A stretch of DNA of 63,167 nucleotides, counting the filler, from Asterionella formosa (taxonomy: Eukaryota), in NCBI GenBank assembly GCA_002256025.1. It is 17 parts of 17 records of this genome, joined end to end, with 100 filler letters (N's around TTAATTAATTAA, not from the genome) between each part and the next. Parts side by side here need not be neighbours in the genome. Positions count along the whole stretch, not along the records: positions 7,469 to 11,099 come from NKIB01014011.1; 16 more parts are not named here. One strand, given 5' to 3'. Below, one piece after another: positions 1 to 63,167 of this stretch (its first letter is position 1; every line of letters begins with the position of its first letter). The position numbers were made by a program, and so were the translations under genes. A model generated the notes under the pieces. The model did not search any database and had not been told where the DNA came from. It saw only the letters and a list, made by a program, of their open reading frames with translations.

Positions 1-429
1 GAGACATGCAATGCTCAACGATGCTCAACAAGTACCAACGGTGCTTTATTTCCAATCTGGCAGGCTATTGTAATCTCTACAATCAACAATGACTTAATTA
101 TGTGTCTACAACATCAACTACTACTACTACGTGTGCTGAATTCTACAGTGTGAATCTTCCTCTTGCATGTGTTATTCTTTGCCAGTTCAGATCAAAGAAA
201 TATGTCGGAGCTGAAAAAATAATAAGTGAATCGGAATTGGCGACTCTTTCGTTCATTATATGGTGAAAGCAGCATAATATTGCGGCAGAGCAGCATAATT
301 TCGCTTTTAAACTGTTGCAATGGCTAGTTGGTCAACATATATTGTCACGAACACACATAATTATTGGTGTGATCACATAATTATTCGATAAGTGAAATAA
401 ATTTTTGTTTAACCCGAATAAATTAGGGA

Positions 430-561
430 AAAAGTAGCATAATATTTCAAAAAAGTAACATAATATTTTAGAAAAGTAACATAATATTTTAAAAAAGTAG
501 CATAAATACGTCACTTTACACATAAATTCGAAAAAGTGCCGTAAACGGCGTCTTAGATGTA
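430..561. repeat. Four 21-bp tandem repeats plus the terminus (..CTTAGATGTA) of an unclassified non-autonomous DNA element
   Basis: AAAAGTARCATAATATTTYAR units at 430, 451, 472 and 493 (last partial). The ~40 bp ending at 561 resemble the ends at 30087 and 33920. Confidence 0.6.
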
Positions 562-756
562 GGACCAGCATGCATTTTGGTCATCCTTGAGTGGGTAATC
601 CTTGTCTGGAATATGTCGAGTTTTTCCCATCCAACAAGTTGTGTTGGATATTGCTTTGTGATCACAATTTTATGTGGCACCCTTCGATAGCGCTATTTAC
701 AACATTAGGTTCAGTATTCTCCCCATCGCCTGTTTGTTAGGAGAATTAGTCGATAA

Positions 757-2455
757 ATTGCTCCAAGTTTTCGAGTTTTGTCTCTTTTGCAGGTCAGAAA
801 GCCGCTCTTGTTTCGTATCGTCATGCTATTGTCCTCGAAGATCACTTGATTACCCTTGTCAATCATTCTTGAGACACTGATGATGTTCTGCTTGAACTCC
901 GGTGCATAAAGCACATCGGTGAGTTTCAAGGGTTTTCCTTCGTCCATAGTCGCCCGTCAGGGTCACGGTACCAGAGACAGTTGATTCTATCTCAGTTCCA
1001 TTCCCTACCATGACCGTTTCACTCACTTGTTTCTTGTATTCCATCATGCGCACATTGGTGCAGATGTGAACAGAAGAACCGCTGTCTAACAACCAGCGAT
1101 TTCTGACGTCACGAGCGAGGTTGACTTCCTTGTTGTAACTAATTTCGACACACATGGGTATGAACATTCCTTGCTGGGTAGATGTAGTCATGTTGTTCTC
1201 TTCGCTTTTATTATTTTTAGATACACTGTTTCTGGTGCACTCGCTTGCGTGGTGTCCCATGCGTTAGCACTTGAAACACTTGATCGTTTTCCTCTTTTCT
1301 TTCTGCTCAGGAGTGAGCTCCTTCTTGTTGGCACTATTGCCCTTGCTTGCTGCGACAGTCAGCTGCCTTGTGGCCATACTTGCCACACTTACGACAGTCA
1401 CCTTTGAACTTCCCATTCGTGTAGAAGGCCTGTTCACTCTTGTTCTTGTTAGTTGTTTTGACATCATCCCGGACATATAGATCGTAGTAATCCCGGATGT
1501 CTGTCTTAATCTCTTCGACCGTTAGCGTGTTGTGCGCCAGGCCAAACCTTCCTACTACCAAACTCTTGTAGCTCTCTAGTAGGTTGTTGATCATGTGTGC
1601 CACATAGGCACCATCCGAAACGGCAGAGCTCATATTGCCCAATCATTCCCGGATATGATCCAACTCCACATACCAGCTGTAGGGGTTCTCGTTTTCCCCT
1701 ACTAGAGTGCACTTCGTCCATTGGTGGGACAAGGCAATGACATTCGCCATGTTGCCTGACTCATGAGTAGAAATGAGCTTGTCCCATGCTTCTTTAGCAT
1801 TGCCATTAGGAAACTTGGCACTTCTTGCATTATTTATGTGTCCAAATGCATGGTCCACTCTGGCATGCCATTATCAAACTTGCGTAAGCAACTGTGTTGT
1901 TCCTTCGGATGCATTTCTCGTCAGCATCTGACAACACGGTCGTATCGCCCTTTAGGTCTTTCTCTCCTCTTGATAGTTTGTCACCATTAAGTATTCCTTG
2001 AAAGATCTTGTAGCACGCGTATGAGAGAAACTTCGCTTTCCACATGTGCCATTTAGCATCTTGCCCATCGAATGTCAGCAACCTCACTGATGTGTCTTTG
2101 TCACTTCCCATCGTTCCTGAGTAGCCTTTGGCCTTCAAAGGTGTGCTTTAAAGTGTGTTGAAAGGTCTCGTACTCCTTCCTGTCTGACGGGTTCCTCTTA
2201 CGTAGGACTTACCTGTTATACCACTAGTATTGTTATCTTCTTTCTGCTGCTAGCCTTTGTGCTAGTTTTCGCTATTGACCTGCCTTACTATGTCAATTCT
2301 CACTGTGCGTTTCTTAATTATAAGCTTAAACTAAAACTAAGTTTCAATCCCATTCATTGCACTTCAAGAACCTTTTCTTGGTGTTCCCTTTTTGTTGATG
2401 TAAAACTTCTTCTGATTGATCTAAGACATCAATCTTGTTAGCAAGCTTCTTGACA
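757..2455 (-). mobile_element. Degenerate Ty1/copia LTR retrotransposon: 5' LTR, gag, protease, 3'-truncated
   Basis: Broken frames give a gag N-terminus (TFDGQDAKWHMWKAKF), zinc knuckle CRKCGKYGHKAADC, a second knuckle and protease WLLDSGSSVHIC. Close paralog of 46950-48310. Many stops and frameshifts. Confidence 0.93.
2291..2455 (-). repeat. Putative 165-bp 5' LTR
   Basis: Bounded by 6-bp inverted termini TGTCAA (2291) and TTGACA (2450-2455), just upstream of gag. The same AATTGACA end is at 11328-11335 in the sister copy. Confidence 0.6.
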
Positions 2456-2782
2456 TGGGAACACACCATTTGACTAATTGGACTTTAGTTGAGTCCACAG
2501 TCCTGGTGACTCAATATGGCCATTTTGATGCTATGTATACCTTATCGTCCTCGCTGCAAACTGTACCTGGAGGTGCGCAATAAGAAATGGATAGATTCTC
2601 CGGGTTTCCCCGCGCCAATTACGGTACTTCTATGCTCATGTTTTCGTCCGAACAAGCAAATTGGTCTTCCGGTATACATACTGTTACCTATTTGCTTGTA
2701 GTCGTATTGAATCAGTTTCATCCGCCCGGAGTTAGCATCCAGAAACAGGGAGACAATCATCGAAGCCATCTCAACGACGGAA

Positions 2783-3635
2783 ATGGAAAAAGAAAGCGCT
2801 TCTCAATCTCGAAGCTCCCAAAATGATGAGGGAAAGGACAACGAGCAAATAACCCTCAATGAACTCCTTCAGTCAACGGTATCTTACAGCAAACCTCGAG
2901 CCAACCGCACAGAAACTGTTCGCATCATTGACGCTCTCACGAGGGAAGGTATGCGTCCTTCTCCTTCCAGCCTATTCGGAAATGGCGCCATGCTTGTATC
3001 GGACATTCCTGGGAGTGCTTTCAAGGAAGGTGTTAACATGGGAATTGACGAAGCTGGCCGTGGTCCTGTCCTTGGTCCAATGACTTACGCGGCTGCATTT
3101 TGGGCAAAATCCCAGGATTCCAAAGTTCCCCATGGCTTTAATGATTCCAAGCAACTGACCGCCGACTCGCGCGAGAACTTATATCGGCAAATAATGACTT
3201 GCTCTGAAATGGGCTTTGTCTTACGGGTCCTACATGCATCAGAAATTTCCCGAAACATGCTTCGCAAGGAGCCATACAATCTCAATGCAATGTCACATGA
3301 TGCCGCTATGCAAATGATTCAGGTGGTTTTGGATGCTGGGGTCAAGATCCATAACTGCTACGTCGATACCGTGGGGAGTCCAGAAGCCTATCAAAGTAGA
3401 TTGAACAGAGTCTTCGCCGAACATGACATCAACTTTGTCGTTGAGAAGAAGGCAGATTCGAAGTATGCAGAGTGCTCAGCTGGTTCTATTGGTACGTATC
3501 TTAGGAAAAATTGAATGTCATGCTTTGGCCATTGGTATTTTTGATGAGACTGTGTGCCTTATTGCTAAACTTTCCACACTAATTGCACTTGAAATATATT
3601 TATTTCAATTCCATTCATTGCAGTTGCCAAGGTGG
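2783..3635 (+). CDS. RNASEH2A: Ribonuclease H2 catalytic subunit A, 3'-truncated by contig end; exons 2783-3491 and 3624->3635
   Basis: Motifs GIDEAGRGPVLGPM, DSKQL, LNAMSHD, YVDTVG, KKADSKY. Removing the GT-AG intron 3492-3623 restores the conserved SAGSIVAKV. Confidence 0.93.
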
Positions 3636-3735
3636 NNNNNNNNNNNNNNNNNNNNNNNNNNNNNNNNNNNNNNNNNNNNTTAATTAATTAANNNNNNNNN
3701 NNNNNNNNNNNNNNNNNNNNNNNNNNNNNNNNNNN
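3636..3735. other. Artificial contig linker N44-TTAATTAATTAA-N44, first of 16; others start at 7369, 11100, 14834, 18564, 22292, 26019, 29738, 33457, 37175, 40892, 44609, 48322, 52034, 55746, 59457
   Basis: Identical 100-bp structure recurring every ~3.7 kb. The core puts stop codons in all six frames. Contig lengths fall from about 3635 to 3611 bp. Confidence 0.98.
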
Positions 3736-3791
3736 CAAATCATTGAAGATTGCTTCACTAATGAAATGAGTCATATCATTTTACGACAAAG

Positions 3792-5009
3792 AATCTATTG
3801 ATTTTTCATCAAATGCCATAGATGGATCACTACCAAGTGAACTGGGTCTATTGACAAGTGTTACATATATGTCTGTATCTATTAATCAGCTTACTGGACC
3901 AATTCCAATGGAGCTTGGACAGTTGACCAACATCACAACGTTGTCATTGTATAGAAACAAGTTGACAGGAACACTTCCACCAGAAATTGGCCAATGGGCT
4001 AACCTTGTTGTTAAATTGTTTCTACAAAATAATATATTTCAGGGACCACTTCCGACAGAGATTGGATTGTTGACAAAACTATCAGCATTGTATATGAACT
4101 ATAATGACTTCACTGGTCCACTTCCTTCAGAAATTGGATATTTGACAAATCTCATTGATTTTAAAGCAAATTCCAACCGTCTCTTTGGCACAGTTCCTAC
4201 AGAGATTGGATACCTGAGAGGTCTAACAACATTGTATCTATTTTAAAACCAGTTGACTGGTCCTCTTCCTTCAGAAATTGGCTATTTGACAAATCTCATT
4301 GATTTTAAAGCAAATTCCAACAGTCTCTTTGGTACACTTCCTACAGAGATTGGATACCTGAGAGGTCTAACATCATTGTATGTTTATTAAAACCAGTTGA
4401 CTGGTCCTCTTCCACCAGAAATTGGCTTTTTGAAAAATATCATTGATTTTAGAACAAATTCCAACCGTCTCTTTGGCACAGTTCCTACAGAGATTGGATT
4501 CTTGACAGGTCTAACAGTATTAGTTCTTTGGGAAAACCAGTTGACTGGTGCACTTCCGACAGAAATTGGCAATTTGAAAAATATGGCATTATTTGCTGCA
4601 AGCACAAACCATTTCAATGGAACACTTCCTTCAGAAATTGGATTCTTGACAAGTCTTACATTATTGCATCTATTTAATAATCAGTTGACTGGTGCACTTC
4701 CAACGGAAATTGGCAATTTGACAAGTCTCAATAATTTTCAGATTCATTCCAATATGTTTACTGGTGCAATTCCCACAGAAATTGGTCTCATGTCATCATT
4801 GAGTAAGTTTAGTTTATCTGAAACTGACATTTCTTGACCATTTGTTCTAAAATTTCACTTTCTTGACAGCCACATTAAATTTTGGAAAGAACAATTTTAC
4901 AGGGCCAGTTCCAACAGAAGCATGTAATATTGCAACAATAATTTTTTGCCCACCGCTGATTTGCAACTGTGGTAGCTACTGTTCCGCAATTAAGCTCGAT
5001 TGTGATTAA
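3792..5009 (+). pseudogene. Leucine-rich repeat protein (24-aa plant/stramenopile-type LRRs, Cys-rich C-terminus), 5'-truncated, with two in-frame TAA codons
   Basis: Repeated LxLxxNxLTGxLPxEIGxLT. TAA at 4244-4246 and 4388-4390 without frameshift. Intron 4803-4869 (GTAAG..CAG) joins a last exon ending ..CPPLICNCGSYCSAIKLDCD*. Confidence 0.85.
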
Positions 5010-6025
5010 TCATTTTTGCTCTGATGATTTGTGAACATGCATAATAATAATTTTCTTTCTTAAAGCTGCCAGTAGTTAAATACCAAGTATCTGCTGGTGT
5101 TGATTCGAGTCATTTATATTTCATTTTAAATATTAGCAAATTGTTTGTCTATTTTCTGTCCTGGAATCTTGGCATGGCATTGTCTGGTGTTGGCGTGGGC
5201 AATTCATCAAAATAAATCCACTAGCTTGCCTGTTGAGCAGTCCATCGTTTAGTGGGATCCCACTTCATTATATTGGAGAATAACGTGAGACTGACTGGTG
5301 ATATTCCTAGAAAGCGATCCCACAGTTTTGCAGGTATAATGTATGGTAGGAAGTTCAATGGTCTCATTTGCAATCAAGGGTAGTTCTAAAATACCTGGCC
5401 ATATGGCCTCATGTGGTGTGCCTACTGTGAGAATTATGCTGCATTTCTCATGTGCCCTTGCTCCCTGGTGCCAGGGGTGCAGTGCCATTGGGTATTCAAA
5501 TGTTTGACGTACGTGTGATGGTGAGGCTGTGGTATTAAAGTATCTGATGGGTTTCCGGGTCCCCCCTTCATTTTTGTATTGACGATTCGATTTGTAACTT
5601 GCTGCCGGATTGGGTCCGAGCGGATGTGGTTGGGTCTCTTTTGGCAGTTGGTTGATGGCGAGTCATGCTGCGGTGTAGCGATTCTTCTATTGGCATAATA
5701 AGGGTTTTTGGGCGATGTGTTCATTCCACAGTCAGATATATCTGAATGATGAGGGTCTTCTCGTCTTGCTGCTGTTTGGTGCATGTTAGACAGGCTAGCG
5801 CGCTTTTGCAGACAATGCCCAATGATTATGAGACATATAATTGAAACTAGACTAATCTGTTATTGATTTGCGTCTTACTTTGGTTATTGTCAAACTGCAT
5901 TTATTCGTTTGAATATTTGCTGGTTTCCCTCACGCTTCCCCTGCGCAACACGACAACCGTCGTATTGTAGACTATCGTCTATCATTCTTCGTCGATCCTC
6001 TCGACTTCGTGGTCTAGAACCTAAC

Positions 6026-7368
6026 ATGGCTCAAGCTCCCAACGCCCATGCGGCTTTCGTCTTTGCTCTAACCCCAGCTCTCGCAAATCCTGATCCCGTT
6101 GATTACAACTCAAATGAAGGGATGAAATTGTACAAGTCTGCAACCGAAAAACTCAATCATCCCTTCGATGGTGAAACTGGAGGCCTCCGCCTTTTCCTTC
6201 AAGCCTTGCAGCAACGAGCCGACGCATTTGGATGTGCCTCCATCCTCACGGTCCCTGATGACCACAACGTTGGGCGAAACCTAATCACCGAATATGTAAG
6301 GGTCATCATGGCAAATGTGGTTGCTCACGCAGCCACACATGTTCATTCCCAGACGTGTGACGCACAGAACTGTGCGCAGTTGTTTACGTGCATTTACGAT
6401 TCACTTTCAATGGAGGCCTTGCTCAAGGTTTCTACAGACTCATCTGCCTATCGTCTTACGTCACCTACAGCCCCTACACACATAGTGGCAAGTGGTGCTG
6501 CATTCTTGAAACTTCTCATTACGAGATGCACGGTCGATACACGATCCACGGTGGCTACCATTCGCCGTACCCTCAGCGTGTTGGATGAAAACATGTTATC
6601 GGTGGACTGCAACATTGAGAAGTTTAACCTCCATGTCCGTGTGCAACGTGACGCACTTATGTCTCGTGGGGAAACTTCTTCTGACCTACTGACAAATCTG
6701 TTTACAGCATACGAGGCTGTGGAGGATAAAGTGTTCCATGATTACATGATTGGTCAGCAGGATCAGTATCACGATGGACGGGTGGATTTTGATGTGGATT
6801 CGCTGATGGACCTGGCCCTAAATAAATATAAATGGTGTGGGCGGTCCCATCCCAGTGCTTCTCAAAGGCACGGTGAAGTGGCGCATAGAGGACAACCTGG
6901 GGTGTATTCACATTTTTCGTATTCCAGGAACTTATTTTGCCCCGGCGGCCCCCTTTAGAATGTTTTCTCCTCAACATTGGAGTCAGGAGACTAATAAGTG
7001 CCTTAAGCAAGGCCTTAAGGGAGCATGGTGCGCCACCTACGAGGACAGGGTAACTCTCCACTGGGGTAATGATAAATATGTGCGATCTATCTGGCTGGAT
7101 CCAAGCACAAATGTGGCAACTGTACAGACTGCACCAGGGTGCACCAGATATCAGATCTACGAGGCCATTATAGGATCAACGAAGGAACACAATAGATCTA
7201 AAATGTTTTAATGTTAACACTGTCACCGATGATGAATGCTCAGACCGTGAGGAGGATGTTAAGGTGCGATCTAAGCTTCCCTACAGTTTGAATGAAGATG
7301 AACCATCAATAATTGGGGGGCCAGAGAAGGGAGATGCCAGTGGAACACATGATCCGTCCGTTAAGGGA
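6026..7368 (+). mobile_element. Diatom-type copia retrotransposon fragment: gag joined by internal deletion to the protease region
   Basis: Gag-like FALTPA..DYNSNEGMKLYKSATEKL..FDG..LALNKYK, then an abrupt switch of frame to GTVKWRIED..HIFRIPGTYFAP..RMFSPQHW, which resembles the protease C-terminal region of diatom copia pol. Confidence 0.72.
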
Positions 7369-7472
7369 NNNNNNNNNNNNNNNNNNNNNNNNNNNNNNNN
7401 NNNNNNNNNNNNTTAATTAATTAANNNNNNNNNNNNNNNNNNNNNNNNNNNNNNNNNNNNNNNNNNNNGATC

Positions 7473-7672
7473 CAGTAGGTAAGCGAATGACGCGACGATA
7501 GCTAGAGCGGGAATTGCCTCAACATTACCCTTCCGGCGCCACTCGTACGGTCAACCTACTCGCGCCACCCAGCCTCGAACACATGTATACTCGCAGGCAA
7601 GTAGCCGCCGAGAAGGGTACTGTTGAGGCAATTCCCGCTCTAGCTATCGTCGCGTCATTCGCTTACCTACTG
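7473..7672. repeat. 200-bp foldback (MITE-like) with ~61-bp inverted arms
   Basis: CAGTAGGTAAGCGAATGACGCGACGATAGCTAGAGCGGGAATTGCCTCAACA-T-TACCCTTC matches the reverse complement of ~7612-7672 with one mismatch. Confidence 0.9.
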
Positions 7673-8557
7673 CCCACGAATTTAGCATAAATGTCAATTT
7701 TAGCCTACTATTGCCCATCATATAAAATCTATTTCGTATATTTCCTATCTTCACCTCGAAAATTGCCGAAGGTCTGATATTGCCCATCATAAAATATATT
7801 TGGATATTTCATATGTTAGCATTTTGGCAAGACAACAGACGTCAATTGCCCCTCGGTTTTCCAGCCCTGGGATTGCTGAAATCGGCAAGGGGTCTACTTA
7901 AGGGAACCATTTTATATACTATACAGATTTGATTATAATATATCTAGTATTCACCAATCTGTTGTAATATACATCGATTTTGTTTGTTTCCTTAAATGTG
8001 AGAGCGGAAATACAGCTTTGACACAGTAAATCATTTACCATCATGCCTCATTTGAAGCAAAATGTGTTCCTTGATGACTCCAGTAGCGACTCGTCTTCAA
8101 ACGGATGTGGTTGGTTGTTGGACGACTCGTCTTCTTGTGGAATTCATGTAGTGACATCATACCCACTTCGTTGCAGTGGTGCCAAAATCGCTATTCCCAA
8201 TTCAATTGATCTCAAAAAGTCTCATAATTCATCATCTGATCTGTTGGATACTGACGAATCGGATGATTGCTCATCAATAATATCATTGATTGGACTGTTG
8301 GGGAACAAGGCAAGATTCATGGGTTGCGTCGGTAAGAAGTCCATTTTGTGCCATCGTTGTCACATTTTTGGTGCTATTTTCAGACGTTATGTTCAGTTAT
8401 TCTTCAAAAATTTATTTTTTAGTATGTTTTCTACGTGAAGATCAGATATGATGTCTCGGAAGCAAGTTTGAGAGTGCTTTTTATGATGCTCTAAAATATA
8501 TAGTTGCTCTGTTTTAATTCAATCTTATTACAATTCTAACACGCTGATTATTCTACA

Positions 8558-9320
8558 ATGACAATGGGAACTAGAAGCCGTCGTTTCTCTCAAAGAGCAG
8601 TGACAAATACTGCTAAGCGCAAAGTGCAAGATGATAACCGGCGTGCTTCATTGGCAATGTGTACACTAGAAAGGAAAAAGAAGCTTGGGAATGTTGTTGA
8701 TTGGTGTGTCCTTCCGCCTATGCTGGCTGACCGAATTGTCGATTTCATCCTAACATACTATTCAATTCATTACATTCTTCAGTTTATTGGAACGGAATGA
8801 GGTTGTTGCAAATGCTGCAAGTATTCTCGAAGCAGCCATTGAAGCTGCGCCTGGCTGACTGGAGTTCCGCCTCATGTTGTCCAGCTTGCTGCAATTGAGC
8901 AGATCAAGACCATTGTTTCAGAAATACAGCCAGGAGTGTTAGAAGGTGTCGAAAAAATGTTGGATGACCGTACCATGGGTGGGACATTATCAGAGACTAG
9001 AATGAAGTCCATTTTGGAAGAAAGTCGAAAAAAGTTTGTTGAGGAGCTAGATCAAAGGATGCCAACAACAGCAAACAATACTATGCCATGGTCAGCTACT
9101 GGCAATGGTACAGATCATACTGAATTGATGGGTGAACACAAAATTTGGATTCACAAGGGAAAGTTTAGACGGGTTCCTCCCAACTGGAAATTCCCAAAAT
9201 GCGGCCTCCTTGTTGCATACAAACTATGGCACACAAAGGATACAGTGTCGGGGCAGTGTGCCATGAAGTTTTTGAAGCCCATGGATGTTGATTTTTTGTC
9301 AAGAGGTTTAGGTGAATTAA
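8558..9320 (+). mobile_element. CryptonS-like element remnant; C-terminal region kept, recombinase core absent
   Basis: LTGVPPHVVQL (from ~8856) and HKGKFRRVPPNWKFPKCGLLVAYKLWH resemble the conserved C-terminus of stramenopile CryptonS proteins. No catalytic motifs visible. Confidence 0.55.
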
Positions 9321-9524
9321 TTATCTTAAAAATTCATATAAATGCTATTCAATTATTGAAGTAGACATACCGGTACTATATTAGCTATATAATGAAATTT
9401 CACGAGGTGAAGCATAATATCAGTGCTTTCTGTATTAGGGTTGTATGGGTGGGTGTGGTCTGCCCGAGGTAGAAGTCATTCTCGTGTGTACATTTTGTAC
9501 TGACCAATTTTTAGGTGTCGGTTT

Positions 9525-9703
9525 TGTTAATATCCGCATATGATGCTCCATACATGCGCCGTACGAACCATACCGGCGCAGCCACCAGATTAGGTACATG
9601 CATGAGTGCTAACAACGATGTACTTGGAACAGCAATAGAATAGTCATAATATTGTAGTTCACCTTTATTCACGATAAGGTTCCCCTCAACAGAACTACAA
9701 TAT
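9525..9703 (+). repeat. Putative 5' LTR ending ..CTCAACA at 9691 and atypical PBS at 9692-9703
   Basis: Copia-like CAACA end 148 bp upstream of gag. The next 12 nt are complementary to 9649-9660. The 5' boundary (TGTTA at 9525) is a guess. Confidence 0.5.
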
Positions 9704-9838
9704 CTGTTCTTTCTCTCTTGTCCGCACCTGCGAAGTTGCGGCTCTTGTCGACAGTGCAAACCAGCACTGGTCTCAACAATCAACCGTCCAGCACCGCTTG
9801 CCCGTTCGCTGTCCCTGTCTCTCAGGCCTTCTTCCACC

Positions 9839-10927
9839 ATGACGACTATAATCGTTTCCGCTGTTTTCCCCTTCCCTCATCCGCTCTTGACGCCGATCGA
9901 GGGCAAACCTACAGCCTTCACTGTAACCCGCCTTCGCAAGGAACTCTTTGCCAACGCTCGCTCTGTCCACTGTACCAGTGGTGGTGGTGCCAATGGTTTC
10001 CTTGGTATTGTCATGGCTGCTGCTCCTTATCTTTTACGTGCCGGTGAACCCTTTGTACCGCCCGAACATCTTGGCATCCAGCCGACACACAGTGCTACTG
10101 CAACACAGTCCCAAATCACTGCTGCCAACCGTCTCTTTGACACCTCCCTTGACGCATTCCGCCGTTACTCCCAAATCCGTGAAATTCTCCGACAACAAAT
10201 TCTAACAGCCATTGACCCAACCTACTACAACGTTCTGGAAGATGCTACATTTGGATATGCAGACATCACTGTTCTGACCTTACTTGCTCACTTAGAATCT
10301 ACATATGCAACATTGAGTGCGGATGATTTGGAACTCAATCGCATGCGCTTGGCCGATGCTTGGACACCAGAGGAACCTATTGAGCATTTATGGATCCGCA
10401 TCAAACATCTTCGTGCCATTGCTGCTGCTGGTGGGGAACCTTTCTCTGACAGTACTGTCATGCGATTGACTCTTTCTGCTTTAGAACAGGCTGGTGTATA
10501 TTCTCATAGCATTCAAACTTGGCGTGATCGCGCTGAGCTGGACCGTACATGGGTTAATTTTTGCCCACATTTCATGCATGCTGATAAGGAACGATTGCGC
10601 CTTGCCACCGCCACCACTGCCGGTTATCATGGTGCCCATGCTGCCATTCAAACCAGTGGCCCTCCCCCATTGCCAGCTATTGCTGCCGCTGCTCGTGCTG
10701 TCCCTTCTGGATACACTTACAACAATGTCCAATTAGGCTATTGTTGGACTCATGGTCTTACCAAAAACCCTGACCATACCAGTGCAACTTGCAATCATCC
10801 AGCTTCTGGCCATCAACTCAATGCCACCCTTGATCGACGTCTGGGTGGCAGCGTCCGTCTGTTCAGTGATGGTCCCCGTCCTACCCGGCCACCCCGTGTT
10901 TCACCGCCACCTTCACCACTTGCTTGA
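9839..10927 (+). CDS. Gag-like protein of a diatom-type copia retrotransposon (intact 362-aa ORF)
   Basis: LTPIEGKPT..ELFANARSV..GGGANGFLG start and C-terminal YCWTHG..HTSATC..H..AT..GG Cys/His motif. Followed directly by an aspartic protease motif. Confidence 0.8.
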   Translation: MTTIIVSAVFPFPHPLLTPIEGKPTAFTVTRLRKELFANARSVHCTSGGGANGFLGIVMAAAPYLLRAGEPFVPPEHLGIQPTHSATATQSQITAANRLFDTSLDAFRRYSQIREILRQQILTAIDPTYYNVLEDATFGYADITVLTLLAHLESTYATLSADDLELNRMRLADAWTPEEPIEHLWIRIKHLRAIAAAGGEPFSDSTVMRLTLSALEQAGVYSHSIQTWRDRAELDRTWVNFCPHFMHADKERLRLATATTAGYHGAHAAIQTSGPPPLPAIAAAARAVPSGYTYNNVQLGYCWTHGLTKNPDHTSATCNHPASGHQLNATLDRRLGGSVRLFSDGPRPTRPPRVSPPPSPLA

Positions 10928-11099
10928 TGTGGAGGGGAGCAAGTTGCTGCCGATAATACTATTAACACAAAGTTATCTCCCATCACTTGTCCCCCCGTCA
11001 CACTCATTGCTGATTCTGGTAGTTCTGGCAATTACGCCACTGTTGATTTACCTGTCATCAACAAACGACCTACCACCAACCCTATCACCATTCAACTTC
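10928..11099 (+). CDS. Start of pol (aspartic protease), in frame with gag after TGA, truncated by contig end
   Basis: Stop-free frame CGGEQVAADNTINTKLSPITCPPVTLIADSGSSGNYATVDLPVINKRPTTNPITIQL. Catalytic DSG at 11012-11020. No ATG, so it is missing from the ORF track. Confidence 0.75.
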
Positions 11100-11199
11100 N
11101 NNNNNNNNNNNNNNNNNNNNNNNNNNNNNNNNNNNNNNNNNNNTTAATTAATTAANNNNNNNNNNNNNNNNNNNNNNNNNNNNNNNNNNNNNNNNNNNN

Positions 11200-14100
11200 A
11201 GTGGAAACTCGAAGAGAGTCTTAGAACGACTTTGCGGGAAGCAAAGATGCATGGAAAGGAAACATTTAGTTTAGCTTAAAATTTAATTTGAGTTTTAGAT
11301 TATCAACCAAGAACGAAACAGTGTGTTAATTGACAGGAAGGTCAATTAGTCTATCTAGCAGGAAGGCTAGAAGCAGAGACAAGAGAGAAAGTAAGTGGTA
11401 CTAGGTAGTACTACGAGCACGTAAGAGTCTACGTGAAGAGAGACCCAGCCTGCGGGAAGGAGTACGGACCATTTCAACACGTTTTAAAGCGGATAGGTTT
11501 GAAAGGGTGGTACTACTCAAGATGGGAATTGATGACGAATCGCCAGGAGTGCAGTTGCCAACATTTGATGGTACCGATGCCAAGTGACATGTTTGTAAAG
11601 CGAAGTTTGTGGCCTATGCCTGCTACAAAGGTTTTGAAGGAATCCTAAGTGGAGATGAAGTATCACCAGGTGAGAGCAGAGATTCAGCTGGAATGAAGAT
11701 TGTCCCAAGCGACAACGCACAATGAGAAGCGTGCGAAACGAAATAATATGGTTGCCTATGCAAGTTTGATTATGGCATGTCAGAGTGGACCATTTGGATA
11801 AGTAAATGGTGCCAGAAGTGAAGAGTTCCCCAGTGGAAATGCGAAGGAAGCGTGGGACAAGTTAGTGTCTACGTACGAGTCAAGTAATATGGCAAATGTG
11901 ATTGCATTGTCAGGTCAATGGACAAAATGCACGATTAACGAGAGTGAGAACCCCAACTTTTGGTTTGAGGAGTTGGATAGAATTCGAGAACGATTGATCT
12001 GTACGAGCTCCGCAATTTCGGATGGTGCCTATGTGGCCCATGTTATCAACAACCTACCGGAAGTCTACAAGAGTTTGGTGGTTGAAAATTTTGGTCTCGC
12101 GAGCTCCGAGCTCACGATCCAAGAGGTTAAGAAAAATGTACGCAACTATTACGATTTGTATGTGCGTGACGAAAACAAGACGAATAAGAATGGCGAGCAG
12201 GCCTTCTTTTCAAAGAGCAAGTTTAAGGGAGACTGCAGGAAGTGTGGCAAGTATGGTCACAAGGCAGTTGATTGCCGAAGCAAGGACAATACTACAGAAA
12301 AGAAAGAATTAACTCCCAAGCAACAAAGTAAGAGAAAGAATGTGAAGTGTTATAATTGCCAGAAGATAGGGCACTATGCCAGTGAGGGCAACAATCAACA
12401 AACTGCACCAATCAAGCAGAAGGGAGAAGACGCCAATACCACTACGCAAGGAATGTTCGTGGTGACGTGTATTGAGGCAAGGTACAATGAAGAGGTAAAT
12501 CATACATGCATGCATAAGGACTGTTAGCTACTAGACAGTGGTTCTACGGTACATATATGCAATGATGAGCGCATCATGGAGGACAAGCGCACAGTGCGTG
12601 AAACAGTACTTGTTGGAAACGGAGCAGCAATTGTTGCGACCGAATCAGGCACGGTGACCCTAACGACGACAGACAAAGGAAAAGTGTTGAAACTCACCAA
12701 TGTGCTCTATGCACCGGAGTTCAAGCAGCAGAACCTTATCAGCATTTCGAGAGTTATTGACAAGGGAAACAAAGTTATGTTTGATGATGATAAGATGACG
12801 ATCAGAAACAACAACGGATTTTTGATCTGCAAACGTGATGAAACGAGGACGATTGGCGCAATGTACCATGTGCAAGGAACGCCTATTCTAAAGGAAACAG
12901 TGTTGAAGGTTGAACAAGAAAGCTAGGAGCCAACACAACAATCTATCGACTATGATAAAGAAGACAAGAGTGAATGGACGAAAGTAGAAGACGACAAAAG
13001 CGATTAGTGAAACGATCGAGAAAAGAAACGCTAACGAAAATAATGATGTGATTGTGGAAATAAATGAAGCGCATGAAATGCTTGGACATGAAGGAGAAAA
13101 ATGTCTTCTTGAGGAGACATCTAAATTATTTGGGTGGAAACTTGTGGGAAAATTAAAGGCGTGCGCAGGATGCGCAGCAGCCAAGGCGAAAGCACGCGCA
13201 GTACCCAAGATGACGCAAGAGAATGTGATGACGCAGGTGAGAACTCCAAGCAACTAAAGAAAGTATGTGAAAACCAAGGTGTCAAGATGGAATTTACGGC
13301 ACCTCATACTCCGCAGCACAATGGTGTTGTGGAATGTGGTTTTGTTACAGTGTGTCAGAGAGCACTCGCTATGATGCTAAGTGCGAAGTTTACAGATGAA
13401 TATCAGGGGCTATTGTGGGCAGAAGCGGTACATACTGCGACAAGATTGACGAACAGTACAGTGAATTCAGTGACTAAGAAGAGTCCTGATGATGTGTTCT
13501 ATGGAGAAACGAATACAAGGCGGCCTGAAGCTCTACAGGCAATTTGGACATGTTGGTTGGGTTACTATAAGAGAAGGTGACAATAAATTAGATGCACGTT
13601 CCATCAAGTGTGTCTTTTTGGATACTCAGATGACCACTCCCAAGATATGTATCGCATGTATAATCACGAGACAAGTACCGTGATCATTACACGTGACGTA
13701 AAGTGGAGTGAGTGGCATGGAACAAATGTACCAACGGATGGACTAGAGAAAATGTTCAAACCAGTCACCAACCAACAGGCAGGATACGAGGATAACAGTA
13801 CGAGAAGATAATGAAGAGTTACATGACGATTTTTATGACGAGTTCGAAACTCAAGAAGTGTCCGACAATGAAAATGAAGACGATGAGACAAGCAAGAATT
13901 GGGGAGGAAAACTAAACAATCAACTAAGATAGATGGTACTACGAAATACAAAGATACAGGTACCAATACCCCAATTGTGAAGACAACACGTGCGGAAAGC
14001 GCTCAGTCTAAGCAAGCGAAGTTAGCACGTGAAATGCGAAGATTGGACTCATCGTTCAATCCTACGAATACGAAAATTATGAAATTTTCAGGAGATACTG

Positions 14101-14833
14101 AGATGCCTAGTGTTATCGAGGAGGATGACATAAAAGAAGTTACGAAGAATACAATACGAGAAATTGACCGGTATGAAAATTAAGTCATATGCAATGCCAG
14201 GCGCACCAGGAAAGATATTGAACAAGAATGACGGTGAAGTCATTATGGAAGGAGAATATCGAAAAATTGTGGGCAAGTTACTATGGTCTACAAAGAAGGA
14301 TTTGCCGGACTGTGCAAGTGCGGTTCGGGAATTATCGGCTCATTTGAGCTGCCCAGGTGAAGAACAATGGCGTGTAGTGGCAAGAGTTATTGGTTACCTA
14401 TCCAATATGGAGGATAGAATTCTCAAGTTGCGTAAGCCAAAAGAGTTAAGAGTCATTGCCTACGTGTACAGTGACTGGGCTGCTAATAAGGTTAACAGGA
14501 GGAGTACGACTGGCTATCTTGTTACTATTGGTGGGGCACTTATCAGTTGGCAGTCGAAAGTACAAAAAATGGTTATGCTGTCTTGCACGGAAGCCGAGTA
14601 TGTGGCGATGTCCCAGTGTGGACAAGAGATCAAGTTCATAGCAATGCTACTGAATGAGGTTACTGGTGGTAAGGTCATGTTACCAAGTATCCTACGAGAA
14701 GACAACACAGGAGCTATTTTTATCGCGAAGAATCAGAAAATTGGAACCAGTACAAAACACATTGATATTAAGTATCATCATGTAAAGGACATGATTGAGG
14801 ATGAAGAATTGGAGGTCATTTTTATAAGGTTGG
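11200..14833 (+). mobile_element. Degenerate Ty1/copia element: LTR end, gag, PR, partial IN, partial RT, RNase H
   Basis: Two knuckles, LLDSGSTVHIC, integrase HHCC region plus EFTAPHTPQHNGVVE, RNase H SDWAA..RRSTTG..TEAEY..EDNTGA..KHIDIKYH. Order PR-IN-RT-RH. Internal deletions near 13225 and 14150. Confidence 0.95.
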
Positions 14834-15139
14834 NNNNNNNNNNNNNNNNNNNNNNNNNNNNNNNNNNNNNNNNNNNNTTAATTAATTAANNNNNNNNNNN
14901 NNNNNNNNNNNNNNNNNNNNNNNNNNNNNNNNNGGTGTGCAAACCAGTAGTACCTGGTAGTAAAGTGCTGCTCCAGCAGTATGGTGCTGCCGTCATTGAC
15001 AGGGCAGAACCGATTTAGCGCTACTGTTGGTAATATACCAGCATTGCTCCTAGTAGCTACTACTAGTATACAAATGACCAGTATACTGACTCTCACTCAA
15101 CAAAATTCGTTATTTTCGATTTTGTTTTTGAACTCATTG

Positions 15140-16127
15140 TCGTTCGTCTTCTTGATGAGTTCGACGCCTTCTTTCGCAGTTTCTTCGTCGTCATAGATTG
15201 TAATCGTCACCCCGACATACATTCCGGTTTCTTAGTCTTTATCGTTTTCGTCTTTCTTATTTTTCTCAGGGCAATCTTTCGCAATGTGTCCAGCATACTT
15301 ATTACAATTGAAACATTTGACTCCTTTGCCAAGGGCTTCATCGTCTTTTGCTCGTTTCTTGTTCCCACCACCAGCAGTGTTTGCTTTTGATCGGCATTCC
15401 GCTGCCTTGTGTCCCTGCTTTCCACAGTTGTGACAGTTCCCTATAAACTTTCCTACGACAAACAAAGCGAATTCGTCTTCATTCTTGTCTGTTGTCATGA
15501 ACTTGCGCTTGTAGAACGCCCTGATCTTAGCCTTGATCTCCGTAAGCGTCACGTTCTTTACTCCTTCAACCATAGTAATGACTTTGCTGTACTCTCCTGA
15601 AGGTTTGTCAATGATATGCGCGATAATTTTGGCGTCCTTTTTCTCGAAGTCGATATCAATCTGTATCATCCTGTTCCTGATGTTGTCTAACTTAATGAAC
15701 AATTCATCAGGGTCTTGTTTTGTATCCTTGAGGTTGCACTTGTTGAATTCCCCAGCAAGCTGAATCAAATCCGATGGTTCGTTGGGCGCATACCTGTCGT
15801 TAAGGTTCTTCCATCCTAAGAAAGCATCGCCATCGATTAGGTCGCTCCTTAGTCTTTGCATGATTTGCTAACCCAGCCAAAAGCGATTCCAGTACAGCTG
15901 AGGATTAAAAACTGGTAAGCTTTATCGTTATCCTCATACTTTTTCTTCTCTTCGTCGTGCGTCGAAGTCAAATAGACCGCATCTGAGCATGGTTTCGTGT
16001 CGTTGGCATAGACATGGCGAAACCCCTTGCTTTTGGCCAGAGCAAGCGCCTTCACGCTCCACTCATGCCAATGGTTTTCGTCTCCATCAAACTTGATGGT
16101 TCCAACTTTCTCTTCTGTTGTAGTCAT
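15140..16127 (-). mobile_element. Ty1/copia gag relic of another family
   Basis: KFDGDENHWHEWSVK start, UBN2-like gag core, knuckles CHNCGKQGHKAAEC and CFNCNKYAGHIAKDC. Frameshift near 15870. Confidence 0.85.
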
Positions 16128-17109
16128 GCTACTTATCTTTTGCTTTGTAGATACAAAGGTTTGTTTATAAATGTGTTAATGTACCTAGTACTCTTGAGTA
16201 GTATATGTCTAGTATACTTATCTCTCAACTAGCTATTTCTCGTGATCTACTACTTCTAGATCTTTAGTAAACGTCAGAAACTCACTTTCTGCTTTACTTC
16301 ATTGTGAGCTTTCTACTACTTAGCAAGAGCTCCTTCCTAAGATCCATTTTCGATCTTTCAACTTCTACTTCAATCATCTCGTCATCGTCTTTACCAAAAC
16401 AATTCTGTGGTCCCTGGGAGCCACATTTACTATGATAACACATAGTTGGAGCATAATCATAGTTGCAGTCACTTTTGTGACTCGACTCAAGTGATCCCTT
16501 CACTATTTGTCAACATGTGTCTTGAAGGTTAAATGCACGGTGCAATGCTGCAAAAATACGTTTCAGTTGCTCGTGCTGAGTGAGGAATCACAAAAACCCA
16601 ATACCAGTACACGGAGTCGGGAGTGGTGTGTAGGCCGATAGTTAAAAAATTTCGTATGTATGTACGGGTAGCAGGTTTACCGATACCCAAATCACGCATT
16701 GTGAGGAAGCAAACAGGAATACCAGTAGTGGGTGCCATAACTTCTTGCTATGTAATACCGGTATATCTACGGTACCAGGTATTGATTTTAATGTATGTCC
16801 GCGCAGCATCAGTACACTACCTGGTAGAATATTGGTAGTCGATTCTGCTTCTGCCTCTCAGTCAAATATACGGCACCGCTACAAACCCATTACGGGTTCT
16901 TTCCGGCTCGACAGGCTGACATCAGTCTCCCTTTGCGGCCCGATAAGAAAGCCTTAACATCTCCTTCCTTTAACTTTATATACATCGCTGCATAGTACGT
17001 TTTCGCCTGAGTAAAAGGGCTATATATGTTAAAGAGAAAGAATTGAAATTTGAACTAGTAATAATTAGTCGTGAGCCAGTCACAACATGAAAAATTCCAC
17101 AGACACATA

Positions 17110-17900
17110 TCAGTCTGGACTGGAAGGACTCAATACTGCTTTCATGGAATGATGTAAACAACAGTCAACACAATGATAGACACCCATGGAACATATAGTA
17201 CAACATGTCTGAGTCTTTCTTTTGCAGGCTACACATGTAGTTTGGGGGTGGGAACTGTCAGCATCCACAACCTCTGTCCCGATAAATTTCTTGCCTTTAG
17301 GTAGCCGGAAAACTCTGTGCTCAGCATTTTTTGTCAATCTCGATGACCTTCGAGGCGATTCTTCTTCTTCTTCTTTGTAATAAGGATTACATACCAATGC
17401 CTCTGCCAAAAGCTTGCGAAAACCGAGCATGCCATCAACCTTCTCCTTGCAGAAGCAAGTGTTTATATGCCGTTATGGCATTTACTTCCGTGACTGACAA
17501 GATGAATGCGAACACTCTATTTGGCCATTTCGTCGCCCATACCACCTCCAAACTGATTGGGGAATGCCTTTTTGCATTATGGTCGTCAACAGCATGCCGA
17601 AACTTGTAGTGGTTGTGGATAACCTCTGTATATGTAATATTTTTTTGGCGCTTTGTTCCTTACAGCTCAGTCGCATCAGCATCATCCACAGTCCCGGGAG
17701 TTGTGACCACAATGGCCATCACCTCTTTACCTCTAATTTTCTTGAGCTCCCTCTGCAGAACTGTCATTCCTTCAAGTCGATGACCTTTTCCAATGTTCAG
17801 ATGATGATTTCGGACCAATAGTGAGGGTTGAATGTACTTTGATAGGCATGAAACGACGGCACCGTTGCCCATGGTCAATTTTCGTTTTCGCGCCATCCTG
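17110..17900 (-). mobile_element. piggyBac-like transposase relic, internally deleted
   Basis: Across frames: EVIHNHYKFRHAVDDHNAKRHSPISLE..WPNRVFAFILSVTEVNA..FRKLLAEALV and a Cys-rich tail CVAC..CCTIC..CVDC. The N-terminus is joined almost directly to the C-terminal part. Confidence 0.75.
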
Positions 17901-18667
17901 CACAAACATTTTTGAGATTTTTTCGGCTGTAGGCTTCTCATGTATCTGAATTTTTTAAGCCTATAAGCTTATTGCCATGCATACCTTCAGAAACCTACAG
18001 TTCTGTAGATTTAGATAAACTTTTCAGAAATGAAATATCCGTTGAATTGATCTAGGGGCAAGGGTTTGAAACCCAGACTGAATCCAGTCTATTAGACTGA
18101 AATCAGCCTAGCCGGAAAGAATCCAATAATTAATACCTAGGTGTTACAGATTAGTCCAGATATCTGGACTAAATGCAAGTGTCCAATCCATCCACGAAAA
18201 GGGCAAAAAGCGATGACTTGAACGGACAGATAAAATCATCGTTGGCGAAAAACCTTGGTAGACACACCTTCTACATACATCCTGACTAAATAGACTTTGA
18301 AACAATAAGCTATAATGGTAACGACCTCGTCAAACGATGTCTCGTTGTGATGCCTTTTTTCAAAAGTTGAACTTCATCCAGGTATCAGGTATCTGGACCA
18401 AATCTGGACCTCCTCCTGTCGCTGGTTGTAGAAAGCTAACGGGTGCCATGTATAGTAGAATAGATTACTACTTTTACTTTCAAACGGTTCAATGGCGTAG
18501 CTGCTCCAAGTAGAACAGATAGCTCAAACAATGCTTGTATTTTTGCATTGGACGTGACCAAGTNNNNNNNNNNNNNNNNNNNNNNNNNNNNNNNNNNNNN
18601 NNNNNNNTTAATTAATTAANNNNNNNNNNNNNNNNNNNNNNNNNNNNNNNNNNNNNNNNNNNNGCAT

Positions 18668-21019
18668 GTGTATTGTGTAAACACTACGCTGGCGGAACAT
18701 GCATATTACACTGTGCTCTGTTCAACAATTACTACACTCGGTTACCATCACACCAGTTCCACCTCCACAGGCGCCGCAATAAGCTCCGCGAAAAGCTCCG
18801 CGTTTCCCTTCCACTGTTTTACATCATTGTCTTCTGGCCCTTCGACAACTTTCCAAATGGCATTTCATGGATTTCATGGAAAGGATCAGTCAAACAAGAA
18901 ACGAGACTTACTTCCATTGTTTACACTACACGACTTTATGTTTTCGGAAAAGAAGATGAAGAAAGTTATGAAATCAATCGAAGATTCATTTGAATACACT
19001 CAAAGATCAAATGAATTTGAACAGATTCATAATACTCCAGAAAAAATAATGAAGTATGCCGATACAATAGTGGCTGAGATTGAAAAGAAGGAAAGATTGC
19101 TTTCGAAGAGGAAAACCAAACAGTTGGTCTTCGTGGATGAAGACTCTATTCGTACAGAGTCACAGTTCCACCATCCAGTGTCGTATTTTGCTCCTCATTC
19201 TCCCGAAATCGCTGATAATGAAGAAGAAATCAGTGATTCTCATTCATTTGATGAACAAATTCATGCGATGAATGAAAATATCGGCGGAAATGTGGCAGAC
19301 AACACTTCAGAAGTAGAAATGGTTGAAAAGTTGCAAAACCAAGAAACATATCTCACTATCCGTCCAGAACATCAACATGAACATCATAAAAGCAGAGAAA
19401 CTATTGCATTTCTAAAAGAAAAGATATTCAAGAAAAAGTCTGACCTAGATCAAGACCTCGAATTCAAGAAGATCAATGCAGACAGAGATGTGATGCTGGC
19501 TAAGGCAGTTGATGCTCTGAATAGGGAACGAAGTCAGAAACACAAAATTGAATCTTTTTCCAAATCATACATGGAAGAAAAAGAATTTCTTTGTAAAATC
19601 ATTGAAAACGATCCCGGAGGCAGCTACTTTTGTGAAGAGTCGGCATGTGAAATGTGTAGAGTTATTATGCCAAAGCAAACGGCATTTTCCTTGAGTTTGC
19701 CGAAATCGCATGGACAACTAAAATTGTGGAAAGATTTGTACATTCGTACCCCGCAAGATATATGCAATTACGCCTCTGTATTTTATGGACTCAAAGGTAT
19801 CAAAAAATCATCTTCAGATTTTAAAGATCTTGCATATTGGGACCTTGAAACAATTACCTCTATGATCCATTATATAATTCATGAACTTCATCCAAGTGAT
19901 GTAAAGGTTATATTTGATCTTGATGAGAACCCAGAAAAGGGTAATAACAATCCATATATATACCAAGGTGATTGTCATCCACTTCATCACGAAAGTAACT
20001 ATGTGCTAATTGTGTATTGCAAAAGATCAGACGAGGAGGAAAACAATCATTTTGTGCATTATCTTTTTGCTATAAATGATGGATTATGTCAAGTCCGTGA
20101 TCCAGGAAAAGATGCAAGTTTGGATGAACATTATGATCAAGTATTTCACCTTGCCCGTAAGTACTGCATCATCCCTGGATGCAGAAAAGAATTTGAATTG
20201 TTATGCACCGATACAGGATATCTTCCACAAGAATTCCATATACCTGAAGAAATTGGGTTCTCGGAATCTTTCTATACTGGCACCAAAGCACCATTGCAGA
20301 TCAGTATGGCCACTGAACATGATTCCATGTTATTTCAACCAGAAGATGACAGTGGATGGTCATGTGGACCTTTTACAATTGTGAAAGTGTTGGAAACTCT
20401 ATTGCAATTAGAAAGGAATGGCAAAACCAAATTTCTTGGCAAACGGGCACATTTCCGTTTGGAGACTGAGTCCTGGAAAGTTTTAAAACGTCAGGTGGTA
20501 CCAACAGATCGAACAGACGATTTCTTATCCATTACATCTGACCCACCAACCAAGTCAACATACTTTCATCTTGGAACAGTTTGGCCTCAAGTGACAACGA
20601 CAAATTCTCGTGAGGATATGTTTCAGTTGGAAATAACTGTTCTTCAATTTTGTATCGACAAAATCTTGACATCCTATTTAGATTTAAAAATGTTGAACGA
20701 AGTATTTGGACGAGTTCCTTGCAACTCTTCTTTCAAGAAGCATGAAGTTGTCTACGTAAAATCCATGATGCAACAAAGTAATGACAAACTTGCTCCCTTC
20801 AAATGGTATAATCATGCACCTCTTGGCAAAATTTCTGGATGCATCAAAATTGACAAAATGTTGAAAAAAAAATTTGTATCTGATGATAGCCCTTCTGGAA
20901 TCAAATTGAAGAAGTTTGCAGACTCATATCGAACTGCAGTTGAAAAGTGGAGAAGCAAAATTTCGGACGAAACGAGAAGGACCATCTTAGGTTCTTTGGG
21001 AGTGAAAAAGAACAAATAA
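18668..21019 (+). CDS. Hypothetical protein (~720-780 aa; first ATG at 18857) with a possible Ulp1/C48-like cysteine protease domain
   Basis: Uninterrupted 2.35-kb ORF. Charged coiled-coil-like N-half. His (20048), Asp (20099) and QPEDDSGWSCG with Cys at 20363. Confidence 0.7.
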   Translation: MYCVNTTLAEHAYYTVLCSTITTLGYHHTSSTSTGAAISSAKSSAFPFHCFTSLSSGPSTTFQMAFHGFHGKDQSNKKRDLLPLFTLHDFMFSEKKMKKVMKSIEDSFEYTQRSNEFEQIHNTPEKIMKYADTIVAEIEKKERLLSKRKTKQLVFVDEDSIRTESQFHHPVSYFAPHSPEIADNEEEISDSHSFDEQIHAMNENIGGNVADNTSEVEMVEKLQNQETYLTIRPEHQHEHHKSRETIAFLKEKIFKKKSDLDQDLEFKKINADRDVMLAKAVDALNRERSQKHKIESFSKSYMEEKEFLCKIIENDPGGSYFCEESACEMCRVIMPKQTAFSLSLPKSHGQLKLWKDLYIRTPQDICNYASVFYGLKGIKKSSSDFKDLAYWDLETITSMIHYIIHELHPSDVKVIFDLDENPEKGNNNPYIYQGDCHPLHHESNYVLIVYCKRSDEEENNHFVHYLFAINDGLCQVRDPGKDASLDEHYDQVFHLARKYCIIPGCRKEFELLCTDTGYLPQEFHIPEEIGFSESFYTGTKAPLQISMATEHDSMLFQPEDDSGWSCGPFTIVKVLETLLQLERNGKTKFLGKRAHFRLETESWKVLKRQVVPTDRTDDFLSITSDPPTKSTYFHLGTVWPQVTTTNSREDMFQLEITVLQFCIDKILTSYLDLKMLNEVFGRVPCNSSFKKHEVVYVKSMMQQSNDKLAPFKWYNHAPLGKISGCIKIDKMLKKKFVSDDSPSGIKLKKFADSYRTAVEKWRSKISDETRRTILGSLGVKKNK

Positions 21020-21141
21020 TGGACCATTGGTAGTATAGAGCAGAATCAATGTTTTCCTATCATCTATGATATGTCTTGCATTGTAGAAGTCTCACACTAA
21101 CTATAATTATTATGTAACTACTAAGTATGCATTGGATTCTA

Positions 21142-22291
21142 TTAGATCCATTCAAAATCAACATCGTCATCAATGTCCCGTTGATTAATGCGGTCATTAT
21201 AATCAATATTCCTTTCAGGAACATTTGGTTGAAGTGATTCAACATATTGATGTATATCCTCTTCACTTACGTTGGGAAATGAGAAGTATGAGTGTGGGTA
21301 GATGATATTTGCGGTGGGAGTAGCAATTCCACTAGGATTCCTTCCATATTCAGATCGATTCTTTTGTGAAAGTCCAGTGTAGATTTCCTTATAATAAACG
21401 AGTAAATCATCAGTCCATTGATCAGTAAGACCATTTGAAACTGAACTTTCTTCCCTCACACTTTTTTTAATAAGTGGTTTCCCACCAATGTCGACAAAAT
21501 CGGTAGAATGACGAATTTCGTTCTCTGAAATTTCATGGGTATCTGGATTGAAACCCAAATATTTTTGTTGTAATCGGAATTTTCCTTTCAGCACCAAGAA
21601 GCAAAATGCTTCTGTACTGGCATTGATCAGCGAACCAACAAAACGTGTTTGCAATTCACACTGTGCCCGAAGACTGAGTTGAAATTTGGTCACACCAGAT
21701 TTGTCTCCTGTTAAAAATGGTTCTCCACGGCTTGTCCTGCCTATAAAATACACCGGAGCAAGAACATCACGCCAGACTTGGTATCCATGGCTTCCCCTGT
21801 CAATGTCCTTTGACTGCGCAAAACGATAAAGCGTCAACGCCCACCTAATAAAGTCATCAATATCCATAGTCTGGAAGTTATATTCTGTTAAACCAGCTGG
21901 TGTGTCATGAATTATGTTAGCAAACATATTTGATAAGAATATAATCCCCGACTCAAAACATCATGCTTTCGGTGCATCTCCCTGCAAGAACTTACCTAAG
22001 ATTCCTTTAAATTGATTATTCAATACATTCTGACATTCTCTCAACTTTTTAATGCACATGCCACCAAATGTTGATTTGATGTAATCTAAACGTGCCTTGT
22101 TGGTACGTTCAATGGTCTGATTCATTGGAAGTAGTGCATCAGAACCATTCCATATGAAATCGGCAAGCTCTGGGTCACTCTCCACTTCTTTGCCTAACTC
22201 CGGTTTCACTGTGTATAGCCGAGTTAGGCAACATTCGGCAAACCAATCCTGTTTGTGATTGGAAATGCCTTTCATACTACTTGGACCAGAT
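21142..22291 (-). CDS. Hypothetical protein (>=340 aa), two exons (<22291-21996, 21896-21142), convergent with the previous ORF
   Basis: A 99-nt intron 21995-21897 with GTAAG donor, GCTAAC branch point and CAG acceptor joins ORFs 21961..22275 and 21142..21927 in frame (phase 1). Confidence 0.75.
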
Positions 22292-22441
22292 NNNNNNNNN
22301 NNNNNNNNNNNNNNNNNNNNNNNNNNNNNNNNNNNTTAATTAATTAANNNNNNNNNNNNNNNNNNNNNNNNNNNNNNNNNNNNNNNNNNNNGACACAAAA
22401 AGATAACTTCCCTTTCTTCCCTTGACTGTATTGCTTATCAC

Positions 22442-25400
22442 ATGAGCGAGCCAATTGATCTTGGCCTGGACTCTGACGAGGATCACCCTCGTCGATTAAT
22501 CGCCCTGCCCGGAGACGAGAAGCACTTGCTTGCGTTCGGAGGCAATGATGGCACAATCTCACTCATTGACGTTGAGTCGTTGAAAGTGAGTACAGCACGT
22601 CAATTCGATGATGCAGTTCGAGATGTTGCATTTTCCCGAGATGGGGAAAGAGTCGCGGTTGGTCTCGATGACGGATCTACTCAGATCTTTCTCTTTACCG
22701 ATGTCAGTTGGACCGACAAGGAGTCCTTGCACCCCTTTGTTACCAACAAGGCCACAGACGATTTTCTCTCTCAGGATGTCTCAGAGACGACCTTTCAAGG
22801 ACCACGTTTTGACGCCCCTGTTCGATCGCTTCAATGGGATCCTCGATCCAACATGCTGGCGATTGCCTCCGAAGCTGGCATGTGCGTTATCGATGCGACA
22901 TCCAAAGACACCATTTCTTGTAAGGACCGTTTCTTGCAAGAGGCTGCTGACAAAGAGCACTCGAATGCTGGAGTTCGAGGCCTTTCTTACTACTCCCATG
23001 AATCTCAGACACTTCTTGCTTCTATTGGCCTAGACGGTCGTCTTTGTATTTGGGATGTTACCGGTGATGATCCAGCTTTGGACTATGAACTCCTGCACAG
23101 AGATGATCACAAGTGTATCCTCAAGGCTGACGTAGGCGAGTTAAACGGATCTGATGCGCTGGACCGATCGTGCCTTCCTGTCTTTGGTAAAACATTCCTT
23201 AGCTTACCAGGAAACACAGATGTACAGGTTCGCAGCGCTTCAAGGGTAGAGAAGCAATTTTTTTTGACAAGCCTAGACGCCAAGGGGCACATCGAGACAA
23301 TTGTGGCCTTAGCAGTCAGCAATGACAATAAGAACATTGTGACTAGCGGGAGAGACGGTCGTGTAAATTTATGGGAAATTCATGATAAGGTATGTTCACT
23401 GTGGAACCCTTTGGCATTCTGTTTTCCCATCCGAACCTATACACTCAACCTTGATTCTTCGTTTTTTTTGAACCACTAGGAGAATATTTTGTCGGGTTCA
23501 TTTGTCCGGATGCTAGGTCACTTTTACTCTGTCCCAACCCATATGGTTTGGAAGTCAACTGCACTCTGTATGGTCCATGCAAACGGCACATTTTCGAGGA
23601 TTACAAGTTTTGAAATCTTTCCTACAGAGAAGGTTAAAGCAAAATTGTTGCCAGCCAATGACGATGAAACTGCTGTCCACAACAGACTTGACAAGAATTC
23701 TGTAGCTGCAAGTGCTGATTCCGACGATGATATTGATTTCGAAGAAAATCTTTGTCCTTCCATGAAGAATAAGAAATTGCTAGTCATGGACGAGGCCGAT
23801 GAGGACGACGACAACTCGACGGCTGCCGAGCGACCTCAGCACTCAACCATGGACGATGCAGATGACATTGATGACGGTTACGGTGACGATTTAGATGATT
23901 TCTTAGAGAATGACATGCCTGTCCGACCCACAAGAAGCACTCTGATTTATCGCGTTGAGCCTCAGCCCGCGTTTGCCCCCTCGTCCACTCCCCTGGACCT
24001 CCCCCGTCGGATTCTGTGCTGGAATCATGTTGGAGCTTGCACCCTTCTCCGTGGTAACGATGGAAACATGAACAATATCATTAATATTGATTTTACAGAT
24101 TCTGCCTTCCGACGTCCAGTAAGTTTCACTGACAACATGCATTTTATTTTGGGATCGCTGGGTGAGGATGGCGGTATTTTTGCGACTGATTTGGCGGACG
24201 ACGATCGCAACAGTGACGATGTGGGGAAGTTGGTGGATGAGTTGAACATGTCGGAAAGAACCAAGGCTGCCGTTCGTCGCAGTCAGAGCAAGCGTATGAA
24301 GACAGACAACGAAAGCGGTAAGTGTAGCGGGTCCAGTATTTACTTTCACCGGTTTGAAACGTTTGGCTCGCTTCGAGACAAGGATTGGTATATGACGTTG
24401 CCTGACGGTGAGCGAGCTTTAGGCTGTGCTTCAGGGGAGGGGTGGGCTGCAGTTGCAACAAGTCGCCGGTTTTTGCGTTTATTTACTTCTGGTGGAAACC
24501 AGGGACAAATCTTGTGGTTGAGGGGTGAACCCGTCGCGTTGGTTGGACGGTCTCGATTCCTCGCTGTGTTTTATCATGAGGCCACGCCGTTGCATGATGG
24601 AACTCAGAAGTTGGGATTCATGCTCTATGATGCTAAGGCTGGATGCGTGATTACATCTGGTTCCCTCGCTTGCATTAGCTCCCGTTCTTCGTTGTCGTGG
24701 GCGGGTTTCAGTAATGACTTCTCCCTCTTGGTGATGGATTCGGATGGTATGGTTTCGATACTTGTTGGCATGGAGTCTCCGAATGTTAATCAGGGTATGC
24801 CGGTAATTTTATCTTCTTACACTTGGGAATGGTCACCACTACTAGACACTATTGGCTTGCGCAAATCTGTGGATGACTCCTTCTGGCCAGTAACATCACA
24901 AGATGGTAAACTTGTGTGTGTTCCACTAAAAGGTGGCATCGACCATCCAGATGCCAGTCGCCGTCCCGTCACGACCACTTTGAGCTTCCGCATGCCTTTG
25001 GCTCGTGGTCTCTTGGAGAATAGTAGTGTCCTCGAGGAGGCATCTGTGAGAGCCAATCTGGCTTTGACTCAGAAGAAGTTCTTGACCGATGTGACTGCTT
25101 CAGATGGACTTGATACCCATGATATGAAAGCTGAGTACGATCACTTTTGTGCCAATGTTGACAAGGTAACACTCAAGCTTTTTCATGCCACTGTCTCTGC
25201 CGGGAAACTGGAACGTGCTCTCGACCTCTGTGAGAGACTACATTTGGAGAAGAGCTTCGAGATCGCTAGCCGTGTTGCTGATATGGCCAATTACCGCAAC
25301 CTTGCGGATCGCATTGATGAGGCAAAGGAAAGAAAATACCCCATTGATATGAAGCCATTCGACGATGTTGATCTCCATGGCGAAGTTGGCCACAAAGACA

Positions 25401-25699
25401 GTGACTTTGATGAGGAATCTGGTTCACAACGAATCAGTCCCGAAAATGACCGCTTACGCAACAGATCCTTTGATGACATTCCAGACAATGAAAAGGTACC
25501 CGATGAAAATACGATGTTTCATAACAACAAGAGGAGACGAAAATCAAATCCCTTTGCCAAAAAGCGTCTCGAGAGCCCAGGGAAGAAGAACAAGTTTTTA
25601 TCGCCCCACCCAAGTCCATCCAAGACTTTAGCCCTGTCTAGGTTGTCTAGTTTCAGTGCGCAATCCAGGGAGATTCGGTCTCCCAAAAACATATTGTAG
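22442..25699 (+). CDS. CTF4: Ctf4/And-1/Mcl1 replisome hub protein (WD40 + SepB domain), ~1055 aa; exons 22442-23389 and 23480-25699
   Basis: N-terminal WD40 repeats, acidic linker, QPAFAPSSTP..RRILCWNHVG, WAAVATSRRFLRLFTSGGNQ, LSWAGFS, FWPV and a helical C-terminal region. A 90-nt phase-0 GT-AG intron (23390-23479) fuses the two ORFs. Confidence 0.92.
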
Positions 25700-26269
25700 T
25701 TTAATCTTTAATCCTACAGCTCTACAGGTAAGCCACTTCAATGAGGCGAGTGTAAACGTTTGAAGCATGGGAGACATTTTAACTTCCCTTGCGTGATCTG
25801 GGATCACACATGCATTTGACAAAGTAGGCAAGTGGATTAACAAGTAAATACACTTGGGCCACCTGTAGGGGCACCAAACTAAAATTATACCGAAATCAGA
25901 CAACGATTACGTTCGGGAAAGAAAACCAAAAATTATATTCACGGTGCAGTATTAGCCAAGACATGAAGAATGCAAAAGTACCAGTATACTGTTTACAATT
26001 CAGTAATGATTGCCAACANNNNNNNNNNNNNNNNNNNNNNNNNNNNNNNNNNNNNNNNNNNNTTAATTAATTAANNNNNNNNNNNNNNNNNNNNNNNNNN
26101 NNNNNNNNNNNNNNNNNNCTTTCTATAGAACGTGATTCTCAAACCAATACGACAAGCAATGGATGGTCATTCTTGCAGCTGGATGCTGTAACGACTCACA
26201 AGATTGCCTGGCTACTCATACTTGCAGGAGTCCCTGTTGCTACTATCGGTAGATCAATTCATAGCAAAT

Positions 26270-27200
26270 GAGCCGGCTGCTCATTCTCATTTCTCAGATT
26301 GATTGTCTGCTGTAGAAACAAGAGGGCAACAGCATTTGCAGAGTGAGTTGAAGAGATAGCAAAAGTTGCGAAGCCATGATTTCGGTTCTGTGTGCTCCTT
26401 ACCATGTTCCCCAATGTCCAACCCAGCCCTCATCAAATTGATTGTCTGCAATCAGGAAAAAACGGTCGCAGAGTGAGTTCATGGACGAACAATTGTTACA
26501 AAGGCATCGTTCTTGTTGTGCTTACCATGCCGCCTGATTCCCAACAAATCCCTTGCTCAACAGATTGATTGTCTGTAGACAAAGAACAGCGTTTGCAGAG
26601 TAAGTTCGTGATCAACAATTAGTAACAAGCACAAAATCAAGCCCTTCTTCAAATTCATTACAAATATGCAATGCCTGCGCTAACAATTCCGAACAAAGAC
26701 GAAGGAGAATAGGAGAGGAGATCTGCCCACAACAAGCAACAGCAAACAATATCAGCAGAAGGCAAGAAGACATTGCACTTGCTTACCATGTATACATTTG
26801 TCCCCTATGCACCAGAGGAATCCTTTCAACAATGCGAATAACAATAATTGATAGCCTGACTGACACAGGATAGCCATCCTGACACAGGCAGAGCACGACG
26901 CATTTCATTATTCCCAAGGTTCAACCCTGCCCTGCCAAAAACAGATTGATTGTCTGTAGAAAAAGAAAAAGGTTCGCAGAGTATGTTCATGACTGACCAC
27001 TTTTCCAATTCCAAACGGCACAAGTAAGAGGAAGAACGAAATGGAGGTAAAGGAACTACAACAGCAATCAAACATAGTTCCAAACACAAGACGAAGAAAA
27101 CGAGCGACGGTGCAGAGCAACAACAAAAAGAACAACAGCAATGTGACAAAAGACCTGTTTCCATTTCCCAAAATATTAACTGCTTACCATAATTTCTCGA
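26270..27200 (-). repeat. Four diverged repeat modules carrying splice-site-like motifs
   Basis: Plus-strand ATTGATTGTCTG..GCAGAGTRWGTT at ~26298, 26437, 26564, 26945 and CTTACCAT at 26398, 26521, 26782, 27183. Confidence 0.6.
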
Positions 27201-27752
27201 ACTTTCAGATAAATCCTTTCTGTGATGACAAGCAAGGAGAAACAAAAATGCCTGCCTGTTTCTTCCAGAGGAACCGGCCCACAACAGAGTCCTTCTTGTT
27301 ATCTGGAAGCGAAGAACAAGATTCACAGAGTCAGATGAAGGCTGGTTTTTAACAAACAAGACCTTTTTACATTCCATATCAAACAAAGCATGTTCAAGTT
27401 CAAACGCAGGGCGAGGAACACCAAGGAAGAGAAGGTTATACAGCCACAGTAACCACAACGAAAGAACAATAGAATAAGAACAAGAAAAATGACAGCAAAA
27501 ACAGCAGGGACAGCGGTAACGACAACGAGAACACAACCATGATAGCAGAAAAGACGACAAAAACGACAACAATAACAATAACAATGACAATAATTTCATT
27601 TTACCATGAATGTGATATTTTGTTCCTTTCATTCCAGCAGCTGCTTTTCGTTAAGAAAACTGGCGCGGATGGTCCTCCTCGCCACCACTCATTTTGTACT
27701 AAATTTTTGTACATTGTACTTCAGAAAAAGCTGGCGCAGTCTATGCTTAGTC

Positions 27753-29737
27753 AGTATTGATCAAATTCGTCATCAGGATGCGTAAAATTTTCGGTGCTTG
27801 CTGTGGACTGATGACCAGTGCTGTAGCAACATAAATTCCAGTTCATTTCTTCCTCAACCAATTTGATGCCGATTTCTATCTAATATATTATTTGATGTAC
27901 CCGAAATCAAAGGCTTCTTGTAAAATGTCGATATGCTCAGAACGAACGTATATCATTGTCCAAAGGAGGCATCAGGATGTGCAAATTTTAGGACCACTGC
28001 TTTAACAACCAAACTTCCAATTCATCTTTCTCTACCAATTCATTGTCAATTTCTATCTAGCATAGTATTCGATTTATACGAGATATCAATGCCAATATTT
28101 CGAATGTCGATATGCTCGCTCAGAACGAACATACATTGATCAAATTGCTCATCAGGATGGTGTGTAAATTTTCGGTACTTGTAGCTTGATCATTAGTGCA
28201 GTAGCAACAGAAATTCCAAACAACCCTTCTCAACCAATTGAAGACCGATTTCTATCTAGCATAGTACTTGATGTATACAAAATCAATGCAGTCGTGTCGA
28301 ATGTTCATATGCTCAGAACGAACGTATATTGATCAAAGGAGGCCTCCGGATGTGTAAATTTTCGGATACTTGTGGACTGATCATCAGTGCTGTGGTTGCA
28401 AAAATTCCAAACCATCTTTCTCCACCAATTTAATTCTAATTTTTATCAATCATAGTATTCGATGATCACGACATCAATGGCGTCATAATGAATGTCGATA
28501 AACTAAGAACGAACATATTTTGATCAAATTGTTCATCAGGATGTGAAATAAAATTTTCGGTGCTTGTGGACTGATTATAATTCCAGTGGCAACAAAAATT
28601 CTTAACCATCTTGCTCCACCATTTTACGGCTGATTTATATCTAGAAAAATATTGGATGTACACGAGATCAATGCCGACATATATTGATCAAATTGGTCAT
28701 CAGAATGTGTACGATTTCGGTTCTTGTGGACTGCTGCATGACCAGTATTCCAAACCAGCCATCTTTCTCTACCAATTTAAGACCGATTTCTATCAAGCAA
28801 AGTATTCGATGTACATGAGATCAAAGTTGCAATGGACAATGTCGATATTCTCAGAGTGAACATATATTGATCAATGGAGGCACCAGGATGAGTAAAATTT
28901 TCGGATGCTTGTGGACTGATCATCAGTGCTGTGGCAAAAAAAATTCCAAATCTCCTTTCTCCACCAATTTAAGGCCGATTTCTATCCAACACAGTATTCG
29001 ATGTACACGAGAGCAATACCGTGATGGCGAATGACGATATTCTCAGAGTGAACATATATTGATCAAATTGATCATCGGGAAGGTTTGTAAAATCTCGGTG
29101 CTTGCTGTGGACTGAACATCAGTGCTGTGGTTGCAAAAATTCCAGACCATCTTTCTCCACCAATATAAGGCCGATTTCTATCCAGCACAGTATTCGATGT
29201 CCACGAGATAAGTGCAGTCATTTTGAATATCGATATTCTCAGAACGACTATATATTGATCAAATTGGTCATCGGGAAGGTTTGTAAAATCTCGGTGCTTG
29301 CTGTGGACTGAACATCAGCCAGTGCTGTGGTTGCAAAAATTCCAAACCATCTTTCTCCACCAATTTAAGACCGATTTCTATCCAGCATAGTATTCGATGT
29401 ACACGAGATAAGTGCCGTCATTTTGAATATCGATATTCTCAGAACGAACATATATTGATCAAATTGGTCATCAAGATGTGTAAAATTACGGTTCTTGTGG
29501 ACTGCTGCATGACCAGTATTCCAAACCATCTTTCTCCACCATTTTAAGACCGATTTCTATCAAGCAAAGTATTCGATGTACACTAGATCAAAGTCGTCAT
29601 ATTCGTCATGAACAATGTCGATATTCTCAGAACGACTATATATTGATCAATGGAGGCATCAGGATGAGTAAAATTTTCGGATGCTTGTGGACTGATCATC
29701 AGTGCTATGGTTGCAAAAATTCCAAACCATCTTTCGC
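27753..29737. repeat. Satellite array of ~11 diverged monomers of ~165-200 bp, running off the contig end
   Basis: Anchor TATATTGATCAA-like at ~27753, 27951, 28132, 28325, 28516, 28680, 28863, 29055, 29251, 29451, 29639. Conserved blocks GTGGACTG, TTCCAAACCATCTTTCTC, CCGATTTCTATC, AGTATTCGATGT, CTCAGAACGA. Confidence 0.93.
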
Positions 29738-29837
29738 NNNNNNNNNNNNNNNNNNNNNNNNNNNNNNNNNNNNNNNNNNNNTTAATTAATTAANNNNNNN
29801 NNNNNNNNNNNNNNNNNNNNNNNNNNNNNNNNNNNNN

Positions 29838-30087
29838 ATAATTAACACTCGTACGTAAACGAAATTTCGAAAAGTCAAATGAATTATTTGAAACATCAAC
29901 TAATTCAGTCTCGCGTTCAAAATTCATTGTGAAAACTTCACATGAAACAGTTAAAACTTCACATGAAACAGTTAAAAGTAATCTTTTTTACGTGAAGAGT
30001 GGCATTAATGCATGTGAAGTACCACATAATTAACACTCATACGTAGACGAAATTTCGAAAAGTGGCGTATTTCGCGTCTTAGATGTA
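29838..30087. mobile_element. End of a non-autonomous DNA element with 21-bp subterminal repeats
   Basis: 29879-30087 is nearly identical to 33711-33920. Identity stops sharply after CTTAGATGTA. AAACTTCACATGAAACAGTTA occurs twice. Confidence 0.7.
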
Positions 30088-30329
30088 TTAGAAACCGGAA
30101 GTCACATTTCATCTAATTACGGTTTTCATTAGCTATACTAGTATTGATTGAGAGGAAGCAATGGTAGAATGGCTGCCAAACGGGCGGGGGCAAACACAGA
30201 GAATCCTACTAATTTTTCTTCCCAATGATCCCAGTCCCTTCTTGAATGTCACTTGCTACAGAAAATGTAGAACAGCCGCCATGATCTGTTGATTGTTGCT
30301 TTATGGTGCCACTGACCGAGACCTCCAGA

Positions 30330-30800
30330 AATCTCAATGAGTTGCTTGTTTCTTGACTTGAATACAAAAGGGATCGAAACCAGTGGAAAAATCAAAACAA
30401 GGGAACTAAAAATGCTCTGCAAACATCATCAGGACAATTGTGAAAGAGAAATGAAGGTTCTTGGGAGGAGAAGTAAAGGGATAATTGCTTCTGCTGCTCT
30501 TGCGGGAACAAGAATAGATTGACCCAAACAATGTTGACAAATAGGTAGTACCTATGGGAAAAGGAAGCAATGATGCTTTCAGCATCATCAATCTATACAC
30601 AAGCCTGCGCCACCTGATGTCGTCAATATAGCTACTTCGACTTCATCAATGAAGAAGTCAATGGGTGGAGCATGTGAGGAAAATCGGGGTTGATGTTTTC
30701 TTGACGCCAACGTGGGCCTGCTTGGCTGAACTCCTTGCAGATGAAGGCATTGAGTAACCTGGGCCTGTGAAGCCAAAGGATAAAGAAAAATCTATGACAA
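30330..30800 (+). pseudogene. Heavily decayed IS630/Tc1-like DDE transposase fragment
   Basis: Across frameshifts: SLRHLMS..DFINEE..GVDVFLTP..AELLADEGIE*..WAC.AKG, resembling the TPKxHxELAGEGIEYSW motif of this group. Confidence 0.5.
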
Positions 30801-32072
30801 GGGTGGTGAGATAGTGTTTAGGAGGGGGGGAGCAAAAGATATCATAGCTGAACGCATTCGAAACTTGTATAGACAATAAATGGTGACATGCCATGGCTCC
30901 TCTTGGCTGACAGCTGCCAAGTCCAGTACAAACACAACGAGCGAGGGTGCACAAAAGACAGTCCAATTTTAATCGACTGCTGGCTGATGCTTAGTTGTGA
31001 GACTCACCATTCTGCAATGGAATGGACTTTGATCATTGCTTCGTTCAAAGCACAATCAATTCGAATGCTGTCCAGTGAAATAGCCAATGAAAACAATTGT
31101 GGCGAAAAAGCGCAGAACAGATCAAGAGATTTCATAGGAATTACAATAACAGGGCATATATGATGCACTGCTCCTTGTGTATATTTGATAATTTCCATAT
31201 TCCATATACAGGTGCATGGAGGATGATTCCTCCCTTTCATTATATATGCAGCCATGTGGCGATTATTTTTACAGGACCTATAGGATTGGTAGTCTGGTGG
31301 TCATCATTTCTCCATTGTAAATGTATGCATGAATGCTGCGATAATTCTTGCAAGACATAAAAATTTGGTAGCTTGGAGGTAATCACTTACGTACTGTATA
31401 CAGGAAGGGTGGGGGGGTTGCATGCATGAGCAACAACTCCGGTATAAACTATGATCTTCAATCAATAAATTTTGATTCATTCATCCTATACCTTTGATCA
31501 TAACATATTGATCATACGATAAATGGTGTCATTGATGAGAACATGAAAGATCAAAATTTATTTTCAAGAATCAGGATTATTTGATCTTAGAAATATGATC
31601 CAATGATCCTAAAAACATGAGCATATTCAGTTTTCCGCTGCACTATTGTGGTAATTCTAAGATAGAAGTAATACCCTGCAAGTATGCAGTACTACTGGTA
31701 GGCCATATGAATTTTTCGAATGTATATGGTCAATATGTCTATATTCATAAATGTATGATTTAGACAATTTGAAAAATTGGTGATGACTTCCTCTTATTAA
31801 GGGGCTTAATTAAACCAGCCACTGACTTGTAGGTATAAGAATTGACACAAAATAAATTGAAAAACTTCATCAGGTTGTGGAAAACTATGAACTCATCATG
31901 CATTGTATATATTTGATTTATGTATAATCAAAATTGATGATAGTAGTAGTATACACATGATGTGCCTTATAATGAGCGTGTTTGAACTATGCAAACAATA
32001 TTCAGCTATATATACATTTAAACTTACAAATCTTTATATATATGTATACATGGCTGAAACATTTGAAATCGT

Positions 32073-32350
32073 GTTTTCATGTTCCTTGTCCTCATGCATA
32101 CACTTTGCTCCTGAAATGAAGGATCATCACACAGCATGATGATGCAGAAAACGAAAGTGATAATACAACACAATGATACTTGCGGCTTAGAAGAAGGAGT
32201 GACTCAATTGATGGTAAGTCAAGAACAAATGCCTTTCATGTTCCTTGTCATGCATACACTTCCTGAAATGAAGGATCTCAAGCAACACATGATGCGAAAA
32301 ACTGAAGTGACAAAACAACACGATGATACACCATGCAGCTAAGAAGGAGT
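32073..32350. repeat. Two-copy diverged tandem duplication (~160-bp period)
   Basis: TTTCATGTTCCTTGTC..ATGCATACACTT..CCTGAAATGAAGGATC..AGAAGGAGT at ~32075 and ~32234. Confidence 0.75.
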
Positions 32351-33029
32351 AAATATGATGGATAAGGGCGGAATCAGCAAGCTGTGCTCCTTTTCGATTT
32401 GGTGGCTGGCCAACCATCAATGTGGACAAAAGAAATCGGTAAGTGCTATCATCTTTGGATCAATCCACAACTGTTAGAAAAACTGACACATGTGTGTTGC
32501 TCCTTTCAGGATAATGGTAAACAAACATTATTTGTAAGTTACAACCAGCAGCGTTTGAGCCTATTTATTGATCCTTGATACTTGCTTATTCAATGTTCAA
32601 CTGAAACGCACATTGTTTTACAGAATTATGCATCAGTTTCTTCCTCAGTTTGTGGTAAGCAAAGATAGAAGCGAAATGCATGCTGTTGTGTAAGCAAAAC
32701 ATGAACAGCTAACAATGAGTTGCTTCTCTTTGTTAGTATGATTGGGATAACGAAATGGATTAAATGAAAATGGGAAAATGCGTGAATGCAAACTCAGATC
32801 CATCAGGAATAAATGGAAAGCAGGGGAACAACGGCAAGAAGGCAACCAGTACTACTACAACAACCTTCAGAATTGGATTGGGGGGAAGGTGGAAGTGAAA
32901 GCGGCACCAATCATTGCGATGAGAGCATTGTAGAACATTCTGTAGCCAGCCACTCAAGGTATAGAAAGCAACATAAAACCATTCTTAAATATAGTTCTAA
33001 ATTTCGATCCATTTCATCCTATTTTAGTA

Positions 33030-33310
33030 GACAGTGATATCGATGAGAATTACGATCATGCTAAGATAGATAAATGTATGACAAAGTATACACATCATAG
33101 GACCATGTTTAACTAAGTATAAGATGCAATGGTATTATTACTATGATAGTATCATCATACTTCAAGCTCGGTAAAAGTTTACAGTATGATCATAATTTTA
33201 TGATACATTGATCATATTTTGATCCAAAAACTATCATATAGGTAAAAATCCTGTGCCAATTATCGTACGATACCCTTGATCCTATATTCATGATAGTTTT
33301 TATTTGCAGA
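33030..33310. repeat. GATC/ATGAT-rich repeat with a terminus shared with 61689-61709
   Basis: 33290-33310 is the exact reverse complement of 61689-61709 (21 nt). Similar texture at 31440-31640. Confidence 0.55.
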
Positions 33311-33556
33311 TGATGCAGATGTGTAGCAACGATCGTGGAGTGGTGATATGCTTTTTTCTGATGGATTGTTAGGAGCGGAGCTCAATTTTTGGAATTGCCA
33401 CTGCATTGGAATTGCCTAGCAAATTGCCTACAGATCCACCAGATCATTAAATTTCCNNNNNNNNNNNNNNNNNNNNNNNNNNNNNNNNNNNNNNNNNNNN
33501 TTAATTAATTAANNNNNNNNNNNNNNNNNNNNNNNNNNNNNNNNNNNNNNNNNNNN

Positions 33557-33920
33557 CAAAACAGTAAATATTATTTACGTGAAGTGCACAACCATAAACT
33601 GTACCTGGTAGCATGAATTAAGACACCACAAATATCCTTACTATTTCACAAAGGAAGATGCATGTCGTAAATGAATTAGCCACGAGAGCAGGGTCTTAGT
33701 TGAACTTTGAAATGAATTATTTGAAACATCAACTAATTCAGTCTCGAGTTCAAATTTTTTTGTGAAATCTTCACATGAAACCGTTAAAACTTCACATGAA
33801 ACCGTTAAAAGTAACCTTTTCTCCGGGAAGAGTGGCATTAATTCATGTGAAGTACCACATAATTAACACTCCTACGTAGAACAAATTTCGAAAAGTGGCG
33901 TATTTCGTGGCTTAGATGTA
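33557..33920. mobile_element. Second copy of the CTTAGATGTA-ending element
   Basis: High identity to 29879-30087 with the same endpoint. Confidence 0.7.
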
Positions 33921-34869
33921 ACACTATAAACACTGAAAAGAAAACTAGGCTACTTGTTCTAGATATAAATGCCATATTGTTGTTGCGCCACTCCCGAAAC
34001 TCAAACTTTGCTTGTCATTGATACTTTAATTTGATGATGCTTTCCTAGCTGTGCGGCAGTACCAGGTACCGCTGTAAGCTATGTACCTATGACCACTTTA
34101 TCTGTGTGTTGAATTTCAACTTTATGACCTTGAACTTCACTAGTTGATTTGAGGAAGAAATATTGATTGGTCGAGCCATTGAATTTTGTATGACTGAAAC
34201 TAAGAACGAGACACTGCTATAGGGTTCGGGTTACATTGAACCTGTACGTGGTCCTATGCTTACTTGTTGTTACATTTTCGTACCGATTGTACTTGATTCC
34301 AAATGTAGGATGTAGAAGCACATTTTACTCCACAATTGGAACCAGGGAAGGTCCAGTAAAACACGTTTGTCATTGGAAAAAAGGCTAAGCTAAATATCTT
34401 GATTTCCAGACCTTACAGGTAATTTCGGTGCGTACCTACTCCACTGACAATGTTGGATCCGAAGACAAAATTATGATCAACGAGTCATGGTCCCGCTAAC
34501 AAGCACAAGAGGTACCGGTAACAGGCACTCTAGTGTCAGAGTGTGTCTGTTAGGCTGTTGATGTTGACAGGTGTCCAAAGACTAGGTAGTCTGAGGATTG
34601 TTGTATGGGAGCTGGTGGTATGTGGGTCAACCCTGTCGTGCCCGATTATGCATGCTCAAGCTACTTAAGCAATATCAGGGGATAGGGATAAGTTTATGAC
34701 AAGAATCATCCACAAAATAAATTGCATGCGATATTTTAGTATACAGTTGTGCATATTACGTCATTTGATGGTAGCTCTCAAGAGCCCAAACATTATTAAG
34801 TGTGTGAGTATAGTGAACGTGCAGTGAGCGAAGCATGTTCAAACTGCACAAGTGAAATGCATAATAGTT

Positions 34870-35422
34870 TCATGTGTTCTCTTTGTCCACCTTGATGGTT
34901 GCAAAGATTTTGCGAATGAACCACAAGGAAGTCATGGCACCAACAGTACCTGTCACCAAAAACATGGCAAAGCAGAATAAGAACATGTATCCAAAGTAGA
35001 GAAGGTAAGTCATAACCATCTTTGATGCCTCGAGAGTGCAGAACCAGATGATGCTGTAGACAAATGTGTAAAGGGCAGTACTTCCTGAGGTAAAGAAGGA
35101 GTACTGGTCCATCCACAAAGAGGTCATGATGAAGAAGAATTCGACATAGGCAGCAGCAAATGGAACTATTCCAGTGAGGGTCATTCCAACCATTGCGTTA
35201 AGCAGAGCCGATAGGCAAATATACACCAAGGTTGCCAAGAAGATCTGAACCCCAGTTCCGATAAAGACGCAGAAAAAATCGGGTTATTCTGTGGAGGTCT
35301 GAATACGTCGGCGTGAACCAATTTCCAACCAGTCTTATCCACATCTTCATCCTTTTCTTCGTCCGCCAACGCAGCAATAGCGTTGTAACCAGCAATATCC
35401 CGCTTCAAGTTACGGACAAGTA
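34870..35422 (-). pseudogene. TM9SF/EMP70 (nonaspanin) pseudogene fragment
   Basis: RNLKRDIAGYN, TGWKLVHADVFRPP, GIVPFAAAYVEFFFI, SFFTSGSTA, YFGYM, TGTVG..IKVD. One frameshift, two apparent internal deletions, no lumenal N-terminal domain. Confidence 0.9.
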
Positions 35423-36894
35423 TACTTCACGTAATTCTGTAATTTCGTTCACATAATTCTAGAATAAAGTTCACTTAATATGTAACATTTGTTTACGTAA
35501 TTTTCTGGAGTTCATTTAACTAAATTAAAGAGTTTCATTAATGAAATAAAGCCTGCTCATTCGGAACGGCATGCAAATGCTCCTGCATTGAAAGGGTTTG
35601 CTGCAACAATGTCAATTGAATGTAGAGGAAGATCAGTGTGAGTTATCAGTTGTGTTGCTCATATAGCCGTCAAAATAGCGCAGTAATCTTACCAGAACAA
35701 CTTTCATTCCGGACCTCATTGTCCCTGCCTGTTGTCAACAACAATGGGTGAGCTGACAAGCCATACTAGCATTTTTCGCCGACAATTCCGTTGTTTGATT
35801 GGTTTTATGGTCCTATGCAGTTACAGAAACAATGAGAAGGAATGATTTGTTAGCAAGTAGTCATGTTACATTGAAACAACGACACGCAATTCCATCGTAT
35901 CCTCTTGCTTCACTTACCACAAATCAATGCAACTGATGCATAAGTCTGTAATAGTAACTTGTCAGTAAGCCAAATTCTTGAATAAGTAAGTTTCGGGTAT
36001 CCAATGTTGTCGAATAAAACTTACCGGTTCATTTTTGTCAGCTTAACTTTGAGAGAAGGTAAACGTTTTGTCAGCTTTGTTCCAACAGAAGAGAATAGGT
36101 CCAACGAGTGACAAGAGCACTTACGCAATTTGGTTTTGTTTTACATTGGTGCTTAACAACAAGCGAAACGAGCTGTTGAACCAACTGAGAAAAAAGGAAA
36201 TGTGGCTGCATTTAGTTAACAATTTGTTGTTGTGCTGCCTGTCTCCCAACGATTGTCATCCAAGTAGCTACCACATTGATGGCTTCATTACCTTAAACAT
36301 TCTCCATCCTTCGATTGCGCAATGTGTCAAAGTCACAATGTTTTTCGTTATGTATTGCGAAAATTTTCTTTTCTTGTCATGTGCTTTACTATGACGTATC
36401 TATTCATGAAGCAGCAGGCATTGTTTGTTAACATGACAGAACGATTTCAAAAATATATATGCCATGTATATGGTAATAAAATTTGTATATATATATATAT
36501 ATTAAGCGTTGGACATTTATAAAATTCAAAGGCGCTCTCGATATGGAACATCTGATAGGGTTGAGATGGCCATACTCGCATATACATAATTCGAAAATAC
36601 TCAATGCACTGTATGTCCATTGTTTTCCACGACTACGTGTACCGGTATTATCTCTGAAATTTGTTTGCATCGATATTTTCTACGTCCGTTGAAACTAATT
36701 ATTTAGACCGTTCAAATGCCTCAAGGGTTTTGGTAGCAAATTGTTTAAGCCCCTTTTTTGGGCGGGAGCTCTTCATGTGTACCGGTACATCATATGACAA
36801 TAACAATGTATCATTTATATATACAGGATACCAGTAGCAGGTAGTAAGTGATATACTGGGGGTAGTCGGAGTAGTACTGGTAAACTAGCAACAG

Positions 36895-37168
36895 AACACC
36901 ATATGTTCAGGACTGTAGCTACTGCAGTGGGACAGTAAATCATTATAGTTTTAGGATCGTATGATCATAAAACTAAAAACCAAAAGAACACCATATGTTC
37001 ATGACTGTTGCTACTGCAGTGGGACAGTAAATCATCATAATTTAGGATCGTATGATCGTAAAACTAAAAACCAATGGAATACCATATATTCAGGACTGTT
37101 GCTACTACCATGGGACAATAAATCATCATAGTTCTAGGATTGTATGATCGTAAAACTAAAAACCAATA
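36895..37168. repeat. Three tandem ~92-bp repeats at the contig end
   Basis: AAYACCATATRTTCA.GACTGT.GCTACT..TAGGATYGTATGATCRTAAAACTAAAAACCAA at ~36895, 36987, 37078. Confidence 0.92.
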
Positions 37169-39339
37169 GTCGGANNNNNNNNNNNNNNNNNNNNNNNNNN
37201 NNNNNNNNNNNNNNNNNNTTAATTAATTAANNNNNNNNNNNNNNNNNNNNNNNNNNNNNNNNNNNNNNNNNNNNCTTCCTCCACCACTACATGAATAAAG
37301 ATAGGGATGAATTAGATGAAAGTAGTAGGATGAATACAAATATATATATATATACATGTAGTGCATGAATGGTGAGTGAAATCACAATTTTCTTATCCAT
37401 ACATGCCATGTTGGAGAATGTCTTCAAAATGGCGTTGACAACACAACACAACACAACACAACACAAACACACAAACCAAAACGACGTACCGTCCACCACC
37501 GCCATCACGGCCTCGTCCACCACCACCACGACCTCCTGGAGAAAATCCTCGTCCTCGTCCGCTCATGATTACTCTATAATGTTGTTGTTGTTGGCAGTGG
37601 TTCTCTGTCGTATGTAGTTGGACTTGTCTATATTGCTATTGCTGCTATTGCTGTGTAGGTAGAGGAAATGGATGAGGAGTATATTTTTATGTGTATGTGC
37701 ATGTACAGAACAGCCAATCAAGAAATCCTAAAAATATCTGGATAATTATTGGGTGGTGGTACCGGTAGTGGGCATCATCTGGTAAATGATTGGTGATCAA
37801 GATGTGGTATGTAGTGCGTAGTAGCGTACCGGTAGTACCGGTAAGTACCGTACAAATATTGGCTACACACAACATGTATACATGCATATTACCAGGTACC
37901 TGGTACCATGATTCTCTATATACCATACTACCGACAGACGTACATGAATAAAATAGAAATAATGTCATCATGAACATCTTCTCCCAACAAGTCCTAGATC
38001 CATCATTATGGTCAACCTACTGACCATTCAACTGGTGGTAGTTATGCATCATATCACCATTCAGCTGGTCTGACCACAACCAAACATCATGTGAAGGGAA
38101 TATTATTGATTGCACTTACCAGGAAGAAATAAACATCAGCAGTCATAGTAGTGCGTAATATTGTAGGATATGATTTGTCACAAATTATCATGTTTTATCC
38201 ATTACTTTCCAGGAATATATCATCAATCACACTTGCATTGTTCTCTGGGTAGGTTTACAACCTTGATCGCTTTTCCTGTAATAGTTAGTATTACAGTAAG
38301 AAACTGACATTCAGCCAGTTCAGTATATCTCAGATATCATCCTCCATATCATGCATAGTATCTACTAGCAAACAACAAACAAAGCAATCATGTTTTAGTA
38401 CAGACATAGTAGGTACCAGCAAGTTGCGGTGATTTTGCTGAAATCAACAATTTCATCTGGGATAAAGACAGCTTTATTATTTAGTTCAGCAAAAATACCG
38501 CAACTTGCAGGTACACTACCAGGTAGTACCAGTACCAGTGATAGACTACTGATACTGGTACCCTAGTAATGCCATCTAAAACTGTTTTGAACCTCTATTT
38601 CACTATGTTCGATCAATAAGTACAACTAAGCATTGAAATTTTGATTTCAATCATCTTTGAGGCTCCAGATGTTCACGAGAGGTGGGGGATTATAATTGGA
38701 CAAACAAATCAACCAGATTCCATTGACAAGAACAGACGATATGATTGTTTATAATGATGCATTTATCCATTATACTTCATACTGACTGTAGAATTAATTT
38801 ATGTTCTCCAGGGAAGACAGATTACAATGTTTCATAATGCATATTCGCCATCAATTAGTACTGGTGCTTCATACTACACTTGGTATGATTTCTACTATGG
38901 GGCTGTACAAAGAATCTATGTGCGATCTAAATAAATATATGAAAATAAGGTTTACCTGATTCATGAATGTGTACATATGCCTGTACTATCCTCTGAGGTC
39001 GTGGTAAACCGCTGTTTTTTTCCAAAAAAGGTCAATCAACATGTTCATGTATGTATAAATATTGATTATACAAAATGAATGTGCAATGTAGTAGTAGTAG
39101 CTTGCTTGTTCATACATAGAGAAGCGCTATATACATGCTCAGCAATGGTGACAGTCAGATGGATCATTTCAGATTTGTGAACTATCAGAAATTTGTGACA
39201 AAATGTGCTATTCTAAAAATAGAGGTTCAAAGCGGTAAAATAATTTCGATACAGGTTCAAAGCTCTTTTTAGGTGGTACCACCAAGTCCTGGTAATATTA
39301 TCATGTCCAAACCATTACCGGTACTGGTAGCTTAGTTTG

Positions 39340-40500
39340 TACGACCGGTACCTGGTGTTTGGATGAGTAATGTAGTCTTCCCAATATCCTCTCATGTAGT
39401 CCTTGAAAGGCTTATTGACTCCTAAATCCAAGACTTGAAGACTAGAAGTGTAACCTGGGAGGACAAAATCAACCTCAGTGCCGCGAATTCTAGTTGCATC
39501 AACACAATGTCCTACCTTGTGGACAGTAAAATCATCCATGATGAGGTGATTATGCTCTCCGCCATTTCCCAAAGCAGATGGATGCCAAACTTTTTCGATC
39601 CATTGTAAGAAAATGTCTGTATCAACCCAAGCTTTGGGTTGGTTGGCTAGCATATTCAATACGGACCGGAAAAAGTTGTTGATTGTTCTCTAGTAATCCC
39701 AATTGCCTGGCAATATGACCATCCCTTGCTTGTTCCTGTGAATACAATGAATGGTGGCAACTTCTCACCACTCATTGCCGCATCTAACAGCACAATGCAG
39801 AGATTAAAATCCCCTGTGGATCAAAGCCCAATGGTCCTTTCGCCTCGCATGGTTTGCCAAAGTCCTCCTTGATCCAAACATGTCAAAATTGACGATGTTT
39901 GTCTCATCAGTATTGAAAATTGTTCCTGCAGTAAATAATTTGAATACATAGGTAACGAAATTCTGAATCTTCTCCTCAGCATCCAGCCTTGTATTTTGGG
40001 CGACATGAGTTGCTCACCCCGCCGGGCCTAAAGACAAATGTCCTCATGGGCAAGCAAGCCAGCGCTTGATCCGTTTTTCAAGTGCCTTCAGAGACACAAT
40101 TTCGTTCCCAGGTTGCCTCTTGAGCTCAACATTAAGCATCCTACTAGTTGTACAGACCCTATCTTGACATTGCAACTGGTCAAAAAGTAGCTAACTTCAA
40201 GCCTTCAAAGTCCTCTCAGCAGCACTTTTTGTAGAGTGGCCGCCTAGGGTGAGCGCTTTTTTCACCCCAACATGTGCCTCTGACTGATAACTTCTTCCTG
40301 CAGGGGAATCTCCACCAACAACCGTTGCATAATCCAGTATGGACTCCTTCCAGCTCTGGATCTGCATTGGCTGAATCGATTGAATATGCTTGTCTGGCAG
40401 TTGCCTTGATATTGTTGGGCTTACTACTGTAGCTATGCTCCTTCCACAACAATATTTTTCATCTGCCTGATGCAGAGATATTAGTTGGTTGTCATACTTT
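39340..40500 (-). mobile_element. pogo/Tigger-type (DDE_1) transposase pseudogene
   Basis: NQPKAWVD..WIEKVW..LIMDDFTVH..LPGYTSSLQVLDLGVNKPFK. Upstream frames hold a NxDET-like motif and GEKLPPFIVF. Many frameshifts. Confidence 0.88.
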
Positions 40501-41840
40501 TGATACCAAAAAAATGATTTGGTTGGTGGTTTACATCAATTTCTATCAAGATTTAAACTGTAGACTCTACACAAATTATTACTACTAGCATAGAATTAGG
40601 TACAACAGTAAACAAACTATAGAAATTACTATTGCAGCCATCACAAAATTCGGGTGCGCTAGTGCAACAAAAATAGAAATTCGATTGATCCTATTATCTG
40701 GTACATGGAAACTGTTGGAACCTCTTTTCGAAGTGGCAAAATGTGTTCAGTACAAAACGTGTTTGTTGTACCATACCGGTACCTTCCAGGTACCTGGTAC
40801 CTGGTACTGCCGTACATAGAATTATCGTGTATGAATTCGGGGTTTCTTCTGTACTATCAGGTACCAGGTACGACTTACAATTTTGTGCATCNNNNNNNNN
40901 NNNNNNNNNNNNNNNNNNNNNNNNNNNNNNNNNNNTTAATTAATTAANNNNNNNNNNNNNNNNNNNNNNNNNNNNNNNNNNNNNNNNNNNNCGCGGGGAG
41001 AATGAGGTGGATACTCTCTCTCTAATGAGAGTACCGGTAAGGGAATTTCATTTTGTGCTGTGTAGTTTTCTTATATGCCATTTTCTATAGTATTTCAGTA
41101 CTGTAGATTTTAGAAAATTAAGTGCTGATGTAGGAAGATGGTGCTCTCTACATAATCCATTCAAAAAAAGCAGCTTGGCCCTTGAGGTTCAGAAAATCGA
41201 TGCAAAACTTCCTGTTATTCCAACAACAACAGCAGTCTCAATAGCAGTAACATTGGGCTATCCAGCAAGAATCATGGAAAGGGCAGCAACAACTTCTGGT
41301 TGCTTCTGCCAGTCAACAATTTCAAATTTTGCATCAGCATTTTCGTTACAATGTATCAGCAACTCGTTTGCATTTTCAAGCAAATGCAGGCGAAGTCATT
41401 CATACAGACGTCTTCCCAAGCCGTTATAATTTGCAACCATTCTGGTAACTTCGAACCCTCATCATGCTTTTTTGCGGCAAATGCACGCGCTGCCAAAGCA
41501 CTGATCTAAACATAATTTTGGTCAGGGAATCAATATTTCAACGAACAATCGCGTGTCGTATGTTTTGTGTCACACTTTATTCTTGATCCTTCTTTGTTCT
41601 CTCACGTGGTTCTAATGAAGCTTTGCTCGTTATATTCGATTTTCAAATGTCAACACATGTCCGAACACAATGCTCTTTCCGATGATGATCACTTGTTGAT
41701 GGCCCGCAATAAATAATCAAACCATTCAAAACTTCAAAATCATCAATCTACTGATGCCTGCTGCCCATCAAATGTTCCACCTTTTTCAATACTCAACACC
41801 ATTGCACTCGTTTGATTACACAGTGTATCACACAATTAAG

Positions 41841-43052
41841 ATGAACGCGTTATCTTCTCTTAACGACAATTTAATTGATGGTTTATTCGGTTCTCGGCGA
41901 TCCATACATCGCGTGGAATACCCGTGTTCATCTCTAGAGGCTGACGATAATTTCGATCTTCGGCGTAGCGAGAGATTCATGAGCGTGCGATCCACCTGCA
42001 AATCGTCGATAGAAGATGCTATTCCCGAGGCTGAATTTGAGACACCAAGCATATCTTCCTCTCGCAAACGAACGAACGAAACTGACGACTTCTGGGTCGG
42101 CTCACCAACCTGGCGCCAACGGCTTATGGCGCGTGCTGGTCTTCCAGTTGCTCAATTGCCTCATCGCATCCTTCGTCGCATTTTCAAGCCGCCCTCACAT
42201 CGCGCTCGTCGTCCAGAAGTTTTCCGGCAACCTTCAGTTGTTTTCAAGAAGCAAGCCAGCAATGATTTTGAATCATTCTACGAAGATCGAGTCTGGACGT
42301 CTCCAGCCTTGGTGAAATACGACAACATCTGTACTACAAATCAGCGGGCAGATAGTATCATTGATTTGGACTTCAAAATTGATCTTCAATCCAATTCTTC
42401 TTCTCAAACTGAACGAAAGCTCAGTAAAACCCCAATTAATAATTGCGATGAAGGTCTTGGCTTTGATCATTCTGCTTTTCGAAAGGCCTCTGATCAGGTT
42501 TCTGTGTTCGCGCAATATCATGCTGATGGAACTCTACTCGCCAATTCTTTTACTAAGGCGCCGTTCAAGGTAGAGGTTGACATGATTGCCGACAAGTTCA
42601 ATTATCCATGTTCCAGATCATTTGATTTTTACCAACTCCCTTTGAACTTTGCGAATGATGAACCCTTTCAGCCTTGTTCTCCCTACTCTCGATGGAAGGA
42701 CGCAGACTTCGAAATGTTTAAAATGTCTTCAATAGAGACGACTGCTATTGAACCAAACATGAACAATGGCTTAGTCTCAGCTCGACGTGTTCGAATCGGC
42801 GGAGGAAGAACTTGCAAGGTGCACTCTCCTGCAAAGTCATACAAGAACTATTTAAACGGTGACAAGCTACCTGTCTATAAATGCCGTGGTTGCCAAAGCG
42901 GAATCGCATGCGATCCAGGGGAGATTGAGAACGTCTTTTGCACTGTCTGTGAAGTTCATACTCGAGCAAACAAGGAACACTTTAGTGGCTATTACCTCTG
43001 TGGTAGCGAGCTCCTTCTTGCAAATAATATTGAACCTCTGCTTATCGGGTGA
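41841..43052 (+). CDS. Hypothetical protein (~403 aa) with a C-terminal CxxC..CxxC putative zinc ribbon
   Basis: Long intronless ORF, open from 41754. C-terminal CRGC-x5-C-x9-CTVC. Confidence 0.7.
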   Translation: MNALSSLNDNLIDGLFGSRRSIHRVEYPCSSLEADDNFDLRRSERFMSVRSTCKSSIEDAIPEAEFETPSISSSRKRTNETDDFWVGSPTWRQRLMARAGLPVAQLPHRILRRIFKPPSHRARRPEVFRQPSVVFKKQASNDFESFYEDRVWTSPALVKYDNICTTNQRADSIIDLDFKIDLQSNSSSQTERKLSKTPINNCDEGLGFDHSAFRKASDQVSVFAQYHADGTLLANSFTKAPFKVEVDMIADKFNYPCSRSFDFYQLPLNFANDEPFQPCSPYSRWKDADFEMFKMSSIETTAIEPNMNNGLVSARRVRIGGGRTCKVHSPAKSYKNYLNGDKLPVYKCRGCQSGIACDPGEIENVFCTVCEVHTRANKEHFSGYYLCGSELLLANNIEPLLIG

Positions 43053-44708
43053 AATGGCAAGACCTCCAGTGCATCATAATTGCGACCTTCTTTAACATAT
43101 GAAATGTAATCCAACATTCATAATATCTACACAAGTAGAAGTCTTCTACCTGCATTCTCTTTTGTGTTCATTCAAATATTGTTGTACTGCACACAAGACC
43201 ATATTGGACAGCAGTTGCACACCCGCCTTGTTGCTTGTTAGCATTGTTATTGTTGTAGGGAATCTCCCAAAATGTAAAAGTCAAAAGTTCATGGCAAAAT
43301 AGCTACTTCCCGTGTTCTGATATATTTGCAACCAAACTTTAGGTCGCTTTCTCATAAAGCGCAAGCTCCGATAATTCTTCAGCTATTCTCCCCTCCTTTT
43401 AAAAATTTATTCCGAATCGAATGGTGCATCTAACATATGTATTAAGTTTTCAAGAAATGATAGGTGAATCTGACCTCATTTGTTTTTTTGCGCATATTTC
43501 GTAGAATCATGCCCAATAGGAATGCTTGCTCCGGACCCCCTTTTTTGTTGACCTTTCGATAAACAATAGACATAAGAGGTTTTGACACCAGAAAAGTGAC
43601 AATACATCATCAATTGCTTGCTTCGCAATCTCAAAATGGTGGCTGATGAGATCATCAACATGGATGGCCAACACGTCATAAATCTGGGCATGCACAAAAC
43701 ATTAGCTATATTATGAATGTTGAACGAAATAATTTTTTTCAGAAACACATGTTTGTTAGTTTATTTAGCTATATCTCTTCGTTACTAATAGACAATATCA
43801 TTCATGCTGATGCAGGTCAGTACACTGGTCAACGAAAATCAATAGCCCTAATTGATCCACATGTATCGCTTTTTAGTGTTACATTAAATGTGAATTCTAT
43901 ATCTGGCGGCATCAAACCATTCCAGAATACAAACTGCAAACAAATTATTTTTCTTGTTATTCATTGTCACACACACACACCACTGACGTTGGTTTGAACG
44001 AAACAGCCATTAAAGATTTGACCAGTATGTGTATATAATACCTCATTAAAAACAACAACAATCAACTGGCAACATACCTCACCTCATTGGACAAGCTGGT
44101 TTGACCATTGGATAGTGATTTTTTGGCAGCATCAGGAAGAGGACGTCTGCAAATAGAAAGCATCTAGTTCGTGTGATGCATCTTATGATGGCGATCATAT
44201 GATCATATAAATTCGATTTATCATCTAACAATGTGAATAATATTTATCGTCATAGAGAATATTGTAAGTATATATATATCGATACATGTATTTTCGTATG
44301 TTTACCATTACTGGCTGCAAACATCAACAACCGCTCAATCTGAATTTGAATCATTCGTGTTGCATTAGTAGGACAGTCGTACATGGGACCAGAAGAAGAT
44401 GAAGACATGGTCGAAATCTAAAAGCGATGACGATCGATGTATTGAGGAGGTTGATTGATATGTACCGATATGCAATATGCATACCTATTTTGGCAAGAGC
44501 AAGCCATTTTGAGTATGAGCAAGCAAGGCTTGAAATATTCCGGGAAATTCTATATAGTCATTCATGCCTAAACATCTTTTTATATAATGCACAGTTATTT
44601 ATAAATGTNNNNNNNNNNNNNNNNNNNNNNNNNNNNNNNNNNNNNNNNNNNNTTAATTAATTAANNNNNNNNNNNNNNNNNNNNNNNNNNNNNNNNNNNN
44701 NNNNNNNN

Positions 44709-47700
44709 TGCGCATATATCCCACACCTAAGTGTTTTCGTAGGGGACCTTGTTCCGTGATATTAAAATCCTCCTTGAACATATTTTTCATGTAGTTGACT
44801 GCATTCCTGGTACCACAAATAATTCCATCATCCACGTAGTTTGCCAACAGCCCTTCAATTTTTCCATTGTTGTTACGGTAGATAAACAACATTGGGTCTA
44901 TTTCGCTTTTCGTTATACCTGTCTTGCTGGTGACGCATTTCGCGAATGTCTTGGACCAGCATCTTGGAGCTTGTACAATTCCATACATAGCCTTAATTAA
45001 TTTGCAGATATGTATATTCTGATCAATCCCTGTCAATCCTTCTGGGGGCTCAATATAAATGTCTTCGTCGACGTCAGCATTTAAAAACGCTGCTTCAACA
45101 TCAATTGCTTCCGCTATCCAACCATAGTACAAATTAACAGCCAGAACAGTCTTTATTGTAGCATCACTTGCAACAGGAGCAAATGTTTCAGGAAAATCAA
45201 ATCCCGGGATCTGTTCATTTCCCTTTACAACCAACCGTGCCTTGTATACTGTCTTTCCGGTTATCATGTCCTCCTTAATACGGAAGACCCATCTTGTCTT
45301 AAGAGCTCTCTTGTTCACGTCATTTCTCTTAACTATTTTCCACACTCCTCTTGCTTTGAAGTTTTCAAATTTTTTCTTTATAGCTTTCATCCACTCTTTG
45401 CGATCAGGTCTTACCATTGACTCATTATAACTATTTGGTAAACCTGGGTCCGATGCAAGACTTGCATTGAATACAAAATTTACTTCAGTTTCCTTATTAG
45501 AAGAAGCTTCCTCCTCAATCACATTTGGTAGTGAAGTGTCTGGAGTGAATTTAACATTTTTAGTTGGATTATACGATGAGTCCAACTTCTTCCTTTCTCG
45601 TTCCAACTTTGCCTGTTGCTTCAAAACATTTCTCTTTTCTAGGTCAGAAATTTCATCACTCCTTGAGGTAGATTTTCCTTTTTCAGTGTCTGCGGTCGAT
45701 TTATCCTTGTCGTCATCATCTTCCTTGTTGTTTAAAACTTCTGGTAGTAAATCTTCATTGTAGAATTCATCATCTAATCCATCATTATTGACTTCAGCTT
45801 CTGGTTGAACTGCTACTTTCTCTTTAGCATTGTCCTTGTAGATTTTTCCTAGTCCGTCCGTAGGTGCATTTGTTCCATGCCACTCACTCCACTTAACATC
45901 GCATGTATTGATTACAGTGTTAGTCTCATGATTATACATACGATATGTATCTTGGGAGTGGTCCTCCGAATAACCCAAAAAGACACACTTGAAAGAATGT
46001 GTGTCTAATTTCTTAATGCCGTGTCTTGCAGTAACCCAGCCTACGCGCCCAAATTACTTGTATAACTTGTAGGGCCTTCTTGGATTCATTTCGCCGTAGA
46101 ACATGTCATCGGGACTTCTTTTAGTTACTGAGTTAACTGTACTATTTGTTAAACGTGTAGCTGTATGTACCGCCCTCTCCCAATAATAGCCCTTGGTACT
46201 CATCTCTTACTTTTGCACTTAGCATCATTGCTAGTGCGCTCTGTCGCACAATGACAAAACCGCGTTCCAATACACCATTGTGTTGTGGAGTGTGCGGTGC
46301 AGTATACTCCATTTTTATACCGCGATTTTCACATACCTTTCTCAATTGTTTAGTATTCTCGCCTGCATCATCGCAACGGGCATACTTTGTCTTGTGACCG
46401 GCTCCGGCTAAACTTGATAGTAAAACTTCAATGACTGTTCCGATATCGCTCTTCTTTTTAATGAAATAGCTCCAGGGCTTTCTTGTGTAGTCGTCTACTG
46501 CCATGGCCCAGTACTGATTACCTACAGCGGATTTCGCGTAGGGTCCGCTGATGTCCACAAACAGTCTCTCTCCAGGTGCTGTCGATTTTTCTTGCGTTGT
46601 TTTTGGGACGGCTCGTGCTTTCGCTTTCGCTGCCGCACAGCCTGCGCACACTGTCATGATGCCGCTCAACTTCCATCCAAATAATTTCGCGGTATCGCAA
46701 ACATTTCTCGCCCACATGACCAAGCATCGCATGCGCTTCATTAATATCATCAACAATCACATAATTATTTTCAAACTCACCATTTTGAAAATTCCATTTG
46801 TTCTTTCCCTTGCTCGTTTTCTTTGCTTCAACTTTCGTCCAATCGTTTTCGTTGTAGTCGTCGATCGATTGTTGTGTAGTGTTCTCTTGTAGTTGCTCGA
46901 TTTCCTCCACCGTTTTCTTGATGATCGGATTACCTTCGACATGATACATTGCTCCGAGCTTTCGAGTTTTGTCTCTTTTGCAGATTAGAAAACCGCTCTT
47001 GTTTTGTATCGTCATCCTATTGTCCTCGAAGATCACTTGATTACCCTTGTCGATCATTCTAGAGAGACTGATGATGTTCTGCTTGAACTCCGGTGCATAA
47101 AGCACATCGGTGAGTTTCAAGCGTTTTCCTTCGTCCGTAGTCGTCAGGGTCACGGTACCAGAGACAGTTGATACTATCTCAGTTCCATTCCCTACCACGA
47201 CCGTTTCACTCACTTGTTTCTTGTTTTCCATCATGCGCACGTCCGTGCAGATGTGAACGGTAGCACCGCTGTCTAACAACCAGCGATTTCTGACGTCACG
47301 AACAAGGTTGACTTCCTCGTTGTAACTAATTTCGACGCACGTGGCGACGAACATTCCTTGCTGGGTAGATGTAGTCGTGTTGTTCTCTTCGTTTCTATTA
47401 TTCTTAGATGCAATGTTACTGGTGCACTCACTTGCGTAGTGTCCCATGCGTTGGCACTTGAAACACTTGATCGTTTTCCTCTTTTCTTTCTGCTCAGGAG
47501 TGAGCTCCTTCTTTTCGGCACTATTGCCCTTGCTGCGACATTCAGCCGCCTTGTGGCCATACTTGCCACACTTACGACAGTCACCTTTGAACTTCCCTTT
47601 CGTGTAGAAGGCCTGTTCACTCTTGTTCTTGTTAGTCGTTTTGATGTCATCCCGGACATATAGATCATATTAGTCCCGGATGTCTGTCTTAATCTCTTCG

Positions 47701-48321
47701 ACCGTTAGCGTGTTGCGCGCCAGGCCGAACCTTCCTACTACCAAACTCTTGTAGCTTTCAGGTAGGTTGTTGATCAAGTGTGCCACATAGGTACCATCCG
47801 AAACGGCGGAGATTGTATTGCCCAATCGTTCCCGGATTCGATCCAACTCCACATACCAGCTGTCGGGGTTCTCGTTTTCCCCTAGAGTGCACTTCGTCCA
47901 TTGGTGGGACAAGGCTATGACATTCGCCATGCTGCCTGACTCATACGTAGAAATGAGCTTGTCCCATGCTTCTTTAGCATTGCCGTTAGGAAACTCGGCA
48001 CTTCTTGCATTATTTACGTGTCCGAATGGCCCACTCTGGCATGCCATTATCAGACTTGCGTAAGCTACTGTTTTGCTCCTTCGGATGCGTCTCTCGTAAG
48101 CATCCGACAACACGATCGTATCGCCCTTTAGGTCTTTCTCTCCTCTTGGTAGTTCGTCACCGTTAAGTATTCCTTGAAAGTTCTTGTAGCACGCGTATGC
48201 GAGAAACTTCGCTTTCCACATGTGCCATTTAGCATCTTGCCCATCGAATGTCGGCAACCTCACTGACGTGTCTTCATCACTTCCCATCGTTCCTGAGTAG
48301 CCTGTGGCCTTAAAGTGGACG
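44709..48321 (-). mobile_element. Ty1/copia gag-pol (gag, PR, IN, RT), mildly degenerate, truncated at both contig ends
   Basis: WLLDSGATVHIC; integrase ERLFVDISGP..RCDDAGEN..TAPHTPQHNGVLER; RT YKARLVVKG..IDVEAAFLNA..MYGIVQAPR..YVDD. A few stops and frameshifts (47670, ~46700, ~46180). Confidence 0.97.
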
Positions 48322-48489
48322 NNNNNNNNNNNNNNNNNNNNNNNNNNNNNNNNNNNNNNNNNNNNTTAATTAATTAANNNNNNNNNNNNNNNNNNNNNNN
48401 NNNNNNNNNNNNNNNNNNNNNAGAATGACGACACGGACGCAAGAGAGCAAATTAAGAAAAGCATAGGCGGTAGAATTGGTAGCTAGCTG

Positions 48490-49070
48490 CATCAATAGAT
48501 TCAATTTCTTTTTCAATAAATGGAAAGATTGTTTATTGCAGGGTCATTGAAGGTTTGATATAATCTCATGGCAAAAAACACTTCCTTTTTCATCTGGATG
48601 GCCAGCCATAACACACATGACTTTCATTGGCAGTTTAGCTGAATAAACATCACGTCGAGTACACACACTCCGATTTCCAAGGTCATTGATGATATAGCCA
48701 TCAAGTTCATCCAATTCTGGTTTGACTGAACCAGCCGATCAACCAAAATGCACGAAATGTTTTGAAATAATGCCAAGGTGTCTGCAAGCATTCTTCATGT
48801 TACTCGCATATGCCTGATCAGTTACTGAAATAGTGTTGTCGAAGCCCCGAGAATCTGACAACAGCTTAATATTGAACCAGGCTTTGTTTGAAGTAAAATC
48901 AAATGATTCTGCTTCTCCACTCTGCATAAATCTTGCCATTATATAAATCCAAGAGCATGAATAGCACACTCATTGACATTACGATGTCGAATACAACGTC
49001 CATAAAGAGTCTTTAAACAATTTGTTTTCCCAGTAGCAATGCGCATCACATGAATTAAAATATCCTAGTA
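48490..49070 (-). mobile_element. CryptonF/NDC10-like tyrosine recombinase relic
   Basis: MRIATGKTN..LYGRCIRHRNVNECA, WFNIKLL, GIISKHFVHFG(R), DVYSAKLPMKVM.VMAGH, IFPFIE. Several disruptions. Confidence 0.75.
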
Positions 49071-49772
49071 TCAAATGAGAATTGATTGATCGTGAACTGG
49101 CAATTATAATAGTCGTGGACGCCAACAAATGTTAAGCACATTTGTGTGTCAAAACTAAGGGGAAATGCCCTGATGTGCAGCCAGCAACCCCTTCATACTA
49201 CATATACCTGACTGGTGGTATACATAGCTTTGAAAAATGATCTACTCAGCTATGTGCCTTCAGGAGTGTACAAACCTTGCCAATATATTTTTAAGCAAAT
49301 ACCACTGGTACAATGTGCTATACATGTACAAGTGAACCAGATTTAGTTTATTGCTGCCTGTAGATGGACATCCTCATCAGATCCTATATCCTGATGATGT
49401 TTACTAGAGTTGACCTACACCCATACTTTTACCAATCAATGTATCTAAGCACATGGAAAGGGTGTCCAATGGTGAAAGCTCTGTTGAGAGTTATACAAAT
49501 TTATTTTACTTGTAAAAAGTTTCTTTTATTACTCTACATTTATATTTTTTAACCCTAGTTCAATTTTGGGGTTCAAATAATATGTAATGGCCATGGTCAT
49601 GGATGTCGGAGCCATGTGGAACCCGCATATGCCTTGTGCTGTCGATGTTAGTGACGATATGTTTCCGAATTAAGCTAGCAGAATAAGTTTGGTCAAGAGA
49701 GAACCTGTAACATGAAAAATAACATAAATATGTTTTACTAGCTGACGAATAATACGATTTGGACAGTGTACT

Positions 49773-50930
49773 CTATGTTGGCGCTGGCTTGGTATTTGGC
49801 GACGCAACCGGCGCTGGTGTAGCTGCTCGACTGCCAGTCGACTTTTGAGTACTCGCAGGTGGCGACTTCATACATCCCTTAGTGTTGGGTGATGCAATTG
49901 GTGTCTTAATGGCCGACGGTGATGGGGGCATTTCACTGCCGTGACCATTTTCAACAGGATGAACCCCATTCTCATCGTGCTCTCCATCATCTATCATTGC
50001 TTGCTCCTCTTGACGCGTCTTTTCTTCTTTTTCTATTGGCACGAGCCCAAGGCCCAATTTCCCCGTCAGTTTAAAATCCCAAGCTTCCAAGGGCCGTTCT
50101 AGATCCCGTAGAACGAGCGTCGTATCAAGCTCTTCGTCGTCCTCATCTTCATACTCGGCGTCATCTTCCCCAATGAAATAATTTTGATAGTACTCTTCTT
50201 CCTCGTCCAGAGAGTCGTCGGAGGATTCATCGTCGTCATCGAGCGTCGTACCTCCATTTTCGGTTTCTGATTTCTTCTTTTTGGGCTTCTTGGCCTTGCT
50301 AGAGTCAAGTTCAGCTGATGCCACGGCAGCTGCAGTAGCTGCAGCACTCTTGGATCCAGAGTTGACTTCTCTGGCTGCAGCCACAGATTCTAGATTCGTT
50401 TTTTTCCGACTCTCATCTTTTGCTAGTTTCCGCCTCTTTCGCTCATCCGCGTCTTCTATGTATTCCATTCGATGTTTCCTTCGTTGACGTGCTTCCTCTC
50501 GCATAAGTTCTGCTCCTTTCAGTCTTCGATCCCGGCAAGCGATAGCTTGCTGCAGTACAGTGGCAAGGAATCTATCAGCAGCAGCCGATGTAATGGCAGC
50601 TACGGTATCATCCAAGTATCCGACACCTTGTCGTTGCAGCATTCGCCGCGACAGAGCTGATGGCACTGTCGGTCCCAACTTGGCATTTGGATTCGAGTCA
50701 TCCCTTGTTTGCAAGCGTTTCAAGAATTTTTTCAGCTGTTCGTCTTCTGTTAAAAGAGTTGCAGCTGCTACTTGTTGAGATGTTTGTCGCACTAGAGGCA
50801 CCGGAGTGGCCCTACTCTGAGCAGCGGATGCTTCTCCCAGCGCAGCTACTGTGGGCGCCGAACTCCCGGGTTGTCCAATTGGTGGTAAACCGAGCTTAGC
50901 CCGTTGCAATTCAATCATTCGCTCGCTCAT
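49773..50930 (-). CDS. TAF10-like histone-fold protein (TFIID/SAGA subunit candidate) with a long charged insertion
   Basis: LKKFLKRL..PTVPSALSRRMLQRQG..ITSAAADRFLATVLQQAIAC and later TLVLRDLERPLEAWD parallel TAF10 FLxxL..PTIPD..LAAQKF..TLTMEDL..AL. First ATG at 50930. Confidence 0.62.
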   Translation of the reverse strand: MSERMIELQRAKLGLPPIGQPGSSAPTVAALGEASAAQSRATPVPLVRQTSQQVAAATLLTEDEQLKKFLKRLQTRDDSNPNAKLGPTVPSALSRRMLQRQGVGYLDDTVAAITSAAADRFLATVLQQAIACRDRRLKGAELMREEARQRRKHRMEYIEDADERKRRKLAKDESRKKTNLESVAAAREVNSGSKSAAATAAAVASAELDSSKAKKPKKKKSETENGGTTLDDDDESSDDSLDEEEEYYQNYFIGEDDAEYEDEDDEELDTTLVLRDLERPLEAWDFKLTGKLGLGLVPIEKEEKTRQEEQAMIDDGEHDENGVHPVENGHGSEMPPSPSAIKTPIASPNTKGCMKSPPASTQKSTGSRAATPAPVASPNTKPAPT

Positions 50931-51409
50931 GATATTGTTGTGTGGTTTTGATGGTGCGTGGCAACGTGCCAATACTTGTCGGTACAGGAGCAGTGGGATC
51001 AAATGTCACTGATTGCCTCCTGTTTATCTCTAACTCTCTATCCCTTCATAATCTGTCCCTTTGATAGAATTATCTATGCCGACAGCGCGTGATAGGAGAC
51101 GACCAAGATATCGATGTCGTGACACCAAGAAGTGCTGGGCAGGACACAATATCGCTTGCGAAACAATGCGAAAGATGCCTTTTCACGTATTGTGCTGGTC
51201 CTCGTTTCCAAGTCTTTCCCTTTCCGTTGGTGTTAGATATTTAAGTTCGTATCAGAAACTTATTAGATAGAGTGAGTAGAGAGGTTGTCGTCAATAACCC
51301 GAACAACAGCGAGCAATGGAGATGTTCCCTTGCTGTTGTTATCAAACGCAGATGAGGTATGTACAATGATGAACTCTGGTATCAGGATACCTACTATGTA
51401 CATCCGTGG

Positions 51410-51625
51410 TTCCCTGGTACCAGGTACCTGGTACCCTGGTATTGTCAACGCCAACCAACCACCAACGCGGATATGAGCTATGTTATCACCAAAGTAAGTA
51501 TCGGGCTGGCTGGTAGATGTAAACGTGCGCATTCATATCGTATGACATGCATTTGTACATACCAGTACCTGGTACCAGGGAACAGGTACCAGGGTACCGG
51601 TACACATATTTATACCGGTACCGGT
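51410..51625. repeat. GGTACC / TACCAGG / TACCGG palindromic simple-repeat cluster
   Basis: For example CCCTGGTACCAGGTACCTGGTACCCTGG. Similar clusters at 37820-37910 and 40770-40870. Confidence 0.75.
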
Positions 51626-52133
51626 AGCCATATTCTGATGGCAATTCCCGCTCCAGCTATCGTCTTGCCATTCGGGTACTTCTAAGTAATTTTTAGTCTC
51701 TAAGTAATTTCTTAAGTAATTTTTATTTAAGGGCAATATGGGGCACATCGAATTTTTCGGCAATAAAATTGCCGATTTTAGCATGACAACCAAAATAACG
51801 GTAATATGCATGGAGATGGTACAACAAGCGTAAAACACGCGAGAATGATTGTAACATGCAACATCAATGAAAATTGAACATGATGTTTGGAGCAACCAAA
51901 GTATGAAATGCGATGTAATAAGTAGCATCAAATGAGAAATAGAAAAAATTGTTTTGGGTTAGAAATGAAATAAAAAATAAGAGCTCCAATGGAGATGTAT
52001 GCATTGTGAATCATTGTAGTACTTACACACCAGNNNNNNNNNNNNNNNNNNNNNNNNNNNNNNNNNNNNNNNNNNNNTTAATTAATTAANNNNNNNNNNN
52101 NNNNNNNNNNNNNNNNNNNNNNNNNNNNNNNNN

Positions 52134-52364
52134 TTGAATCAGCATGGGGTATCTCAAACAACCACCTCCACTGACAGTGCCAATCCCACTCAGGCAATTA
52201 TGAATTCAATTATTGCTTCAAACATGATTTCAATGCAGCAAACAATGCAAAGCCAAAATCCAACCTCGACAGCAGGTGCCAATGCACAACAAACTTTGTC
52301 TGCCTCAACTCAATGTCAAACACCAAAAAACAACAGTGGTAGCAGTAGTAGTGATGATGAATAA
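52134..52364 (+). CDS. 3' end of a Ser/Thr/Gln-rich ORF, possibly the second gene of the adjacent Harbinger element
   Basis: Open from the contig start. Its stop lies 77 bp from the convergent transposase stop. Confidence 0.4.
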   Translation: MNQHGVSQTTTSTDSANPTQAIMNSIIASNMISMQQTMQSQNPTSTAGANAQQTLSASTQCQTPKNNSGSSSSDDE

Positions 52365-52441
52365 CAACCTTAAATTAATTCATTCTAATATAATGTGAAA
52401 GAAGTGGTGCTAAATAATCATGAAGGAATAATTTCTTTGAA

Positions 52442-52800
52442 TTACATGGCATATCTATTTGCATTCCTATGCAAATAGGGCATATACACTGAAGCAATTT
52501 GGTTCTGACCAACTTTGCTAGCACGAAAGTTGTAGAGCAATACAACCATTTGGAGAATTAATTTTCTCTCACCTTTTTCTTCATAACGAAATTTGTCCTT
52601 TATTCTCGGAAATGATCCCTGAAGGCATCGCATTCCCCATTCCGACAGCTGTCGGATGGAGGTGGCTTGGCGATTCATACCAAATCTTTGTCGAGGATTA
52701 CCATTTGCATCAACATTGTTTTGATGCGATTTCAACATTGCATTTGATCCTTTAGATGCAAATGCTGAATCCACAACTACTTTTTTGCCTGTATCAGGAG
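52442..52800 (-). mobile_element. PIF/Harbinger (DDE_Tnp_4) transposase C-terminal fragment
   Basis: VVDSAF..ATSIRQLSEWGMRCLQGSFPRIK..LLYNFR..VGQNQI. The 5' part is absent. Confidence 0.85.
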
Positions 52801-55245
52801 ATGAGACGATGAAAGTCGACATGGTGGTCAGTGACCGACAATGATGAATATATAGAACTCATGCATACAATGAACAAGAGGCGGCATAGCATACAAGAGT
52901 ATGCATCGATATGAAAACTTAACTGTTGAAAATTCAAGTCAAAAATATACATAATGTCAGAGAAGTAATCTAAAATATCTCCATTATCAGAGCGCAAGGA
53001 CGATATTATGGAGCAGATCACCAGAATAATTTGTGTTATAATACACACATGATATAATAATTTTTTATTTTCAGAGCGCGCCCAGTACAGTAGGTAGCTA
53101 ATTTAGTTACTAGTTATATCCTCAGTTTTTGTACTACTTTACTGGTACAATAAGACATGGAGGGAAAGCACCTTAGCGGTTAGAAGCTGTATGATAAACA
53201 TAAATACATGATAGCTGGTCGAACCAAGCCATCGCCTACTGGTAATGAGATAGAACACTTATTACCGGTAGTTTACTTCCAGGGAGGAGCAACAGGTACA
53301 AATGGAGGGCCAACGGTGATAGGCATTAGGCTCTGTTTGTGCGTAAACATGTTTTAGAATACTAAACCGGCAGCACATTACACAGTCTAGAGCTATATAC
53401 AGGAAATGCATTTTTCGTGTAATTTGAAAATGTACCGGTAATGCATATGGAATATTTTGGGCAGTGCCGATGAGTTGCATTTCAGTTTTACCGTACACTT
53501 TGACATTTACATAGGTCAGATATGAATAGACTACATACAATATATTCCGCACACGAGTGTACCACAGGACAGAATCCAGAATCTGTCCGTATGCCATACT
53601 TGATGTCGAAATCAACAGAACGACATCATAAATAATATTTATTATTTATTATTTTTATCATACTATATACATAAATTATGTTCAAGGAGCATGGTCATAT
53701 GGTAACCTGGTACCAGGTGTATACAAGGGGCAACTCACCACGAAGTACTAGGCGATAGAATACGAAAATGATCACGTGACTACGACATATAGCTATGCAA
53801 ATCATGCTTTTGCTTTGGCTGTTACTAGCAGAGAAATATTACAACGTACCCCAGGTAAGCAAAGTCATTCAATAGTGAACAGGCACAGTATGGTGGAAAT
53901 ATGTATGACCAATACATATGTATGTTGAACAACCCATGCATGGATTTATACTGGGCAGCCAACAGCTACCTGGCTGGTACCTGATACCAGACAGCAGTAA
54001 TACAACAGCATATGAAATTAATAATATAGCACACATTAGTAGAATTAAACATTTGGTAAACGTTTTTCTCTGTGTCTGGCAACAATTGGGTTTGTCATGA
54101 TTTGCAAAGCAGTTGTTTATATCGTGATCCTTTTATCCTTTACTAGTTTATCAGACCTTTCCGCTCCCTCTCCTCCTTGGAACCATTGTACTTTGACGCA
54201 GATTTCATCTATGCATGCTGCCTCTATTTTGGGAAGAATCACTTTGTTCTGGGTATATGCAGTAAGCCATCCTAGTTTGTGTTAAACACACCAGCAAAAA
54301 GAGGCCAAATTGTCAGAAATGTATGCCCAGCATGTACCCTTGTCCATGATAATCTGCTGATTGAATTCCTCTAAAGGAATGCCATGAGGATGAAGAGGGA
54401 CATGTGGCATCATGATGGTGAGCACAAAGGGAAGAGGATGCTACCAAGAATGTGCAAATGAGTAATAAAAATGTGATAATGAATGTGCATGCAAAAATTA
54501 TAGTAGTTATTACAATAATTATTATGTACCATACTTGTACTCACAGAAATGGTATATGTCTTACATTAGAGTGATGTTGGGTTGGTGCAATTCTAAATAA
54601 TAGTTGAAGCCACATATGTATCACACTTGTATTGACAAAAAGGCACATTTTTGCTCAATCAGGATTCCATTTAAAAAATTAGCCTTCAGAAGAGAGCTAC
54701 TGCAAGCTAGTAGTAGATATTTACCAGACAATTGTCTGGCAATTGTCTGGGATAATGCCGTGAAGGTGGTCTTCACTGAACTTAACCGAAAATCACTAGC
54801 TTCACTGTGTTTGTCTTGATGAACAACAGTTTGATCATTTTCTCAAATACCAGACAATTGTCCAGTGGAGGTATACAGAATCCTGGTACTTTGTCTGGCA
54901 GAACTGAACTGATGATGCATTGGCAATATCATGCACCAAAAAAGTCTGTTGGCGTCAACATATCAGCATCTCAAAATGAGGTTGCACGCAATGCATTTTG
55001 GCGAAACGGAATCCATTTTTGAGGAAAATACGTGTGATACAACATCCCAGTATATTCATTAACCAGAAATGTTAATGCCATCAATTTGTTCAGCAATGTG
55101 AGTTCAGGTGACTTGGTGAAGAACTTTATCACAGCGCTTATTCAATGGAAATTTTTATGCGACTAAAAAGCTCCATGGCAGTTCTTCAGAAAAAATTGCT
55201 AGGTTCGCTTGAAAGCTTTAATGTAGCAACCAGTTTCTTCCTGTT

Positions 55246-55745
55246 TTAGTCCAAAAACATGGGCGTTGCATTCGGCATATGACCCACCTTGCGTTGAATT
55301 TCATGGTGAGGGACATGTTTCAAGACCTGCACCCCCCAACATAGCTCTATGGTTCGTTCTAAAAACCGTCGATATCGTTGGTTCTCCCAGAAGAAGTCTT
55401 GAGGAGGCGGACATTCATTGTCGACAAATTCTGATTGAAACTTGGTTAGCCAATAAATCATTTCATCAATCCACTCGTCGTCTCGATGGAGTCGCAGGAT
55501 AAATGCTCCCGTGGATGCTGTTTGGCGGACCATAACAGCAGATTTGCAATCCGGACCGACACATTTCATTTCCATCATCATTTGGGAGACATACAATGGC
55601 GGAAGGTACGGCTTTTGGAAGAACATTTCTCGAATTGCAAAGCGCGTTCGGCCGTTGATCATCACAAAAGGACAATGATTTTTCACTTCCAAGACTTCAA
55701 CTGTTCCGTTCGGATAGCACAAGAGAGCGTCGGGCGATGCTCCTA
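55246..55745 (-). CDS. YqaJ/lambda-exonuclease-like PD-(D/E)xK nuclease, C-terminal part, 5'-truncated
   Basis: Frame open from the contig end: GASPDALL..EVLEVKNHCPF..YVSQMMMEM..RDDEWI. Confidence 0.78.
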
Positions 55746-58100
55746 NNNNNNNNNNNNNNNNNNNNNNNNNNNNNNNNNNNNNNNNNNNNTTAATTAATTA
55801 ANNNNNNNNNNNNNNNNNNNNNNNNNNNNNNNNNNNNNNNNNNNNTTTTTCTAAAATGATTTGTTCTTTGTTTCTCAGAGTTGAGGTTCCTCATTTATCC
55901 TTCAGGTGAAGCAAACTAGAGTTCATCTCCTTCTTTGTCACATGTATATCCATCTAGCCTGGGTAGTTTCTAAGGCCTACATCTCACTGGAATAAATACG
56001 TATTTCAGGTAGATTAATTGGATGCATTGCTTATTCCTCAATCTTGCTTGTCAACGTGACTGTTTAGACTCTTCAGTCGCTCACACCGGTGTTTTTCTTG
56101 GTTAGGTGAACCTGTTAGGTGAACCAAGGACAACCCTCTCAGCATCTAATCTAATAGTTGCTATCAGTAATCTCTATTTGCTTCATCGATTTCACCCTTC
56201 GAAATTGTGCTTAAGAAATACCTTAAGGTTAACTGATTAAGCTATAGTAGGATATGCTATTTTCACATACTAATGACCTATTCAAGAATCAGGAATCACC
56301 TTTGCGTTTTACCTACTGCAGAAAAATGATTTAATTTTTATTGGTCTGCCTAATACCAATAGCTACTTTGGAGATACCATTACCGGTAGACCCGGTAGAC
56401 CCGGTAGACTACATATTAATATACTTATGAGATACATGCATACTATAATGGCAGCATGATAGACTACCAGTACTGTTTATATATTAGTTTACATGATAGT
56501 AAGGTGAATATTGTATATATATATATGAATATATGGTATTTGCTTATACTTGTAGGATATATAATGCTCCTTTGAAATAGGTTATTGACATTCATAGATG
56601 TAAATAACACATAAATTTTGAAGAATTGGAAATTTTGATAAATGATTGTGAAATTGAAGTACCTCTATTTCACACAACCTGATGATGAAGTGAAGATCGA
56701 CAGCCTTCTATCTAACTAACCTGAAAGCTCAGGCAAGAATGAGGATTGATACCCTATCACCTATCAATCAACCATGAAAGGAGATGTAAGCTATATGCTC
56801 TTTGCATCTATCATTAATGATAGATGTGCACTCCAAATGAATTCGACATTCTTAATAATATCTCTTGTCCCTACATGCAGATGCGAGAATGAGGATTGAT
56901 GCCCGGGACGTGTAAATCCTACTAGGTGAAGTTGAAGGGCATCCAGCAGGATTCTAATGAGAACACTGACATTATTTTCTGCATTGAGATGACCCAACAA
57001 ATAAGTGAAGTGTACGTGTTGTCCCCTGACACACCCAAAGTTCCGGAAGGTTGAAGCCACTGTAGTAACAGGAGCCGAAAATCAAAGCTCTAGAAGTAGT
57101 GTTTGCTATTCCCATATGCCATCGAAAAGTGCCAGTATAGGCTTTTTGAAGTTGGAGGCACTTGTCTCTTGTGAATGCAAGGGGACACTCGATGGCAGGA
57201 TGTCACATCGCGGTGAAGGCTGTATAGACTGCTGTGCGTGTTGAAAGGGATTTAGCAATATTTGTTGCCCATAGTGTGGCCTGAGGAAATGTAGTTACAA
57301 AAATGGTATATGCATGTGATGATGGATGTCCACCCCAAACGTACTAAGAAAAAGCACCAAATATGCAATGAAAAGTGCAACATCTCTACAGAATAAAGTA
57401 ATAATTTGATGCTCACTTTAGTACTTAATTATCTGGTGGTTTATTACTGAGAAAACCAATCCGTGTGAACATCCTTCTGACCTGTTGTCTCATCGGCACA
57501 GTTGGAGATAATCGACACAAAGTAAAAAAATTGCGAGGAGTCTATGTACAATATACCACATGCAACAATGCCTGTTGTCAAAAATTCCAGTGTTTCGGGT
57601 TCTTTATTAACTAAAACTTGTCTTGCTAGTTTCCCTGAGTTTTTTGATAGGCTTGTGAATAAAACCCTACAGTACTTTTAAGACGACTAGTATATAGTAA
57701 TCATCGGTCAACATTGATTTGATACCCCTAAAAATCAATTGACATGGCAAAGCTAGTGACTCTCAAACAACCATTGCGGTAACTTTTTTCAAGACCATTA
57801 CAAATCTAAAAACAACCTTTTGAGGCAACAGGCCTGTGTATTTGGTTTCATTGGAGACTTGGTATGAATGTTACAATAAGCAAACAGTTGAATTTTTCTA
57901 TAAAAAATAGCAACAGTACTGTTGGACCAGAATTTACTAGCTTCGTTGCATATTTTCATGAATCATGGGTATGATGGTATGTCAAATTGGGTAAAGCTGT
58001 ACTATGATGCATATAATCAAATCGCCATTGAAGCTATAACGTAAAGGAGCAGTATTATGCTAATAATGAATTTCTTAATGAAGTCATAGATGCAATTATC

Positions 58101-58380
58101 ATTATGCCTTATGTTGATTCTTGGCAGTGAGATCTTCTGGTACCATTGTGCTTGTGGGTTGTTGTGGGCGCTTGCTTGTGTGTTGTGAAAACAGTCTTAT
58201 TCTTGATTTAGTAGAGGCCATTGCTGTTGCGGCTCTCATTATGCCTTGTGCTGGTTCTTGGCAGTGAGATCTTCCAATATCATTGTCACTACTACAGTGC
58301 TTGCGTGATTGTTGTTTGTTGTGGGCGCTTGTGTGTGCGTACTGAAAATAGTCTTGTTCTTGATTTGTAGACGTCATTTG
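58101..58380. repeat. Two-copy diverged tandem duplication (~137-bp period)
   Basis: ATTATGCCTT..TTCTTGGCAGTGAGATCTTC..TTGTGGGCGCTTG..AGTCTTRTTCTTGATTT at ~58101 and ~58238. Confidence 0.75.
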
Positions 58381-59556
58381 TTGCTGTTGAGATGATTGAT
58401 TTATGATAGTATTTGATGCTTTGGGTGACATTTCCAATGAGGCAAAATAGTAGCACTCAGCCATGGCAAAACATTGATGTACTTCGAGGTCAACAGCACT
58501 GTGGGAAAGTGGAGCAAAACATCCCAGCTGACAGTAGAGTAATTGCCGTTTGAATCAAGATCATCATTGTGACAATCCATTGCATATTTGTAGCTTTATT
58601 GTGAAGAAACCACTTAACATGCTTTTTCTACGTCAAAACATACCAGATCTAAAAGTCCGAAAAAATCTATATTGTTACTTCATGATTTTCAACATCTTCA
58701 TCTCTCAGCCAATCCTAGTAGTCACATTTCAGACTTTTAAGCTTGCCACATATACAATAGCTTGAGTTTGAAATGTGACCAGGATTGGCCGGGAAATGAA
58801 GGAAATCGATTCCCAATCAACCCCTCATTTCCTTTGTCTCGATCGTTGCAGTGACAAACAATATTAATTTAGCTGCAAACAATGAAAAGGATTTAGAATT
58901 CTTTTTACCACCAAAATCAATTGCCCTATTAGTCGCATCTACCGGTGGTTTGAAGCAAAACATGTTGCATGTGACTGGTATAGCAAACATGTATCTATGA
59001 CGCAGACCACCCTGGTTGACTTCTCTGGTCACCATCAGGTATTCATCTATTTGTAGTCTACGTACCGGTATGATAGGGACATGGTAATATTGCAACATTG
59101 AGAATAATATGGTCAATGCGTACAGAGCTACCAGGTACCTATAATCAGCCTTGCATGGGCCCTTGCACCAAAACACATTTTACCAATACTCTGCACGATC
59201 GAGCATTATATTTGTATAATTCTAACACTCCGGGTACAACACTGCGACACAGTACTATTTATAGGGAGACCTGAGGTAGGGAAAAGGATAAGCAATTACA
59301 TGTAGGTTTGTTTACCCCGTGAAATCAAACAATAGACTACTCTAGAATGGCAAGCCCCGCCAAGGACGCATCTCCCAAAACCGCCGTCAAAACTCCTTTT
59401 GTACCAATCCATACCAATACAGCTCCTGTCATTTGGGTCACCCATGGTTGTGCGTTNNNNNNNNNNNNNNNNNNNNNNNNNNNNNNNNNNNNNNNNNNNN
59501 TTAATTAATTAANNNNNNNNNNNNNNNNNNNNNNNNNNNNNNNNNNNNNNNNNNNN

Positions 59557-61509
59557 TTTAGTCTAGAGCAGCTAGCAGACATCAAGCCTGAACACATATA
59601 CAAATGGATGGCTGTGAAGACTTATGGTAAACCAAACCCAAGCCAAAACGACAATCCAACATATGGTAGATCAACCTCATTGGAATATTACAAGAAGGCA
59701 TTGTCCTACTTCATGCCACTCCGGCTCTCGACTTGGAATGTCATGATCAACTGTGGAAATCCAACCAGATCTGTGCTTGTTCTTGACCTAATCAAGGCTG
59801 TAAAGAAAAAGGAGGTCCGCAAGCAGGGAAAAGCATCAGCAGCACGTCGTCCACTTGAAGCCCAAGAATTTACCAACACAATAAATGCACTTCGACGATG
59901 CAAAGACAGTATCCGCCGCTACCAGATGGTTTCTCTATGTTCCTTCCAATTCCACATGGTCGGCCGGATCGACGATTGTGTCCAATTGAAGAAGGAAAAC
60001 TTGAAACCCAATCTTCGTTTTCCTTTTACCCTGATATGTCAGCTGTGTTGGTCCAAGAATGTCAAGGATGAGAGGGATGCACCAGATCAATTCCTCATGG
60101 GTGCAATGGACCCACAGTATTGTGTACTACTTAACTTGGCAATCCACCTCGAGACAGAAGGAATGTCCAATGGCAGCTCATTGGAGAATGACTGGGTTTT
60201 TCCTCTTGGAACCGATAATCCTCGGAATGCAAAAAATAAGGCATATCGTATCCTGCGAGATGAAGTTTGGTCAGGTAGTGAGTTCAACAAGCTTGGCATC
60301 ATTGGATTAATTGGAACACACAGCCTTCGTAAATATCCCTCAACCCATGCACGAAGGAATGGATGCTCCCGCGATGATATAGATTTCCGCGGTCGCTGGA
60401 AACGACACACAAAGCAAGTAGACACTTACATTGATGTTGATCTTCCATATCCTGATGCCAAGGTGGCAGCAGCCCTGTGTATTGGAGGAGCATGTAAGTA
60501 TGTGCTCAAAGAGAGTTGCGGTGTGACTGATGATTGGCTTTTGGAAACTGTTGCTCCAAATATTCTCCTGCAGTTCCCACGTGAAGTAGCATTGACGCTA
60601 GCACGGCCACTACTATGGGCCGTTTTTGAGCCACACCTACAGGGCTACCTACCAGATACACTGACAGAGCGCGTCAGGTCGGCATACGCATTTTTGCGTC
60701 GCCTTCCAGCAGCTGCCGATCCAGTGGAAAAAATTCCTATTATTATTACTGGTGCAGAAGGTGAGGTATATATTGACGAAATTGGTGCGGATCTCGATCA
60801 AGGTGTATGCAAGGTGGTACCACAAGGGGAACAGCCGGCAGGTGGAGCACAACGACGTCTAGCTGGTCAGCAGAGGAATGAGGTACTTGGGCTGTATTCA
60901 CTGCAGAAGGAAACACAACGAGACATGAAAGAGATGCAGGCGCAAATAGTGGTACTCAAGTCAGCTATGCAAAAGGGGATGACAAAGTTGAATACAAGTC
61001 TCAATCGCCTTACAAGAATGTCAGGGCAAAGGTTTAAAGTTGATGGTCTCAAGGTCGCCCCTACAGCTGCGCCCCCAACTTTCAATGATGAAAATTTCGA
61101 ATTTCAGGCTCCAGGAGTGAATAACAATCAAAACGACAATGAACTACAAGTCGAAAATGAATTCGGATTTGATGTGGGTGTAATGGTTGTGGAGCCAAAA
61201 TACCACAGCAGTCTTAGTAAGACCCCAAAGACACTCTTTGTACTCTGGCAGGAGTTTGAAGTGGGAATTGGTGGTCGAAAGCCTGCGAGGCTATTTACAA
61301 GGGTTGAAAGGGGGCGTGTAAAGTGCCTCTATTGTCGGCGCAAGGTTTTGTGGGAAGCAGTGGCACGCTTAGCTCGAGCTGGATATACTGCTCATGTAGC
61401 CATTGACCGCATTTATGAAGCAAATGGTGTTGACAAAACAGTCTCCCAGATAATCAACCAAATGATGAAGGATCGTCGCAATGGTGGGCATCCACTTCTA
61501 CAAGTTTAG
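59557..61509 (+). mobile_element. Crypton-like tyrosine recombinase with GCR1_C-like C-terminal domain; uninterrupted ORF, 5'-truncated
   Basis: Frame open from the contig start (FSLEQLADIKPEHIYKWM..). Catalytic set R (GRIDD, 59965), HSLR (60319-60330), W (RGRW, 60397), Y (60427). Tail LSKTPKTLFVLWQEFEVGIGGRKPA..YCRRKVLW. Confidence 0.85.
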
Positions 61510-62831
61510 GTTCCTGGAAATAACAATACATCGACTATCATTAACACTAAAATATATACTAGATTTTTCAATATTCTACAATCATGTAGCAACAAGCCAA
61601 AGTTTTGTCCTCCTCATCATCATTGCTTTCTTCAGAATCAATTGTGGCGATGGCAACAATTTCCTGTCGAAGTTCTTCCAAAAGTGTGTCTGCAAATAAA
61701 AACTATCATATTTCCATGACGATGCATAATAGGATTGTGATCATCTGATCATAATTTTTCGTTATATCATCTAATAATTTTGATAAATGCCTTTGTAATT
61801 TAAATAGTAACCCTTTTGACTACATATATTTAATTATCATATGTATTGTTTCTATTTGATTCCTGTATTCGAATTTCTTGGTAGGATAATGTACCAGTTC
61901 AAGTAATGTTATTTTGCTCGTGATTTCCATCTGTCATCACTCCGATTTTTGCAACAACAACGAAATACTAGCGATGACAAGCGAAATGAATGTTTACGAT
62001 AACGTCTTCAATTGGTTGGTCAAGTGATCTTTATATCTTTGAGTATCGTCATGTGCAGTGAACCTTTGTTCAAAATCATTCAATTAAGAGTTTACAGGAG
62101 AGAAGAAACCATTCGAACTCGTAATGTTTCCGCACACAGCGCACAAAGTATATCCGTTTCGTCCACTTCAGCATGACAATCTTGCCAATCAACCCGTAAA
62201 CAAACACATTCTACTTGCTCTCGTTGACATTTTCAATTCTCACATGATACTACATCTACTATTGAGATTCAGCATAGAAAGAGATACGAAAATGTGCATA
62301 ACAGACTACTGTCCACATAGCTATAGTTATAGAATGATTCTGATTAGAATGCATTTCATTTTCATATCGCTCGCTCGTTTCTGCATTTGGCAAACTGTAC
62401 TTGAATTAACTATTGAACACATGCAAAGTTGACAACTTGCTACTTCATCACAAAAGGCCAACTTTCATACATGAAAGCACAGTCAGCCGAAATGAGAGAC
62501 CCAATTCAACACTTACTTTTGATGGATTACCAGTATGCAGCAATGTTGGGAAAATGTGCTGCACCAGTGCAATCATTGCAAGAAGACAGCACAAAATGAT
62601 GCCATGACATGTTCAACTTTTGTGAGTTTTCACATTATTTGTATAAATCTACTTAGGAGAAATTTATATTAATGATGTTTTTTACTATTTTAGGGCTAGA
62701 TTGAAATTGTATGTGCACTAGAGCACTCTGAAAGTGTGCCATTCCTCTTAGGTATCTTTTTGACATTGATTTCCTACTAGGCCACTAGATTGAATTGTAT
62801 ATGTGTGTGAACACTCTAAAAGTGTGTCATG

Positions 62832-63167
62832 TTAGGGTAAGGGAAATCCATCGGTGGGCCTTTCTCTTCTGGTGGGTCTATCTGTGAGTGGTGCAATGGG
62901 TGTTTGTATCACTGGTGCCTCAGTTGGTGCTTCAGTGACACATCTTGTCCAACCATAAATGTTGAAGGGGGCAATGTAGAAGGGGGGAAGGTTAATGATG
63001 CTTGGGGAAAATGGGGGAATTGGTGAAAATGGTGCCCAAGGGGTGCAAGGTATCGCAGTGGGTGATTGTGTCACTGGTGCCCCAGTGGGTGTTTGTGTGG
63101 GTACTACAGTGGGTCCCAAAGTGGGTGGTTCTGTGGGCCCTGGGGTGGGCGGGTGTGTGGGTACAAA
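62832..63167 (-). CDS. Pro/Thr-rich (TxxP repeat) mucin-like protein, C-terminal fragment
   Basis: PTHPPTPGPTEPPTLGPTVVPTQTPTGAPVTQSPT..TEAPTEAP, open to the window end. Confidence 0.6.
   Translation of the reverse strand, partial: FVPTHPPTPGPTEPPTLGPTVVPTQTPTGAPVTQSPTAIPCTPWAPFSPIPPFSPSIINLPPFYIAPFNIYGWTRCVTEAPTEAPVIQTPIAPLTDRPTRRERPTDGFPLP

Follow-up and report, generated by a model that had tools for sequence, protein, structure and literature searches.

Probable Tf1-like self-priming in a Ty1/copia-type LTR retrotransposon from Asterionella formosa

To our knowledge, self-priming of reverse transcription in LTR elements has been proven for Tf1 and Tf2 only, and it has been predicted for a few further lineages, including the plant copia lineage TAR. 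During replication of LTR elements, the 3' end of the minus-strand primer sets the end of U5. For RNase H to cut an RNA duplex is a special property, one demonstrated in Tf1. According to the accessible text of PMC7175516, the Tf1 mRNA's initial 11 bases, counted from +1, pair with the primer-binding site, and cleavage by RNase H falls between bases 11 and 12. The corresponding portion of Neumann et al. 2019 (PMC6317226) predicts self-priming for 12% of plant LTR elements, including Ty1/copia TAR (Houba, Osr-1), crediting an earlier proposal for TAR to its reference 62; the prediction is made where the 5' LTR holds a complement of at least 10 bp to a region starting 0–5 bp past the LTR. Fungal GalEa elements, as described in the accessible text of PMC5445492, have no tRNA-type site and carry after the LTR a palindromic 'Conserved Hairpin Site', for which no complement in the LTR was found there. 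The copia elements of diatoms, or CoDi (Maumus et al. 2009), have LTRs of 153–844 bp, with 163 bp in Blackbeard, and gag and pol are separated by at most one stop or frameshift; primer binding, tRNA and priming go unmentioned in the main text of the paper (PMC2806351). Within the portions of text that it covers, a full-text literature search turned up no earlier account of a self-priming copia element from a diatom or alga.

The whole stretch of DNA analysed here (the window, 63,167 bases) consists of 17 contigs of 3,611–3,635 bp each, arranged in descending length and joined by linkers of the form N44-TTAATTAATTAA-N44 (at 3636–3735, 7369–7468, 11100–11199 and so on). Because the window is built from separate joined contigs, features on either side of a linker are not physically linked. 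A copia-like element lies within the piece 7469–11099, where the contig end truncates it inside pol. Neither a second LTR nor another copy of the element was found in the window, either by a direct-repeat search over 9525–9691 or by blastn of the piece against the window. From the evidence assembled below, we consider it probable that 9525–11099 represents the 5' portion of a Ty1/copia-type LTR retrotransposon with Tf1-like self-priming. Its features are as follows:

9525..9691, + strand: 5' LTR, 167 bp; TGTTAA..TCAACA, an imperfect terminal inverted repeat with TG..CA ends
9645..9649, + strand: CATAA, initiator-like, putative transcription start (+1 would be T9647); motif match only
9649..9660, + strand: 5' arm, proposed self-primer; its 3' end, C9660, would supply the priming 3'-OH
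9661..9680, + strand: inner hairpin, ACCTT (9661–9665) / AAGGT (9676–9680), part of the minimum-energy fold
9686..9691, + strand: LTR 3' terminus TCAACA, mirroring the TGTT(A/G)A of the LTR start; loose contig ends fall at 9691
9692..9703, + strand: 3' arm, proposed primer-binding site, 0 nt after the LTR, without a TGG start
9704..9838, + strand: untranslated leader
9839..10927, + strand: gag-like ORF, 362 aa; CWTHG..H..C knuckle; no Pfam match; TGA stop at 10925–10927
10928..11099, + strand: start of pol with the protease motif DSGSS, in the frame of gag, ended by the contig end

The hairpin at the LTR junction is formed by 9649–9660 (ATATTGTAGTTC) and 9692–9703 (GAACTACAATAT), which are exact reverse complements over 12 bp. 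Both the perfect complementarity of these 12-nt arms and the lack of a TGG primer-binding site after the LTR-like end CTCAACA had been given in the preliminary description of this DNA; the arms were recovered at the same coordinates with the inner ACCTT/AAGGT stem, and CTCAACA ends at 9691 with no TGG next. As in Tf1, the inner stem would form a U5 stem-loop between the proposed primer and its site, and the hairpin at 9661–9680 resembles a U5-IR stem-loop. When folded as RNA, 9646–9710 (65 nt) reaches −15.2 kcal/mol with the 12-bp stem (z −5.23), a stability matched by 0 of 200 shuffles. Within the 63,167-base window, perfect matches to the 12-mer occur at the two arms and nowhere else, and a single one-mismatch site lies at 25691; the chance expectation for a 12-mer with at most one mismatch in the window is ~0.5 sites. 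Dinucleotide-preserving shuffles of the 167-nt LTR, scored for a complement in the LTR to sequence starting 0–5 nt past it, yielded a complement of at least 12 nt in 4 of 20,000 cases and of at least 10 nt in 64. The element falls under the definition of predicted self-priming in the accessible text of PMC6317226, its complement measuring 12 bp and starting at 0 bp. Across four public runs, no variant at a frequency of at least 10% falls inside either arm, and the variable positions outside the arms are 9600, 9602, 9611, 9625, 9627, 9672, 9732 and 9742.

The borders of the LTR were placed by comparison with relatives and with public data. A Gag profile built from a 10-sequence alignment was used to scan metagenome contigs and gave 36 loci (handles beginning with L), and the public runs (handles beginning with X) were compared over 9200–10300, where all four consist of assembled contigs. 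Homology of the window to L001, L002, L003 and L019 begins at 9524/9525. The DNA run X1 is possibly the sample that the window came from. Eighteen of its contigs enter at 9525 from the purine-rich tract of the element, ..CTGTTGGTGAGGGTG, 16 pass 9524 into uninterrupted flank, and 15 match up to 9691 and then run into differing flanks (agreement 0.49). Given the contig ends at 9525 and 9691 and the homology border at 9524/9525, the LTR is 9525–9691. An LTR end at 9691 had been claimed beforehand and set as a test of the reading, and it is at this very position that the 15 contigs of X1 diverge. Since the LTR ends at 9691, the minus-strand primer must bind from 9692 on, and this is the 3' arm.

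Other loci extend the description of the LTR. In L002, TGTTAATATC likewise comes after the purine-rich tract GGTGAGGGTG, and a motif search found such a tract immediately before TGTT in 17 of the 26 loci examined, with LTRs of 139–223 bp; the nine loci without a match are bordered by host flank or offer too short a stretch upstream. TG..CA LTR ends are present, and the 3' end of the copy in the window lies beyond its contig. No 3' LTR with host flank occurs among the 36 loci, most long contigs being circular permutations with identical terminal overlaps, and all 27 of the 27 hairpin instances in the loci have the binding-site arm next; the element's 3' LTR junction is thus known from public-run contigs alone. 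The length of a unit is ~5.4 kb plus one LTR. The ends of L001, L002, L007, L014 and L034 overlap their own starts by 91–739 nt (98.9–100% identical), for a unit of ~5.3–5.4 kb. Circularly permuted contigs of this kind could have arisen when two LTRs were collapsed in assembly, or could represent real one-LTR circles or tandem copies.

Upstream of the element, the 5' flank at 9422–9524 is, in run X1, a high-copy sequence in its own right, and contigs of X1, X8 and X18 continue from 9524 directly into other sequence (GACCTAAAATTC..). Contigs that run on past 9524 represent either the empty site or other copies of the repeat that hosts the insertion.

The Gag-like protein has 52 relatives in a large protein collection, all unnamed or called 'hypothetical protein', and the class of the element was read from full-length copies. 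L001, L002 and L003 are 98.7–99% identical to the window over 9525/9637–11099, with 98.7% for L002 over 9637–11099. The pol ORF of L002 (1292–5422) encodes 1,377 aa and contains an integrase-linked SH3_retrovirus domain at aa 441–497 (28.4 bits, cut-off 27), N-terminal to an RVT_2 match at aa 914–1030 whose 24.8 bits lie under the cut-off of 31.6. RVT_2 occurs in all the nearest ESM-Atlas clusters among those listed, one of which is named Ty1/Copia RNase HI family protein. With its integrase-linked domain before RT, L002 pol follows the Ty1/copia order PR-IN-RT-RH and departs from the order PR-RT-RH-IN of Tf1/sushi (Ty3/gypsy chromovirus). Judged by domain order, the element is a member of Ty1/copia and stands outside the Tf1/sushi clade. 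It had been called copia-like at the outset, which was right, by way of these full-length copies and not by way of a neighbouring contig.

In the window and in 20 of the 27 loci checked, gag and pol share one frame and are parted by a single in-frame stop (TGA, TAG or TAA); the remaining seven have premature stops or unclear gag-pol junctions. The first residues of pol are conserved as xRGEP or xGGxP. The recurrence of a single stop suggests programmed stop-codon readthrough for Gag-Pol throughout the family.

The other contigs of the window carry sequences unrelated to this element. Copia-like ORFs at 11802–14833 (Retrotran_gag_2, zf-CCHC, Pol_BBD) belong to a different contig and are not part of the element with the hairpin. 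Including the contig of these ORFs, unrelated copia-like elements occupy contigs at 11200–14833, 14934–18563, 44709–48321 and 1–3635 (Retrotran_gag_2, zf-CCHC, Pol_BBD, rve); 752–2138 and 46943–48314 are copies of one such element with 91–95% identity, and TGGTACTAGGTAGTACTAC occurs at ~11396–11414 on another copia-like contig. Two tandem arrays are present, one at 27740–29737 with a period of ~191–200 nt in 6–10 copies and one at 4047–4870 with a period of 72/144 nt. Ordinary eukaryotic genes on other contigs (2711–3511, 23480–25696 and 49776–51005) correspond to RNase HII, Ctf4/Mcl1 and, as a weak match, TAF10; Bacillariophyta make up most of the nearest Atlas cluster of the Ctf4 gene (23480–25696), which gives a lead towards a diatom host.

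The relatives allow the hairpin to be followed across the family. Of the 36 loci, 27 could be evaluated: L010, L015, L022, L032 and L034 come without upstream sequence, L018, L020 and L025 begin only within the hairpin or past it, and L013 has unrelated GC-rich sequence upstream. A hairpin is present at the same place in all 27 evaluable loci, with an exact stem of 9–14 bp in 26 and one internal mismatch in L021. The sequence of the 5' arm varies between subfamilies, and every variant is matched by its own 3' arm. The 5' arms are distributed as follows:

ATATTGTAGTTC: window, L001–L003
ATTGTAGTTC: L019
ATTTACGTAGTTC: L033
CGTCTAGTTC: L005, L008, L016; in L030 one base shorter plus a G-T
TATTCTAGCTC: L004, L006, L007
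ATTTACTAGCAC: L009
TTTATCTAGCTC: L011, L012, L014, L026, L021
TTTACTAAGCTC: L027, L028
ACTTATATAGCTC: L023
TTAGTCAGTTC: L024
AATTTAGTCAAGTA: L017, L029, L031, L035, L036

A junction-anchored analysis of 28 sequences (the 27 loci and the window) comprised 15 distinct arm pairs. Over pairs 1–10, 148 of the 150 cells are Watson-Crick, one is a G-U and one a mismatch, and nine of the ten stem positions occur with 2–4 pair types. Watson-Crick cells number 178 of 210 as observed versus 41–62 of 210 in register shifts, and none of 2000 permutations reaches the observed count. Pair counting on 15 representatives of the 28, in the trimmed alignment A6, found nine of the ten pairs of the outer helix changed on both sides and 99.3% of the cells paired, a result that none of 500 shuffles equals; slid controls are 25.6–40.4% paired. 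In the same representatives the inner helix is mostly conserved, with 83.1% of cells paired and a two-sided change at one pair. The outer stem belongs to the minimum-energy fold in all 12 relatives that were folded (z −3.2 to −8.1). Complementarity in relatives, with compensatory changes, had been named in the preliminary description as what this reading entails, and both were found, the former in 27 of 27 evaluable loci and the latter at nine of ten pairs. A TGG start is absent from all 15 binding-site variants, which differ at the bases that would face the 3' end of a primer (GAAC.., GAGC.., GTGC.., TACT..). Taken together, the covariation and the position of the arms lead to the conclusion that the site directly after the LTR pairs with the element's own LTR.

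Some loci depart from this regular picture. The imperfect copies L019, L021 and L030 look like products of decay after insertion. A repeat in L021, ATCTTATAG, was considered as the family hairpin and rejected as not homologous; the homologous stem of L021 is the one with a single mismatch. L012 was considered as a transcript-like contig and set aside as rearranged or chimeric: within 1–345, the first 74 nt are a second copy of the contig's leader and gag start (98.6%), fused there to mid-U3.

Near-identical copies of 9525–10500 were found in 20 of the 24 runs listed, from 16 studies and including 6 RNA libraries. The labels of these runs are algae and marine, estuary, river, lake and freshwater metagenomes, with one single-organism run. 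Such a habitat range is very wide for one element family at this level of identity.

The 5' arm lies close to a conserved motif that may mark the start of transcription. CATAA is the same in every one of the 27 aligned sequences and forms the border between the variable U3 and a conserved block: in the LTR alignment U3 has diverged, and conservation extends from CATAAT through the loop to the binding site. The accessible text of PMC4686930 gives an initiator-like consensus for Phaeodactylum, CAY+1A / TCAH+1W, present in 67.9% of 80-nt flanks; CATAA fits this consensus as stated there, which would put the putative +1 at T9647, 2 nt before the arm. Across subfamilies, the complementarity starts 1–5 nt past the putative +1 and is 9–14 bp long, and the first paired base has no consistent start-site context. 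This offset of 1–5 nt and the variable length of the pairing count against self-priming.

Contigs from RNA libraries were inspected over the same region. Record 10 of RNA library X15, a contig of 162 nt, spans 9570–9731 and thereby crosses the proposed start; it could be explained by DNA carry-over or by graph joining through R, and lends no support. Record 9 of X15 joins the interior of the element to 9525–9599, and assembled contigs cannot show RNA ends. A peak of summed depth in X18 (bin 9644–9680) was considered as a start signal and rejected, as it is absent in X15 and contig depth is no measure.

Tf1-like self-priming, which had been the preliminary reading and has gained support from the LTR end at 9691 and the compensatory arm changes in relatives, would proceed here in a few steps. 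Transcription would begin from, or just past, the invariant CATAA (9645–9649), and the first 12–14 nt of the RNA, with the arm 9649–9660, would fold back and pair with 9692–9703, a 31-nt U5 loop and a small inner hairpin closing the stem. By analogy with Tf1, the element's RNase H would cut after C9660. The 3'-OH of C9660, paired with G9692, would then prime synthesis, and the first base copied would be A9691, the last base of the LTR; priming from C9660/G9692 would thus explain why the arm abuts the LTR. The resulting strong-stop DNA, only ~31 nt long (9691 back to 9661), would transfer to the 3' R, and plus-strand synthesis would start from the conserved tract GGTGAGGGTG. Copying of the RNA primer into the plus strand would rewrite the binding site in each cycle, and such rewriting from the 5' arm would account for arms that are perfectly Watson-Crick, with a single G-U in 150 core cells. 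The dimensions implied by this scheme count against self-priming, for R and U5 together would be only ~43–46 nt and the strong-stop DNA ~31 nt, and so does its reliance on an RNase H able to cut an RNA duplex.

A different role for the hairpin has to be weighed against self-priming, namely that of a conserved structural RNA specific to the 5' end, acting in packaging, in dimerisation or in masking a 5' polyadenylation site, while another primer is used. Covariation demonstrates pairing and not priming, and because the 3' arm is outside the LTR the hairpin forms at the 5' end only, as befits a 5'-specific regulatory device. However, a structural role leaves the element in need of a primer from 9692 on, the position that fixes the LTR end, and no other candidate site is found there. 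The site does not begin with TGG and varies among subfamilies in step with the LTR, and a purely structural stem would not usually have so few G-U pairs as one in 150 core cells. We therefore regard a purely structural hairpin as unlikely.

Self-priming might also be achieved in another geometry, by the arm copy that the same RNA carries in its 3' LTR or by the arm of a co-packaged second RNA, with transcription starting downstream of 9660. If CATAAT is taken as TATA-like, the start would lie ~25–30 nt downstream, past the 5' arm, and only the copy of the arm in the 3' LTR would be present in the RNA; the arm is part of every 3' LTR. Against this stands the local hairpin, with its loop of 31 nt, for which folding predicts stability in every subfamily examined in this way. 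R would moreover fall below ~15 nt, and the conserved block starts at CATAA, as R-U5 should. Priming in this geometry appears improbable, and self-priming by the local 5' arm is preferred.

Alternatively, a cellular RNA could prime at 9692–9703, for instance one of the internal tRNA fragments used by copia, Ty5 and Osser, with the match to the LTR being secondary. Half-tRNA priming is known in Ty1/copia lineages, as noted in the accessible text of PMC6317226. A search for tRNA genes covering the 63,167-base window and the 36 loci found none. The 15 site variants, however, differ at the primer-proximal bases while each fits its own LTR, so that one conserved cellular RNA would be unable to fit them all, and no site has a TGG start. 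A cellular primer is thus very improbable. As for a chance inverted repeat, the AT-rich arms and the 12-nt complement in 4 of 20,000 shuffles speak for it, but all 27 evaluable relatives show the repeat again with compensatory changes, and this covariation refutes it, leaving a negligible probability.

Set against the described systems, the element shares with Tf1/Tf2 (S. pombe; Tf1/sushi, Ty3/gypsy) the apparent lack of a tRNA-type site, an LTR-adjacent site complementary to its own 11–12 nt at the presumed RNA start, and the U5 stem-loop between primer and site. In contrast to Tf1/sushi, it has the Ty1/copia pol order with integrase before RT; in contrast to Tf1, pairing here seems to start 1–5 nt past the putative +1, and the arms are only 31 nt apart. 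With plant TAR it shares the copia type and an LTR complement to the post-LTR site, as defined in the accessible text of PMC6317226, whereas its host is an alga, probably a diatom, its Gag has no Pfam match and its support comes from family-wide covariation. The short LTRs, the TG/CA ends, a length of ~5.4–5.6 kb and the one gag-pol stop are shared with CoDi, a likeness drawn by description from the accessible part of PMC2806351. Like GalEa, it is of copia type and has a hairpin where a tRNA-type site would be expected; unlike GalEa as described in the accessible text of PMC5445492, the partner of its site is inside the LTR and the arm is non-palindromic, which makes it a separate design. Because self-priming has already been predicted for plant copia TAR, the element would by mechanism be a member of a known self-priming class of LTR elements, and its novelty is below what the preliminary description had assumed.

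The known catalogue of priming mechanisms is therefore left unchanged, and no new kind of mechanism is proposed. What distinguishes the present prediction is the unusually clean comparative evidence on which it rests: 15 arm pairs, nine of ten positions changed on both sides, and almost no G-U. The family is of the copia group, with a Gag that has no Pfam match, and its transcripts and DNA occur in many aquatic metagenomes. With primer, loop and binding site contained within 55 nt, it offers a compact testable system. There is also a consequence for annotation, as site finders based on tRNA would call such elements devoid of a primer-binding site. More broadly, and as a tentative proposal that we would put at somewhat less than even, a copia-type clade living in many aquatic environments, and probably diatom-borne, may have abandoned tRNA priming for a minimal module consisting of an initiator, a self-primer of 10–14 nt, a U5 loop of 20–41 nt and a site rewritten in each cycle, with a strong-stop DNA of ~31 nt. 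Such a module may have arisen independently of Tf1/sushi and plant TAR, or may be the relic of an ancestral hairpin-primed LTR element, and the family provides a data point on whether hairpin priming in LTR elements is old or has arisen repeatedly.
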